A DNA stretch of 62,433 nt, the filler included, from Clostridia bacterium (lineage in GTDB: Bacteria > CBDUZB01 > JAGLHV01): the NCBI GenBank assembly GCA_030637025.1. It is 4 parts of 4 records of this genome, joined end to end, with 100 filler letters (N's around TTAATTAATTAA, not from the genome) between each part and the next. Parts side by side here need not be neighbours in the genome. Positions count along the whole stretch, not along the records: positions 1 to 23,891 come from DAOVVV010000036.1; 3 more parts are not named here. The stretch is one strand, 5' to 3'. This document shows, one piece after another, positions 1 through 62,433 of this stretch (the stretch's first letter is position 1; every line of letters begins with the position of its first letter). The notes below the pieces were generated by a model. The model was not told where the DNA came from, searched no databases, and was given only the letters and a program-made list of their open reading frames with translations. The position numbers were made by a program, and so were the translations under genes.

Positions 1-1208
1 ATTATTTTACCATAAAATATGATAACAATTTAGTGGTTATCGCTTCGGTAGCTTATGATGGAGGTGGTGATGATTCTGCGCGGGGAGTAGCGATAGATGG
101 TAATAATAACATTATTGTTACTGGATATAGTTATAATGGAGCAAATACTGATTATTTTACTATAAAATATGATAGTAATTTAGTGGTTATTACTTCGGTA
201 GCTTATGATGGAGGTGGTGTTGATTATTCGCGGGGAGTGACGATAGATGGCAATAATAATTTTGTTGTTACCGGATATAGTTGGAATGGAGCAAATACTG
301 ATTATTTTACTATAAAATATGATAGTAATTTAATGGTTATTTCTTCGGCAGTTTATGATGGAGGTAATGATGATGAGGGGCATGAAGTCTCGACAGATGG
401 TAATAATAATATTATTGTTACCGGATATAGTAACAATGGAGCAAATTATGATTGTTTAACTATAAAATATGATAGTAATTTAGTGGTTATTTCTTCTGCA
501 GTATATGATGGAGGTAATAATGATCAAACACGGGGAGTGACGGTAGATGGTAATAGTAATATTATTGTTACCGGAAATAGTCACAATGGATCAAATCGTG
601 ATTATTTTACCATAAAATATCTTGGTTCACCTCAGATAATTTCTCTTTCTCCTTTTTTTGCCTCTCCCGGGGAAACATTAGATGTTGTTATTAATGGGTT
701 AAATTTTTATAATGGTATTGATGTTTCTTTTCGTAATTCCGGAATACTGGTAAATTCCATTGATTTTATTAGTGCAACTCAATTACGAGCCAATATTACC
801 ATTGATGGCAATGCTTTTTCCGGAATCAGGGATATTACGGTGACTAATATTGATGAAGTCAGCGGGGTGTTACAAAGCGGATTTGAAATCAGGGGAAACA
901 TAGGCTATCAGGAAGAATATGATTCTCGTTTTGTTAAGCTAACTCCAAAGATATTTACTCCCAATGGAGATGGAATAAATGATGTTGCTAATTTTATTTT
1001 TACCAATCCTGATAATGAAACAGTTGAGGGAATGATATTTGATTTATCCGGCAGTGTGGTGAGGGATAACTTACCATCAAGTAGTACTACATCTTTAATG
1101 TGGGATGGCCAGGATAATGGTGGATGTGTTGTAAGTGGCAAGGTGTATATTTATCAAATTAAAATAGGTGGTAAAGTATTTAACGGGACAGTGGTTTTAG
1201 CAAAATAA
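1..1208 (+). CDS. Beta-propeller repeat protein with IPT/TIG-like domain and T9SS type B-like (gliding motility) C-terminal domain; 5'-partial
   Basis: 150-nt/50-aa repeats (DYFTIKYDSNLVVI..YDGG..D...GV..DGNNNIIVTG), then SPGETLDV..G.NF Ig domain and FTPNGDGIND...WDG.D...VYIYQI C-terminus; ORF open at contig start. Confidence 0.85.
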   Translation, partial: YFTIKYDNNLVVIASVAYDGGGDDSARGVAIDGNNNIIVTGYSYNGANTDYFTIKYDSNLVVITSVAYDGGGVDYSRGVTIDGNNNFVVTGYSWNGANTDYFTIKYDSNLMVISSAVYDGGNDDEGHEVSTDGNNNIIVTGYSNNGANYDCLTIKYDSNLVVISSAVYDGGNNDQTRGVTVDGNSNIIVTGNSHNGSNRDYFTIKYLGSPQIISLSPFFASPGETLDVVINGLNFYNGIDVSFRNSGILVNSIDFISATQLRANITIDGNAFSGIRDITVTNIDEVSGVLQSGFEIRGNIGYQEEYDSRFVKLTPKIFTPNGDGINDVANFIFTNPDNETVEGMIFDLSGSVVRDNLPSSSTTSLMWDGQDNGGCVVSGKVYIYQIKIGGKVFNGTVVLAK

Positions 1209-1369
1209 AGGTAAAATATGTTTCTCTCTAGACGCATAATTTTACCCTTCGGGCACGTAAAAACAAGCTAAAAATAAGCAACTCGCTTTGCTCAGACAGG
1301 CTTATTTTTTTAACGCTTGTTTTCGCTAAAATTTGCTATATCGTTCGAAACACATTTCACCTTTATTTT
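1202..1369. repeat. Long nested imperfect palindrome (MITE-like element)
   Basis: Outer arms aaataaaggtaaaatatgtttc / gaaacacatttcacctttattt, inner arms aaaacaagc..aaaaataagc / gcttattttt..gcttgtttt, loop aactcgctttgctcagaca. Confidence 0.7.
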
Positions 1370-1566
1370 TTTATGATTATGTTGTGGCAAAATAGGGAAG
1401 ACGGTTAAAAGACAGTTAAAAGACGGTTAAAAGACGGTTTAATTGCCTGTCCGCCAGTTTTTAAGGAGGGAAATTTGAATTTGGGAGTTTGCTTATTTGT
1501 GTTTATGACAATGTATGACGCAACTATTTGTGACACAGTATTTATAAGTAAGGAGAATTATTACAA

Positions 1567-3297
1567 ATGAAAAGAAAATATTTAATTTTTTGTAAAGTGG
1601 GATTATTTTTTTTGGTTTATGTTGGATTTATGTTTATTTTTAATGTTAAGGTTTGGGCAGGAACATTGATTTCTATTGATTCGGTAACCTATGATGGGGG
1701 TAATGGTGATTTTGCGGATGGAGTAACAACAGATGGTAATAATAATATTATTATTGTTGCTGGATCTAGTAATAATGGATCAAATTATGATTATTTTACG
1801 ATAAAATATGATAATAATTTAGTGTTTATTGCTTCAGCAGTATATGATGGAGGTAATAATGATGAGGCGTATGGAGTGACAATGGATGGTAATAATAATA
1901 TTATTATTACTGGAAACACTAGGAGTGGATTAAATTGGGATTATTTTACTATAAAATATGATAGTAATTTAGTGGTTATTTCTTCGGCAACCTATGACAG
2001 GGGTAATTGGGATTATGCGTATGGAGTGACAACAGATGGTAATAATAATATTATTGTTGCTGGATCTAGTAGTAATGGATCAAATTATGATTATTTTACG
2101 ATAAAATATGATAATAATTTAGTGGTTATTGCTTCTGCAGTATATGATGGAGGTAATAATGATGAGGCATATGAAGTGGTAATGGATGGTAATAATAATA
2201 TTATTGTTGCTGGATCTAGTAATAATGGATCAAATTATGATTATTTTACGATAAAATATGATAGTAATTTAATGGTTATTGCTTCAGCAGTATATGATGG
2301 AGGTGATGGTGATTATGCTCATGGAGTGGCTATAGATGGTAATAATAATATTATTGTTACTGGAGAAAGTTGGAATGGAGTAAATTCAAATTATTTTACC
2401 ATAAAATATGATAATAATTTAACGGTTATTACTTCAGTAGCCTATGATGGAGGTGGTAGTGATTATGCGAAGGGAGTGACAACGGATGCTAATAATAATA
2501 TCATTGTTACCGGAAGAAGTTGGATTATATCATTTAGTGATTATTTTACCATAAAATATGATAGTAATTTAGTGGTTATTGCTTCAGCAGTATATGATGA
2601 AAGTGATAGTGATTATGCGGAGGGAGTGACAACAGATGGTAATAATAATATTATTGTTACCGGAGCTATTTATAATATGACAAATTTGGATTATTTTACC
2701 ATAAAATATCTTGGTTCGCCACATATACTTTCTCTTTCTCCTTTTTTTGCTTTTCCCGGAGAAACATTAGATATTGTTGTTAATGGTTTGAATTTTTATA
2801 ATGGGGCAGAGATTATTTTTGGTGGTGTTGGAATAACCATAAATTCTATTGATTTTATTAGTGCTACTCAATTGCGAGTCAATATTACCCTTGATGATAA
2901 TGCTTTTTCCGGAACCAGGGATATTACAGTAACTAATATTGATGAGGCAACTGGAATGTTAGCAGGAGGATTTGAAATCAGGGAAAATATTAGTTATCAG
3001 GAGGAAGAAGAAGCTCGGTTTGTTCAGCTAAGTCCGAAGATAATTACTCCTAACGGAGATGGAATAAATGATGCAGCTAATTTTATTTTTACCAATCCTA
3101 ATAATGAAACAGTAGAGGGAATGATATTTGATTTATCCGGTAGTGTGGTGAGGGATAACTTACCATCAAGTAGTACTACATCTTTAACCTGGGATGGCCG
3201 GGATAATGGTGGATGTGTTGTAAGCGGGAAGGTATATATTTATCAAATTAAAATAGGTGGTAAAGTATTTAACGGGACGATTGTGGTGGCGAAATAG
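1567..3297 (+). CDS. Secreted 7-repeat beta-propeller protein with IPT/TIG and T9SS-like CTD
   Basis: Signal peptide ending VKVWAG, seven YFTIKY repeats, same C-terminal architecture as paralogs, RBS aaggag. Confidence 0.88.
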   Translation: MKRKYLIFCKVGLFFLVYVGFMFIFNVKVWAGTLISIDSVTYDGGNGDFADGVTTDGNNNIIIVAGSSNNGSNYDYFTIKYDNNLVFIASAVYDGGNNDEAYGVTMDGNNNIIITGNTRSGLNWDYFTIKYDSNLVVISSATYDRGNWDYAYGVTTDGNNNIIVAGSSSNGSNYDYFTIKYDNNLVVIASAVYDGGNNDEAYEVVMDGNNNIIVAGSSNNGSNYDYFTIKYDSNLMVIASAVYDGGDGDYAHGVAIDGNNNIIVTGESWNGVNSNYFTIKYDNNLTVITSVAYDGGGSDYAKGVTTDANNNIIVTGRSWIISFSDYFTIKYDSNLVVIASAVYDESDSDYAEGVTTDGNNNIIVTGAIYNMTNLDYFTIKYLGSPHILSLSPFFAFPGETLDIVVNGLNFYNGAEIIFGGVGITINSIDFISATQLRVNITLDDNAFSGTRDITVTNIDEATGMLAGGFEIRENISYQEEEEARFVQLSPKIITPNGDGINDAANFIFTNPNNETVEGMIFDLSGSVVRDNLPSSSTTSLTWDGRDNGGCVVSGKVYIYQIKIGGKVFNGTIVVAK

Positions 3298-3683
3298 AAA
3301 AGACGGTTAGTTAGTTTAGATTGGTTGTATTAGTTAGATTGGTTAAAGGATAAAAGAAAAGACAGTTAAAAGATAACAAATAGTCCATGGTCCATAGTCG
3401 ATAGTCCATAGACAACAGACAGAAACTACAGTTATGAGTTATTAGTTATAAGTTATGAGTTAAAGAAATAAAAAACAAAGATAGTAAAAAGAAAAGGCAT
3501 CAAGGCATAGAGGCACAAAATAAAAAGAGAAAGATCCTCCTTACAGACGACGGATAAGGAGGTAATTTTGAAGTTTGAATTAGGGAGTTTGCTTGTTTTT
3601 GTTTATGACAATGTATGACGCGAACGAAGTGAATATATGACTATTTGTGACAAAGTATTTACAAGTAAGGATAATTATTGCAA
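3298..3683 (+). repeat. Composite intergenic repeat element (stacked short tandem repeats plus shared gene leader)
   Basis: Blocks GTCCATA-, AGTTATG-, GGCA(C/T)A-, TTTGAA-type and TGACAATGTATGACGC; blocks recur at 1396-1566, 5415-5645, 24597-24832, 26570-26803 and inverted at 11048-11375 and 61080-61158. Confidence 0.85.
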
Positions 3684-5414
3684 ATGAAAAGAAAATATTT
3701 AAATTTTTGTAAAGTGGGAGTAGTTTTTTTGGTTTATGTTGGGGTTATGTTTACTTTTAATGTTAAAATTTGGGCGGGAACATTGATTCCTCTTTCTTCT
3801 GCCATCTATGATGGAGGTAATCATGATACAGCACGGAGAGTAACGACAGATAGTAATAATAATATAATTGTTACCGGGTACAGAAGGATTGGAACAAATT
3901 ATGATTATTTTACCATAAAATATGATAGTAATTTAGTGGTTATTTCTTCGGCAGCTTATGATGGGGGTAATACTGATTATGCCTATGGAGTGGTAACAGA
4001 TGGGAATGGTAATATAATTGTTACCGGGGAAAGTAGGATTGGAGCAACTTGGAATTATTTTACCATAAAATATGATAGTAATTTAGTGGTTATTTCTTCG
4101 ACAGCTTATGATGGGGAGGGGAATAGTGCTTCTGCGCTGGGAGTGGGAACAGATGGTAATAATAATATTATTGTTACCGGGGGTCGTAACAATGGAGCAA
4201 ATTATGATTATTTTACCATAAAATATGATAGTAATTTAGTAGTTATTTCTTCGGTAGTTTATGATGGAGGTAATACTGATTCTGCGGAGGGAGTGACGAT
4301 AGATGGTAATAATAATATAATTGTTACCGGATGTAGTTTTATTGGAACAAGTGAGGATTATTTTACCATAAAATATGATAGTAATTTAACGGTTATTTCT
4401 TCGGCAGCTTATGATGGGGGTAATACTGATTATGCGTATGGAGTGGTAACAGATGGTAATAATAATATAATTGTTACCGGATACAGTTTTAATGGAGTAA
4501 CTGATGATTATGTTACCATAAAATATGATAGTAATTTAGTGGTTATTTCTTCAGCAGCTTATGATAGTGGTGATAGTGATTCTGCGAATGGAATAACGAC
4601 AGACGGTAATAATAATATTATTGTTACTGGAGAAAGTTGGAGTGGAACAAATGAGGATTATTTTACCATAAAATATGATAGTAATTTAGTGGTTATTAGT
4701 TCGGCAGTTTATGATGTTAATAGTGGGGATAGTGCGTGGGAAGTAACGGTAGATGGTAATAATAATATTATTGTTACTGGGGTAAGTTTCAATGGAGTAA
4801 CTGAGGATTATTTTACCATAAAATATCTTGGTTTTCCGCAAATATTTTCTCTTTCTCCTTTTTTTGCACAACCCGGAGAAACATTAGATGTTGTTGTTAA
4901 CGGTTTAAATTTTTATAATGGGGCTAATATTGTGTTTAGTGGAACAGAAATAACCATAAATTCTATTGATTTTATTAGTGCTACTCAATTGCGAGCCAAT
5001 ATTACCATTGATGATAATGCTTTTTCCGGCAGTAGGGATATTACGGTGACTAACATTGATGAAGCAAGCGGGGTACTACAAAGCGGATTTGAAATCAGGG
5101 AAAACATTAGTTATCAGGAGGAAGAAGAAGCTCGGTTTGTTCAGCTAAGTCCGAAGATAATTACTCCTAACGGGGATGGAATAAATGATGCAGCTAATTT
5201 TATTTTTACCAATCCTAATAATGAAACAGTTGAGGGAATAATATTTGATTTGTCAGGCAGTGTGGTTAGAGATAACTTGCCATCAAGTAGTACTACATCT
5301 TTAACCTGGGATGGGCGGGATAATAGTGGATGTGTTGTAAGTGGTAAGGTATATATTTATCAAATTAAAATAGGTGGTAAAGTCTTTAACGGGACGGTAG
5401 TGGTGGCGAAATAG
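3684..5414 (+). CDS. Secreted 7-repeat beta-propeller protein with IPT/TIG and T9SS-like CTD
   Basis: Paralog of 1567-3297; ATG at 3684 chosen by homology (MKRKYL). Confidence 0.88.
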   Translation: MKRKYLNFCKVGVVFLVYVGVMFTFNVKIWAGTLIPLSSAIYDGGNHDTARRVTTDSNNNIIVTGYRRIGTNYDYFTIKYDSNLVVISSAAYDGGNTDYAYGVVTDGNGNIIVTGESRIGATWNYFTIKYDSNLVVISSTAYDGEGNSASALGVGTDGNNNIIVTGGRNNGANYDYFTIKYDSNLVVISSVVYDGGNTDSAEGVTIDGNNNIIVTGCSFIGTSEDYFTIKYDSNLTVISSAAYDGGNTDYAYGVVTDGNNNIIVTGYSFNGVTDDYVTIKYDSNLVVISSAAYDSGDSDSANGITTDGNNNIIVTGESWSGTNEDYFTIKYDSNLVVISSAVYDVNSGDSAWEVTVDGNNNIIVTGVSFNGVTEDYFTIKYLGFPQIFSLSPFFAQPGETLDVVVNGLNFYNGANIVFSGTEITINSIDFISATQLRANITIDDNAFSGSRDITVTNIDEASGVLQSGFEIRENISYQEEEEARFVQLSPKIITPNGDGINDAANFIFTNPNNETVEGIIFDLSGSVVRDNLPSSSTTSLTWDGRDNSGCVVSGKVYIYQIKIGGKVFNGTVVVAK

Positions 5415-5836
5415 AAGAGACGGTTAAAAGACGGTTTAATTGGTTTAAATTGGTTTTATTGGTTGATTAAAGGCGGTGCATTGGTTGAATTTGTTTAAAT
5501 TTGTTAGATTGGATTAAAGATAAAAAAGATTTGTTTTAAAAAAGTTTGAAACTTGAAATTTGAATTTGGAAGTTGGGAGTTTGAAAAAATAGTCCATAGA
5601 CAACAGATAGAAACTACAGTCATGAGTTAAGGAAATAAAAAACAATATTATTAAAGACTATATAATATATAGATTGTTGAAAACAATAGTTGTATTGTAT
5701 GTCAGAATAAGCAAAAAGCATAATTCTTTAATAGATTGCTTTAAGGAAATTTTAAAAAGTCAAAGTAATTTATTAAGGAAGCCTTGATTTATGCTTGAAA
5801 CACAAGGCTTTTAATTAAAAGTAGTTAAGGTAAAAC

Positions 5837-6256
5837 ATGTTATTTAAGATAAGCTTGAAAAAGCAAAAAAAATTAGAAGAACGGATGCAGAAACTGGGTG
5901 TTTTTGAGAAAGATATTATTGAAAAATTTATTCGTTCCAGTGGAAAAGGCGGTCAAAAAGTAAACAAGACAGCCACCTGTGTATATTTAAAACATATTCC
6001 TTCCGGAATAGAAATAAAATGTCAAAAAGAAAGAGTGCAGTCACTCAATCGTTTTTTAGCACGAAGAATTTTAATTGATAAAATTGAAGCAATGATTATG
6101 GGTAAAGAAAGTGCCCAACAACAGCAGATAGAAAAAATACGCCGGCAAAAGCGTAGACGCTCCAAAAAAGCCAAAGAAAAGGTTTTAAGGTTAAAAAAGA
6201 TTCAATCGGAAAAGAAAAAGCTAAGGGCTCCAATAAAAAAAGAAAATGCTGAATAA
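5837..6256 (+). CDS. Peptide chain release factor-like protein (RF-1 GGQ domain; ArfB/mtRF-R-like ribosome rescue factor)
   Basis: [14 protein letters not shown] motif, small size, basic C-terminal tail. Confidence 0.85.
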
Positions 6257-6282
6257 AAAATAAAAGGAAGGATTAATTTCAA

Positions 6283-7773
6283 ATGCCATCTATTTTAAAT
6301 CTCAAACCAGAGAAACTCTGGAGGTATTTTAAGGAAATCAGTGGAATTCCCCGTTGTTCCAAACAGGAACAGCAAATAAGAGAGTATGTAAAGGAATTTG
6401 CCCGGGAGAAAAATCTTTCATTTTTGGAAGATAAAATCGGCAATGTTCTCATTCGTAAACCAGCCGGAATGAATAATTCTTCTTTTGAAGGGAAACAGCT
6501 TCCCACAGTTATTCTTCAGGCACATCTGGATATGGTTTGTGAAAAGAATGAGGGAGTTAAGCATGATTTTTCTAAAGACCCCATTCTGTTAAGAACTGAA
6601 GGGGATTATCTTTATGCCGTGGATACTTCTTTGGGCGCGGATAATGGGATAGGGGTTGCTTCAATGCTGGCAATTTTAGATTCTTCGGATATAGAACATC
6701 CTCCGTTAGAGTGTCTTTTTACTGTTGATGAGGAGGCTGGTTTTTCCGGTGCCCTGGGAATAGAGCCTCATTTTTTGGAAGGGAAAATAATGTTGAATCT
6801 GGACGGGGAGGATGAAAATATATATATCGGTTGTGCCGGGAGTGGAAATACCAGATTTAATTTGTCTTTAGACTATACAAAAGTAGTAGTTAAAGGTATG
6901 GAAAAGTATGTAATCAAGGTTTGCGGGCTAAAGGGAGGACATTCCGGTATAGATATTCATCTGGGTCGGTCAAATGCAATTAAATTGCTGAGCAGGGCTT
7001 TATTACACCTGGACGAGAGATTAAAATTTGATTTGATCAAGATTGAAGGCGGAAATAAGTTAAATGCCATTCCCCGCGAAGCTAAAGCCCATATATTGAT
7101 AAAAACAGATGATGCTCAGGAATTAAAATCAGAGATAGCTATATTGGTTAAAGAGTTATCCCATGAATTCAAATCTATTGAATCAAATTTGCAAATAAAA
7201 GCTGTCCCCTTAACAATTGAATCTACTGATGAATATATAATGGAATCAGATTCAAAAAACAGGGTGTTAAAACTTTTAACGGATTTGCCGCATGGAGTCA
7301 TTAAAATGTGTGATGAAATGGAAGTTGTGGAAACTTCTACTAATCTGGCTAAAATTCGTACTGAACAAGGTGAAGAAGAAAACGGTGAAGTTATAATTCA
7401 TTCAATGAGCAGAAGTTGTGTAAATGCTGAATTGGCAAAAATAAGGGATAGATTAAAAACTATAGGAATTGCCGCAGGAGCCGGGGTAAAAGAAGGAAGG
7501 CTTTATCCTGGTTGGAACCCGGATAAAAATTCAAAACTGCTGCCTCTGGCACAAAGTGTTTATCAGAATTTATTTAAGGAAAGGCCTTCGGCTAAAATAG
7601 TTCATGCAGGAATAGAATGCGGAATAATCGGAGAAAAGTTTCCCGGGATGGATATGATTTCTATCGGTCCCTGGATTGAGCATCCCCATTCTGTCGGAGA
7701 AAGGGTAAAGATTTCCTCTGCAACTAAATATTTCAACTTTCTTAAAGGAATTTTAACGGCATTATCTAAATAA
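6283..7773 (+). CDS. pepD: Aminoacyl-histidine dipeptidase (M20C)
   Basis: LQAHLDMVCEK, LGADNGIG, TVDEE, GGHSG, HAGIECG motifs. Confidence 0.93.
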   Translation: MPSILNLKPEKLWRYFKEISGIPRCSKQEQQIREYVKEFAREKNLSFLEDKIGNVLIRKPAGMNNSSFEGKQLPTVILQAHLDMVCEKNEGVKHDFSKDPILLRTEGDYLYAVDTSLGADNGIGVASMLAILDSSDIEHPPLECLFTVDEEAGFSGALGIEPHFLEGKIMLNLDGEDENIYIGCAGSGNTRFNLSLDYTKVVVKGMEKYVIKVCGLKGGHSGIDIHLGRSNAIKLLSRALLHLDERLKFDLIKIEGGNKLNAIPREAKAHILIKTDDAQELKSEIAILVKELSHEFKSIESNLQIKAVPLTIESTDEYIMESDSKNRVLKLLTDLPHGVIKMCDEMEVVETSTNLAKIRTEQGEEENGEVIIHSMSRSCVNAELAKIRDRLKTIGIAAGAGVKEGRLYPGWNPDKNSKLLPLAQSVYQNLFKERPSAKIVHAGIECGIIGEKFPGMDMISIGPWIEHPHSVGERVKISSATKYFNFLKGILTALSK

Positions 7774-7784
7774 TCCTATTGAAT

Positions 7785-8300
7785 TTATTGCCATTTTTCA
7801 TTCATTATAATCTGGTCAAGAGGTAATCTGCCTTTTCTACCGGCCGGAACTTCTTTAGGATAACCCAGAACAAGTAAATCAATCACCCTTACTTCTGCAG
7901 GTATATTTAATATTTCTTTTACCTGTTCTTCAAAAAAAGCACCTATCCAGCAGCTTCCCAGACCTTCTTCAACTGCTTTTAAAGTTATATGGTCCAGGGC
8001 AATTGCTCCGTCAATAGGATAGGCTAATTGTCCACAGGTCATTTTGTATTCCGTATCTGCCGAACAACAAACAATTATTACCGGAGCTTCACCTACAAAA
8101 CTTTGATTTTTAGCTGCAACCATCAGCTTTTGACGGATAGATTTATCCCTGACTACAATAAATCTGCATTCCTGTTTGTTCTTTGCCGAAGGAGCAAGTC
8201 TGGCTGCTTCTAAAACAAGCTTTAATTTTTCTTCCTCTATGGGTTTATCCTGATAACTGCGAATACTGCACCTTTTTTTTATGGCTTCCATTACTTCCAT
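7785..8300 (-). CDS. Nitroreductase family protein
   Basis: R.SIRSY, APSAKN.Q, GLGSCWIG, LGYP motifs. Confidence 0.92.
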   Translation of the reverse strand: MEVMEAIKKRCSIRSYQDKPIEEEKLKLVLEAARLAPSAKNKQECRFIVVRDKSIRQKLMVAAKNQSFVGEAPVIIVCCSADTEYKMTCGQLAYPIDGAIALDHITLKAVEEGLGSCWIGAFFEEQVKEILNIPAEVRVIDLLVLGYPKEVPAGRKGRLPLDQIIMNEKWQ

Positions 8301-8486
8301 TGGATTTTCCTCCTTTTATTATATTAAATAATATTAAAAATATTTCAACAAGCTGTATCATAATTCAATTTCTATGTTTGGTATCCACAAACTTTACGAC
8401 TTATTGATACTTTTTATTTTTTTATTCTGCGAACCTGTCTGTTCCGCTTCAGGCGGATAAAATGGATCCGCCAGTTTTTAAGACGG

Positions 8487-8555
8487 GTCATTCCTGCAAA
8501 AGCAGGAATCCATTTTGTCAATGATAGTATAGATTCCCGCTTTCGCGGGAATGAC
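8487..8555. repeat. Inverted pair of REP-like palindromes (GTCATTCC..GGAATC / GATTCCC..GGGAATGAC)
   Basis: gtcattcctgcaaaagcaggaatcc ... gattcccgctttcgcgggaatgac; related units near 11004-11028 and 14015-14075. Confidence 0.8.
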
Positions 8556-8851
8556 AACAATAGGACTTCAGCAACAGGGCCTTTTTTATTTCTATCGCAA
8601 ATATTTAGCAAAGTATGCCATAATTTTTTAATTAAGTCAAGAATTTCTTAGCCTTTATGAAAATTTTTGTTTTTTATTAGTTAAATTAAATAAGATTTTT
8701 AGAAAAAATATTAAATTATTGATAAATCTTAAATCGGATAATTTTTTTCAAATTTTTCTTGACATTAATAAACTTTTAAAGTAAAATTACACCCGTAATA
8801 TTTTTAAAAATAAATTTTATTCCTTCTTTTTGGAAAGGGAGAGCAATAATT

Positions 8852-10177
8852 ATGAATAAAGCAAGTTTGGATGTTTTAAAAACTGTCAGAGAGAAGAAAA
8901 TCAAGACCATTCAGCTCTGGTTTGTAGATATTTTAGGGACACTGAAATGTGTTTCCATTACTCCCAAAGAGTTAAAACCGACTTTAGAGCATGGTAAGGG
9001 TTTTGATGGTTCATCAATAACCGGTTTTGCCGAGGCAGAAGAGTCGGATATTATTGCTATGCCTGATGCTTCAACTTTTAAGATTCTTCCCTGGGTAACA
9101 GAAGAAGGCCCTATAGCCAGAATGTTTTGCGATATTTTAAATCCGGATAAGACTCCTTATCCCGGGGATCCCCGTTATGTTCTTAAACGCAATTTGGAAC
9201 AGGCCCAGAAAAAAGGTTTTACTTTTAATGTAGGGCCTGAAATGGAATATTTTTATTTTAAAAACAGTAAAAATACTGAAATTCTTGATGAAGGAACATA
9301 TTTCGAACTCATTCCTAAAGATTTAGCTAATGATATGCGTAATAAGACAGTGCGGCTTTTAGAAGAGATGGGTATTGCCATAGAAGCCAGCCATCATGAG
9401 GTAGCTCACAGCCAGCATGAAATAGATCCTGCTTACTCCGATGCTTTATCTATGGCTGATAATATCATTACTATGCGGTATTGTATAAAAGAGATTGCAC
9501 AACAACACGGTGTTTATGCTACTTTTATGCCCAAACCGTTATTGGGACACAACGGCAGCGGAATGCATACCCACCAATCACTTTTTAAAAAAGAACGCAA
9601 TGCTTTTTATGATGCCAAAGACAAACATCATCTTTCTTCTTTAGCCAAGCAATTTATAGCCGGACAATTAAAACATATAAGAGAATTTTCTCTGGTAGTT
9701 TGTCAATGGGTAAATTCATATAAGAGACTTGTTTCCGGATTTGAAGCACCGGTTTATATTTCCTGGGCTCAAAAAAACAGAACTACTCTAATTAGAGTTC
9801 CTTTATATCGGCCGGGTAATGAAAAGGCAACCAGAATGGAATTGCGCTGTCCGGATCCGGCGGCTAATCCTTACCTTGCATTTTCCGTGATGTTGGCTGC
9901 GGGTTTAAAAGGAATGGAAAAAGAATATAAATTACCAGAACCTATAGAACCCAATCTTTATAAGATGCAAATGTCGGAAATAGAAAAAAGAAATATTTCC
10001 AGTTTACCTTTAAATCTTTTTGAGGCAATTAAGGAAGCGGAAAAAAGTGAATTCGTCAAAGAAACCCTGGGAGAACATATTTTTTTGCGTTTTATTCTTA
10101 ATAAAAAGAGAGAATGGGAAGAATACAGAGTACAGATTACTTCTTTTGAACTGGAAAAATATCTTCCTCTGCTTTAA
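8852..10177 (+). CDS. glnA: Glutamine synthetase type I
   Basis: FDGSSI, GPEMEYF, HHEVA..QHE, ATFMPKP, NGSGMHTHQS, R.ELRCPDP.ANPYL motifs. Confidence 0.95.
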   Translation: MNKASLDVLKTVREKKIKTIQLWFVDILGTLKCVSITPKELKPTLEHGKGFDGSSITGFAEAEESDIIAMPDASTFKILPWVTEEGPIARMFCDILNPDKTPYPGDPRYVLKRNLEQAQKKGFTFNVGPEMEYFYFKNSKNTEILDEGTYFELIPKDLANDMRNKTVRLLEEMGIAIEASHHEVAHSQHEIDPAYSDALSMADNIITMRYCIKEIAQQHGVYATFMPKPLLGHNGSGMHTHQSLFKKERNAFYDAKDKHHLSSLAKQFIAGQLKHIREFSLVVCQWVNSYKRLVSGFEAPVYISWAQKNRTTLIRVPLYRPGNEKATRMELRCPDPAANPYLAFSVMLAAGLKGMEKEYKLPEPIEPNLYKMQMSEIEKRNISSLPLNLFEAIKEAEKSEFVKETLGEHIFLRFILNKKREWEEYRVQITSFELEKYLPLL

Positions 10178-10189
10178 AAATATATTAAT

Positions 10190-10900
10190 ATGACTATAAC
10201 TAAAAATAAACAATCAATTTACGCTAAAAGACTTAAAGCTATTCAAGAAGTCAGTAAGACGATTGTTTCTGACCTTTATCTCGATGACATATTGTGTTTG
10301 ATTGTTACTGTGACGGCTAAGGTAATGGGTTCAAAAATATGTTCTTTGATGCTTTTGGATGAAGAAAAGAAAGAATTGGTTATTCGGTCCAGTCATTCAG
10401 TCAGTAAAGCTTACAATAAAAAACCTAATATAAAATTGGGAGAGGGTATTTCCGGTCAGGTGGCCAAAGAAAATAAAGAGATTCAGGTTATTGATGTAAA
10501 GAAAAATTCCCGGTATGTAAATAAAAACATAGCAGTAACTGAGAATTTATGTTCTCTTTTAAGTGTTCCTTTAAGCGTTAAAGGGCGGGTAATTGGGGTA
10601 ATAAATAGTTATACATCCAAACCTCATAAATTCACTAAAAGTGAAACAGAGACTCTTATTGCCGTGGCTAATCAGGCGGCAATTGTTATTGAAAATGCTC
10701 AGTTGATGGTGAAAACAAAGATTATTCAGGAAGAGATGGAAACAAGAAAGCTGGTAGAAAGAGCAAAAGGAATTTTAATGAAAGAAAACAGATTAAGTGA
10801 AGAGGAATCTTTTCGACGCCTACAAAGAAAAAGTATGGATAACCGAAAATCAATGAAGGAAATTGCTGAAGCAATTATTATTTCTCACCAAGTTTTATAA
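10190..10900 (+). CDS. GAF-ANTAR domain RNA-binding regulator
   Basis: GAF (SLLSVPL..GRVIGVIN..F...E) plus ANTAR (RKLVERAKGILM...EEESFRRLQRKSMD.RKSMKEIAEAII). Confidence 0.92.
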   Translation: MTITKNKQSIYAKRLKAIQEVSKTIVSDLYLDDILCLIVTVTAKVMGSKICSLMLLDEEKKELVIRSSHSVSKAYNKKPNIKLGEGISGQVAKENKEIQVIDVKKNSRYVNKNIAVTENLCSLLSVPLSVKGRVIGVINSYTSKPHKFTKSETETLIAVANQAAIVIENAQLMVKTKIIQEEMETRKLVERAKGILMKENRLSEEESFRRLQRKSMDNRKSMKEIAEAIIISHQVL

Positions 10901-11047
10901 TCTAAAATATAAGCCTCTTTCCAAACTGTATTTCTTGTGCCTGCCATTTTTTCAGGCGGGTCATTCCTGTTTTTTTCTGCTTGTCCGCCAGTCCATAAGG
11001 CGGGTCATTCCTGCGAAAGCAGGAATCCATTTTGTCGATGATAGTCT

Positions 11048-11375
11048 AAATCTCCCTAACCCCCTTTTTCAAAGGGGAAAAATTTGTTCGCGTCATACAT
11101 TGTCATAAACTATGTTTTTAATATTCTTTCAAACTCCCAAATTCCTGTTTTATCCGTCAGTCAATAAGGAGGATCTTTCTCTTTTTATTTTGTGCCTCTA
11201 TGCCTTGATGCCTTTTCTTTTTACTATCTTTGTTTTTTATTTCTTTAACTCATAACTTATAACTAATAACTCATAACTGTAGTTTCTGTCTGTTGTCTAT
11301 GGATTATCGACTCTGGACTATGGACTATCTTTTAACTTTGTCTTTATTCCGTTGTCTATGGACTATGGACTGTTT
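11048..11375 (-). repeat. Inverted copy of the composite intergenic element
   Basis: 11165-11303 is the reverse complement of 3405-3543; 11048-11110 matches the reverse complement of ~24725-24785. Confidence 0.88.
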
Positions 11376-11483
11376 TATTTTGACACAATAACCAAAATTC
11401 AGTTATTGACATGTTTGGCGAAATAATGTTTAATAACGGCGATATACTATAACCCTTTTGTTGACAGGCAGGGAGATAAAATA

Positions 11484-12569
11484 ATGCCACAGTCTTTAAG
11501 AAACGTTTCCAGCCAAAAACTCAAGCATTTACCAAAACTGATTGGCCGAATGCAGTTAGCGGATTTGATGGATTTAAAGGAAATGGAATTTAAGGAACTT
11601 ATAAAGCATATAGAACATAGTCCTTTATTTAAAAAATTAACTTATCCTGTTAGTTTTAAAGATAAAAAAGAAAAAGTTATTTCTTTTGTTAAGTTTCCTA
11701 AAACAAAAATAATCCGGGCATATGAACTTAAAGAAGAAATTTTAGCTGATAAATCAGAAGTTTCCATAGAATCATTGCTGGAAGGAAGGGAAGATGTAAT
11801 TAAAGTTATCAAACAGTTGGGGATTGCCAAATTCAGGGAATATTTTCTGGATTGCCGTGATAATTTAAGCTTGGAAGAAATAGCCGAAGAATGTAGTATG
11901 AAAATAGAAAAAGTAACTGAAATAATCGATTTGGTTAATGATATTTCCATTCAGAGTTCTTTTACTACTCCTGCAATAACCGATCCCTCCACCCGGTTAT
12001 TTTATAATAAGGTTGCTTCCATTGAAAAAGAACAGGATGGATTTTCGATAGGATATTTTGATTTTTGTTATGTTAAGGGAAAATATTCAATTGATTATGA
12101 GAAATTGGCTCAATTAAAGAAAGAAGGAAAATTTAATTCAAAGCAAATAAAAGAACTGGATAATTTAACTAAAACACTGGAATTGATTAATAGCAGGAGA
12201 AATACTTTATATCAAATCTTGCAGGAAATAATTAAAAAGCAAAATAAATTTTTACTTAGCGGTAATAAAAAAGATCGAAAAGTATTTACTCAAAAAGAGA
12301 TAGCACGAATTATAGAAAAAGATTCCAGTCTTGTCTCTCGGGCGATAAAACTTAAAAGTGTGCAAGTTCCGTGGGGGAAAGAAATGATGTTAAAGGATTT
12401 TTTTCCGGACAGAAAAACAATAATAAAAGAATTTTTACAGGAAATTCTTGCCGAAAATAAAGATAAACTTAGTGACCGACAATTGACTGATATAATAAAA
12501 AAACAATTTCGGATAAATCTTTCACGAAGGTCTGTAAATGATTATCGAAGAGAAATTAATTCTAATTAA
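11484..12569 (+). CDS. Atypical sigma-54 (RpoN)-like protein
   Basis: Region I-like N-terminus (QLADLMDL..E..E...NP-like), HTH-like TQKEIA...SLVSRAI..K, LSDRQL and degenerate RpoN box LSRRSVNDYR; 361 aa. Confidence 0.7.
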   Translation: MPQSLRNVSSQKLKHLPKLIGRMQLADLMDLKEMEFKELIKHIEHSPLFKKLTYPVSFKDKKEKVISFVKFPKTKIIRAYELKEEILADKSEVSIESLLEGREDVIKVIKQLGIAKFREYFLDCRDNLSLEEIAEECSMKIEKVTEIIDLVNDISIQSSFTTPAITDPSTRLFYNKVASIEKEQDGFSIGYFDFCYVKGKYSIDYEKLAQLKKEGKFNSKQIKELDNLTKTLELINSRRNTLYQILQEIIKKQNKFLLSGNKKDRKVFTQKEIARIIEKDSSLVSRAIKLKSVQVPWGKEMMLKDFFPDRKTIIKEFLQEILAENKDKLSDRQLTDIIKKQFRINLSRRSVNDYRREINSN

Positions 12570-12588
12570 TTTTTTAAGGGAGTAAACG

Positions 12589-13884
12589 ATGAAAGATGTT
12601 CAGCAGGAAGTAAAAAGATTAAGGGAATTGTCTGCTTTACATGAAATAAGCAAATCTATGCAGACTCTGGACCTGGAACAGATTCTCCATTTGATTTTGG
12701 AAGGGGTGACCAGGGTTATCGGATTTGACCGCACCAGGCTTTATCTGATTAATGAACAAAAAAAAGAACTTGAATGTAAGATAGCTATAGGGATAGAGAG
12801 AGAAAAAATAAAAGATGTTCGGTTATCTCTGGATAAAAAAAATAGTATGGTTGCCCGTTCAATACTGGAAAAAAAGTCTTTTAATATTGAAAATGCACTT
12901 ACTGATTCGCGGGTAAATAAAAGCTTAAAGGAACTATTTGGCCTTAAGTCCTTTGCAGTAGTACCTATTTTAGGACGGGATAAGGCATTAGGTGCCATAA
13001 CTGCGGATAATCTTTTTAGTGACCGGATAATCACTCCGGAAAAATTTGAATCGCTGATTACTTTTGCTAACCAGGCAGGCCTGGCCCTGGAAAATGCGAA
13101 AATGTATGATGAATTAAAGTCATTTAATACCCAATTAGAAGAAAAAATTAAAATTGCTACCCACAACTTAAGAAAAACGCAAGATAAACTTATTCAATCG
13201 GAAAAATTAGCTGCTTTAGGAAAACTTAGTGCCGGGATTGCCCACGAGATAAAAAATCCCTTAACCAGTATCAAACTATTAGTTCATTCCCTGGCTAAGG
13301 AAATCCAGCATAATGAAATGGCAAAAAAAGATATTAAAGTTATTGAAGATGAGGTAGAAAGGGTTAATCAAATTATTAACCGGTTCTTTGATTTTGCCCG
13401 CCCTAAAGAACCGGAATTTTCTTCCATAGACATAAATCAGGTTTTGGAAGAAATTATTGCTTTGATTTCAGGGGAAATAAAAGAATGGAATATAATAATA
13501 GAAAAGGAATTTTTACCATTATCTTTTGTTAGGGCGGATAAGGGGCAAATAAAACAGGTATTTTTAAATTTATTTTTAAATGCTATTCAGGTGATGCCCA
13601 ATGGAGGAGGACTAAAAATTAGTACCAGACAAAATGAAAATTATGTACAGATAGAAATTACGGATGAAGGAGAGGGAATAGCAGAAGATAATAAGAATAA
13701 ATTGTTTGAGCCCTTTTTTACTACCAAAGAAGAGGGTATTGGTTTAGGTTTATCTATTGTGAAGAGGATTATTGAAGACCATAAAGGATGGATAAAGATA
13801 AATAATGCAAAACCTAAAGGAGCAATAGTTACTATAACCTTTCCCTGTCTGAATAATAAAAAAAATGAAAACATTAAAAATTAA
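12589..13884 (+). CDS. GAF sensor histidine kinase (NtrB-like kinase core)
   Basis: SEKLAALGKLSAGIAHEIKNPL H-box, QVFLNL..NA, D.G.G, FEPFFTTK, G.GLGL. Confidence 0.93.
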   Translation: MKDVQQEVKRLRELSALHEISKSMQTLDLEQILHLILEGVTRVIGFDRTRLYLINEQKKELECKIAIGIEREKIKDVRLSLDKKNSMVARSILEKKSFNIENALTDSRVNKSLKELFGLKSFAVVPILGRDKALGAITADNLFSDRIITPEKFESLITFANQAGLALENAKMYDELKSFNTQLEEKIKIATHNLRKTQDKLIQSEKLAALGKLSAGIAHEIKNPLTSIKLLVHSLAKEIQHNEMAKKDIKVIEDEVERVNQIINRFFDFARPKEPEFSSIDINQVLEEIIALISGEIKEWNIIIEKEFLPLSFVRADKGQIKQVFLNLFLNAIQVMPNGGGLKISTRQNENYVQIEITDEGEGIAEDNKNKLFEPFFTTKEEGIGLGLSIVKRIIEDHKGWIKINNAKPKGAIVTITFPCLNNKKNENIKN

Positions 13885-14014
13885 ACAATTAAATATAGGG
13901 ATAAGATAATAAATATAATTATAATGTTATGATAGGAAAAAAGTTCTGCGAAATAACACATTCTGCCTGCCTGTCCGCCAGTCAGTAATGTGGATCCGTC
14001 AGTCTATAATGCGG

Positions 14015-14244
14015 GTCATTCCGCACTTGATGCGGAATCTATGATGTAATAGATTCCTGCTTTCGCTGGAATGACAATGTGCTTAAAATATCTATAGATT
14101 CCTGCTCTCTATACTATGGCATAATCCCCTTTTTGGTAGTCGCAGGCTTTAGCCTGCGGAAAATCTTCGATGATAACGCAACCTAAAGGTTGCGGCTACC
14201 TCACAAAAACCTGAGTTGTGACACAGTTTGTTCGCAGGAAGGAC
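14015..14244. repeat. Nested REP/MITE cluster
   Basis: GTCATTCC/GGAATGAC pair 14015-14075; GTAG-type REP pair 14135-14200 (ggtagtcgcaggctttagcctgcg / cgcaacctaaaggttgcggctacc). Confidence 0.8.
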
Positions 14245-14304
14245 AAAAAAGATAAAAAGCTATTTTGTAGAAGTCTAACGATAGGGAAAGAAAGGAGAAT
14301 AACA

Positions 14305-14649
14305 ATGATTACTAAAAAACTGTCTGAAGTTGAAATTATGGATAATGCTCATGGTGTTGACGCCCGAAATCTTTACAATACAGAAGATGCTATGATTTCA
14401 GTTATTACATTGGAACCCGGGCAATCATTGAAGCGCCATATTACTCCTGTTAATGTGGCATTTTATGTGCTCGAAGGCTCGGGAATAGTGGAAGTTGGTG
14501 ACGAGAAGATGGAAGTCACAAAAGACACACTTATAGAAAGTCCGAAGGACATCGTACATTGCTGGCATAATGAAAGTAGTAGTCTATTACGGTTCATGGT
14601 AGTAAAAGCACCCAAACCAACAAAAAAGACTGTGTTTGTAGGTAGTTGA
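14305..14649 (+). CDS. Cupin domain protein (cassette)
   Basis: LEPG..L..H...FYVLEG.G...P....H motif; RBS aaggag before ATG 14305. Confidence 0.88.
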   Translation: MITKKLSEVEIMDNAHGVDARNLYNTEDAMISVITLEPGQSLKRHITPVNVAFYVLEGSGIVEVGDEKMEVTKDTLIESPKDIVHCWHNESSSLLRFMVVKAPKPTKKTVFVGS

Positions 14650-14659
14650 AAAAAAATAA

Positions 14660-14719
14660 GCATAACAAAGCGTTGCACAACGACGAAATAAACCGCGAGT
14701 GTGAATGCTGTCGTTAAAA
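14660..14719 (+). other. attC site
   Basis: GCATAAC-aaagcgttgcac...gtgaatgctgtc-GTTAAAA, directly after a stop codon and before the next RBS. Confidence 0.75.
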
Positions 14720-14727
14720 GGAGAAAA

Positions 14728-14994
14728 ATGGATATGATTAGAATTATCATTGGCATAATAGGATTAAGTGGTTTTATGTATGGCTTTTATTGTCAAGAGA
14801 AGGCAATAAAACATATATCAAAAGAAAAAATTGCAGAACTAAAAGATACAAGCATATTATGTAGACGAATGCCTTCAAAAAAAGTTTTAAGCGACGAAGG
14901 ATTAAAATATTACAAAGGATTCTGTGTTGGTGCAGGAATATTCGTAACAAGTATCATATTAATTGTAATAATTTCTCAATTTATTAAGAATTAG
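14728..14994 (+). CDS. Hypothetical two-TM membrane protein (cassette)
   Basis: RBS aggag, two hydrophobic segments. Confidence 0.6.
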   Translation: MDMIRIIIGIIGLSGFMYGFYCQEKAIKHISKEKIAELKDTSILCRRMPSKKVLSDEGLKYYKGFCVGAGIFVTSIILIVIISQFIKN

Positions 14995-15083
14995 CTTCTA
15001 GTAACTTCATTCAGTTGACTGTGATTTGTGGCTCGTGCCCCCAGCAGCTTAATCGATTGTTTAATCAACGTCTCTCAAAATCG

Positions 15084-15262
15084 TCCATTCTAATAAGACC
15101 TTTATCAATTTATGCATCCACAATATAACTATTAAATATTATATCTTTTGTCGTCGGTCAAGAGAAAAAAATAAAGAAGTTGACAGTAACTCCTTTGTTT
15201 TCTATAATGATGTAGTGTAGTTTTGTGAAAATAGAGTAACCGGATAATATATAATGTTAGGA
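15084..15262 (+). promoter_or_regulatory. Repeated promoter plus attI-like module, copy 1
   Basis: TTGACA(15180)-N17-TATAAT(15203); ends gtaaccggataatatataatGTTAGGA; homologous to 16648-16826 and 20308-20490. Confidence 0.8.
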
Positions 15263-15270
15263 TCAAAATT

Positions 15271-15687
15271 ATGATAAAAATCTTAATATTTAAAATAATT
15301 AAATCAATCAGCATAATCTTTCCAATTATTTTTGTGGTAACATTGTTGATAGCTATCGTTAGTTTTAAACTTCTATTAAAAACAAACTTTCCGCACAATT
15401 TAAAAAAACTTATTTTCCCCAATCCAATGCAATATGATATAAAGGATAAGAAAAGAGAAATAGTGGGGATAAGGGTTACAAATATATTCATGTTTGTTAC
15501 GGGAGCTATTGTTCTGTTCTCTTTTATTTTCGGAAATATCGTGGGATGGATTAGTTCCGGTGATTTTAATAAAGTAAACATGCCGGCTGTTACTATACCT
15601 TTTTTTTCGTGTTTCATCATCGCGCAATTCATAATTAAAAGATATTACAAAAAAATTATGCGTTTGCATAATATTTCTGATAAATAA
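15271..15687 (+). CDS. Hypothetical membrane protein (cassette)
   Basis: Three hydrophobic segments; followed by a degenerate attC. Confidence 0.6.
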   Translation: MIKILIFKIIKSISIIFPIIFVVTLLIAIVSFKLLLKTNFPHNLKKLIFPNPMQYDIKDKKREIVGIRVTNIFMFVTGAIVLFSFIFGNIVGWISSGDFNKVNMPAVTIPFFSCFIIAQFIIKRYYKKIMRLHNISDK

Positions 15688-15690
15688 AAG

Positions 15691-15761
15691 TTCTAACTAC
15701 TCGCTTCCCCTGATATTTTTCCGCTCCGATCCAAAAGGCAGGTGAACTTAGTCCTTATGTG
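15691..15761 (+). other. Degenerate attC site
   Basis: TTCTAAC-tactcgcttcccctg...caggtgaacttagtc-CTTATGT. Confidence 0.55.
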
Positions 15762-15838
15762 GAATTCCGAACCCTGCTTTTAAGAAAGAGAAATATAGGA
15801 TGGCATATAAAGTAGTTTTTTAAATAATAAAATTAGAG

Positions 15839-16579
15839 ATGGGGAATGACTTTATGAAACAAAATTTAGAAATATACAATCAATTGGATTGGTGGAATCC
15901 TCAACACTCACTTAAGCAAATGGTTCCTATTAAATTTAATTATTTTAGTAATAAAATTGGAAATCTTAAAGGTTTGAAAATTTTAGATATTGGGTGCGGG
16001 GGCGGTCTTTTATCGGAAGAATTTGCCGGGAGGGGTGCCGAGGTTACAGGAGTAGATATTTCGGAAAAATCTCTTGAAATTGCTAAAAGTCATGCTTTAG
16101 AAAATAAACTAAAAATCAATTATAAAAGTGGATATGCCGAAAATATTCCTGCGGAAGACAATACATTTAATGCTGTAATATGTGCAGACTGTCTTGAACA
16201 TGTTGATAATCTTGAAAAAGTAATTAAAGAGATTTCCAGAGTACTTAAAAATGATGGGTTTTTTTGTTATGATACTATTAACAGAACTTTTTTGTCAAAA
16301 ATTGCTGTTGGTTGGATTGCAAATAGTGTCTTAAAATGGCAAAATCGACAGTTAAATGTTTCTGAAAAAAATTATGCTGTGCATGATTGGAAAAAATTTA
16401 TAAAACCTGCAGAACTTTTTCAATTAATGAATAAATACGACTTAAAAAACGTTGAGATAAAAGGAATACAATTTGATGGGATTAAAAATGGTAGTTTCAA
16501 GGCTAAAATCGGGGAAAATACAAAAATAGCATACATTGGCTATGCTAATAAAGATATTGAAAAAGGAAAAAGGGATTAA
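15839..16579 (+). CDS. UbiG-like class I SAM-dependent O-methyltransferase
   Basis: WW motif near N-terminus, LDIGCGGGLLSE, LEHV, TINRT, HDW.KFIKP.EL. Confidence 0.85.
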   Translation: MGNDFMKQNLEIYNQLDWWNPQHSLKQMVPIKFNYFSNKIGNLKGLKILDIGCGGGLLSEEFAGRGAEVTGVDISEKSLEIAKSHALENKLKINYKSGYAENIPAEDNTFNAVICADCLEHVDNLEKVIKEISRVLKNDGFFCYDTINRTFLSKIAVGWIANSVLKWQNRQLNVSEKNYAVHDWKKFIKPAELFQLMNKYDLKNVEIKGIQFDGIKNGSFKAKIGENTKIAYIGYANKDIEKGKRD

Positions 16580-16647
16580 AAAACAAATACTTCAATTAAA
16601 TTATTAAACAACGTTTCTCAAAATCACTCTATATATCCCTTTAGCTT

Positions 16648-16826
16648 AAAATCCATTTTAATAACACTTTATTAATTTATACATCCACTCTATAACTATT
16701 AACTATCATATGTTTTGTCGTCGGTCAAGAGAAAAAAATAAAAAAGTTGACAGGAACTCCCTTTTTTTTATAGTATGTAATATAGTTTTGTGAAAACAGA
16801 GTAACCGGATAATTATAATGTTATGC
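16648..16826 (+). promoter_or_regulatory. Repeated promoter plus attI-like module, copy 2
   Basis: TTGACA(16747)-N16-TATAGT; ends gtaaccggataattataatGTTATGC. Confidence 0.8.
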
Positions 16827-17200
16827 ATAAAATAAAAAATATCTTATTTACATTGATAGCGATTATTCTCCTATCAGTAATTTATTTTGCTATCAGACAC
16901 CAGATAGTTAAGAGTGCGGACAATGATTCGGATTCCTTTTTTGCTAGTTTTCTTCATACTGAAGATAGTTTTTTGTCACACCACCTTCAGTATCTTAAGT
17001 CAGATCATACATATGCTTTAGCTATTATCGGTATACACAAGGATGATATTAGCAATTTTAATTATAAAAACTCAACCCCGAAAATTAATTTTATGTTGAA
17101 TGAAGCAACTGTAGAAGTCTCGTGGCATTTAAAGATTGTATTTTCTAGAATGGATGACGGTTGGTTTATTACAAAACTTGATGAGTATATTGATAATTGA
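16823..17200 (+). CDS. Hypothetical protein with N-terminal TM (cassette)
   Basis: ATG lies inside the GTTATGC core; followed by a clear attC. Confidence 0.65.
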   Translation: MHKIKNILFTLIAIILLSVIYFAIRHQIVKSADNDSDSFFASFLHTEDSFLSHHLQYLKSDHTYALAIIGIHKDDISNFNYKNSTPKINFMLNEATVEVSWHLKIVFSRMDDGWFITKLDEYIDN

Positions 17201-17206
17201 AATGAG

Positions 17207-17288
17207 GCATAACAAATCGCTCCACGCCGACCAGATTTACCGCCTAAAAAACGGCGTCGATTCTGGCGGGTGAGCTCGGGCGTTAGGA
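17207..17288 (+). other. attC site
   Basis: GCATAAC-aaatcgctccac-gccgaccaga...tctggcgg-gtgagctcgggc-GTTAGGA; best-formed site in the array. Confidence 0.9.
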
Positions 17289-17302
17289 GTAGGAAAATTA
17301 AT

Positions 17303-17878
17303 ATGAGAAAAAGAATCGGATATTTATTGTTTTTGTGCCTGATGACAACGGTTGCTAATGCATATCAACCTTTGCCGCCAGAACTAAAATATCATATTTC
17401 ACAAAATGAAAGATATTTACTGGAAATTTTGCCCTGTTCAAAACAATCCGCAGAAGATACAAAACATGGACTACAAAGAAATGCCTTAACTATTGTCATT
17501 TACGAAAAAGAAGACATACTCATCGGAGAGACAAAGGTATATTATTGGCAAGAGCAGACATTTTTTAGAGTCAAACATCCTGATAGTGTAGCTAACACTT
17601 TAGCGGAGGCTATACAAGGAGTTATTTCTAATGATGGCAATTGTATTGTAATTCTCTCCCAAGTAAATCCCATGGCTAGGATACATCCGGTTGATGATAT
17701 ACATGTATATGATAGATCCGGTAATTTGTTAAAAAGTTTCTCTCAAGAAGAAATATTCAAAAATCAGATAAAAGATGTTCTTTCAATATCAATTGATGAA
17801 AAGAAATATCAGATCAAGGCGGTATCTGTAGAAGGGGAAACTAAATATATTAGTTTAAAGACTTTCAAAATCAAATAA
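17303..17878 (+). CDS. Hypothetical secreted protein (cassette)
   Basis: Signal peptide ending ANA; ATG 17303 follows the attC. Confidence 0.65.
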   Translation: MRKRIGYLLFLCLMTTVANAYQPLPPELKYHISQNERYLLEILPCSKQSAEDTKHGLQRNALTIVIYEKEDILIGETKVYYWQEQTFFRVKHPDSVANTLAEAIQGVISNDGNCIVILSQVNPMARIHPVDDIHVYDRSGNLLKSFSQEEIFKNQIKDVLSISIDEKKYQIKAVSVEGETKYISLKTFKIK

Positions 17879-18001
17879 AAGGGGACGTCCCCCTTATAAT
17901 CCCAGTAACCCCTTTGTTTTTTATAATAATACAGGGAGAAGATAGGGGACAATACTATAACAAATCCCTGATCTCTATCGTTATACAGTAAAATATAAAA
18001 A

Positions 18002-18238
18002 ATGGAAAAATTTTGCGTATTTTGTGGCTCAAAACCCGAATCAAAGAATAAAGAACATATATTGCCTCAATGGTTGATAAAAATGAGAGACGATCCTAAT
18101 AGAGAGATTTATCTCGGCAGAAAATGGAATAGTCCTTCTTTGGAGAAGTGGAAATTTTCCTTTTCAAAAAAAAAGGAAAGATTTTGTGTAGGGAAAAAGG
18201 GATTAAAAAACAGATACTTCAATAAATTAAAATTTTAA
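18002..18238 (+). pseudogene. Truncated HNH-like protein N-terminus
   Basis: CxxC...EHILPQWL motif; from ~18172 the ORF runs into a repeated non-coding linker. Confidence 0.6.
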
Positions 18239-18414
18239 GCAACGTCTCCCAAGTCCCTCCCAAATAATAATTAGTTCCGAAAGGACGCAACGTCCCCTAA
18301 AATTCTTACTATAGGGGAGAAGAACGTATCTTTTTAGAAAACAATAGTATGTCCCCTAAAACTTATTTTGCCAAAAGGTAGGGGTAAAAAAAATATTATT
18401 TTAAGGAGGATGAA

Positions 18415-18942
18415 ATGACTGATTTTAAAGGCCGTATTATTCGTGCTGCTAAACTGGATGTTAATCTGTATGAAGAAGTTGAAGCTGACAGGAATGCATT
18501 AGGGCAAGCTATGTGGGTTGTTGTTCTCTCCAGTCTGGCGGCTGGTGTAGGAAGTATTGCAATGGGAGGACTTGGCGGAATTTTGATGGGAACAATCGCA
18601 GCTCTTGTTGGATGGTATGTTTGGGCATATCTCACTTATCTTATTGGTACCAGATTACTTCCGGAGCCACAGACCAAAGCAAATCACAGTGAGTTATTGC
18701 GAACTATTGGCTTTTCGAGTGCTCCTGGATTGATTCGGATACTGGGCATTATCCCGGGGTTGGCAAAAATCGTTTATCTAATCGCCTCAATTTGGATGCT
18801 GGTGGCAATGGTAATTGCAGTCAGACAAGCTCTTGATTATAAAAGCACATTACGCGCTGTAGGGGTTTGTGTGATTGGTTGGATTGTTCAAATATTAATC
18901 TTTGCCTTATTGTTTTCTTTTATAGGTGGTTTTGTAAGGTAG
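18415..18942 (+). CDS. YIP1 family membrane protein
   Basis: YEEVEAD..A..QA, LLRTIGFSSAPG, AVRQALDY.ST.RA pattern; multiple TMs. Confidence 0.8.
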   Translation: MTDFKGRIIRAAKLDVNLYEEVEADRNALGQAMWVVVLSSLAAGVGSIAMGGLGGILMGTIAALVGWYVWAYLTYLIGTRLLPEPQTKANHSELLRTIGFSSAPGLIRILGIIPGLAKIVYLIASIWMLVAMVIAVRQALDYKSTLRAVGVCVIGWIVQILIFALLFSFIGGFVR

Positions 18943-19192
18943 TCTAATGCTTTTTAAAAGCTATGGGGAAAAAAGGTGGATGTTGTTAAATAGTTAAATA
19001 ACTATTAACATAACTTTGTTTAAATCTGATAGCCAAAAAAACAGCAGAAGGGGTGAAAAAACAGCTAAAGCCAGAGTTTTGATATCCATGCCTCGGGCAA
19101 AGCTGTTTAGGGGAGCAGTGCGTTGCAATAGGCTTAGAATTAAACAAGAGCAGTGCCAGTATAAGCATAGCGTATAATCGGGGGGAAAAATA

Positions 19193-19705
19193 ATGAAAAT
19201 AAAATACGAGTCAACCATTGATGAAGCTGTTGCGACGCAATTACGCTTAATAGAACTCTCAAAAACTTTGAGAAAAATTAAATGGGAAGGGTTATTCTTT
19301 ATACCTATTATCTTTATAGCAGTCTATTTCATAATCTCGGGTAAAATGGTGGAAAAATTAACATGTGCTGTTTTCGCCAGCATCATATTTATTCCTATAT
19401 ATATAGCTTTGTATAAGCTAACAATAAAAAAGAGGATACGAAAGTTACTAATCGAAAGTTTTGGCACTGATAAACCTGTGCCTAGTGAGTATGAATTTGT
19501 TGAGGACGGATTGATTTTTCGTAAATTAGGTGTTGATATTAAATTCGAATGGAATAAAGTTACGGAAATCAATGAAGATGAAAAAATGTTAGAGTTTATC
19601 ATCGGAAAGAAAGGTCTTGCTTTAATTCCTAAAAGAATCTTTGAAAATGAGCAACAAAAGAATGAATGGTTAAATTATGCTAAACAAAAAACTAATATCT
19701 CCTAA
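19193..19705 (+). CDS. YcxB-like membrane protein (cassette)
   Basis: Two TMs followed by F.EDG.....W..V..I.E....LIPKRIF; TCCTAAC inverse core at the stop codon. Confidence 0.75.
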   Translation: MKIKYESTIDEAVATQLRLIELSKTLRKIKWEGLFFIPIIFIAVYFIISGKMVEKLTCAVFASIIFIPIYIALYKLTIKKRIRKLLIESFGTDKPVPSEYEFVEDGLIFRKLGVDIKFEWNKVTEINEDEKMLEFIIGKKGLALIPKRIFENEQQKNEWLNYAKQKTNIS

Positions 19706-19790
19706 CTACTTAACAATGTCCCTCTATTTTTATATATTTTACAGTGTAGTTTTCTGAAAATAGTTTATAATGTTATATGGAGGGTTAATA

Positions 19791-20168
19791 ATGAAAAAAA
19801 TATTGCTTCTCATCATATTAGGTCTATCATTTCAAATCATTTCTTATGCCAGCAAAATACATCCCCTCGATTTCACCAAATTAAATCAAATATCTTCAAT
19901 AGTTGTGGTAGGGGAAGTAATCGATATTAAAAAAATAGATGAAATTGATAGTACTTCAATATTTGATGTTACAATTGAAAAGTTAAGCATTATTAAAGGA
20001 TCTATGATAGAAGATAGATTTGTATTGCCAATGCACATTGGTGGACTTAAAGGATTTGATGTTATGCTGCAAAAAAATAAAAAATATGTTTTTTTTGTGA
20101 ATCCCGAAAAAAGAAGAAATTATTTTAGGCTTGCATATCCTGGAGCAGTCGCAAAATTTGAAAAATAA
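19791..20168 (+). CDS. Hypothetical secreted protein (cassette)
   Basis: MKKILLL signal peptide, RBS ggagg. Confidence 0.65.
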   Translation: MKKILLLIILGLSFQIISYASKIHPLDFTKLNQISSIVVVGEVIDIKKIDEIDSTSIFDVTIEKLSIIKGSMIEDRFVLPMHIGGLKGFDVMLQKNKKYVFFVNPEKRRNYFRLAYPGAVAKFEK

Positions 20169-20307
20169 AACCACACTGTATAACAAAAGAAAAAGGCTGG
20201 ATTTTGTGTCGGGAAAAAGGACTTGAAAAACAGATACTTCAATAACTTTAAAACTTTAAGCAACGTTATATAATAAAAAATATCCCACAAAACATATAAA
20301 AAATACT

Positions 20308-20490
20308 TTAAAATCCATTTCAATAACACTTTATTAATTTATGCAGCTACTGTATAACTGTTAAATATTATGTGTTTTGTCATCGGGTAAGAGAAAAAAA
20401 TAAAAAAGTTGACAGAAACTCATTTGTTTTTTATAATAAGGCAATCTGGTTTTGTGAAAATGGAGTAGCCAGATAATTATGATGTTAGAA
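20308..20490 (+). promoter_or_regulatory. Repeated promoter plus attI-like module, copy 3
   Basis: TTGACA(20409)-N17-TATAAT(20432); ends gtagccagataattatgatGTTAGAA. Confidence 0.8.
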
Positions 20491-20498
20491 GAGAAAAA

Positions 20499-21143
20499 AT
20501 GGAACTATCAGAATTAGCAAAGAATATATCTGTGATTATTGGTGCTTTAACCTTAATATCAGGGATTAGGGCATGGAAACGTGAATACATCGGCAAACGC
20601 AAAATTGAATTAGCCGAAGATACTCTAATGTTGTTTTACCAAGCAAGAGATGCCATTCGTGAGATCCGTAATCCATTTGGTAGGATTGGCGAGGGAAGTT
20701 CAAGACAGAAAGCAGATAATGAAACAGATAGGGAAACGGAATTGTTAAACCGGGCTTATGCAGTATTTGAACGTTATCAAAAACAAGAAGAAATATTTAA
20801 TAAAATCCAATCTATTCGATATCGTTTTATGGCTCGGTTTGGCAGAGAAAACGAATCACCATTCATCGAATTAAATATAATCCTGAAGGATATTTTTCTA
20901 TCTGCTCACATGTTAGGAGACTATTATGGGGAGAGACAGGGTCGGGTAAAGATAGAAGGTGAGGAATTAGAGAAGCACCTTAAAGAGATGCATGAACAAG
21001 AAGCTGTTTTTTGGTTTCAAGGTGAAAAACGTGACAAGATTGGTCCAAGGGTTGAAAAGGTTATTAAACAAATTGAGGACATAACAAAAGCGACTCTTGC
21101 TGAAAAGGATATTTTGTTTAAAAAATTATTGAAAAAAGACTAA
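20499..21143 (+). CDS. Hypothetical protein, N-terminal TM plus helical domain (cassette)
   Basis: 214-aa ORF between the attI-like core and a degenerate attC. Confidence 0.75.
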   Translation: MELSELAKNISVIIGALTLISGIRAWKREYIGKRKIELAEDTLMLFYQARDAIREIRNPFGRIGEGSSRQKADNETDRETELLNRAYAVFERYQKQEEIFNKIQSIRYRFMARFGRENESPFIELNIILKDIFLSAHMLGDYYGERQGRVKIEGEELEKHLKEMHEQEAVFWFQGEKRDKIGPRVEKVIKQIEDITKATLAEKDILFKKLLKKD

Positions 21144-21205
21144 CAAGGTCATGTACCAGATCCCAAAAGCCTTGCAGCTTTTAGTCCAGATGTCCGGCGT
21201 TACCT
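21138..21205 (+). other. Degenerate attC site
   Basis: GACTAAC-aaggtcatg...aaaagc..gctttt...ccggc-GTTACCT. Confidence 0.5.
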
Positions 21206-21246
21206 GGAAAATAAAAACATAATTTATTGAAAAGAGAAGAGGAATC

Positions 21247-22635
21247 ATGGCTTTTAATCCAAAACAAGAATATCAAGTAGTTGAGGATCTATGTACAATA
21301 AAAGATTTCTCTGATTATAGTGAAGAGTATGTGACAAGACCACCTTATCAAAGAAAAAATGTATGGTCTGTAGGAAAAAAGCAAAACTTACTTGATAGTT
21401 TATTTCGTAGATATTACATACCCAAAATTGTGATAAGAGAGGTTAGGTTGGGAGAGGATAAAACCATCAAAGAAATAATTGACGGACAACAGCGGATAAT
21501 TACTGCACAAGAATTCATTCAAAACAAATTACGCTTACCGAAATCTTTAAAGAATATCCATCCCGAATTACCAGGAAAAACTTATTCTGAACTGAGCGTC
21601 GAAATGAGGCGTTTCGTAGACAAAGAATTAAAATATAAGGCAGATGTTGTGAAAGGCATTGAGGATCCCAAAAATACGCTTCATCAAAGAATAGCAACGG
21701 AGATATTTTGGCGCCTCCAACAAGGTGAGTCTCTAAATTTTATGGAAATAGCACATGCCCGTCTCAATAGCTTAACAAGAAATTTTATTGTAAAGTATAG
21801 TGATGATATTTCATTTGACTTCAAAAAGTATAGTCCAGTTGATGATAATCCACATAAACACTCTTTTTTTAAAATAATTGAGAAAACTAATAATAGAATG
21901 CAACATTTAATGTTGATGGCTCGCTTCATTCTACTTGAAAAAGCTGAAGGTCCTATCGAACTTAAAAACTCTGATGTGGAGAATCTTATAGAAAATAACA
22001 CTTCAGATGACGGGATAGGAAATGAGTCCTTTGAGACTGAAAACGTTGCACATAAGGTTTTATTCAATCTAAATGCTCTATACGACGTGTTCAAAAATGA
22101 TACCATGCTAAAAAATGGTGGCTCAATACGAGAATTAAAGCGAGAATATATAATGATATCGCTATATTTATTAATACGCCACCTTAAACAATACTACGTT
22201 TTTGGCGAAAAAGAAAAAAACCTGTTTATAAACTTTTTTCTCAAATTTCATGAACGGTGGCAAAATCCTGATGACGAAGATAGAGATGTTTTATCGTTTT
22301 CTGAACATAGACAGCAAGACAAAAAAAATGTAGAAGCACGCCATATTATAATAAGACAATTATTCTTCCAATACATTAAAGAACAAAAGAAGAATATTGT
22401 CCTTAAAGACGAAAAAAGAAGTTTTAATGAAGCTGAAAGAATAGCTATTTATCGCAGGGATAAAGGTCTTTGTCAAAAGTGTCTCAAAGAAGGAAAAAAT
22501 GAAAAAGAATCAGCCGTAGGCTGGCCTGAATATGAAGCAGATCATATAATTGCACATGCTAAGGGTGGTCCTACTAAGATACTTAATAGTCAAGTCCTTT
22601 GCATTTATCATAATAAACGAAAAGGAGATTCTTAA
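21247..22635 (+). CDS. DUF262 plus C-terminal HNH nuclease (GmrSD-like restriction/defence protein)
   Basis: PPYQR..VW, IIDGQQR, IFWRLQ.G..L in the N-terminus; CxxC, EADHIIAHAKGGPT...N.QVLC..HN in the C-terminus. Confidence 0.88.
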   Translation: MAFNPKQEYQVVEDLCTIKDFSDYSEEYVTRPPYQRKNVWSVGKKQNLLDSLFRRYYIPKIVIREVRLGEDKTIKEIIDGQQRIITAQEFIQNKLRLPKSLKNIHPELPGKTYSELSVEMRRFVDKELKYKADVVKGIEDPKNTLHQRIATEIFWRLQQGESLNFMEIAHARLNSLTRNFIVKYSDDISFDFKKYSPVDDNPHKHSFFKIIEKTNNRMQHLMLMARFILLEKAEGPIELKNSDVENLIENNTSDDGIGNESFETENVAHKVLFNLNALYDVFKNDTMLKNGGSIRELKREYIMISLYLLIRHLKQYYVFGEKEKNLFINFFLKFHERWQNPDDEDRDVLSFSEHRQQDKKNVEARHIIIRQLFFQYIKEQKKNIVLKDEKRSFNEAERIAIYRRDKGLCQKCLKEGKNEKESAVGWPEYEADHIIAHAKGGPTKILNSQVLCIYHNKRKGDS

Positions 22636-22644
22636 TTTAAAAAC

Positions 22645-22711
22645 ATCTAACAATTCGCTGCAGCGGATTTAAAAGCTGGCGCCTTTAAACAGCTGAGCTC
22701 AAATCTTATGA
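22645..22711 (+). other. attC site (core G mutated)
   Basis: ATCTAAC-aattcgctgcagcgg-ttttaaa..tttaaa-cagctgagctcaaat-CTTATGA. Confidence 0.8.
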
Positions 22712-22723
22712 GAAAAATTAAAA

Positions 22724-23548
22724 ATGAATAAAATATTTATTGGAATTAAAAACAATATTAAAAAATGGTTACTCGGTTGGTTTTTAGGGTATACAGTTCT
22801 TTGGACAATCATAGAGCCCATTCTTGCTTTTACAACGTTAAACATAACTGGATTGTACAAATTCCTTGGATTCATCCTACTTGCCTTAATAATTGCCACT
22901 TATCGTGTATATCCTAAAAAAGAGATCTCATTCTTGCTGAAAAATACAGGAACAAAGATAACAATCGTTTTTGATGATTTGTTTAAATTGCCTGGATGCA
23001 AAGCTATCCCTGTTAATGAATTTTTTGATTCCAAAATTGGAAAACTTGTCTCTCTCAAAAGCTTGCATGGTATTTTCCTACAAACAATATTGGGTGGTCA
23101 TTCGTTAATCTTTGATTCATTCGTCGATGCTCAATGTAAAGATATTCCCCACGAAATGATTGAAAGACCGGAAGGAAAAAAGAAACAATATCCAATAGGT
23201 ACAACTGTAGTAATAACACATAATTCTATAAAATATCTTTTATTCGTAGCCGCAAAAACAGATTTAAGCGACAAAGCTTTTTCAAATCCAGCCATAATGC
23301 TTGAAGCCCTAGCAGGATTTTGGACTAAATCTCGATGCGAGCACAATGGCGAAAAAATTGTTATTCCTCTTGTTGGCGGGGGACTTTCAGGAGTAGGGTT
23401 ACCTGCTAGAAGTCTTATTGAATTAATTTTAATTTCTATATTAAAAGCTACCAAAGAGCAGGAACTTTCAACCTCTATTACAATTTGTTTGCTTCCCGAC
23501 CTTATAAAACAGGTTGATTTATCAGAAATACAAAAAAACTGGAGGTAA
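22724..23548 (+). CDS. thsA: Thoeris type II effector ThsA-like (two TM plus macro domain)
   Basis: Two N-terminal TMs, IPVNEFFD, SLHG.F, YPIGT, IPLVGGGLS motifs; immediately followed by a TIR-like gene. Confidence 0.8.
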   Translation: MNKIFIGIKNNIKKWLLGWFLGYTVLWTIIEPILAFTTLNITGLYKFLGFILLALIIATYRVYPKKEISFLLKNTGTKITIVFDDLFKLPGCKAIPVNEFFDSKIGKLVSLKSLHGIFLQTILGGHSLIFDSFVDAQCKDIPHEMIERPEGKKKQYPIGTTVVITHNSIKYLLFVAAKTDLSDKAFSNPAIMLEALAGFWTKSRCEHNGEKIVIPLVGGGLSGVGLPARSLIELILISILKATKEQELSTSITICLLPDLIKQVDLSEIQKNWR

Positions 23549-23550
23549 AA

Positions 23551-23781
23551 ATGGCATATAGGAATGGAACTTATGTGGCTTTTAACGGTTGTGATACAAC
23601 AGATCCAACAAAAGGTGATCTTAAATATTATGGACTATTGCAGGCTTGGAATAAATCTAGAAACTTTGATTTCACATTTAGTGATAGTCATAAGAAGACT
23701 TGCTCAGTTTCGGATGAAAGCAAAATGATTACTTTGAAAAGGGGATTTTTTAGGGGACAATACTATAACAAATGTCAATAA
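23551..23781 (+). pseudogene. thsB: Truncated Thoeris ThsB-like TIR domain protein
   Basis: MAYRNGTYVAF..D.KYY.LL.AW....F.F.DSH N-terminus; homology lost at ~23740, where a repeated motif begins; only 76 aa. Confidence 0.75.
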
Positions 23782-23891
23782 GTAAAAAAACAAAAAGCTC
23801 CCCTATCAGTCTTTAAAGACCTTTTTTTTTAAAAATATAATCTACAAATTCAGTGTGTTTCACCAACTGCCAATTTCTCCAATAATCGTTA

Positions 23892-23991
23892 NNNNNNNNN
23901 NNNNNNNNNNNNNNNNNNNNNNNNNNNNNNNNNNNTTAATTAATTAANNNNNNNNNNNNNNNNNNNNNNNNNNNNNNNNNNNNNNNNNNNN
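23892..23991. other. Artificial contig spacer
   Basis: N run, TTAATTAATTAA, N run (stops in all six frames). Confidence 0.97.
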
Positions 23992-24596
23992 ATTATTTTA
24001 CCATAAAATATCTTGGGCCACCGCAAATATTTTCTCTTTCTCCTTTTTTTGCTTCTCCCGGGGAAACATTAGATATTGTTGTTAATGGTTTAAATTTTTA
24101 TAATGGGGCTGATATTATCTTTAGTGATACAGGAATAACCATAAATTCGGTTGATTTTATTAGTGCTACGCAATTGCGAGCCAATATTACCCTTGATGAT
24201 AATGCTTTTTCCGGCAGTAGGGATATTACAGTGACTAATATTGATGAGGTGAATGGAATATTAGCCAGTGGATTTGAAATTAGGGAAAACATTAGTTATC
24301 AGGGGGAAGATTCTCGTTTTGTTAAGCTAAGTCCTAAGATAATTACGCCTAATGGGGATGGAATAAATGATGTAGCCAATTTTATTTTTACCAATCCTAA
24401 TAATGAAACAGTTGAGGGAATGATATTTGATTTATCGGGCAGTGTGGTGAGAGATAATTTACCCTCAAGTAGTACTACATCGTTAACCTGGGATGGCCGG
24501 GATAGTAGTGGATGTGTTGTAAGTGGAAAGGTATATGTATATCAAATTAAAGTAGGTGGGAAAGTATTTAACGGGACGGTTGTGGTGGCGAAATAG
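23992..24596 (+). CDS. Beta-propeller/IPT/CTD paralog, 5'-partial
   Basis: Begins at the final YFTIKYLG repeat; IPT and CTD as in paralogs. Confidence 0.85.
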
Positions 24597-24832
24597 GGAA
24601 AAAGAAAAAGACAGGCACAAAGGCATCAAGGCACAGAGGCACAAAGTAAAAAGAGAAAGATCCGCCTTACAGACTGGTGGATAAGGCGGGAAGTTTGAAT
24701 TTGGGAGTTTGAATTTGTTTGCGTTTATGACAATGTATGACGCGAGCAAATTTTCCCCCTTTGAAAAAGGGGGTTAGGGGGATTTATGACTATTTGTGAC
24801 ACAGTATTTATGAGTAGGGAGAATTATTCCAA

Positions 24833-26569
24833 ATGAAAAGAAAATATTTAAATTTTTGTAAAGTGGAATTATTTTTTTTGGTTTTTGTTGGAATTATGTT
24901 TATTTTTAATGTTAAAGTTTGGGCGGGAACATTGATTTCTATTTCTTCTGCAGTTTATGATGGGGGTTCTAATGATTGTGCGACTGGGGTTGCCATAGAT
25001 GGAAATAATGATATTATTGTTACTGGATATCGTGATAGTGGAGCAAATAATGATTATTATACTATAAAATATAATAGTAATTTAGTGGTTATTACTTCGG
25101 CAGTTTATGATGGAGGTAATAATGACCAACCCTATGAAGTATTGATAACTGAAAATAATAACATTATTGTTGGAGGAGGAAGTACCCTTACATTTGCTGA
25201 GGATTATTTTACTATCAAGTATGATAATAACTTGTCTACAATACTTGCCTCGGCTACTTATAATGGTCCGGGAAATAATAGTGATTTTGTTTTTGGAATA
25301 ATAGAAGATGGGGCAGAAAATATTATTGTTACCGGGGAAAGGTGGAATGGAGCAAATTGGGGTTATTTTACTATAAAATATGATAGTAATTTAGTGGTTA
25401 TTACTTCAGCAGCCTATGATACAAGTAATCATGATTCTGCGAGGGGAGTAACGATAGATGGAAACAATAATATTATTGTTACTGGAAGAAGTAACAATGG
25501 AACAAATGATGATTATTATACCATAAAATATGATAATGATTTAGTGATTATTACTTCGGTAACTTATGATAGAGGTAGTAATGATTCTGCGAGGGGAGTA
25601 ACGATAGATGGAAGTAATAATATTATTGTTACCGGAGAAAGTAACAACGGAGCAAATTTTGATTATTTTACCATAAAATATGATAGTAATTTAGTGGTTA
25701 TTACTTCGGCAATTTATGATGGGGGCGGTAATGATTATGTGTATGGGATATTGACACATGGAAATAATAATATTATTGTTACTGGAGGGAGTTGGAATGG
25801 AGCAAGTTTTGATTATTTTACCATAAAATATGATAGTAATTTAGTGGTTATTGCTTCGGCAACTTATGATGGAGGCAATAGTCGTTCTGCGCAAGGAGTG
25901 ATGACGGATGATAATAATAATATTATAGTTACCGGATATAGTCATAATGGAGCAAATTATGATTATTTCACCATAAAGTATCTTGGTTCGCCCCAGGTGT
26001 TTTCTCTTTCTCCTTTTTTTGCTTCTCCCGGAGAAACAGTAGATATTACTATTAATGGGTTGAATTTCTATAATGGTATTGATGTTGCTTTTAGTAATTT
26101 TGGAATACTGGTAAATTCCATTGATTTTATTAGTGCTACTCAATTGCGAGCTAATATTACCATTGATGATAATGCTTTTTCCGGAACAAGGGATATCACG
26201 GTTACTAATATTGATGACGCATATGGTATGTTAACCAGTGGATTTGAAATCAGGGAAAACATAGGTTTTCAGGAGGAAGAAGATTCTCATTTTGTTAGGC
26301 TAACTCCAAAGATAATTACACCTAATGGGGATGGAATAAATGATGCAGCTAATTTTATTTTTACCAATCCTGATAATGAAACAGCTGAGGGAATGATATT
26401 TGATTTATCGGGCAGTGTGGTGAGAGATAATTTACCCTCAAGTAGTACTACATCGTTAACCTGGGATGGCCGGGATAGTAGTGGATGTGTTGTAAGTGGC
26501 AAGGTATATATATATCAAATTAAAATAGGTGGGAAAGTATTTAACGGGACGGTTGTGGTGGCGAAATAG
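24833..26569 (+). CDS. Secreted 7-repeat beta-propeller protein with IPT/TIG and T9SS-like CTD
   Basis: Full-length paralog of 1567-3297. Confidence 0.88.
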   Translation: MKRKYLNFCKVELFFLVFVGIMFIFNVKVWAGTLISISSAVYDGGSNDCATGVAIDGNNDIIVTGYRDSGANNDYYTIKYNSNLVVITSAVYDGGNNDQPYEVLITENNNIIVGGGSTLTFAEDYFTIKYDNNLSTILASATYNGPGNNSDFVFGIIEDGAENIIVTGERWNGANWGYFTIKYDSNLVVITSAAYDTSNHDSARGVTIDGNNNIIVTGRSNNGTNDDYYTIKYDNDLVIITSVTYDRGSNDSARGVTIDGSNNIIVTGESNNGANFDYFTIKYDSNLVVITSAIYDGGGNDYVYGILTHGNNNIIVTGGSWNGASFDYFTIKYDSNLVVIASATYDGGNSRSAQGVMTDDNNNIIVTGYSHNGANYDYFTIKYLGSPQVFSLSPFFASPGETVDITINGLNFYNGIDVAFSNFGILVNSIDFISATQLRANITIDDNAFSGTRDITVTNIDDAYGMLTSGFEIRENIGFQEEEDSHFVRLTPKIITPNGDGINDAANFIFTNPDNETAEGMIFDLSGSVVRDNLPSSSTTSLTWDGRDSSGCVVSGKVYIYQIKIGGKVFNGTVVVAK

Positions 26570-26803
26570 GGAAAAAGAAAAAGACAGGCACAAAGGCATC
26601 AAGGCATAGAGGCACAAAGTAAAAAGAGAAAGATCCGCCTTACAGACTGGTGGATAAGGCGGGAAGTTTGAAATTGGGAGTTTGCTTATTTGTGTTTATG
26701 ACAATGTATAACGCGAACAAATTTTCCCCCTTTGAAAAAGGGGGTTAGGGGGATTTATGACTATTTGTGACACAGTATTTATGAGCCAGGAGAATTATTA
26801 CAG

Positions 26804-26866
26804 ATGAAAAGAAAATATTTAAATTTTTGTAAAATGGGATTATTTTTTGATAATTTTTTTAAATAG
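26804..26866 (+). pseudogene. Relic start of another propeller paralog (MKRKYLNFCKMGLFF...)
   Basis: Same leader, RBS and first 15 codons as the paralogs, then a stop. Confidence 0.75.
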
Positions 26867-26906
26867 AGGACTGGTGCTGGATAACAAATTTATATTAGGA
26901 GGAAAA

Positions 26907-27716
26907 ATGAAATTTAAAAAGTTCGTAGTTATTTTTATAATATTATTAGTTTTTTCTTTAGTAAGCTGTGCTACTGTTCCTATTACCGGAAGAAAACAGA
27001 TGACCCTTATTTCCAGTTCTCAGATGCTGGCTATGAGCCAGACCAGTTATCAGGGATTGATAGCTAAAGCAAAGTTATCTAAAAATATGGAGAAAATCGC
27101 CTTGGTAAAGAGGGTGGGAGAAAGAATTGCTCTTGCCACTGGAGATTTTTTAAAAGAGAAGGGAATGGGAACAGAATTAAAGTATTACGACTGGGAATTT
27201 AATTTAATAGAGGATGAAAAGACAATAAATGCCTTCTGTATGCCGGGTGGTAAAATAGCAGTTTATTCGGGAATATTAAACTTAACCGATAATGAAGACC
27301 AACTAGCTGTGGTTATTGGTCATGAAGTCGCCCATGCCATTGCCAAACACGGAAACGAAAGAATGAGCCAAATGTTGCTGGTACAGTTAGGCGGGGTAGC
27401 TTTGCAAAAAGCCCTGGCTGAAAAGCCAAAAAAAACAAAGCGATTATATATGTGTGCCTTTGGTTTAGGGGCGCAATTCGGAGTAATACTACCTTACAGT
27501 AGAAAACACGAAGAAGAAGCTGACCATATAGGATTGATTTTGATGGCCAAAGCAGGGTATATGCCGGAAGAAGCAGTTTATTTCTGGCAAAAAATGAAGA
27601 ATCTGGGAGGGGTTCGTCCTCCGGAATTTATGTCTACCCACCCTGCTAATGATACCAGGATTAATAACCTGAAAAGATTACTTTCCCAGGCCAGACAGCA
27701 TTTAAAAAAACACTAA
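26907..27716 (+). CDS. M48 family metallopeptidase lipoprotein
   Basis: Lipobox LVSC, NAFCMPGGKI, HEVAH, E.EAD..G, FMSTHP; RBS aggagg. Confidence 0.93.
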   Translation: MKFKKFVVIFIILLVFSLVSCATVPITGRKQMTLISSSQMLAMSQTSYQGLIAKAKLSKNMEKIALVKRVGERIALATGDFLKEKGMGTELKYYDWEFNLIEDEKTINAFCMPGGKIAVYSGILNLTDNEDQLAVVIGHEVAHAIAKHGNERMSQMLLVQLGGVALQKALAEKPKKTKRLYMCAFGLGAQFGVILPYSRKHEEEADHIGLILMAKAGYMPEEAVYFWQKMKNLGGVRPPEFMSTHPANDTRINNLKRLLSQARQHLKKH

Positions 27717-27822
27717 CTATAGTTATTAAATATTGAAATTATTTCCAAAATTTAAAGGATTATTTAAAACTTATTTTTCGTTTATTCCTTAACCTTTTTG
27801 TAAATAAGAATTGAAATTTAAG

Positions 27823-27850
27823 GGAACTTTTTATATTTTTTTTTGTCTAA
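27823..27850 (+). promoter_or_regulatory. Putative ECF (RpoE-type) autoregulated promoter
   Basis: GGAACTT-N15-GTCTAA directly upstream of the ECF sigma gene. Confidence 0.65.
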
Positions 27851-27866
27851 GATAATAGAGGTGAAA

Positions 27867-28469
27867 ATGCAAGAGATAACAAAGAATATTATTATACAGG
27901 CTGCCAAAGAGGATATAGGAGCTTTTGAAATAATATATAAGAATAGTGTCAATTTTGTGTATAGTATAGCTTTGAGCATTACTAAGAACATTGATAGTGC
28001 TGAAGATATTACCCAGGAAGTATTTATAAAAATACACAAAAATCTTAATAAATTTCGGTTTCGCTCAACCTTTAAAACATGGATATATCGGATTGCTATT
28101 AACACTGCAATAAATGCTTATAAAAAAATATCAAAGGAAGCGGTTAAAAGGGATGCTTTCGATCTTGCCATTAAAACTCAATATGTAAATGATGCAACAG
28201 AGGAAATTCTTGGTAGAAAAGATAGGGAAAAACAACTTTTATCTTTTTTAGATACCCTGAATGCGGATCAACGAACCTGTATAATATTAAGGGAAATAGA
28301 AGGATTAAGTTATAAAGAAATTTCTGGGGTGTTGAAGATCAATATTAATACTGTGCGTTCAAGATTAAAGAGAGCTCGAATAGCTCTTTTAGCTTCTAAG
28401 AAAAAAGGGGTGATAAAAGATGAATTGCCGGGAAATAAAGCAATTATTAATGACCGATTATATGGATAG
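27867..28469 (+). CDS. ECF RNA polymerase sigma factor
   Basis: AEDITQEVFIK, FKTWIYRIAIN, LREIEGLSYKEI, TVRSRL.RAR. Confidence 0.92.
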   Translation: MQEITKNIIIQAAKEDIGAFEIIYKNSVNFVYSIALSITKNIDSAEDITQEVFIKIHKNLNKFRFRSTFKTWIYRIAINTAINAYKKISKEAVKRDAFDLAIKTQYVNDATEEILGRKDREKQLLSFLDTLNADQRTCIILREIEGLSYKEISGVLKININTVRSRLKRARIALLASKKKGVIKDELPGNKAIINDRLYG

Positions 28470-28917
28470 TGAAATTAGCAAAGAATTAAAAGAAGAAGTG
28501 GAAAAGCATTTGACTATTTGTGAGGACTGTTGGCAGCTGAAACAGGATTTGCAGGGGATTAGTGGTGATTTATTTGAAAAAGTAAAGCAAATTAAGGTGA
28601 CGGATTTAGTTTGGGTCAGGATAAAAGAGTCTGTAACTAAAAAAAGAAAGCAATTGAATAGTGTGTTGGGTAATTTGATGAATTATTTACGCCCTGATTT
28701 TTTTATTAAAAAACCGGTTTTTTCTACGGTTTTAATGGGAACGATTATTTTTTTAGCGGTAATTTTTACAAAGATATCATCTAATAATCAGAAAGTGGTG
28801 AATGCCTATTTAAAAGAACAAGTAGATTTTTTTGTTTATTTAGACACAAGAGAAGAAGACTTTTTAACTGCGGATTCTATGGAGTTTGGTACCAGTATAG
28901 AAAAATATTTTTTTTGA
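28420..28917 (+). CDS. zf-HC2 anti-sigma factor
   Basis: HLTICEDC (HxxxCxxC) motif and one TM; overlaps the sigma gene. Confidence 0.85.
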   Translation: MNCREIKQLLMTDYMDSEISKELKEEVEKHLTICEDCWQLKQDLQGISGDLFEKVKQIKVTDLVWVRIKESVTKKRKQLNSVLGNLMNYLRPDFFIKKPVFSTVLMGTIIFLAVIFTKISSNNQKVVNAYLKEQVDFFVYLDTREEDFLTADSMEFGTSIEKYFF

Positions 28918-28922
28918 AGGAA

Positions 28923-29022
28923 NNNNNNNNNNNNNNNNNNNNNNNNNNNNNNNNNNNNNNNNNNNNTTAATTAATTAANNNNNNNNNNNNNNNNNNNNNN
29001 NNNNNNNNNNNNNNNNNNNNNN
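28923..29022. other. Artificial contig spacer
   Basis: N run, TTAATTAATTAA, N run. Confidence 0.97.
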
Positions 29023-29143
29023 ACTTATTAAAATCAATTTCTTTTTCAATGAAATCACACTCGCCAATTGTGCCCTCTGTAAAGCTTTCATTATCATACT
29101 TTTTACCATAGTCTTCAAATAAAGATTCGTACCATTGTTTCAT
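29023..29143 (-). CDS. Probable class I SAM methyltransferase, 3'-partial
   Basis: MKQWYESLFEDYGKKYDNESFTEGTIGECDFIEKE.. N-terminus with RBS aaggag; cut by the contig end. Confidence 0.6.
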
Positions 29144-29174
29144 GTTTATTTCTCCTTATCTTGCCCGCTCTTTC

Positions 29175-29283
29175 GCACAACATTCCGCGTATATATGGCA
29201 TTTTCACCTTAACACAGCGAAGGTGAAAATGTAACGAAGCCCGAAGCAACCAATAGGCCCGAGGCGTATACACGCTGTTAGAT
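29175..29283 (-). other. attC site
   Basis: Minus strand ATCTAAC-agcgtgtatacg...tatatacgcggaat-GTTGTGC with internal hairpin cattttcacctt/aaggtgaaaatg. Confidence 0.8.
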
Positions 29284-29301
29284 GAAACCACACATCATTC
29301 C

Positions 29302-29829
29302 TTATTTTACTGAACGAACATATTTCAACAACTCTTTTATATTTTCTTTCTTAGTAAAGTCTACTGGTTTTGAGTATGCCGCTAACATACCTTTTTCATC
29401 TGATGTTTTATCTCGCTTTAATTTTATTATCCACTTAAATAAAGTCATTAATATTTTATTTATAAAGTTCAATTTATTAAAATCAAAACCTCCACGAAAA
29501 TAATAAAATTGTATCTGTTTTTGTTCTTCTACTGAAAAATTACTATTCCTTATTTCAGATATTGTACTTTCTTTTGGTGACGATGCTCCGGTTGTGAAGA
29601 TAATAATATTCTTATCTCTTAATTTATTGAGGTTGTTTTTTATAATATTTATTCCACTTATTCCAACAGCATGTAAGCTTCCGCCATATATGATATTATC
29701 ATATTTAAGTAATATTTTAATATCTATTTTTTTTACCCCTAATAAATCAGCTTCTAATTCTTGTGCAATCCATTCAGCATATTTTTTAGTAAAACCTGAT
29801 ATTGATTTATAGACAACAACTGTTTTCAT
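29302..29829 (-). CDS. Flavodoxin-like (HemG/Flavodoxin_5) protein
   Basis: VVYKSISGFTKKYAEWIA, IIYGGSL, YFRGGFD motifs. Confidence 0.87.
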   Translation of the reverse strand: MKTVVVYKSISGFTKKYAEWIAQELEADLLGVKKIDIKILLKYDNIIYGGSLHAVGISGINIIKNNLNKLRDKNIIIFTTGASSPKESTISEIRNSNFSVEEQKQIQFYYFRGGFDFNKLNFINKILMTLFKWIIKLKRDKTSDEKGMLAAYSKPVDFTKKENIKELLKYVRSVK

Positions 29830-29997
29830 CGTTTCTCCCTCTATTAATCATAATCAGAAAAACAACAGTAAAATATCCCAGACATAGCCAAAGTTGAATT
29901 ATATTTTTTCTATCTATATATTTTCATTAAGCCATTTAAAATTTTATCTGTGTAGCCGAATATCCCGTGTTATCGGGTGTAATTCAAAAACTAATTA

Positions 29998-30297
29998 CTA
30001 GGTCATGTAAATTAAAGTAGGTGCATCAATTTGCATTGCGATAATAAATAATATTATCGATAAAAATAAGACTACTGCTGTAATCCACAATTTTTTCCAA
30101 TTCTTTTTTATCAAATACAATACTACAGAAAAGGCACCAATTAATATTAAAATTATAGTTGCCGCTACCAATAACATCTCTATTGGAATATAAATACTTT
30201 TCGTATATATATCTAAATCTATTTGCTTACTATGAAGAACTGCAACTATCAATAATATTGTTGCTGTTGATAATGTAATTATATTTCTCATTTTCAT
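29998..30297 (-). CDS. Hypothetical membrane protein (cassette)
   Basis: Three TMs; flanked by matching GTTATCGG core and inverse core. Confidence 0.6.
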   Translation of the reverse strand: MKMRNIITLSTATILLIVAVLHSKQIDLDIYTKSIYIPIEMLLVAATIILILIGAFSVVLYLIKKNWKKLWITAVVLFLSIILFIIAMQIDAPTLIYMT

Positions 30298-30330
30298 AAT
30301 TAATGTAAAAATTCCTTTTTAAATTATTTC

Positions 30331-30390
30331 CGATAACGTTTCCAGCATGCGCCCGAAGAATTAGCCCGCAGCGAATATGCTCTGTTAGTC
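30331..30390 (-). other. attC site
   Basis: Minus strand GACTAAC-agagcatattcg..gggc..cgggcgcatgctggaaac-GTTATCG. Confidence 0.75.
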
Positions 30391-30415
30391 GATACTGCCG
30401 GGATAACAGATAATA

Positions 30416-30850
30416 TTACAGACTCTTTAGAAAATACCAAGCTCCCACTCCTGCCAAAATGAACACCATGCCGGTTACCTTTACAATCTTAACTGCAATC
30501 TTTGGTGCGGGATGGACTATATTTATCGTAGAGGGGAAAAGGATAAGATTCAAACCTATCATTACTCCCATGAAAATAGAGCCTAACGCGCCTTTATCCT
30601 GTTGAATCCGCACAAATAAAAGGACTTCACCAATTACAACAGCAATTATATACCAGGCAATGGAAAGTTTAAGATATTTATGGATGTAACCGACAAAACC
30701 TTCAAGTTGTCGTTCACAACCATCATTACAAATAAATCCATGGGCTTTTTGTCTTCGATATTCCACGATATGTGGCTTCATATTTTCCTTTTTGCTCCCG
30801 CACCAAAGACACTTATCAACGATTATTTCTATAGTGTGTTTTTTACCCAT
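30416..30850 (-). CDS. Hypothetical membrane protein with N-terminal Cys cluster (cassette)
   Basis: CxxC...CxxxC followed by three TMs. Confidence 0.65.
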   Translation of the reverse strand: MGKKHTIEIIVDKCLWCGSKKENMKPHIVEYRRQKAHGFICNDGCERQLEGFVGYIHKYLKLSIAWYIIAVVIGEVLLFVRIQQDKGALGSIFMGVMIGLNLILFPSTINIVHPAPKIAVKIVKVTGMVFILAGVGAWYFLKSL

Positions 30851-30938
30851 AATTTTTCCCTCCCGGCTTTTCGCCTAACGGTTCGCGAATAAATAGTGTG
30901 ATAGATTTGAAGGACAGGTTTAGGCACATGGTATCCAT

Positions 30939-31196
30939 TTATAAAACGCCCACCAATGTTTTTCTAATGCCAAATATTATGGCTATTATTCCCATAAAAA
31001 TACATAGCAAACTAAGTATAATATACATATATTTCGGATTGACAAGAGCGTTTCCCTTGTTTTTTTTATAGAAATTCCTATAAAACCTGCCAAACCAATT
31101 ATCTTCATCTCTATCTAAATACATTTTACCCAGTACTATCCCCATTATAATTACCCATGATCCCCAAAATATTCTGATATAGATATTAATTATCAT
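30939..31196 (-). CDS. Hypothetical small membrane protein
   Basis: Two TMs; followed by a partial attC ending GTTAGGC. Confidence 0.5.
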   Translation of the reverse strand: MIINIYIRIFWGSWVIIMGIVLGKMYLDRDEDNWFGRFYRNFYKKNKGNALVNPKYMYIILSLLCIFMGIIAIIFGIRKTLVGVL

Positions 31197-31329
31197 TTTC
31201 TCTAATAATTACTAACTAATTTTTTTGTTTTTTTATGTTATAGTATTAAATTTATTATTTTCTTGAGGATTAAATTCAGCGGATGGAATTGAAATAGTTG
31301 ATACATCTCTTTCCTGATTTCTATTTAAA

Positions 31330-31406
31330 TGGTCGGGGCGACTGGACTCGAACCAGCGGCCCCTAGACCCCCAGTCTAGTGCGCTAGCCAACTGCGCCAC
31401 GCCCCG
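31330..31406 (-). tRNA. tRNA-Pro(GGG)
   Basis: CGGGGCG acceptor stem, CTAGA-CTGGGGG-TCTAG anticodon arm, GTTCGA T-loop, encoded CCA. Confidence 0.96.
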
Positions 31407-31516
31407 ACATTTAAAATATACAAAATTATATCAATAATAGCAAGTTTTAATAAGAATCGCAAAAATCATACCAAAATATGATTATCCTTCATCTTTACAA
31501 AACTCAATCAATTTTT

Positions 31517-31873
31517 TTATTTTCTATCTATTATTTTAACTATTTCTTTTAAAGCTATTTTTGTTTCTCTTAACATATTTATTGCCGCACTATTTTTTTC
31601 CAGATCCATTTCTATTTGTTTGTTTTTATTTCTTGCATCCTCCAGCATTTTCTTTTTGGCTCCGGCAATACTGTACTTTTGTTCGGATAGTAGTTTTTTT
31701 ATGTGAAGAATAGTTTCTATATCTTTTTTTACATACTTTCTCTGTCCGCTATGCCTCCTTGCCGGCCGCAACAATTTAAACTCGGATTCCCAATAGCGTA
31801 AAACATAAGGCTGTACATTAGTAATCTTACTTACTTCTCCAATAGAAAAATATGTCTTATCCGGTATTTTCAT
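31517..31873 (-). CDS. MerR family transcriptional regulator
   Basis: YFSIGEVS...PYVLRYWESEF..L.P....GQR.Y; typical HU/IHF-merR-tRNA-Pro locus. Confidence 0.92.
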   Translation of the reverse strand: MKIPDKTYFSIGEVSKITNVQPYVLRYWESEFKLLRPARRHSGQRKYVKKDIETILHIKKLLSEQKYSIAGAKKKMLEDARNKNKQIEMDLEKNSAAINMLRETKIALKEIVKIIDRK

Positions 31874-31898
31874 AAAATAATACCCCCTTTACTTCTTT

Positions 31899-32162
31899 TT
31901 ACTTTTCCAGAATTTCTTCTGCCGCTTTGAATTTAACTATTTTTTTAGTAGGAATCTGAACCATTTCGCCAGTTTTAGGATTTCTTCCTACCCTGGCCAT
32001 ACGCACTTTTATTGAAAAAGTTCCCAATCCACTTAAGGTAATCCTTTCTTCCCTTCTCAAACTTGCTTTAATACTATCTATCACAGCAGTCACTGCATCC
32101 TGAGCTTCTTTTTTAGTACAGGTAACTTTTGCTACCAATTCGACTAAATCTTTTTTATTCAT
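31899..32162 (-). CDS. hup: HU family DNA-binding protein
   Basis: MNKKDLV, GLGTF, R.AR.GRNPKTGE, KFK motifs. Confidence 0.92.
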   Translation of the reverse strand: MNKKDLVELVAKVTCTKKEAQDAVTAVIDSIKASLRREERITLSGLGTFSIKVRMARVGRNPKTGEMVQIPTKKIVKFKAAEEILEK

Positions 32163-32196
32163 TGTTTATTCTCCTCCTTTTAAATCAGTAGTATTT

Positions 32197-34998
32197 TTAA
32201 AAAATAGGATTTAAAGTAACAAAAAACTTTATCGCTTCTTTTTCTCTGTCTGTTCTTATTGCATAATTTAATTCAAAAAACAAAGGAAAGGTCTGAAGAA
32301 TAAAAGTATTAAGTTTTAACCCTATTCCTACACTATTCTTTAAATCTTCCAACCGGGTCGTTTTAAGTGTTTCATCTTTATCCCAATTTATCCCTGTATC
32401 AGTAAATATAAACATCTGCAGACTTTTAAAATAAAAGTCAGGAAACATAAACCACATATAATAATTTATTTTAGAAAAAAGATAAAACTGCCCTTCAGCA
32501 CTTACCACCATCATTTTACTGTTCTCATATTCATTACGGGAACACCCTCTCACCGGCAAAGAAAAAAGTGTTTTATCTTTTCCTTCACTACTCAAGCCTA
32601 AAAAACGAAAAGCCACAACTTTATCTTTCATTACGGTAAAAAATCTCTGGGAATCTAATATATATTCATCATAGTCATAAGTACCGCCTAAAACCTCCCT
32701 TGCCTGATAAGCGGAAATTTTTGTCCGCCCACCGCTCATTACATCGATAAATTTCCACTTAGTAGTATCTCTAACTAAGGACGCACTTACCCCATTTTCC
32801 ATATAATCATTAATTTCATCATCTTTAGTACGATTTCTTTCCTGCTTAGCCACAGTCATCACACCTAATTCAATACGGTTAAAGCGATTAAACGGATAAC
32901 TAACTACTACCTTTTCTGAATGTTTCATCCGGCGAACATGACATTCTCCTTCGGTTAAATCATCGTAATAATAATAGTCATTTCTTCCATTAAAATAAAA
33001 ATAAAACTGGGGACGCCATTTCTTATAAGCATACCCAATCTGATAAAATAACCAGTTATCATAATCAGAATAATCAACCCCCACCGACAACTGATGATTT
33101 CCCATCATATCACTGGTTTGCCAATAAGCAGCAGTATACAATCCTCCCGGAATAGCAAAAAACAAAAGAGGATAAAACAAATCTGTGGACATATCTAAAC
33201 GATACGGACGCTGAGCAATAATAGGCGAAGATGTCTTTTCCCGGTAATGAGAAAAAATTTCCTCTTTTTTTTCCAACAAAGGATACTCAACTATTTGTGC
33301 GGAAAAGGAAAGAGGAGCGGCTTCTCCCATATAAATATTCATTTCGCCTTTGCAATAAGAAGTAAATAATATTCTTTTACCATCAGAAGAAAATTGCGGA
33401 GTAAAGTTTCCACCTATTACATCCGTAAGTTTTATTACAATATTAGTGTTTAAGTTAAGAACATATAAATTATATATACCATCCTTATCCGAAGAAAAAA
33501 TAATACTTTTGCCATCCGGTGACCAGGAAGCATCTTTTTCCTCAAAGGTAGTATCCATTATCGGAGTTATTTTTAAATTAGAAAGCTCCAGTAAATAAAG
33601 GTCTTTATTCCTTTCTTTTTCTGAAACATACAATATTCTTTTTCCGTCAGGAGAAAACACAGGATAATCATCGCATCCTACGTCACTATTTAACTGAATA
33701 AGATTTTCACCATTACTATCAACCAAATATAAGTCTCTTATTCCTTTTTTCATTCCGGTAAAGACAATTTTTTTTCCGTCAGGAGAAAAACAGGGAGAAG
33801 AGATACTATCAAAATTTTTTATCTTTAGTTTTTTTATTTTATTTCTTTTTATATCCAGTAAAAAAATATAATCTTTTTCATTTTTTTTTGCTACAAAAGC
33901 AATTTTTTTTCCGTCGGGAGAAAAAGAAATCGCATGACCGTCTGCCTTTAAATAATCTATGTTTCTTCCTATCTTTTTTTTCAAAAGAGATATTTGATTA
34001 AAATCATCCGTGGACATAATAAATAAATCATTGTATCCCGCCCTATCAGAAATAAAGGCAATATTCCTTCCATCTTCAGACCATACGGCATTAGTATTGA
34101 ATTCATTATGTACTGTTAGCTTTTTACCGTAAAAGGCAGGTTTTTCTTTACCCTTTATTTCTCCTGAATATTTTTCTTTTAAATACTTACGCCATTTTCG
34201 GTCAAAGTTCTGAAAATTTACTCCTATTACTTTTAGAAAGACAGTATTTAAATCAAATTTATCTCTAAACTCCTTAATGAGTAAAGGGATTTTATCTACA
34301 CCATATTCCTGCGCTAAAAATTTTAAAGCATATTCTCCTTCTTTGTAAGCTAATTTAACTTGATGTCCTTCCAGGTGACCAAAATTATGTAGATGAGATA
34401 AAGGAATGAGCAAATCATAAACAGCGGCGTCTCTTATAATCATTTCTTCTAAAGCCTTATTATCTAAATCCGCTGATACATATTCGGCCAATCCTTCTAT
34501 TAACCACAAAGGATAAAAAAAAGATTTAACCAGCCTTACCGACCTCCATCCGGTATAAAGAATATGAAAAGTAACAATATGGACAAACTCATGGGTAATT
34601 ACTTTTTCCAGCCACTGTTCAGACCCGGTCAAAGGTAAAACAAAACGATTTTTAAATGCTTCAGCAAAACCTCCTGTTCCTTCACCGACATTAGCAATAT
34701 TGTTCTGTAAAAAATGATTTTGAGTTGCATAAAGAAAAAACGGCGTCTTTTGGGTAGGTAAATATTCTAATGCTTTAGTTACTTTTTCATAAGCATTTTC
34801 CAACATCTTCCCTGTTTTATCCAGATACTCCTCTGTATCCGGATAATAATAAATTTCAAAGTGTTCGGTTTCAGCAATAAACCATTTTTTATTCCCTATA
34901 GTGACTACTCTGTTTTTACCAAAAGCATTTACTTCATCTTTTAAATTATTTGCTAACAAAAAAAAGACCAGTATTATATACAAAAAACTTTTTTTCAA
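32197..34998 (-). CDS. Peptidase MA-like domain plus PD40/TolB propeller plus Omp85-like beta-barrel outer membrane protein
   Basis: HEFVH...PLWLIEGLAEY, repeated FSPDGK.I, C-terminal beta strands ending in F. Confidence 0.8.
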   Translation of the reverse strand: MKKSFLYIILVFFLLANNLKDEVNAFGKNRVVTIGNKKWFIAETEHFEIYYYPDTEEYLDKTGKMLENAYEKVTKALEYLPTQKTPFFLYATQNHFLQNNIANVGEGTGGFAEAFKNRFVLPLTGSEQWLEKVITHEFVHIVTFHILYTGWRSVRLVKSFFYPLWLIEGLAEYVSADLDNKALEEMIIRDAAVYDLLIPLSHLHNFGHLEGHQVKLAYKEGEYALKFLAQEYGVDKIPLLIKEFRDKFDLNTVFLKVIGVNFQNFDRKWRKYLKEKYSGEIKGKEKPAFYGKKLTVHNEFNTNAVWSEDGRNIAFISDRAGYNDLFIMSTDDFNQISLLKKKIGRNIDYLKADGHAISFSPDGKKIAFVAKKNEKDYIFLLDIKRNKIKKLKIKNFDSISSPCFSPDGKKIVFTGMKKGIRDLYLVDSNGENLIQLNSDVGCDDYPVFSPDGKRILYVSEKERNKDLYLLELSNLKITPIMDTTFEEKDASWSPDGKSIIFSSDKDGIYNLYVLNLNTNIVIKLTDVIGGNFTPQFSSDGKRILFTSYCKGEMNIYMGEAAPLSFSAQIVEYPLLEKKEEIFSHYREKTSSPIIAQRPYRLDMSTDLFYPLLFFAIPGGLYTAAYWQTSDMMGNHQLSVGVDYSDYDNWLFYQIGYAYKKWRPQFYFYFNGRNDYYYYDDLTEGECHVRRMKHSEKVVVSYPFNRFNRIELGVMTVAKQERNRTKDDEINDYMENGVSASLVRDTTKWKFIDVMSGGRTKISAYQAREVLGGTYDYDEYILDSQRFFTVMKDKVVAFRFLGLSSEGKDKTLFSLPVRGCSRNEYENSKMMVVSAEGQFYLFSKINYYMWFMFPDFYFKSLQMFIFTDTGINWDKDETLKTTRLEDLKNSVGIGLKLNTFILQTFPLFFELNYAIRTDREKEAIKFFVTLNPIF

Positions 34999-35033
34999 TT
35001 ATTCTTCTCCACAAATTTTTACTCAGCAGCTTT

Positions 35034-36716
35034 TCAGTCTCCTTTAAAATCTTTTTTAAACTTATTTAATTTATCTCCTAAAATATCTCCTAAATTCATT
35101 TTAAAAGAAGGTAATTGCATGTGTTTGTGCATTTCTTCTTTTTCCAATTCTTTTATCGATAAATTAATTTTTCCTTCCTCATAATCAATCCCGATTATTT
35201 TAGCAACAATTTCATCGCCCACTTTCAACGATTCCTCTGATTTATTCATATACTGATTGGAAATCTGAGAAGAGCGTAATATTCCTTCTATTCCTTCTTC
35301 AATTTTTACAAAATAACCAAAATCGAATGCTTTAATTATTTGTCCTGTCACCTTATTTCCTTTTTTATAATTCAGATATGGATTTTTTCCTGCTTGTTTT
35401 AAACCTAAAGAAATTTTTTCCTCTTCTACATTAATATCTAATACCGTTACTTCCACTAAATCATTTTTATGTAAAATTTCTTCAGGATGTTTTACTTTTT
35501 TTGTCCAGGACATATTTCTAAGATGAACCACCCCTTCTATCCCCTCTTCTAATTTTACAAAAGCCCCAAAAGAAGTAAGCGTACTTACCTTTGCACTAAG
35601 CTTCATCCCTACAGAATATTTTTCTTTTATCCTTTCCCATGGATTAGGGCCAATTTGTTTTATTCCCAATGATATTTTTTTATTATCTTTATCAATATTC
35701 AAAACCCGGGCTTTTACTAATGCCCCCCTGGAAACCACTTCAGAGGGATGCTTTATTCTTTTCGTCCAGGAAATTTCAGAAATATGAACCAAACCCTCTA
35801 CACCTTTTTCTATTTCTACAAAAAAACCAAACTTAGTAATATTCCTGACCCTCCCACTAACTAACGATTCTATGGGATATTTGCTTTCAATATTTTCCCA
35901 TGGATGAGGGGTTAATTGTTTCAAGCCTAAAGATATTTTTTGAGTATCCGGATTAAAAGAAATAATTTTTACTTTTATTTCTTCCCCTTCTTTTAAGAAT
36001 TCTCCTACTTTATCCACTCTCCCCCAGGAAATATCATTCTTATGCAACAACCCATCTACGCCCCCAATATCTACAAACGCTCCAAAATCAGTAATTCTTT
36101 TTACTACTCCACAACAAACCTCTCCTTCTTTTAAAGAAGCAACTCTCTTATTTTTATTTTCTTCTCTTTCTTTCTCCAATATTATTCTGGAAGACACCAC
36201 GATATTGTTTTCTTCTGAAGAAAACCTGGTAATTTTCACTTTAAGTTTTTGTCCGACAAACTGGTCTAAATTTTCCGAAAATTTCAAAGAAACCTGTGAG
36301 TGAGGCAGAAAAGCATCCTTGCCTATATTTATACACAGCCCTCCTTTCACTTTGCCTTTTACTTTTCCCTCTACAGGTTCTCCGTTCTGATAAGCACTCT
36401 TTAATTTTTCTACCATTTTTATATTACAAGCTTGTTCATAAGATAACACCGGACAACCCGTCTTTCCCTCTATTTTTTTTAAATAAACCTCTATCTTTTT
36501 CCCTGCTTTTATTTCGATATTTTCGTCATTTTGGCCGAATTCAATTAAAGGAATAACCCCTTCGGATTTTAATCCTACATCAACAAAAACATTTTCAGAA
36601 TCAATTTTTATTATCTCTCCCCAAATAATTTCTCTTTCTTTCAAACTATTCTTTGGCTCGGAAGACAAAACTTCTTCCATTGAAATTTCCTGGTTTTCTA
36701 AAATATCTTCTCCCAT
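35034..36716 (-). CDS. rpsA: 30S ribosomal protein S1
   Basis: Six S1 repeats (FGAFV....GLLH..ISW). Confidence 0.95.
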   Translation of the reverse strand: MGEDILENQEISMEEVLSSEPKNSLKEREIIWGEIIKIDSENVFVDVGLKSEGVIPLIEFGQNDENIEIKAGKKIEVYLKKIEGKTGCPVLSYEQACNIKMVEKLKSAYQNGEPVEGKVKGKVKGGLCINIGKDAFLPHSQVSLKFSENLDQFVGQKLKVKITRFSSEENNIVVSSRIILEKEREENKNKRVASLKEGEVCCGVVKRITDFGAFVDIGGVDGLLHKNDISWGRVDKVGEFLKEGEEIKVKIISFNPDTQKISLGLKQLTPHPWENIESKYPIESLVSGRVRNITKFGFFVEIEKGVEGLVHISEISWTKRIKHPSEVVSRGALVKARVLNIDKDNKKISLGIKQIGPNPWERIKEKYSVGMKLSAKVSTLTSFGAFVKLEEGIEGVVHLRNMSWTKKVKHPEEILHKNDLVEVTVLDINVEEEKISLGLKQAGKNPYLNYKKGNKVTGQIIKAFDFGYFVKIEEGIEGILRSSQISNQYMNKSEESLKVGDEIVAKIIGIDYEEGKINLSIKELEKEEMHKHMQLPSFKMNLGDILGDKLNKFKKDFKGD

Positions 36717-37570
36717 TATAGTTTTAGCCTCCTTAATTTTTTAACTACTTTTTCTATTATCCACTGAGGAGTAGAAGTCCCCGTGCTTATTCCTATTTTT
36801 TGAACATTTTCAAACCAACTTTTTACTAAATCCTTTTCTGTTTCAATATGATAGGTTTTTTCCTGAATTTCCTTACATATTTTCACTAAACGATTGGTAT
36901 TAGCACTATTATATCCACCTATAATCAACATTGAATCTACTTTTTTTGCTATTTTTTTTGCTTCCTTTTGGCGATTTTGTGTAGCTTCACAAATAGTATT
37001 GTATATTTTTATCTCTTTTGCCTGCTGCAAGAGAGCAACTATAATTACTTTAAAGTTCTCCCGTAACTGAGTAGTCTGGCTAATTACCCCTATTCTCCTC
37101 CAGGAAAAAACGTCCTTTAGTTGATCTATCCTTTGAACAATTTTTACCTGGGTATTAGCATAACTCAACAATCCTTTTACTTCCGGATGATTTTCCTCGC
37201 CTACAATTATTATTTTATATTTTTCCTTACTTAACCGTTTAATCAAATTTTGAGCATTTTTCACAAACGGACAAGTAGCATCAACAACCTCTACTCCTTT
37301 TTCTTTTGCTTCTTTGAAAAAAGATAAATCTGCACCATGGGAACGAACAACAACTCTCCCTTTTTCTAATTTACTTAAATCGCAAATTATACTAACACCT
37401 TGCTTTTCTAATTTACTTACTACCTGGGGATTATGAATAATCGGCCCTAGCGTATATAAAGACTTTTTACCTGCCATTGCTTTTTCTACTAAATTTATTG
37501 CTCTTCTTACTCCAAAACAAAAACCGGCATTTTTTGCTATGATAATTTCCACTTTTTTCCCGCTTTCCAA
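36716..37570 (-). CDS. ispH: 4-hydroxy-3-methylbut-2-enyl diphosphate reductase
   Basis: AGFCFGV.RA, IIHNPQV, DATCPFV, HPEV, QTT, TICEAT, NSANT. Confidence 0.96.
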   Translation of the reverse strand: MESGKKVEIIIAKNAGFCFGVRRAINLVEKAMAGKKSLYTLGPIIHNPQVVSKLEKQGVSIICDLSKLEKGRVVVRSHGADLSFFKEAKEKGVEVVDATCPFVKNAQNLIKRLSKEKYKIIIVGEENHPEVKGLLSYANTQVKIVQRIDQLKDVFSWRRIGVISQTTQLRENFKVIIVALLQQAKEIKIYNTICEATQNRQKEAKKIAKKVDSMLIIGGYNSANTNRLVKICKEIQEKTYHIETEKDLVKSWFENVQKIGISTGTSTPQWIIEKVVKKLRRLKL

Positions 37571-38149
37571 TCAATTCTCTTTTAATTTTTTTATCTGTTT
37601 TATAATATCATTACTTATTGTTTCATAAGATTGTTTGTTTTCCGGAAAATCATTGTAATATAACAATTTTCCAAACTTTATTTTTATTGATTTAAAATAA
37701 AAAAAATTATGACCATATTCAATTAATACCGGCAAAACCGGAGCTTTTGCTTTAACTACCAATAAACCTATACCCCTCTTTGCTTTACCTATATTTCCAT
37801 CCCGGCTGCGTGTTCCTTCCGGAAAAACAACAACTCCCTCACCTCTATTTAAATATTCAATTACTTTTTTTAAAGAACTACCTCCGGCCCCCCCTCTTTT
37901 TATGGGAATAACATTAATTGCTTTTAACATTTCTCCAAAAATTGATATACGAAAAAGTTCCTTTTTAGCTAAACTATAAATCTCTCTTCTTACCACTACA
38001 CCCATACAAGGAGGATCTAAATAACTTACATGATTAGGCGCAATAATTACTTTCCCTTTTTGAGGAAGGTTTCCTCTTCCACAAGTTTTTAAACCTAAAA
38101 TACCTCTGACTAATACCCATAAAATATTATATCCTACAAAATAAATCAT
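37571..38149 (-). CDS. plsC: 1-acyl-sn-glycerol-3-phosphate acyltransferase
   Basis: NHVSYLDP and FPEGTRS motifs. Confidence 0.92.
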   Translation of the reverse strand: MIYFVGYNILWVLVRGILGLKTCGRGNLPQKGKVIIAPNHVSYLDPPCMGVVVRREIYSLAKKELFRISIFGEMLKAINVIPIKRGGAGGSSLKKVIEYLNRGEGVVVFPEGTRSRDGNIGKAKRGIGLLVVKAKAPVLPVLIEYGHNFFYFKSIKIKFGKLLYYNDFPENKQSYETISNDIIKQIKKLKEN

Positions 38150-38199
38150 TTATTTGTATCCAAAATTAAATTGTTTTGCTTATTCTTTTGAAATTTTTA

Positions 38200-38862
38200 T
38201 CAATTTTTAAGTTTACCCAGGATAGATTCAACCACTTCTTCCACACTTAAATTGGTAGTATCAATTAAAACAGCATCAGCAGCAATTTTTAGGGGATTTA
38301 AACTCCTTGTTTTATCTTTTTCATCTCTGAGTCTAATTGCTTCTTTTATTTCTTTTAGTTCTACATTCTTATCCTGTTGTATCAAATCTTTATATCTTCT
38401 TTTCGACCGTTCGTCCAAAGAAGCATCAAGATAAAACTTCTTTTCTGCCTGAGGAAAAACTACTGTTCCTACATCCCGACCTTCCATAATAATTCCCCGT
38501 TCAATACCTGCTCTCCTCTGCAGTCTCAATAAATATTCTCTTATTTTCCTGATTCTGGAAATTTCATTACTTTTTTTAGTAATCTGTTGTGTTCTAATTA
38601 TAGAAGTCACTTCCCGTCCATCTACAAAAACATGAAAAACATTTTCTTGCGGTTGCCAGGTAATCTCGGTATTATCTATTAAGTCTTGTAATTCTTCATC
38701 ATTTTCTACATTAATCTTACTTTCTAATATCTTCCAGGCAATCGCCCGGTACATTGCTCCTGTATCTATGTATTTATAATCTAACAAGTGAGCAATCCTT
38801 TTAGCTATTTCACTCTTACCCGCCCCGGCAGGTCCATCTATAGTAATAATTATTTTATCCAT
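38200..38862 (-). CDS. cmk: Cytidylate kinase
   Basis: IDGPAGAGKS, DTGAMYRA, EGRDVGTVVFP. Confidence 0.96.
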   Translation of the reverse strand: MDKIIITIDGPAGAGKSEIAKRIAHLLDYKYIDTGAMYRAIAWKILESKINVENDEELQDLIDNTEITWQPQENVFHVFVDGREVTSIIRTQQITKKSNEISRIRKIREYLLRLQRRAGIERGIIMEGRDVGTVVFPQAEKKFYLDASLDERSKRRYKDLIQQDKNVELKEIKEAIRLRDEKDKTRSLNPLKIAADAVLIDTTNLSVEEVVESILGKLKN

Positions 38863-38903
38863 TTTTATTTAATTTATTTACCCTTCAATTAGCTCAAAAC
38901 ACC

Positions 38904-39578
38904 TTAAAATAACATACTTAGCCCAGCACCAATCATTAATCCTCTAGCATCAAACGGTTCCAGATAATAATCAAAATCAATATTTAAAATTTGATATTTT
39001 ACATTAGCATTTATAGTTATATTTCTACTGACCGGATATTCTATGCCCCCAGCTAAACGGCCACCAAATGAAACAGCGTTTTCACTATATGAGGGATTGG
39101 ATACTATATAAGTAAAACCATCCCACACTATTAATTCCGCTTCTCCTTTAAACCTGGCATCAAACAAACCCCATTCTATACCAATGAAGGGTCTTAGTTT
39201 ATCCTTAAAAACACTAAATAAATACTCAGCATTAAACAAAATTGGTATTATAGTAACAGTTCGATCTACACTCCATGTATCTGTATATGGGATCCCATTG
39301 ATGTCAGTACCACTCCTGGTCTCTTTACAATTATCACCATCTGACCAATAGCCTACACTAAAACCAAAATTAAGATTTTTATTGATAAAGTTTCTATATT
39401 TCACTTCTATCATCAGACCTTCAGGATTTCCGTCATCAGTTTCTTTCCATCCATTAGCGGAAAAGTGACTTACATTTAAACCAACACTATTTTTCTTAAC
39501 TAAATCTTCCGCTAAAACAAATGAACTAATACTTACAAAAAATACTACAATCAAATTTAAGATTATAGCTTTTTTCAT
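38904..39578 (-). CDS. Outer membrane beta-barrel protein (OmpW/OmpA-like, 8-stranded)
   Basis: Signal peptide, amphipathic strands, C-terminal F. Confidence 0.8.
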   Translation of the reverse strand: MKKAIILNLIVVFFVSISSFVLAEDLVKKNSVGLNVSHFSANGWKETDDGNPEGLMIEVKYRNFINKNLNFGFSVGYWSDGDNCKETRSGTDINGIPYTDTWSVDRTVTIIPILFNAEYLFSVFKDKLRPFIGIEWGLFDARFKGEAELIVWDGFTYIVSNPSYSENAVSFGGRLAGGIEYPVSRNITINANVKYQILNIDFDYYLEPFDARGLMIGAGLSMLF

Positions 39579-39696
39579 GTTTTTCTCCTTTTAAAGATTA
39601 CTAATTAATTTATTTGCTACTCTATTTTATCATTGCTTTTTATATTAATCTTAATTCTTTAATATTTCTAAAGTAATTACTACCTACTAACTTTAT

Positions 39697-39737
39697 ATCA
39701 ATACGGGTTTGGCATGTATTCCAAACCCGTATTGATA
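39697..39737. terminator. Stem-loop downstream of an OMP gene
   Basis: atcaatacgggtttgg / ccaaacccgtattgat inverted repeat. Confidence 0.6.
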
Positions 39738-39780
39738 CTATCCACATTAACCCTAACAAAACTCATTGGTTATTTGTAGT

Positions 39781-40416
39781 TTAGAATAACATATTCACTC
39801 CTGCACCAATGATCAATCCGTTAGCATCACATTCTTCACCACCAAAAAGGGTATCCACACCAAAATCAATATTTAAAATTTGATACTTCAGATTTCCGGT
39901 AATACTTATCGTAGGATTTACTTTGTATTCCACACCTCCGCCTAAACGGCAACAAAACGGTGAAGCAGATTCTTCTGCAGAAGCTGTAATACCAAATATT
40001 TCTACTTCTTCTTCAATGGTAGCATTAGCCATTCCCAGACCCACTCCTGCAAAAGGTCTTACCTTTGCATCAGCAGGAGCGAAAAAATATTCAGCAGTGA
40101 CCAAAATTGGCATCAGGGTAAGTGTCATTGAATAGCTTGCCGTCCCAAAAAAACCCATATCTACCTCTTCCTCATCTTTGCTGGACCAATAACCAATACT
40201 TGCACCCAAAGCAATATTTTCAGTGAGAAAGTATCTGGCCACAATGTCAGCCATAAATCCATTCTGGTCCCATTCATCATTCTCCCAACCTTCACAAGAA
40301 AAATAACTCAAATCTAACCCCACAGTAGTTTTCCCGGTCAAATCTTCTGCTAAAACCAATGAACTAATACTTAAAACAAATACTGCAATTAAACTCAAAA
40401 TCATACTTTTTTTCAT
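39781..40416 (-). CDS. Outer membrane beta-barrel protein (paralog)
   Basis: ATG 40416 with RBS aggagg; signal peptide identical to the 40586-41212 gene. Confidence 0.82.
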   Translation of the reverse strand: MKKSMILSLIAVFVLSISSLVLAEDLTGKTTVGLDLSYFSCEGWENDEWDQNGFMADIVARYFLTENIALGASIGYWSSKDEEEVDMGFFGTASYSMTLTLMPILVTAEYFFAPADAKVRPFAGVGLGMANATIEEEVEIFGITASAEESASPFCCRLGGGVEYKVNPTISITGNLKYQILNIDFGVDTLFGGEECDANGLIIGAGVNMLF

Positions 40417-40522
40417 CTTTGCCTCCTTTTCGTTTAACATTACAAAATTGTCGACAATCAATTCCGATAATTAAAATTCCGAACCCTAAACTATCATCAC
40501 TTTTTACTTTATGAACTTCTTT

Positions 40523-40563
40523 TCCAGGGAGGATTTGAAATGAATTTTCCAAATCCTCCCTGG
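40523..40563. terminator. Stem-loop between OMP paralogs
   Basis: ccagggaggatttg / caaatcctccctgg inverted repeat. Confidence 0.6.
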
Positions 40564-40585
40564 TACAACACTTTACTAAAATAAT

Positions 40586-41212
40586 TTAGAATATCAGATT
40601 TATTCCCGCACCAATTATTAATCCGTTAGCATCACATTCTTCATCAGAAACATCTTCAAAATCAATACTCAAAATTTGATATTTCAAGTTACCGCTAAGA
40701 CTTACCTTCGGACTTACTTGATATTCTACACCGCCACCCAAACGAAAACCAATGGGTGAAGCAGATTCGTCTGTCGAAGCGGAAACACCGAACATTTCCA
40801 TTTCTGCTTCAGCTGTAGAATTAAATAGACCTAAACTTAACCCAACATAAGGTTTCAGTTTGTCATTATCAAGACTAAAAAAATATTCAGCATTAACCAG
40901 GATTGGAATTATGGTAAGGGTTCTTTTCATAGTCATAGTTCCAAGAAAAGGATCGGATAAATCTAGTTCATCACTACTAGACCAATAACCAACACTTCCA
41001 CCCAGGGCAATATTTTCATTAATGAAATATCTATATTTCGCTTCTACCATAAGTCCTGCCTGGTCCCATTCATCATTCTCCCAACCTTCACAGGAAAAAT
41101 AACTCAAATCCACTCCTACAGTACTCTTCCCGGTTAAATCTTCCGCTAAAACCAATGAACTAATACTTAAAACAAATACTGCAATTAAACTCAAAATCAT
41201 ACTTTTTTTCAT
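40586..41212 (-). CDS. Outer membrane beta-barrel protein (paralog)
   Basis: Signal peptide, amphipathic strands, C-terminal F. Confidence 0.82.
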   Translation of the reverse strand: MKKSMILSLIAVFVLSISSLVLAEDLTGKSTVGVDLSYFSCEGWENDEWDQAGLMVEAKYRYFINENIALGGSVGYWSSSDELDLSDPFLGTMTMKRTLTIIPILVNAEYFFSLDNDKLKPYVGLSLGLFNSTAEAEMEMFGVSASTDESASPIGFRLGGGVEYQVSPKVSLSGNLKYQILSIDFEDVSDEECDANGLIIGAGINLIF

Positions 41213-41360
41213 TTTTGTCTCCTTTTCGTTAAATTTGATTGTAGTTACTGCTTTTAATTAAATAATCTCCTCCTTTCTTTAATTAAAATTAACTAAACCA
41301 CTACCAATACATCTTTACTCAATTTTCAGCTGAAAAAAAACCAAAACCTTTTTGTGTTAT

Positions 41361-42254
41361 TTACTTCAAATTCTTAAACGCTTTATCCAACTTTTTTTTC
41401 ATTCCTATACTAGATTTTTCAACGGCAATATTAAAGGAGTTAACAATTTTATTATCCTTGTGTTGCAAAAACGGGTAGTCTTTTTCCACCATTTTAACAC
41501 TTTTTCCTTCATAACGGGATCCCTGTCCTTTAACAATCAATCCTGTATTAACCGCTATGTTTCCATCTCTGGTCACAACAACGATAGAGGAACTAATAGT
41601 CGGTTTAGCCGAAGTTTTTCCAAACATAGTTACCTTGGCTACCTTTCCAAAGCGGTATCCCAAATCAAGTTCAACTAAGGCAACACCGTCTACACCCAAA
41701 GATTTGCAAAGTTTAGCCAGAACTTTTCTGGCATCTTCCGTAGGATCTTTTGCACTTCCGGCATAAATACGCTTACCGGACTGCACTACGCTGGATACAG
41801 GAATATGATGCATCCCTTTAGGTTTAATCCAATATGAACCTTCTGTTTTTTGAAAAAATTTAATGCCCTTTCCGGTATCGGGACTCATTAGATTTTTGTA
41901 AGCATCATTTATTATAACTTTCTTTAATGAAATAACCTGCCAGTTTTCTATAGAACGTAATTGCTTAGCATATACTTTTGCTCCATAGGTAATGATCTGG
42001 TTTCGTTCTCTTTCTCCTTTGGTAATAACTTTTTGAAGAGCACCTTTTACCAACCCTTTGGCTAACCTGGCAAAAGTATTTTCTCCTTGTAAAGCTTTTG
42101 GAGACTTAATGTTATAAAGATCCCTGTTCATATAGATGCTGACAATGGCTATTTTTTTTACATTATCAATCGCAGGTCTTATTAATATCTTCTTAGCACA
42201 TCCACTTAATAACAGCATTGACAATAAAAGAAAATAAGACAAAACTTTTTTCAT
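41361..42254 (-). CDS. Hypothetical lipoprotein
   Basis: Lipobox LSGC; 297 aa. Confidence 0.75.
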   Translation of the reverse strand: MKKVLSYFLLLSMLLLSGCAKKILIRPAIDNVKKIAIVSIYMNRDLYNIKSPKALQGENTFARLAKGLVKGALQKVITKGERERNQIITYGAKVYAKQLRSIENWQVISLKKVIINDAYKNLMSPDTGKGIKFFQKTEGSYWIKPKGMHHIPVSSVVQSGKRIYAGSAKDPTEDARKVLAKLCKSLGVDGVALVELDLGYRFGKVAKVTMFGKTSAKPTISSSIVVVTRDGNIAVNTGLIVKGQGSRYEGKSVKMVEKDYPFLQHKDNKIVNSFNIAVEKSSIGMKKKLDKAFKNLK

Positions 42255-42413
42255 TTTTTCCTCCCTTTCTTCTTAATGATTTTATTTGCAAAAACATATG
42301 ACAAGCAAAAATCACCTCCTTTTTTTAAAAATATATTTATCAGCTGAATTCCTGAATTATTTTAATTTTATTTCAAATATTAAAAGCACTACCAATCCTA
42401 ATTTAAATAATAT

Positions 42414-43697
42414 TCAAATTAAACTCTTAAGTATCTCTTCAAATCCGGGAAAAGAAGTATTGATGCAATCAGTATTATTAATTACTGTTCTACCGGAAGC
42501 AACTAAGCCGGCAACACTCAAAGCCATAGCAACCCTATGATCCCCAAAACTATCTACCGGGCATCCCTTTAATTTAGTCGGGCCGTAAATTAACATTCCG
42601 TCTTTTTTTTCTTCTATTTTTGCCCCCATTTTAGAAAGTTCCAAAGACATTACTTTTATGCGGTCACTTTCTTTGACCCGTAATTCTTCCGCACCCTTAA
42701 TTTCCGTTATCCCTTTTGCCTGGGTAGCAGCTACTGCCAAAATAGGAATTTCATCTATTAACCCGGGAATATCCTCTTTTCTGATTTCTATACCCCTCAA
42801 TAAACTCCCCTTTATCCACAAATCACCTACAGGTTCATTACATACTTCAGCTTTATTCTGTTCCTCAATATCTGCACCCATTGCCCGTAAAATATTAATT
42901 ATACCTGTCCGGGTAGAATTTAAACCTATATTTTTTATTATCAATTGCGAATTTTCCAGTAGTGTAGCTGCAACTATAAAAAAAGAAGCGGAAGAAATAT
43001 CTCCGGGAATAATAATATTTTTTGATTTTAATTCTTTTTTCCCTGAAATAGTAACCCTGCGGCCGGAAATTTTTATATCGGCTCCTAAAAAACCTAACAT
43101 TCTCTCTGTATGGTCTCGTGATTTAAAAGGTTCGCTAACCGAGGTTTCCCCTGAAGCCAAAAGCCCGGCTAAAAGAATACAGGATTTTACCTGGGCACTG
43201 GCTATAGGTAAATTGTAATTGATAGAATGAAGTGTTTTTCCAACAATATTTAAAGGCGGATAATTATCTTTAAAAGCGTTTATTTCTGCCCCCATTTCTC
43301 TTAAAGGGTGAATGATCCTTTTCATTGGCCGTTTTTTTATCGACTCATCCCCGGTAATTGAGCAAGAAAAATCCTGGCCGGATAAAATCCCGCTCACCAG
43401 CCGTATAGTAGTTCCTGAATTACCGACATTTAACATTCCCAATGGAGAATTTAAATTTTTTAAACCTTTTCCATGAACAAGCAACTCATCAGAATGCAAA
43501 TTCTCAATTTTTACTCCTAAAGAAGAAAAAATTTTAATTGTTGCCTGACAGTCTAAAGCATTCAGAAATCCCTTAATCTTCATCATTCCTGAACTAATAC
43601 TGCCTAAAATAACAGCACGATGAGAAATAGATTTATCTCCTAAAACATTTATTTCCCCTCTTACTGTCTTTGTTTTTTTTATAACAATTCGTGCCAT
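42414..43697 (-). CDS. aroA: 3-phosphoshikimate 1-carboxyvinyltransferase
   Basis: GDKSISHRA, GNSGTT.RL, ASAQVKS, RDHTERML, KESDRI, DHRVAM. Confidence 0.97.
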   Translation of the reverse strand: MARIVIKKTKTVRGEINVLGDKSISHRAVILGSISSGMMKIKGFLNALDCQATIKIFSSLGVKIENLHSDELLVHGKGLKNLNSPLGMLNVGNSGTTIRLVSGILSGQDFSCSITGDESIKKRPMKRIIHPLREMGAEINAFKDNYPPLNIVGKTLHSINYNLPIASAQVKSCILLAGLLASGETSVSEPFKSRDHTERMLGFLGADIKISGRRVTISGKKELKSKNIIIPGDISSASFFIVAATLLENSQLIIKNIGLNSTRTGIINILRAMGADIEEQNKAEVCNEPVGDLWIKGSLLRGIEIRKEDIPGLIDEIPILAVAATQAKGITEIKGAEELRVKESDRIKVMSLELSKMGAKIEEKKDGMLIYGPTKLKGCPVDSFGDHRVAMALSVAGLVASGRTVINNTDCINTSFPGFEEILKSLI

Positions 43698-43707
43698 TTT
43701 TTTAATT

Positions 43708-44637
43708 TTAAAAGTGTAAATTACCGGTTAATTTTTCCCTAATTTTTTTTGCTTTCATAAATTCCTTCGAGATTAACTCTCTTTTTCCTTCACTAATTTT
43801 TTTTATCATTTCATTTATGTAAATTTGAAAAATTTTCAAACTGTCTACCACCGCTATCTGGTTATTAATACATATATCCGTCCATATTTGAGCATCACTA
43901 TCAGCTATGCGGGTCATATCCCTAAAACTACCGGCTAATATTTTTTTTATGCGTTTATCTTTTTTTTCCAAAGCACCAACTTCTTTAACCAGACAATTAG
44001 CAATAATATGAGGAAGATGGCTGGTAAACCCAACAATAAAATCATGTTCACGGGGAGACATCAAAAGTACGCGAGAACCCAAATCATTCCAGATATTCTT
44101 CACTATTTGCAAAGCATTTTTATCCGTAGCAGCAGCAGGAGTAATAATACAGGCGGCATCATAAAATAAATCTTTTCGTGCATTTTCTACTCCTGTTTTT
44201 TCACTACCGGCCATAGGATGTACCCCTACAAAAAATAAAGATTTTTCAGTAAGGGAAGAAAACATATTTTCTACTTTTTCTACGATAATTTTTTTAACAC
44301 TGCCCACATCGAAAATAATACATCCATTTTTAAAATGCGGAATAAGTTTTTTTACCAGCCCGAAAATTAAACTCACCGGAACCGCCAAAATAACCAGATC
44401 AGCATCACTTACTCCTTTTTTAAAATCTATAGTATATTTATCAATAGCTCCTATTTTTTTAGCTTTTCTTAATTTAGGCAAATGTCTACCTATACCGGTT
44501 ATTTCACATTTAGGATTCACTTTTTTAAGGGCTAAACCTAAAGAACCCCCGATTAATCCCACACCAATAATACTAATTTTTTCTATTTTTTTATTTTTTT
44601 TTGTATTTTTTTCCATATTTTTCTTTCTACCGGTCAA
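43708..44637 (-). CDS. tyrA: Prephenate dehydrogenase
   Basis: G.GLIGGS, DVGSVK, HPMAGSE, HD....[14 protein letters not shown]; exact start uncertain. Confidence 0.93.
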
Positions 44638-45647
44638 ATTTCTCTACCTACAGCATATGCTACTTTCTTTAACTCCTCCATTAAAAGGCAAAAATCTTTC
44701 GGTAATAACGATTGGGGCCCATCGGATAATGCCTCTTCCGGTTTAGAATGAACTTCAATCATTAATCCATCTGCACCGGCAGCTATAGCTGCTTTACTCA
44801 AAGGAGCTACATAATCTCTCACCCCGGTACCATGACTGGGATCAATGATTATGGGCAAATGACTTAACTTTTTTATTACCGGAATAGCATTTAAGTCTAA
44901 AGTAAAACGGGTAGATTGTTCAAAAGTACGAATACCCCGCTCGCAAAGAATAACCTTATAATTTCCTTGCGACATAATATATTCGGCAGACATAAGAAAC
45001 TCTTTTATTGTAGTAGCAATCCCTCTTTTTAATAAAACCGGTTTTTTACTTTTTCCCACTGCTTTTAACAAATCAAAATTTTGAATATTTCTTGCCCCAA
45101 TTTGAATAATATCACTATATTTTTCTACTAATTTTACCTGGTCAATAGTCATTGCTTCGGTTATTATAGCTAATCCGGTCATTTTTTTTGCGGCAGCCAA
45201 ATGTTTCAAGCCTTTCTCACCCAGCCCCTGAAAACTATAAGGAGAAGTACGAGGCTTAAATGCCCCACCCCTTAAAACCTTTGCTCCTGCTTTTTTTATT
45301 TCCCTGGCAATCTTAATAAGTAAATCTTTTTTTTCTACTGCACATGGACCAGCCATAACAACAATTTGTTTTTCTCCGATTTTTATTCCGTTAATATTAA
45401 TAACTGTATTTTCTTTCTTAAATTCACGACTGGCAAGTTTATAGGGCTTGGAAATAGGAGTAATAAATTCCACTATCTCCATAGATTCAAAGATATCGCG
45501 GGCTAAAATAGCATTTTCTCCAATTACTCCAATAACTGTTTTTTTTGCTCCTCTGGAAATATGAGCACGAAAACCTATTTTCCTGACCTTCTTACAGATA
45601 TAATCCAATTGACTCCTGGTTGCCCCTTTTTTTAGAGTTAAAAACAT
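44634..45647 (-). CDS. aroF: DAHP synthase (type I-beta)
   Basis: [41 protein letters not shown]. Confidence 0.95.
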
Positions 45648-46741
45648 TGATGCAAAACCTCCCTCAGTTTTTTAATAAATAGTTTATTTTCCCGGGATAA
45701 CCCAATTGTTATTCTAATATATTCGGGTAACCCGTATTCATCCATTGCCCGTGCAATAATTCCTTTCTTTAATAACTGCTTAAAAACATTATTACCTTTT
45801 CCTACTTTTATAAGCATAAAATTAGCTACTGAAGGAACATATTCTACTCCCATTTTGTTTAATGCCTGCTCTATATATCCTCTTCCTTCCGTAACTACCT
45901 TTCTTCCTTTTTTAATCTGCTCTTTATCCGAAAAACTAACCCTGGCAGCTATCTGAGATAAAGAATTGGTATTAAAAGGAGGCCTTATTCTTTCCATATA
46001 TTCTATTATTCCCTTTATACTCATTCCATAACCAATGCGTAAACCGGCTAAGCCGTAAATTTTGGAAAAAGTACGCAAAACAATTACCTTCCGATTATTC
46101 TTTATATAGGATAAACTATCAGGAAAATCTTTCCGGGTCATATATTCATAATAAGCTTCATCAAAAACAACAATTATCCTCCCGGGAATACTTTTCATAA
46201 AATTCATCACTTCGGTTTTATTCACATAAGTTCCTGTTGGATTGTTAGGATTAGCAATAAAGATAACCTTTGTTTTTTTATTTATTGCCTTCTGCATTTG
46301 CAATAAATTATGAGTAAAATTCTTCATAGGAATTGTCTTTACTTTACAGGCCATTAATTTACCAGCCATATAATAACGAATAAAAGCATGAGCAGAAACA
46401 ATAATTTCATCCTGGGGATTTAAAAAAGTCTTTCCGATAATTTCAATTATTTCGTCCGTACCATTACCTAAAATAATATTTTCCATCTTTAATTTTAATT
46501 TTTTGGCTAAAACTTCTTTAAGATAGAATCCCCCCCCATCAGGATAACGATGTATTTCTCCTAACCCCCTGGCTATAGCTTTTATTGCCCTCGGAGAAGG
46601 CCCTAAAGAATTTTCATTAGAAGCTAATTTAAAAACCCTTTTTAATTTTTGTTCCTTCTTTACCTGTTCAATAGGCCTTCCCGGTAAATAAGGTTGAAAT
46701 TCGAAAATATTTTTTCTAATTAAATTTTTAATATCATCCAT
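45638..46741 (-). CDS. hisC: Histidinol-phosphate aminotransferase
   Basis: [36 protein letters not shown]. Confidence 0.95.
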
Positions 46742-46742
46742 C

Positions 46743-47801
46743 TTAGCTACCCCGTGGATATGAACCTAAAACCTTCACTAAAAAAGATTGTTTTTCCAAT
46801 AAGTTTAAAGTACGCTGAACTTTAACATCTTTTATATGACCATTAAAATCAACAAAAAAGATATAATCCCAAACTTTTTTACCACTTGGCCTGGATTCAA
46901 TTTTAGTTAAATTTACCCCATTCTTCTGAAAAGGAATCAACATATCATGTAATGCTCCCACCCTGTCTTTTACGGAAAACATTACCGAAGTCTTGTCCTT
47001 ACCACAAGATGGAGAATCTTTTTCTCCAATCACTAAAAATCGGGTAAGATTATCTGTTTTATCCCCGATATTACGTGCCACTATCTTAAGATTATATAAA
47101 GTAGCAGCCTGGTAAGAAGCAATGGCTGCGGTATCTGCTCTTTTACTCGCTAATTGAGCAGCACAAGCAGTAGAGGCTACCTCTACCAATTGAACATTGG
47201 GAAGGGTTTTTTCCAGCCAGTTCCTGCATTGAGCAATAGGTTGAGAGTGAGAACAAACTTTTTTTATTTTATTTAAATCTTCATTTTTAGCAAGAAGATT
47301 GTGCGATATTTCCAGCATTAATTCCGCACAAATCTTTAAATCCGAATCGATAAACATATCCAGAGTATGATTAACCACCCCTTCTGTTGAATTTTCAATG
47401 GGTACTAATCCATAATCAACTCTCTTTCTTTCAACTTCATTAAATACATCTTTAATACTTTTTACCGGTATTAATTCAGCCGACCTTCCAAAATTTTTAA
47501 CCGCCGCTAAATGAGTAAAAGTCGCTTCAGGTCCTAAATAGGCAACTTTTAATTTTTTCTGCACAGACCGGCATAAATTAAAAATTTCCTGAAAAATATT
47601 TCCTAAAGCTTTATTGGAAATCGGGCCTTTATTTTTTTTGACCAATCTTTCTAAAATTTCTTTCTCCCGATGCGGAACATAAAAATATTCATTTTTTTTT
47701 CTTTTCAATTCTCCAATTTTCAAAACTTCCTTAAGCCGATTGTTAAGCAAATCCAGGATTTGTTCATCAATAATATTTATTTTTTCCCTTATCTTTTTCA
47801 A
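46743..47801 (-). CDS. pheA: Chorismate mutase/prephenate dehydratase
   Basis: CM domain, AYLGPEATF, PIENSTEG, TRFL, NLTKIESRP. Confidence 0.95.
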   Translation of the reverse strand: MKKIREKINIIDEQILDLLNNRLKEVLKIGELKRKKNEYFYVPHREKEILERLVKKNKGPISNKALGNIFQEIFNLCRSVQKKLKVAYLGPEATFTHLAAVKNFGRSAELIPVKSIKDVFNEVERKRVDYGLVPIENSTEGVVNHTLDMFIDSDLKICAELMLEISHNLLAKNEDLNKIKKVCSHSQPIAQCRNWLEKTLPNVQLVEVASTACAAQLASKRADTAAIASYQAATLYNLKIVARNIGDKTDNLTRFLVIGEKDSPSCGKDKTSVMFSVKDRVGALHDMLIPFQKNGVNLTKIESRPSGKKVWDYIFFVDFNGHIKDVKVQRTLNLLEKQSFLVKVLGSYPRGS

Positions 47802-47869
47802 TTTTAATCTCCACTCATTAAAGCGTTATTCATGCTTCATATTCTTTTTACTTCCATTACCCGAAACAC

Positions 47870-48412
47870 TCATTCTACATTTATTTCTTCTAAAGAAGGC
47901 ATTTCCAATAAATCTCTCAACCCAAAATACTGTAAAAATTTCTGGGTAGTTTTATACAAAAGAGGACGCCCGGGAACTTCCTTTCTTCCGCAAATTCGAA
48001 TTAATTTCTTGGATAAAAGAGTATTCAAAACTCCCCCGACATCTACACCTCGAATCCCTTCTATTTCTGCCTTAGTAATCGGTTGTTTATAAACAATTAT
48101 AGATAAAGTCTCCATTGCAGAAGGAGAAAGTTTTAAAGTAAGCCTCGATTTAAACATTACTTTTATCCATGGAGCACATTCAGATAAAGAACATATTTGA
48201 AAGCCTCCTCCTATTCGCACTATTTGCAACCCTGAATCTCTATTTCTGTACTCCTCTCCCACCTGAATAATTATCTGTTCTACTTCTCGGGCATTCACTT
48301 CCATCCCCTCTTGCCCTTTGGCTAATATCTCAGAAATTTTATCCGGTGATAACGGTTTCTCGGAAAAAAACAATAAACATTCAATAATTTTTTTAATATT
48401 AATAATACTCAT
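47870..48412 (-). CDS. scpB: Segregation and condensation protein B
   Basis: ETLSII.YKQPITKAEIE.IRGV, GRPLLY.TT..FL.YFGL. Confidence 0.95.
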   Translation of the reverse strand: MSIINIKKIIECLLFFSEKPLSPDKISEILAKGQEGMEVNAREVEQIIIQVGEEYRNRDSGLQIVRIGGGFQICSLSECAPWIKVMFKSRLTLKLSPSAMETLSIIVYKQPITKAEIEGIRGVDVGGVLNTLLSKKLIRICGRKEVPGRPLLYKTTQKFLQYFGLRDLLEMPSLEEINVE

Positions 48413-49242
48413 ACCGCTCCTTCACTCTCCACACCAGAAACCGATAGACTGTAATCGATTTTGTTTTTTACCAATGGTTCCACCATTTGTTCTTCTTTTT
48501 CTATTATTTCTTCTTCTACTTCTTCTTTTATTTTTTCTAAACCGCTGTCCCCTTTATAAATTCTTATATTACCAAACAAACTTTCCTGCCGTGCAAAAAC
48601 CTTTTTCATTTTAATCAATTCCAAAAGAGCTAATAAAGTAACTATCATCTCTCGCCTGGTTACAGATTTATTAAAAATTTCAAAAAAAGAAATATATTTA
48701 TTTCCCTGAATTTTATATAAAATATCCTGCATTTTATCTTCGATTTTTATTTCTTCATCAATAATTTCTTTTGCTTCTTCCTGTGCAGTAGATGAAAAAA
48801 CTTTCTTAACAGTATCTAAAAGATCAAACAAAGAAACCTCTAATAAATATTCCCCCTCTAAAGAAACAGGGGTTTCCCTGTAAAAAATATCCCGCTGATA
48901 TAATTCTTTCTCTTCCAGAACTTTAGCTACTTCTTTAAATTTTTTATATTCTATCAGTCGTTCTATTAATTTTTTACGGGGATCTTCCATCTCTTCTTCC
49001 CCATCTTTCCCTAAAGAAGGAAGTAACATTTTAGACTTTATCTGAATTAGCGTTGCCGCCATTACCAAAAAATCGCCGGTAACTTCCAGGTTTAATAATT
49101 TCATCATCTTTAGATACTCCAGATATTCAGTGGTAATTTGTGAAATAGAAATGTCATAAACATCCAAATCATTCTTCTTGATCAAGAATAAAAGCAAATC
49201 AAGAGGACCCTCAAATGTCTCCAATTTAACCTGATAAGTCAT
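48409..49242 (-). CDS. scpA: Segregation and condensation protein A
   Basis: FEGPLDLLL.LI, FLVMAATL..IKS.MLLP, ALLEL. Confidence 0.95.
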   Translation of the reverse strand: MTYQVKLETFEGPLDLLLFLIKKNDLDVYDISISQITTEYLEYLKMMKLLNLEVTGDFLVMAATLIQIKSKMLLPSLGKDGEEEMEDPRKKLIERLIEYKKFKEVAKVLEEKELYQRDIFYRETPVSLEGEYLLEVSLFDLLDTVKKVFSSTAQEEAKEIIDEEIKIEDKMQDILYKIQGNKYISFFEIFNKSVTRREMIVTLLALLELIKMKKVFARQESLFGNIRIYKGDSGLEKIKEEVEEEIIEKEEQMVEPLVKNKIDYSLSVSGVESEGAV

Positions 49243-49331
49243 AACTCCTCCCCCTTTTTACAGTAATGTTGAAAAATGTTAAACATTTTTCAACACAAAC
49301 AAATTGCCAGTCAACCCCAAAAAATCAAACA

Positions 49332-50315
49332 TTAAATCCGCATTATTTTTTTTACTTCTTCCATTGTAGAATAAGCAATTTCCTTTGCTTTTTCCCCGGA
49401 TTTTTTTAAAATAGATTGTATAGGGTACTTTTCTACTTCTTTTCTTTTTTTATAAATAGGCTCCATTTTGATCAATATAGCCTCTGTCAATTTCTTTTTG
49501 CAGGCAACACATCCAATTTCTCCCTGTTTACACTCACCCGTTAAATCCTCTAATAGGGAAGAAGAAGTATATACTTTATGCAAACCATACACACTACAAA
49601 TATCCGGATGACCCGGATCGTTTATTTTTATTCTTGCCGGGTCTGTTATCATTTTTTTTATTTTCTTAGTTATTATTTCCGGTGAATCTGAAATATAAAT
49701 GCAATTATTATAACTTTTACTCATTTTTCTTCCATCTATACCCGGTAATTTAGGACAATGGGTAAGTAAAGAACGCGGTTCTAAAAAAACTTGTTTTGAA
49801 GGCTTATATATAAAATTAAATCTTCGTACAATTTCCCTGGTCAATTCCAGATGAGGCAACTGGTCTTCTCCTACAGGAACAGCATCTGCTTGATAAAGAA
49901 GAATATCTGCCGCTTGTAAAACAGGATATCCTAAAAACCCATAAGTAGAAATATCTCTGTCTTTCAATTGCTGTAACTGTTCTTTATACGTGGGACATCT
50001 TTCAAGCCAGGATAAAGGAACTATCATCGAAAGTAAAAGATGTAATTGGGCATGTTGGGAAACATCCGATTGCACAAACATACAACATTTATCCGGATCC
50101 AAACCACAAGACAACCAGTCAATGACCATTTCCTTTATATTATTTTTTACTCCGGATGTGTCCTGATAATCGGTAGTTAAACTATGAAAATCAGCAACTT
50201 CATAATAGCACTCATACTCATCTTGCAGTTTAACCCAATTAGATAAAACACCTTCTGCATGTCCCAGATGTAATTTTCCCGAGGGGCGCATCCCACTCAA
50301 AATTCTTTTCTTCAC
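49332..50315 (-). CDS. trpS: Tryptophan--tRNA ligase
   Basis: SGMRPSG.LHLGH, YPVLQAADIL, VPVGEDQ, KMSKS; GTG start at 50315 avoids overlap with the upstream gene. Confidence 0.95.
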   Translation of the reverse strand: MKKRILSGMRPSGKLHLGHAEGVLSNWVKLQDEYECYYEVADFHSLTTDYQDTSGVKNNIKEMVIDWLSCGLDPDKCCMFVQSDVSQHAQLHLLLSMIVPLSWLERCPTYKEQLQQLKDRDISTYGFLGYPVLQAADILLYQADAVPVGEDQLPHLELTREIVRRFNFIYKPSKQVFLEPRSLLTHCPKLPGIDGRKMSKSYNNCIYISDSPEIITKKIKKMITDPARIKINDPGHPDICSVYGLHKVYTSSSLLEDLTGECKQGEIGCVACKKKLTEAILIKMEPIYKKRKEVEKYPIQSILKKSGEKAKEIAYSTMEEVKKIMRI

Positions 50316-50317
50316 TA

Positions 50318-50944
50318 TTATATACCCCATAGTAAAAGGCGATAAATACCCAATACAAACATAATCAAAAACTGCCAAAAAACGTTAATAAATAAAATAA
50401 CCAGTATTATACCGAACATTCCAATATTTTCTACCCGATAGGCATACTGCCTGGGTAAAATAGCAATTAATATTTTTGAACCATCTAAAGGAGGAATAGG
50501 AATTAAATTAAACATTCCCAACAACAAATTCAAAAAAACACTAAATTCAAAAATAGCGGATAATAACCCTCCGTACACTCCAATTATTTTCATTACCCAT
50601 ACCAATAAAGCAAACACAACTGCTAAAACAAAATTAGAACCCGGACCGGCTAAACTTACTTTGATTATATCTTTATAAGGATTTCGAAAATTATAGGGAT
50701 TAATCGGTACCGGCTTTGCTCCCCCTATCGCAAACCCTAAAGTAAAATAAAAGAAAATAGGCATTAAAATAGTCATAAACGGATCAATATGGGCTAAAGG
50801 ATTTAAAGTTAACCGGCCTGAATGTTTTGCCGTACTATCACCACATAAATAAGCCATCCATCCATGTGCATATTCATGAATAACTACTGCAAAAAGCAAA
50901 ACAACTAAGGTTATGGGCATAGGAATATGTGGAGGATATAACAT
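50318..50944 (-). CDS. Site-2 protease (M50)
   Basis: HEYAH, AGP.SN, FNLIPIPPLDG. Confidence 0.93.
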   Translation of the reverse strand: MLYPPHIPMPITLVVLLFAVVIHEYAHGWMAYLCGDSTAKHSGRLTLNPLAHIDPFMTILMPIFFYFTLGFAIGGAKPVPINPYNFRNPYKDIIKVSLAGPGSNFVLAVVFALLVWVMKIIGVYGGLLSAIFEFSVFLNLLLGMFNLIPIPPLDGSKILIAILPRQYAYRVENIGMFGIILVILFINVFWQFLIMFVLGIYRLLLWGI

Positions 50945-50988
50945 TGTCTTTTCCCTCTTTAAAAGTTATAGATTGAGTACTAATTTTA

Positions 50989-53460
50989 TCACTCTTTAGG
51001 AAAATTGTCAATCACAAACTTAAGCTCTTCTTCCCGTGTTTCTATTATTTTATCTAATTTAGCATTTAAAAGTTCTTTTTTTATTTCTCTAAAAATTTTT
51101 CCTTCCCGGAAACCTATTCCTTTTAAATCATCCCCGGTAATGAAAATCTTTACCTGCCGCATTTTAGTTAAATAATCAGAAATTCTTTTTTTGATCAAAA
51201 TATCTGTTGATTGAATCATAGCCAATAAAATTATCTCATTGGGAATTTGGTGTAAAATATGGTAAATGTTTCTAGGCTTAATTTTTTCTTTTTCCTTCAG
51301 CTGCTCTTTAATTTTCAAAACTGTTTCCTTTGCCATCGAAACACATTTTGTCCATTTTTTATTAAACTTTAGTTCTTTACAAACCTGCATAGTATCGGAA
51401 AAATTCAAATCCTGCACTAAAATAAGAAAATAAATAAGCCATTTTTCAATTGTATCTTCGATTAAAGGTAAAGTAAAAAGAAAAAGAATATCTTTCACTT
51501 TTCTAAAATCATTCCATATCTTTTTTGTCATTTTAATTTCAGGATAAATAGACCCCAGTATTTTAAATTCGGCCATACGTTTAATTGCTTTCCATGGAGC
51601 ACATTCATTTAAAATAGCAATAATTTCTTCCCTTATTCTTTCCTTGCTTACCTGTTTTAAAAAATTGTTTTTTACTGCCCACCTTAAAAAATATTGGGTA
51701 TTTTCATCCATACAAAAATCATATCTTTGTTCAAACCGAATAGCCCTGAAAATACGGGTAGGATCTTCGATAAAACTTAAATTATAAAGTGTTCTGACTA
51801 CCCCTCTTTTAACGTCGTCTTCTCCTCCGAAAAAATCAACTAAAAAACCAAACCTTTTACTATTAAGTCTTACTGCTATAGCATTAACAGTAAAATCCCG
51901 TCGAAATAAATCCTCTTTAAGCAATCCGGGTTTAACCCCGGGAAGTGCTCCCGGATATTCATATATTTCCCTGCGAGCCATAGCAATATCAATTTTTAAA
52001 TCATTACCCACATCAATCGTTGCTGTAGAAAATTTAGAATGAACAATAACTTTTCTTTTTAAAAATTTCGCCAAACGACGAGCAAAAATAATAGCCTTCC
52101 CTTCTACAACAACATCTATATCCAGGTTTTCTACATTTAAAAACAAATCCCGGACAAATCCTCCCACAATGTAAACAGGACAATTCATCTTATCTCCAAT
52201 TTGTCCTATTTTTTTTAAAAGATTTTCAATGCGCCGGGGTAATTTCTTTTTTATTAACCCTTTGATATTTTTTCTTGTTTGTTCTTTTTTTTCCGGTTTT
52301 AAAAATGATTTAGTTAAAAGAACCTTTTCCTTTTTGCGTGACATAAAAGTAGCTACAGAAAAATTTACCAGACCAAACGCTTTTGCTTTTTCTACATCTT
52401 TACGGGAAATTGTACCTACTATTTTATTTTTTTTACTTACCCGGAAAAAATCATTCTCTGTTTTTAAAAAAACTTGTTCAACTTCAAAAATTTTCATTTC
52501 CTCTGATATTTCTTTAATTGCCGAAAAATCTTTTTTTCTTGTCTTTATCTTTTCCTTAACGATTTTTAATAATTTCTTTTTCACCAAGGGTAACTGAGCA
52601 GGCGATATAGTAGCTGAGGCAGCAGTTTCATGCCCCCCTCCTCCAAAAAAACGCATTACTTCACCTACATTAACTATACCTTTTTGCTGAGCACGAGCAA
52701 TTAAATGCACCCGCTCTTTAATTTTAATTAAAACAAATAAAACATCTATATTTTCAATATCCCTTAATTTGTGCACTATTATGGATAAGTCATCTTTAAA
52801 AGAAGGCAGGGAAACAGAGGTGATGGTAATTTTTATGTTGTCTATTATTATATCCTCAAGTGAATGGAGTAATTTCTCCAAAAGTTTTATTTGCAGAGGA
52901 CTTAATCCCTGATGAATAAATTTAGAGATTATATTTAAATCCGCTCCCAGGGCAAGAAGGAAAGAAACAGCTTTTAAATCAGCAGCAGTGGTAGTGGCAA
53001 AAGTAAAACATCCTGTATCTTCATAAATTCCCAGAGCAAATAAAGTAGCCTCTTGAGAAGTCAATTTTATTTTCTTTTCTCTTATTTTTTCTACTAATAA
53101 GGTCGTAGTAGCCCCTTCAATATTTCCCAGACTGACTTTCCCCTTTAAATCTTTTTCCGTACGAGGATGATGGTCATAAAGATGAATAGTTAAATTAACA
53201 TTGTCCAGCACTTCTCTCGACCGTCCAATTCGATGAGATAAGCGGGTATCAACAACAATAAGCCGGGTTACTTTTGCAAAATTAATTTCTTTTTCTTTTT
53301 TAAAATCAAATTGTTCCTTATTTTGCTTTAAATAATGACGGACATTTTGCTCCAAAGACGAGGGTAAAACTATTTGTGCTTTAGGATAAAGTTTTTTAAC
53401 GGCCACTAATGAAGCCAAAGCATCAAAATCAGCCATAATATGAGTAACAATTATATCCAT
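50989..53460 (-). CDS. cca: DHH/DHHA1-CBS-polyA polymerase family tRNA nucleotidyltransferase
   Basis: TH..ADFD, DHH, GGGGH; VGGFVRD, DIDVV, DLFRRDFTVNA, EDPTRIFRAIRF; may be the A-adding type. Confidence 0.85.
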   Translation of the reverse strand: MDIIVTHIMADFDALASLVAVKKLYPKAQIVLPSSLEQNVRHYLKQNKEQFDFKKEKEINFAKVTRLIVVDTRLSHRIGRSREVLDNVNLTIHLYDHHPRTEKDLKGKVSLGNIEGATTTLLVEKIREKKIKLTSQEATLFALGIYEDTGCFTFATTTAADLKAVSFLLALGADLNIISKFIHQGLSPLQIKLLEKLLHSLEDIIIDNIKITITSVSLPSFKDDLSIIVHKLRDIENIDVLFVLIKIKERVHLIARAQQKGIVNVGEVMRFFGGGGHETAASATISPAQLPLVKKKLLKIVKEKIKTRKKDFSAIKEISEEMKIFEVEQVFLKTENDFFRVSKKNKIVGTISRKDVEKAKAFGLVNFSVATFMSRKKEKVLLTKSFLKPEKKEQTRKNIKGLIKKKLPRRIENLLKKIGQIGDKMNCPVYIVGGFVRDLFLNVENLDIDVVVEGKAIIFARRLAKFLKRKVIVHSKFSTATIDVGNDLKIDIAMARREIYEYPGALPGVKPGLLKEDLFRRDFTVNAIAVRLNSKRFGFLVDFFGGEDDVKRGVVRTLYNLSFIEDPTRIFRAIRFEQRYDFCMDENTQYFLRWAVKNNFLKQVSKERIREEIIAILNECAPWKAIKRMAEFKILGSIYPEIKMTKKIWNDFRKVKDILFLFTLPLIEDTIEKWLIYFLILVQDLNFSDTMQVCKELKFNKKWTKCVSMAKETVLKIKEQLKEKEKIKPRNIYHILHQIPNEIILLAMIQSTDILIKKRISDYLTKMRQVKIFITGDDLKGIGFREGKIFREIKKELLNAKLDKIIETREEELKFVIDNFPKE

Positions 53461-53599
53461 AAAAACCCTGTTTATATTCAATTTAGGGTCTACTGAAAAA
53501 TTCAGCAGACCCTATTTATTTAATTTTAGTTTAAATTATTTTGTACTAAAAGTCAACCCATAAATAACCTGCCTTTCTCCTCGGTTTTTTGCAATAATT

Positions 53600-54124
53600 T
53601 TATTCCTTGACAGTTGCCTCAAACTCACAAACATTATCCCCGTTTGCACAGCATTTTACTTCAACCACTGCTACCTCTTTTTTAAGGAAAAACTTTAAAA
53701 TACCCGCGACTAACCCCCCTTCAAAATAACAAATATGCATACCTATATTAGGAGTACCAACACAGGTAACACATTCTTCTATGTCCACCACTATCTTTCC
53801 CTTTTCTAAGTCAGCACTTACTACTTTGAGTATTCCCACTTTAAGATTAATTAAAATTTCTTTTAATTTTGTCACATATTCATTCAAATCGTCAATTCCA
53901 CTCAAAAAAGCTTTTCCAATTTCACCCCCCACGGCTTTACCTACTAAATATATGTTTTCATTTGCTTTGGCCTGATTTTCTTCTTCTTTTCCCATTCCTA
54001 ATTGAGCAAGGATTAAATTTTCCATAGAAAAGCGTAAAATCCTAAACAGTTCTATACCGACAGTAGGCCCTAAAATGACTCTTTTGCTTACATCACCAAC
54101 AACACTAATTTTAAATTCCGGCAT
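53600..54124 (-). CDS. V4R domain protein
   Basis: ECVTC....C.FEGG.VAG...EVKC.ANG...CEF. Confidence 0.85.
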   Translation of the reverse strand: MPEFKISVVGDVSKRVILGPTVGIELFRILRFSMENLILAQLGMGKEEENQAKANENIYLVGKAVGGEIGKAFLSGIDDLNEYVTKLKEILINLKVGILKVVSADLEKGKIVVDIEECVTCVGTPNIGMHICYFEGGLVAGILKFFLKKEVAVVEVKCCANGDNVCEFEATVKE

Positions 54125-54142
54125 TATATGCCTCCTTTTTAT

Positions 54143-54370
54143 TTATTTTCTTAATATTAACCGCGCTTTAATATTCCTGGCTACTAACTCACAAAAACCC
54201 CCAAAACCAATCATTCTTTCTAATATTTTATGCATTTCTTCTACAGAATAATCATTTTTTTCAATAAGGCCGCATTCGCTAATTGCTTGTTTTATAACAC
54301 CTTCTAAAACATCGTTCCTTAAAAATCTTCCTAACTTTTTTTTAACGAAACTTAATTCACAAAGGTCCAT
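54143..54370 (-). CDS. Hypothetical small protein
   Basis: 75-aa ORF with RBS, co-oriented with the V4R gene. Confidence 0.6.
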   Translation of the reverse strand: MDLCELSFVKKKLGRFLRNDVLEGVIKQAISECGLIEKNDYSVEEMHKILERMIGFGGFCELVARNIKARLILRK

Positions 54371-54662
54371 TCAAATCACCCCTTTCTGTTCTTTAACTTA
54401 ATAAAAATTTATTTCCCTATTGATAAAACAATTAATTAAACCTTAATTCTTTAACCTTCTTTTTTAAACCGGATTAATACAAATATTATTTTACAAGTTT
54501 AATAAATTATTATCAACTTCTTTTTTAATTTTTTTTTCAGGATTTCTTTTACGCTTATTTTTTTAATGAATTCATTATTTTCGTATTAAAATTTAAAATT
54601 CTGTTAAATGAAAAACACTGTTTGTACTAATTGACAGTTAAACTTTTTCATAAATTTGGAAT

Positions 54663-54693
54663 AAAAAAAACAGGGTAGTTATCTACCCTGTTT
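54663..54693 (-). terminator. Rho-independent terminator
   Basis: cagggtag/ctaccctg stem followed by T8 on the minus strand. Confidence 0.8.
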
Positions 54694-54728
54694 TCTCTGA
54701 GAAATTTCCGTATCTTTCTTTTAAAATA

Positions 54729-55682
54729 TTAAAATGTACTAATTAAAGAAAAACGGTTTGTATCACCTTGTTCTCCGGAAGGGACAATAGCAAAATCCAG
54801 TCGTATTTTCCCTGTCTTCAGCCCTATACCCCAGGTTACCCCCTCTATTTCTCCCGCCTGTTTACAATAACCCATACGTACAAAGAACTTATCATTAAAG
54901 GTATATTCCATTCCCATATTCAACCCAGCTTCGGTATCCAGTATCTCTTGTTTGTTTAATTCATCTACCGGCTGATTAAAATCAAAAGCCAAACTAAGAT
55001 TATTAACATTACCGGTTAATATATATCCTATCCCTAATTTTAAATTTTGGGGAAGAATATCCGCCTGCGGACTATCAATCATAGTCATCTTGGTTCCAAA
55101 ATTTTGCAAGGCCAATCCCAGACTCAAACCTTTTATGGGCATCCGGTATATCCCACCTATATCAAAAGCATATGCTCTCCCTTTTATATAATGAACAGAA
55201 CTATAAATATATTTCAAGGTAAGACCTAAAGACAAATCCTGCTTAACTTTGCAACCATAAGAGATGGTCCCGGCTAAGTCGTAAGTATGAAATTCGCCTG
55301 TTTTTTCACCACTACCATCAGTTATAGTATGTGTCCCGGTAAAAAAATAGGTAAAACTTCCGCCCAAAACCCCTCCCCCGCCAACAGGCACTCCAAATCC
55401 AACAAAACTATAGTACATATCGGAAACAACATCCGGGAACATTTTACTATACATTACGATAAACTCCCGCTGTTTAATATAACTTAAACCGGCAGGATTC
55501 CAATATAGAGAACTCACATCGTCGACTAAAGCTACAAAGGCTTCGCCCATACCACTAGGCCTTGCTCCTACTCCGATAGTTAAAAACTCAGCAGCAGTAT
55601 CAACACGGGCTACACCCGGTGAAGTTGAACAAGTAAGCCCTATAAAAATCAATAAAAGCATAATACTGAATTTTTTGTTCAT
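54729..55682 (-). CDS. PorV/PorQ family (UPF0164) outer membrane protein
   Basis: FLTIGVGARPSGMGEAF...D.SSLYWNPAGL; C-terminal F. Confidence 0.88.
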   Translation of the reverse strand: MNKKFSIMLLLIFIGLTCSTSPGVARVDTAAEFLTIGVGARPSGMGEAFVALVDDVSSLYWNPAGLSYIKQREFIVMYSKMFPDVVSDMYYSFVGFGVPVGGGGVLGGSFTYFFTGTHTITDGSGEKTGEFHTYDLAGTISYGCKVKQDLSLGLTLKYIYSSVHYIKGRAYAFDIGGIYRMPIKGLSLGLALQNFGTKMTMIDSPQADILPQNLKLGIGYILTGNVNNLSLAFDFNQPVDELNKQEILDTEAGLNMGMEYTFNDKFFVRMGYCKQAGEIEGVTWGIGLKTGKIRLDFAIVPSGEQGDTNRFSLISTF

Positions 55683-55720
55683 CTGTCTTTTCCCTTGTAC
55701 AACGAATTAATCACTATTTA

Positions 55721-57421
55721 CTATTTAAGAATTACCATCCGTTTGGTGGAAGTAAACGAATCCGTTTCCAACCGATAAAAATATACACCGGAAGCCATTT
55801 CCTCTCCACCACTATTATTTCCATCCCAATAAGCTGCTGCATTCCGGGAAAGATAATCACCCGCTGTTTTATATCCCAGGTCTAATGTTCTCAACAACTG
55901 ACCTACAACATTGTAAATCTTGATTTTAACGTTACTCCCCTGGGATAAAGAATAAGGTATCCATGTTTCCGGATTAAAAGGATTGGGAAAATTTTGGCCT
56001 AACTTACTACCCGAAGTAGTCTCCCGGGTTAATACTGCCGGTAAAGTAGCAGAAGATACAGTTCCCCCCACGACCATTGAACGAGCTTCTATTCCGATAT
56101 TACCCTCACCGTCGCTTACAAAAATATAAACCTTATATTTCCCTTCATTATCCGGTAGAGTAACATTAAAAAAAACACCTTCTCCCTCCCCCTCTACTTC
56201 CTCAAAATTAGCTAAATATAATCCTTCATTTCCGGTAACATCCCGCCCGCAGAGTTTAATCTGGTAACTCAAAGTATTTCCTTGAGGATCCCCTGCTACT
56301 ACATTCAGATTAACGAAACTATTGGGAACTAAACCGGAAGATTCATCCAAAGACATTCCTGAAATAACCGGGGACCGGTTAACTACATCATTATTGTTGT
56401 TATGATACATTTTTTCCACTGAATAAAAAGAAGGCCTTTTTTGGCCATTCATCAGGAGGTTAAACCATACCCCTCCAAAGTCTTCCTTCTCTCCATAAAT
56501 AAAAGCAAAACCACCTAAAGCAGAACCCTTATTACCTATAATATGGTCATTCCACCCATCATAATAAGCTGCTGCTTTGGTAAGATCATTAGATTCAAGA
56601 GCAACACCATTACTATCTACATCAACTTCCCATTCTCCATCAGGACCAAACTCTGTAATCATATACGGTTTGCTAAAATTGTAGTACTGCTCAGCTTTAT
56701 CCTGAACAGATAAAATATCTTTATAAGCATTGGTTGCATATAAATCCAGGGGAGTATCGCTACCACTAAAATAACTCCACATATCCGGATAAGCAACAGT
56801 GGAAGTCACCGGATGATGAGTATCTATCTTTTTAATTTCGACACAGACCTGTTCTACAAACTCAGCATAAGCTATTCTATTCTCTTTGAGTTCGGGCTCT
56901 TTAAAATGCTGGTCTAAATGCAACATAACCTCATTTCCCACACTCCACATAAGCACAGCAGGATGATCTTTATATCTTTTTATCCAGTTAATAATTTCTG
57001 CAAGAATATGAGTTTTATAACCTTCATCATCATCATAATCAATAAAGTGCTGCAGCCATATTCCCATACAAACTTTAATTCCCCGTTTCTGTGCCGCATC
57101 AAGAAGAACTTTAGTATCGTATCCTGTCCCCCAGGTGCGGATTGTATTAGCGCCCAAAGCTTCAACCTGTGTCATATAAGCAGCAATAGTTCTACGGGAA
57201 ATATCAGGCCCAAAACAAAGCCCTTTAATAAAAAAATCATTTCCATCAACTAATAACTGCCAATTTCCGGAATTCCCGTTAATGATTACTTTACTTCCTT
57301 CGTAAGGTTCATCCGGTTTACCCGGTTTATCCGGTTTCACGGCATAACTGTTATTTACAACCAAACCCGCTAATAACATACTTACCATTAAAATTTTCAT
57401 TGCAAGACTCACTTTTTTCAT
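55721..57421 (-). CDS. Secreted GH2-like TIM-barrel glycoside hydrolase with FlgD-Ig/T9SS type A-like CTD
   Basis: GANTIRTW, HPAVLMWSVGNE, PYMITEFG; NFPNPFNP...WDG....SGVYFYRL...KRMVILK. Confidence 0.85.
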   Translation of the reverse strand: MKKVSLAMKILMVSMLLAGLVVNNSYAVKPDKPGKPDEPYEGSKVIINGNSGNWQLLVDGNDFFIKGLCFGPDISRRTIAAYMTQVEALGANTIRTWGTGYDTKVLLDAAQKRGIKVCMGIWLQHFIDYDDDEGYKTHILAEIINWIKRYKDHPAVLMWSVGNEVMLHLDQHFKEPELKENRIAYAEFVEQVCVEIKKIDTHHPVTSTVAYPDMWSYFSGSDTPLDLYATNAYKDILSVQDKAEQYYNFSKPYMITEFGPDGEWEVDVDSNGVALESNDLTKAAAYYDGWNDHIIGNKGSALGGFAFIYGEKEDFGGVWFNLLMNGQKRPSFYSVEKMYHNNNNDVVNRSPVISGMSLDESSGLVPNSFVNLNVVAGDPQGNTLSYQIKLCGRDVTGNEGLYLANFEEVEGEGEGVFFNVTLPDNEGKYKVYIFVSDGEGNIGIEARSMVVGGTVSSATLPAVLTRETTSGSKLGQNFPNPFNPETWIPYSLSQGSNVKIKIYNVVGQLLRTLDLGYKTAGDYLSRNAAAYWDGNNSGGEEMASGVYFYRLETDSFTSTKRMVILK

Positions 57422-57742
57422 ATTTAGTTCCCCCCCTTATTCTTTTTATATGTCTTTAAAATAAATATTGTTGTTACTTAATTATCCATGCAAAAAAATT
57501 TATCAGATTTAATAAAACTAATCTATAAAACCTTTTTCCCCACCTTCTATTAAAACATCTCAATCATTAAATATCACAAGCTAATCATATTAAAAAATGT
57601 TTATTAAGTCAATGCAGAAGACATAAGCCAACAAAATAAAAAAACAGGGTAATACTTTTAGAAATAAACTCCCCTGTATTAATTATAAAATCCAAATATT
57701 ATCATTTTCATTAAAAATAATAAAAGCGTATACCAGCCCTTT

Positions 57743-58078
57743 TCAAACTATTTCTTTTGTTTCTTCTTTAAACCTATATTTAGAACAAGACCCATCTTTC
57801 CAGATTATTTCTTTGATTTCTATCCAATTATTACATTTTGAAGTTAATTTTAAAATCGTAGCCAGAGAGGAATCTCTCTTTTCGTTATGCTGCCGGAGTA
57901 AATCCTGCTGATCCTTTTGCATTTCAATACTGGACATTTCTTTCAATAATGTCTTATATATCTCTATTTTGGAAAGAGAATCTACTAATTCGTCTGCTTC
58001 CTGACAAAAAAATTTCTGTTTGGTCTCTTTCTCATCTCTTGGTAAATCCGGAAAAAAACTTCCACTAATTTTGGACAT
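57743..58078 (-). CDS. Hypothetical protein
   Basis: 111-aa ORF with strong RBS aaggagg. Confidence 0.6.
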   Translation of the reverse strand: MSKISGSFFPDLPRDEKETKQKFFCQEADELVDSLSKIEIYKTLLKEMSSIEMQKDQQDLLRQHNEKRDSSLATILKLTSKCNNWIEIKEIIWKDGSCSKYRFKEETKEIV

Positions 58079-58340
58079 ATTTTCCTCCTTTTTTCAAAAA
58101 TGTTAAGACCTCTGCAAAATAGCTTTTTTACCCTTAATTATTTCAATGATTCTTTCCTTTTTTCGGTTCTTCCCTAATGTTAACTATCGCTCAATTTGAT
58201 TTAAATTATAATTTAATAAACAACACTTGTCAAGCTTCCGGGAATAATTAAAAATAAAAAAGCAGAATGAGTAATTATCCTCATCCTGCCCGATATTTTA
58301 ACTTTAAAAATTATTTCTTTATAATAAAATCACTAATAAA

Positions 58341-58417
58341 TGGTGGGCGGTACTGGAATCGAACCAGTGACCCCTTGCGTGTCGAGCAAGTACTCTAACC
58401 AGCTGAGCTAACCGCCC
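58341..58417 (-). tRNA. tRNA-Val(GAC)
   Basis: GGGCGGT acceptor, CTTGC-TCGACAC-GCAAG anticodon arm, encoded CCA. Confidence 0.93.
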
Positions 58418-58550
58418 TCTACTTTATTTTTTAAAACAAAACTTATTCATATCTATAACCACTACTTTTAATTTGCGTAAATTTTACGTCTACATCTACA
58501 CAGACTACTTGTCCGCCATCTATTTGGAGGAAAATCTACGGTTACCAAAA

Positions 58551-58604
58551 AACCAGTGACCCTCCACCTCGGGCGAATACTCTAACCAGCTGAACTAACC
58601 ACTC
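58551..58604 (-). pseudogene. Degenerate partial copy of tRNA-Val
   Basis: aaccagtgaccc...tactctaaccagctgaactaacc matches 58362-58413 with a scrambled anticodon arm. Confidence 0.7.
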
Positions 58605-58622
58605 TTATTTTATAATATTTCA

Positions 58623-58695
58623 AGGCGCGAGCCGGACTTGAACCGGCGAATCGCGGTTTTGCAGACCGCTCCCTTAGCCACTTGGGTACCGCGCC
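58623..58695 (-). tRNA. tRNA-Cys(GCA)
   Basis: GGCGCGG acceptor, GCGGT-CTGCAAA-ACCGC arm, U discriminator; CCA not encoded. Confidence 0.94.
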
Positions 58696-58699
58696 ATTT

Positions 58700-59425
58700 T
58701 CAAAATTTAAAATTCAATCCCGCCCCATAATTCATTCCATCAGTACAATCAATTTCTACAATTAAAGAAACCAGGGGATAAAACAAAACCTTGCTCCCAA
58801 GAAAAGGAACTAATTTATTATTACCAGTTCCCCTAAACTCTTCCCGCGTATCCTCATTTTTCCATTTTATCCGATTAAAAGAAAATTTAACGCCCCCAAA
58901 AGGTTCAAAAAAATTGAATCTTTTACTTACTATTAAAGAACTATAATACTCTAAAATATTTAATGTTGTATTTATTTTTTCTTCAAAAAAATTCCCCTCC
59001 AATCTATTGAGATGATTAGAAGAAGATGTTACTCCTAAATCAACAAAGACTGCAGGGGTTATTATTGTATCGGGAAAAAATATATATTTTATCCCCCCTC
59101 CATACATACAAATTTCGCTTTTACCCAAATATTTATTATTATTTATTTGAATTTCGGAGTCAATAAAACCAGCTTTAAGATAAAAATTCATCCTATAAGC
59201 AACTGCAATAATTGCTTTTAAAACTGTCAATTCCTGCATTAATTCACAATCGAATTTTTGCTTATTTTCATCTTCAAACTTTATTTTTTTTTCAACTAAA
59301 ACGTTATAAATTTCCGTATTTACTTCTCCTGCCCGAGAAGAAACAGTAGAAAAAATTTCACCAGCAAAAGACAATGAAAACGGTAAATTTAGCATCATAA
59401 TCAAAATACTAAAAAACCTAATCAC
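58700..59425 (-). CDS. Hypothetical outer membrane beta-barrel protein
   Basis: Signal peptide; ends YGAGLNFKF. Confidence 0.7.
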   Translation of the reverse strand: MIRFFSILIMMLNLPFSLSFAGEIFSTVSSRAGEVNTEIYNVLVEKKIKFEDENKQKFDCELMQELTVLKAIIAVAYRMNFYLKAGFIDSEIQINNNKYLGKSEICMYGGGIKYIFFPDTIITPAVFVDLGVTSSSNHLNRLEGNFFEEKINTTLNILEYYSSLIVSKRFNFFEPFGGVKFSFNRIKWKNEDTREEFRGTGNNKLVPFLGSKVLFYPLVSLIVEIDCTDGMNYGAGLNFKF

Positions 59426-59571
59426 TTTTTAACCTTCTTATTTTAACCTAAAATTTTGATTTAACAAAATCATCTTTATAGCAAAATTACCATAAATTTC
59501 ATCAAACAGACTTGATTAAAAAAAATTCAAATTCATTTACGCTAATATGAAAATAAAGAACTAATAAAAAA

Positions 59572-59689
59572 ACCCGGCGGCAACCTACTCTCCCATACCG
59601 TTACCAGTATAGTACCATCGGCGCTGGTGAGCTTAACTTCCGTGTTCGGAAAGGGAACGGGTGTGACCCCACCGCAATAACCACCGGGA
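59572..59689 (-). rRNA. rrf: 5S rRNA
   Basis: Plus strand ctactctcc..agtaccatcggcgc..gcttaacttccgtgttcggaaagggaacgggtg; terminal stem cccgg/ccggg. Confidence 0.95.
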
Positions 59690-59928
59690 ATCTTTTCATA
59701 TATTAATTTTTCTAAAAATTAGCATCAGGATACATTACTCTATATTTCATTTCTAAAAAAGAATAATACGCATTTATAAAAAAATCTCTTTTAAATATAT
59801 ATATTAACACCAATGTACATATAACAATTCCACCTATTATCCATACATCACGCATATATGTCCTCTCTATATAGATATATTTTTATAAATATATTTTTTT
59901 ATCTTTTTTAAAGTAAAATTAAAAAATA

Positions 59929-60281
<353 letters not shown>

Positions 60282-60381
60282 NNNNNNNNNNNNNNNNNNN
60301 NNNNNNNNNNNNNNNNNNNNNNNNNTTAATTAATTAANNNNNNNNNNNNNNNNNNNNNNNNNNNNNNNNNNNNNNNNNNNN
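60282..60381. other. Artificial contig spacer
   Basis: N run, TTAATTAATTAA, N run. Confidence 0.97.
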
Positions 60382-60999
60382 ATTTTCTACAGGACTTTTA
60401 TATAAACTTCCTATATCCAATGCATAAGCCACTGCTGACTTATCATCTAATTTTTCCTGGATCAATTTTATATTTATCCCTCCGAATAGACCTGCTTTCC
60501 ATTGGTCGCTTATTTTTTTATTTCCCATTAGTTTTCTACCGTAGGATAGGACCACGGCTAAATCATACGCCGTTAAATTATTTGACGGCATACCTCCTTC
60601 GGAATATCCATCTATATCATTCATTGTTAAATAATAAACACTACCCCCCAATACTCCTTTCCTTCCCAGCGGATGAACATAACCCATAAATTGATAATTT
60701 ATTCCTTCCCACCATTTAAGGTACATCAAACTTATTTCTTTCCTCTCTAACTGCCCTAAGCCGGCGGGATTCCAGTAAACAGCATTAACATCATCTGCTA
60801 TTGCACAAAATGCCCCTCCCATTCCTGCCCCTCTTGCTCCCACCTTTAACTTAAGAAAATTTGCTCCCGTAGTTCCTTCCGAATCACTGCCAAAAGCTGT
60901 AAATTGTAAATAAAAAATACAGAATATTGTCAGACCAAGAATAAAAATCTTCCCTCTCCAATCTTTTACTTTCTCTTTTAGATTTTCTTTTCTTTTCAT
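60382..60999 (-). CDS. PorV/PorQ family protein, 3'-partial
   Basis: FLKLKVGARGAGMGGAF.AIADD.NAVYWNPAGL. Confidence 0.87.
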
Positions 61000-61158
61000 T
61001 TTATGCTCCCCCCTTTTTATTTCCTGCTATTCGCTATTTGCTATTCGCAGTATTTTATTTTTATCTTTGTCTTTATCTTTTATCTTTTAACTAATTTAAA
61101 CAAATCTAACTCCGCCTTACGGACTGGCGGACAGGCAATTCAACCGTCTTTTAACCGT

Positions 61159-62433
61159 CTATTTTATAATCATCAACTTCCCGCTTTTATGTTCTTTTTC
61201 GTTTTTAATATAATAAATATATACCCCACTGGCTAAGAGTTTTCCTCCTTTATTTTTTACATCCCAAACAAGTTGTCCGTCCCCGTCTTCTTCCTTAAGC
61301 GTTACAATTAACTCACCGCTAATGGTAAATATTTTTATCGTGGCCTGAGAAGAAAGTCCGGTAAAGGTAATCTGATTATGCCCTTGATAAGCTCTGAACG
61401 GAACAGGAAAGGCATAAGCAGAAGTTAAATTTGTATCATTTGCCCCCATTAACACAAAAGTAGAAAAATGCAACACTTTAGCTGTAACTACTTTTCGCTC
61501 TGTATCCACTATCGAACCCGGTATCCTTACCCATAAATTATTTTGTTCATCTAAATAATGTATAGCCAAAGTTTTTTCCCTTACCAGAGGAAAGGTGCCG
61601 TCAACAATTCCGTCATTATCATTATCCGAATAAGGAATAGTTAAATTTACTGCCGCATTAAAATTTATGTTATATAAATTTCCGTTTATATCGTAGGCGT
61701 TTAATTCGCGCGTTGTTCCGGCAATCGGATATTGTAAATTATTTCCTATTCTTTCCAGTTTACTTTCTGCCTGAATAATTCCCTGTTGATCAGTTGACTC
61801 TAAACTAATCTTAATATATCCATCTTCAGGTAAAGCATTAGCTGCTAAACCTACTTCCGTGTTTTCATCTTCTCCCACTACAGTATTAATAACTGTATGC
61901 TCCATTATGGTAGTAAATTTCCACTCTTTGCTGTGGGGGAGAGAATTACCGCTTGCATCCTTTGCACCTGTTGAAATAACTACTTCATAAGTGTAATTTT
62001 TACTTAGCGGTTCATCAGGTTGAAACACAATAGTAGTATCATCTTCCCAGCTAAAACTACCGGAAATTAATTCATCTATAACCTGTCCATCCTTGTCCAT
62101 TACTGCCTTCAAACTCATTGCTGATTCAACGGATGTTTTATCCATTTCCTTGCTGAATTTTACTTTTATGACCGCATTATCAGTCAACAAGCCAATAGTT
62201 CTATCACCCGGAACAACTGTTACTATTACCGGATCTTTAGGGTAAATTCTGACAGTATCATTAGAAGTATCCCCTGAATCGTTTCCGTCAATATAGGACA
62301 CATTAACCATTTCTGTACCCAATGCTTCCAATTCAAAATTACCCTTGGTAGCTGTAGAATTGAGTTTTACAGGAAGTCCTGCAATATTCCGGAATATCCC
62401 CGTATCACTTCCGGTCTCGGTTAAGATAAATAC
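61159..62433 (-). CDS. Large secreted protein with Big_5-like Ig domain and T9SS-like CTD, 5'-partial
   Basis: I.V.FSKEMD..SV...F.P...L.....Y.V.I...AKD..GN.L; HFSTF; AFPVPF...IFTISGELI...WD....ASGVYIY...GKLMIIK; likely continues past the window edge. Confidence 0.82.
   Translation of the reverse strand, partial: VFILTETGSDTGIFRNIAGLPVKLNSTATKGNFELEALGTEMVNVSYIDGNDSGDTSNDTVRIYPKDPVIVTVVPGDRTIGLLTDNAVIKVKFSKEMDKTSVESAMSLKAVMDKDGQVIDELISGSFSWEDDTTIVFQPDEPLSKNYTYEVVISTGAKDASGNSLPHSKEWKFTTIMEHTVINTVVGEDENTEVGLAANALPEDGYIKISLESTDQQGIIQAESKLERIGNNLQYPIAGTTRELNAYDINGNLYNINFNAAVNLTIPYSDNDNDGIVDGTFPLVREKTLAIHYLDEQNNLWVRIPGSIVDTERKVVTAKVLHFSTFVLMGANDTNLTSAYAFPVPFRAYQGHNQITFTGLSSQATIKIFTISGELIVTLKEEDGDGQLVWDVKNKGGKLLASGVYIYYIKNEKEHKSGKLMIIK

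Follow-up and report, generated by a model that had tools for sequence, protein, structure and literature searches.

In the textbook integron, one attI site and one cassette promoter (Pc) lie beside the integrase gene intI, so that cassettes far from the head of the array are poorly expressed. Arrays that have no integrase are usually taken as debris. Clusters of attC sites lacking an integron integrase are known as CALINs, about half of which were found in genomes without any intI, according to the part of the survey cited here (Cury et al., 2016; PMC4889954). In class 1 and class 2 arrays, attC can be replaced by attI pieces that are 14 to 244 nt long and reach outward from the core sequence, and IntI1 both excises and inserts them (Partridge et al., 2009, as cited in Gonzales Machuca et al., 2026; PMC12901181). 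Copies of attI inside arrays have precedent, whole and truncated ones being known from integrons of classes 1 and 2, and promoter cassettes and CALINs are also known, going by the relevant sections of these reports (PMC12901181, PMC11014356, PMC4889954).

Here, we describe integron-type arrays of an uncultured seep bacterium (Clostridia bacterium, GCA_030637025.1), in which a conserved, apparent insertion-and-expression site is repeated many times and sister species share such sites with differing cassettes.

Sequences and models

The window is the whole stretch of 62,433 nt that was analysed, made of four contigs of the metagenome-assembled genome (MAG) joined via runs of N; the feature lies wholly inside contig C11 (window 1-23891). 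The phylum was sampled with four genomes (G000-G003), all draft MAGs, G000 being the source genome. Modules occur in three close-kin species (G000, G001 and G003), and since there are only these three the 21 module copies are not independent. The attC covariance model (R1) was trained on 12 local attC sites, and modules were scored with filters off. Conservation was computed on 20 of the 21 copies, one being left out for an internal deletion.

Array map and the repeated module

Positions 13926-23891 are an integron-type cassette array without an integrase gene nearby, that is, a CALIN, with at least two clustered attC sites. The gene before the array head, where a complete integron would have its intI, encodes a histidine kinase. 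The features are as follows:

13905..13932, + strand, array head: attI-like core, a copy of the final ~25 nt of the module without its promoter, junction 13926/13927, directly after the histidine-kinase gene
14305..14649, + strand, cupin-domain cassette ORF (Pfam Cupin_2, E 2e-13)
14660..14719, + strand, partly decayed attC closing the cupin cassette (R1 24.9 bits, E 2e-4 within the region)
14719..14994, + strand, small cassette ORF, 91 aa, no family
15060..15258, + strand, module 1: predicted -35 at 15180-15185 and -10 at 15203-15208, GTT 15256-15258, junction 15256|15257
15271..15687, + strand, cassette ORF, 138 aa, no family, starting 14 nt past the junction
15691..15760, + strand, decayed attC, R' no longer beginning with G (R1 24.5 bits)
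15839..16579, + strand, methyltransferase ORF (Pfam Methyltransf_11, E 3e-27), unit ending with module 2
16539..16620, + strand, right-end fragment of a MITE-like element
16648..16822, + strand, module 2: predicted -35 at 16747-16752 and -10 at 16769-16774, GTT 16820-16822
16823..17200, + strand, cassette ORF, 125 aa, no family
17207..17288, + strand, canonical attC (R1 48.6 bits), inverse core the exact complement of the 16820 junction
17303..17878, + strand, cassette ORF, 191 aa, no family
17903..17930, + strand, module promoter relic (spacer and -10 only) inside a cassette, 89% identity to 15184-15211
17955..17986, + strand, attC with its middle deleted, only the ends aligning (R1 18.8 bits)
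18166..18250, + strand, right end of a MITE-like element
18415..18942, + strand, Yip1-domain ORF (Pfam Yip1), 95% identity to a gene on G001 C157
19193..19705, + strand, YcxB-like ORF (Pfam)
19741..19778, + strand, relic module: leader and core with an internal deletion, no -35, GTT 19772-19774, 95% repeat identity
19791..20168, + strand, cassette ORF
20178..20267, + strand, right 90 nt of a MITE-like element, not an attC (92-96% identity to G001 MITE copies, no model match)
20308..20486, + strand, module 3: predicted -35 at 20409-20414 and -10 at 20432-20437, GTT 20484-20486
20499..21143, + strand, cassette ORF, 214 aa, no family
21138..21205, + strand, weak, doubtful attC (R1 12.9 bits, E 0.2)
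21247..22635, + strand, GmrSD-type (DUF262 + HNH) defence gene cassette (Pfam)
22645..22711, + strand, canonical attC (R1 42.2 bits)
22724..23548, + strand, ORF with a ThsA-type Macro domain (Pfam ThsA_Macro, E 5e-40)

The array continues up to the contig end at 23891. Repeat insertions at 13937-14292 separate the cupin ORF from the junction, and in G003 the gene stands directly behind it. Behind the methyltransferase ORF the model gave no match for an attC of its own. On G001 C157, a module precedes the relative of the Yip1 ORF by about 400 nt. Besides the GmrSD-type and ThsA-type Macro genes, the defence genes seen among cassettes include AbiE and a KAP NTPase on C65; defence genes in chromosomal integrons are likewise reported in the cited part of a preprint (10.1101/2024.07.02.601686).

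The module carries a predicted promoter, is 90-175 nt long and has its right end exactly at GTT; 21 copies were found in the three related MAGs. A preliminary description of this DNA had reported a three-copy repeat with shorter relics at 13920-13932, 17903-17927 and 19741-19778. The repeat was borne out by identities of 88% over 176 nt (modules 1 and 2) and 83% over 177 nt (modules 1 and 3), and all the relics are present, the second at 17903-17930. The module extent of ~180-300 bp given there had to be trimmed: the repeat is real, but part of the region belongs to a MITE-like element. Upstream of modules 2 and 3, a 90-nt repeat forms the end of that element, whose terminal inverted repeats were seen. 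In module 1, positions 15060-15083 resemble a MITE end, and the conserved 48-nt leader/core ends at GTT.

When the 21 copies were aligned from the right, likeness was lost directly past GTT in all of them; similarity running on past the G/TT point, which the preliminary description had named as evidence against its reading, appeared in none. The end triplet was GTT in 20 copies and ATT in one. Among the 20 aligned copies, column identity was 0.92 for the 48 nt between the -10 and GTT, against 0.77 for the promoter spacer, 0.83 for the -10 and 0.63 after GTT. The left ends are ragged, site copies reaching upstream over anything between about 17 and about 300 nt, and no tie of these ends to recombination sites was found.

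The three best + strand sigma-70-type matches in 13800-21300 are the three module promoters. Two perfect consensus promoters had been claimed, and both indeed match at 12/12 positions (15180-15208 and 20409-20437); the third matches at 11/12 (16747-16774). A strong promoter is predicted to read from the module into the next cassette.

attC sites and junctions

The attC sites that close cassettes of the array have R and L boxes together with an unpaired spacer and a variable stem, and the 12-site local alignment has compensatory changes in 10 of 16 pairs. Model hits in the window begin at 14660, 15691, 17207, 17955 and 22645, all on the + strand, the same as the modules. Several of the window's attCs are decayed, so that an inactive relic fits as well as an active system.

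Modules 1-3 end units that, by the covariance model, have no attC of their own. As an attC the module itself was rejected: the model matched neither module 1 nor module 2 and gave module 3 just 11.7 bits (E 0.38), bottom-strand DNA folds of modules 1-3 had z-scores of -0.54, +0.76 and -0.51 with no hairpin, and in 12 of 13 copies the candidate stem arms paired no more strongly than with random AT-rich 30-mers. These three lines agree with the earlier view that the modules are without an attC hairpin.

Fourteen module-type junctions had a model attC behind them. The seven bases of the junction were complementary to the inverse core of that attC at 7/7 positions in seven cases, 6/7 in six and 5/7 in one. 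Over all loci, 9 of 23 junctions had an exact complement, while 5000 permutations gave a mean of 1.0 and a maximum of 6. The junction behind the module behaves as an IntI-type insertion point, as had been proposed, and the DNA behind modules consists of true integron cassettes. Five such pairs had been listed for the window. The pair 16820/17207 is an exact complement (attC 48.6 bits), and 13926/14660 (24.9 bits) and 15256/15691 (24.5 bits) match at 6/7. The pair 20484/21138 is weak, matching at 5/7 with a poor attC (12.9 bits, E 0.2). The pair 19772/20178 also matches at 6/7, yet it is not countable, because 20178 lies inside the MITE-like repeat and there is no attC there. Behind some modules (C66, G001 C26 and several at contig ends) no attC was found in the DNA covered.

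Other loci, sister species and the integrase search

The observation holds and extends past the window. Other copies in the source genome lie on contigs C65, C66 and C34, with a promoter-only relative on C14, and modules head arrays at several chromosomal loci, beside conserved chromosomal genes. Module matches numbered 6, 13, 3 and 0 in G000, G001, G003 and G002, respectively, and co-occurred with attCs, which numbered 9, 19, 4 and 0. The same attI-like core stands behind the same histidine-kinase gene in G001 and G003. On C34, a module is followed by two cassettes, the last attC running into a flank in common with G003; at the equivalent locus G003 has a single, different cassette before the shared flank, and G001 has at least five attCs behind the module found on C34. 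Furthermore, C65 and G001 C26 have about 2 kb of upstream DNA and the module in common and differ from GTT onward. Different cassettes after the same GTT, which the preliminary description had proposed to look for in relatives, were thus seen at shared loci of sister species.

In the search for an integron integrase, a tyrosine recombinase with an extra domain specific to IntI, none of the four phylum genomes, all draft MAGs, gave a TIGR02249 match above cut-off. The only matches in the phylum were Xer-like genes, which aligned in two pieces, skipping model positions ~189-239, while the same search found IntI above cut-off in 8 of 61 genomes, none of them G000-G003. A module copy adjoining an intI had also been sought; there was none in the four phylum genomes or in 57 others, and two metagenome-contig scans and one viral-contig scan for the module returned 0 matches. 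The preliminary description had made its reading depend on an intI in the genome or its relatives. None was found in the four draft genomes.

Discussion

The feature is probably a set of attI/Pc-derived units that head and punctuate CALINs. The module would be where this lineage inserts and expresses its cassettes: an attI-like site of about 48 nt, double-stranded and non-hairpin, that immediately follows a strong sigma-70-type promoter. Circular cassettes may have joined it by IntI-type recombination between G and TT, so that each module would then be followed by a different cassette, read by its promoter. Copies of the site with varying upstream DNA may have been carried elsewhere, heading separate arrays at several chromosomal loci, and inside arrays they would replace attC at the unit end, as attI and truncated-attI cassettes do in integrons of classes 1 and 2. 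The integrase may have been lost, may lie in unassembled DNA or may be brought by a mobile element. Promoter activity, binding and recombination at the module, and the route by which copies spread, we infer from the sequence. Several observations count against this explanation: no module copy was found beside an intI, so that attI is only a putative ancestor; a MITE end just upstream of about eight copies is unexplained by such an origin; and the left ends are ragged. The modules with no attC found behind them, the decayed attCs of the window and the kinship of the three species also weigh against it. The Pc-attI platform that was proposed to have been multiplied keeps its repeated heads, junction logic and cassette turnover, but it loses the MITE part, and its novelty had been overstated. 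Only tentatively do we consider a bolder form, in which a self-spreading, multi-copy promoter-plus-attI capture unit of ~90 nt would seed expression-ready sites on the chromosome and in arrays, placing each cassette near a strong promoter and being run by a visiting or host recombinase in a phylum without a canonical integron integrase.

A host promoter repeat could instead have served as a hotspot of attG sites, a passing integrase having used its G-W-T and selection having kept promoter-proximal insertions. IntI1, IntI2 and IntI3 do insert at thousands of genomic G-W-T sites, with expression near promoters, according to the part cited of Loot et al. (10.1101/2022.09.11.507474). In line with this, a promoter-only relative of the module precedes a normal glycosyltransferase gene on C14, and isolated attCs without a module lie on C32, C1 and C26. 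We nevertheless regard it as unlikely, since none of the 21 copies continues into shared unoccupied sequence, and conservation is higher over the 48 nt before GTT than in the -10 or in the promoter spacer. Moreover, copies that lack the promoter and span just the final 17-25 nt stand at cassette junctions (window 13926 and G003 C201), and in-array copies require movement tied to the site. The G-W-T is present, but it belongs to a conserved multi-copy sequence and is not an incidental site.

It is still less probable that the module is a gene-less promoter cassette with its own unusual or decayed attC, as in Vibrio superintegrons. Most of 29 such Vibrio cassettes had sense-strand promoter activity in the tests cited (PMC11014356), nothing but module 1 lies between two junctions (15059-15256), and the long module form has an inverse-core-like word about 134 nt before GTT. 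However, the model scores, folds and arm pairing reveal no attC bounding the unit, in 3 of 13 long copies the final C of that word is missing, the short form is entirely without that region, and modules head arrays beside conserved chromosomal genes. Least credible of all is insertion of units by a conserved XerC/XerD-like pair at a dif-like site formed by the module end. Exactly two such genes (304 and 317 aa) occur in each of the four genomes, where they are the only full-length tyrosine recombinases, and the module end loosely resembles the one good dif-like site found in the genome, on C72. Aligned to that site, however, the module would have a central region of only 3-4 nt, and the junction falls inside the would-be right arm, not at the central-region border. 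The partner sites are hairpin attCs of the classical type whose inverse cores match, the signature of IntI, and Xer recombinases are not known to act on substrates of this type.

If the modules of the attI-derived reading are active, capture sites could increase in number and spread without depending on the integrase, clusters that lack one could be working parts of a distributed system, and the clinical truncated-attI cassettes would be a special case of an older and wider phenomenon.

Among known systems, the modules most readily recall the delta-attI cassettes as the cited sections present them (PMC12901181). In both, units inside an array end at the 3' side in a non-hairpin piece, putatively attI-derived in the modules, where attC would otherwise stand. 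The right end is fixed at the crossover while the upstream reach varies (14 to 244 nt in the delta-attI cassettes, about 17 to 300 nt in the modules), and past the crossover comes the core that belongs to the next cassette. They differ in that the delta-attI cassettes have a known parent attI by intI and demonstrated recombination, whereas no parent platform or intI was found for the modules; most module copies, in turn, carry a full strong predicted promoter, and modules further stand at the heads of distinct chromosomal arrays, at several loci of an uncultured lineage. Beyond the CALINs of Cury et al. (2016), as far as the cited part describes them, a conserved promoter-bearing site heads and punctuates the clusters at several loci in three species. 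Like the Vibrio promoter cassettes in the cited account (Blanco et al., 2024; PMC11014356), modules are short non-coding units in arrays that free downstream expression from the distance to Pc, as is predicted here from the promoters; the Vibrio cassettes, however, are diverse and closed by attC, whereas the modules form one conserved family without attC and also stand at array heads. With attG, as portrayed in the part cited of Loot et al. (10.1101/2022.09.11.507474), the modules share a double-stranded G-W-T site outside an integron, promoter-dependent expression (here predicted) and no need of a nearby integrase. However, attG sites are unrelated and incidental, while the module is a single conserved 48-nt sequence that has been multiplied and was occupied wherever it was found.

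The modules and their boundary

The window comprises four contigs of G000, a draft genome of 77 contigs that is 97.8% complete, with N runs between them, and the array lies wholly within contig C11 (window 1-23891); the GC content is ~32%. The preliminary description had reported three repeated modules with near- or full-consensus promoters, and the sequence bears this out. Pairwise identity among the three was 77-88%, and the three best + strand matches to a sigma-70-type promoter in this region all fall within them, the predicted promoters agreeing with the consensus at 12/12, 12/12 and 11/12 positions.

Modules of the window
15060-15258, +, module 1
16648-16822, +, module 2
20308-20486, +, module 3

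Additional copies in G000 were found on contigs C65, C66 and C34, the C34 copy being of a short form; on C14, a glycosyltransferase gene is preceded by a promoter-only relative. The phylum was sampled by four genomes, all of the same genus (G000 and its relatives G001, G002 and G003), and the module matched 13 times in G001, three times in G003 and not at all in G002. When genome contigs were scanned for the module, six loci were recovered, every one in G001 or G003; pattern scans gave no match in metagenome contigs (two patterns) or in viral contigs. Three matches of 24-31 nt in unrelated genomes look like chance.

The 21 right-anchored copies were alike up to the GTT (ATT in one) and diverged beyond it, in agreement with the boundary proposed earlier. 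By their upstream part, the copies can be sorted into a long form of ~175 nt, a short form of ~90-105 nt and some one-offs, and the stretch common to every copy extends only from ~10 nt before the -35 box through the GTT. The 48 nt between the -10 box and the GTT were more conserved (column identity 0.92) than the spacer or the -10 box itself, indicating that the pre-junction segment is constrained beyond promoter needs.

Column identity among 20 aligned module copies (one copy with an internal deletion dropped)
-35 box: 0.97
spacer: 0.77
-10 box: 0.83
48 nt from -10 to GTT: 0.92
after GTT: 0.63

Leader RNA showed no conserved structure, since the fold differed among the three copies compared (z-scores +0.18, -1.72 and -2.04). 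Rfam holds no family for these elements, and its matches in the window were rRNA and tRNA only. Just upstream of the short-form module of C34 (74440-74480) stands a near-perfect hairpin of ~17 bp, also present in G003, whose arms contain core-like and inverse-core-like words. Tandem repeats of 156 nt run just upstream of the C66 module.

attC sites behind the modules

Twelve palindromic sites rich in GC, taken from G000, G001 and G003, were aligned as seeds for an attC model; they were picked with a crude attC scanner of poor specificity, which served no other purpose. The consensus fold of the 12 sites shows an R box, an unpaired spacer of 5-6 nt, an L box in which one base is bulged, and a stem, with compensatory changes in 10 of its 16 pairs. 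The covariance model built from this alignment was run over the window with filters off, and every listed match was on the + strand.

attC sites of the window
14660-14719, +, attC, 24.9 bits
15691-15760, +, attC, 24.5 bits
17207-17288, +, attC, 48.6 bits
17955-17986, +, attC with the middle deleted, 18.8 bits
21138-21205, +, doubtful attC, 12.9 bits (E 0.2)
22645-22711, +, attC, 42.2 bits

Genome-wide, the model counted 9 attCs in G000, 19 in G001, 4 in G003 and none in G002. The last is the sole genome lacking attCs and also lacks modules, four related genomes being too few for a test of this association.

The modules had been described as lacking an attC hairpin, and several observations agree. 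With filters off, the model was silent on modules 1 and 2, and its match to module 3 (11.7 bits, E 0.38) takes the -10 box as the inverse core. Bottom-strand DNA folds of the modules were no better than those of shuffles. The sole candidate arm is an inverse-core-like word that lies ~134 nt upstream in long-form modules; in 12 of 13 copies its pairing with the module end does not exceed that of random AT-rich 30-mers. Moreover, the final C of this word is missing from 3 of the 13 long copies, and the short form is without the region altogether. Inside the C11 array, the covariance model detects no attC belonging to the units that end at modules 1, 2 and 3; therefore the module stands in the attC's place.

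Junctions between modules and cassettes

Once a cassette has integrated, the six bases past the crossover come from its own attC, and they are therefore expected to complement the inverse core of that attC. Where a model attC followed a module-type junction (14 cases), the match was 7/7 in seven, 6/7 in six and 5/7 in one. At nine attC-to-attC junctions, seven positions matched in two, six in two, five in four and four in one; within this set of 23, module junctions thus match inverse cores better than attC junctions do. Exact complements occurred at 9 of the 23 junctions, as against a mean of 1.0 and a maximum of 6 in 5000 permutations. Because the junctions complement the inverse cores beyond the permutation level, we consider the module ends to be true insertion points. 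Of five core/inverse-core pairs originally proposed, four stand, 20484/21138 weakly, but 19772/20178 is not countable, since 20178 lies inside a MITE-like element whose consensus carries the same seven letters there. This pair may be the trace of an old inverse core at which a rearrangement took place; such an event has been documented for a class 2 cassette (PMC12901181).

Array positions and cassette turnover

Whether different strains hold different cassettes after the same GTT had been posed as a check, and such differences were observed between related species. G000 C65 and G001 C26 have in common ~2 kb of upstream sequence and the module (90% identity) but diverge from the GTT on. On G000 C34, conserved chromosomal genes and a toxin-antitoxin pair are followed by a short module and two cassettes, each with an attC; the flank past the last attC recurs on G003 C359, where only one cassette, a different one, separates it from the same module. 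At least five attCs stand behind the same module on G001 C50. The C11 array is headed by a promoter-less copy of the module's last ~25 nt, which follows the same histidine-kinase gene in each of three species, and its first cassette (cupin) is common to G000 and G003.

Other features of these regions were recorded. Just before the array head lies a 361-aa ORF (11484-12569) matching only the sigma-54 DNA-binding domain, and a GAF histidine kinase follows it. A REP-like palindromic repeat block (13937-14292) is inserted between the array head and the cupin gene; it is absent from G003, and copies also occur on C34, C65 and C66. Defence-type genes were abundant in cassettes and their neighbours (GmrSD-like, ThsA-type Macro, AbiEi/AbiEii, KAP NTPase and two ThsB-type TIR genes), with rich stretches at window 21247-23548, G000 C65 10847-16172 and G001 C159 (piece L089, 4920-6029). 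Three ORFs of 576-578 aa (window 1-5414 and 24833-26569), one with a weak TIG-domain match, are related at the DNA level to a repeat-rich secreted-protein gene of G000 C66 (32132-33363).

The region is present in DNA runs labelled cold-seep metagenome; no RNA run was found to contain it. When contigs of four DNA runs were compared with 13000-23891, those from runs X2 and X3 covered the array with near-identical pieces broken at the repeats, by which the order of units across modules was neither confirmed nor contradicted. A single X2 contig connects the end of a module-like stretch (15259) with the repeat at 23753, which may represent another copy or a variant arrangement. The end of C11 (23753-23891) is itself a repeat with 99% identity to C66 12083-12220.

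The MITE-like element

A 90-nt repeat upstream of modules 2 and 3, repeat B, was considered as the attC family of the lineage and rejected: it has neither an attC fold nor a covariance-model match and forms the right-hand part of an element of 220-290 nt that is bounded by terminal inverted repeats of ~24 nt. Short and long forms of this element differ by a ~66-nt internal segment. It matched at least 21 times in G001 and 8 times in G000, many of the matches lying inside cassette arrays; full copies occur in G001, e.g., on pieces L100, L104 and L112.

Pieces of the MITE-like element in the window
16539-16620
18166-18250
20178-20267

About eight module copies have such a piece, of variable length, directly upstream, which we infer to be DNA carried along from an ancestral copy. 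Judged against a dif consensus, G000 has one good dif-like site, which lies on the - strand of C72 near 11005. Immediately beyond the left arm of this site, the bases are similar to the outer end of the MITE inverted repeat, a likeness by which the element may be tied to Xer-type sites.

Integrase search

The array had been described as integrase-less, and no gene of the four phylum genomes, all draft MAGs, exceeded the cut-off of the integron-integrase model TIGR02249. At E <=0.01 the model matched two Xer-like genes per genome, which lack the IntI-specific insert, and one 174-aa recombinase in G001. The same search recovered IntI in 8 of the 61 genomes searched, none of them G000-G003. Integron regions assemble poorly, and the four MAGs are 86-98% complete; an intI may therefore have been missed. 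A survey of attI-like words beside intI genes of other phyla (18 loci) gave nothing useful.

The idea of a new recombinase gene beside the modules was rejected. The gene common upstream of three module copies encodes DUF2188. The third tyrosine recombinase of G001 (C159 2875-5000; piece L134, 1477-2873) has only 174 aa, comprises the catalytic domain alone and lies ~8.5 kb upstream of a module and array. Read by eye, it adjoins a ParA-like gene, and the locus resembles a portion of a plasmid or of an integrated element.

Interpretation and comparison with known systems

The feature is real and well-bounded. We favour, as the probable reading, that the modules are units derived from attI/Pc which stand at the head of, and at intervals within, cassette arrays that lack an integrase. 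The principal alternative, a host promoter repeat serving as an insertion hotspot, we regard as unlikely; cassettes are described as inserting at genomic G-W-T sites (preprint 10.1101/2022.09.11.507474).

There are close precedents in the literature. In class 1 and 2 arrays, attI or truncated-attI pieces of 14-244 nt replace attC, and IntI1 excises and inserts them (PMC12901181). Half of the CALINs, i.e., attC clusters without an integrase, are reported from genomes without intI (PMC4889954). In a listing-level check of the literature, no description turned up of promoter-plus-attI units that occur in multiple copies and head chromosomal arrays lacking an integrase. The module platform is thus less new than first claimed, given the precedents described for class 1 and 2 integrons, but it surpasses an ordinary CALIN in interest, because the conserved site is present in multiple, dispersed copies, arrays at common loci differ between species and no integrase was seen lineage-wide.
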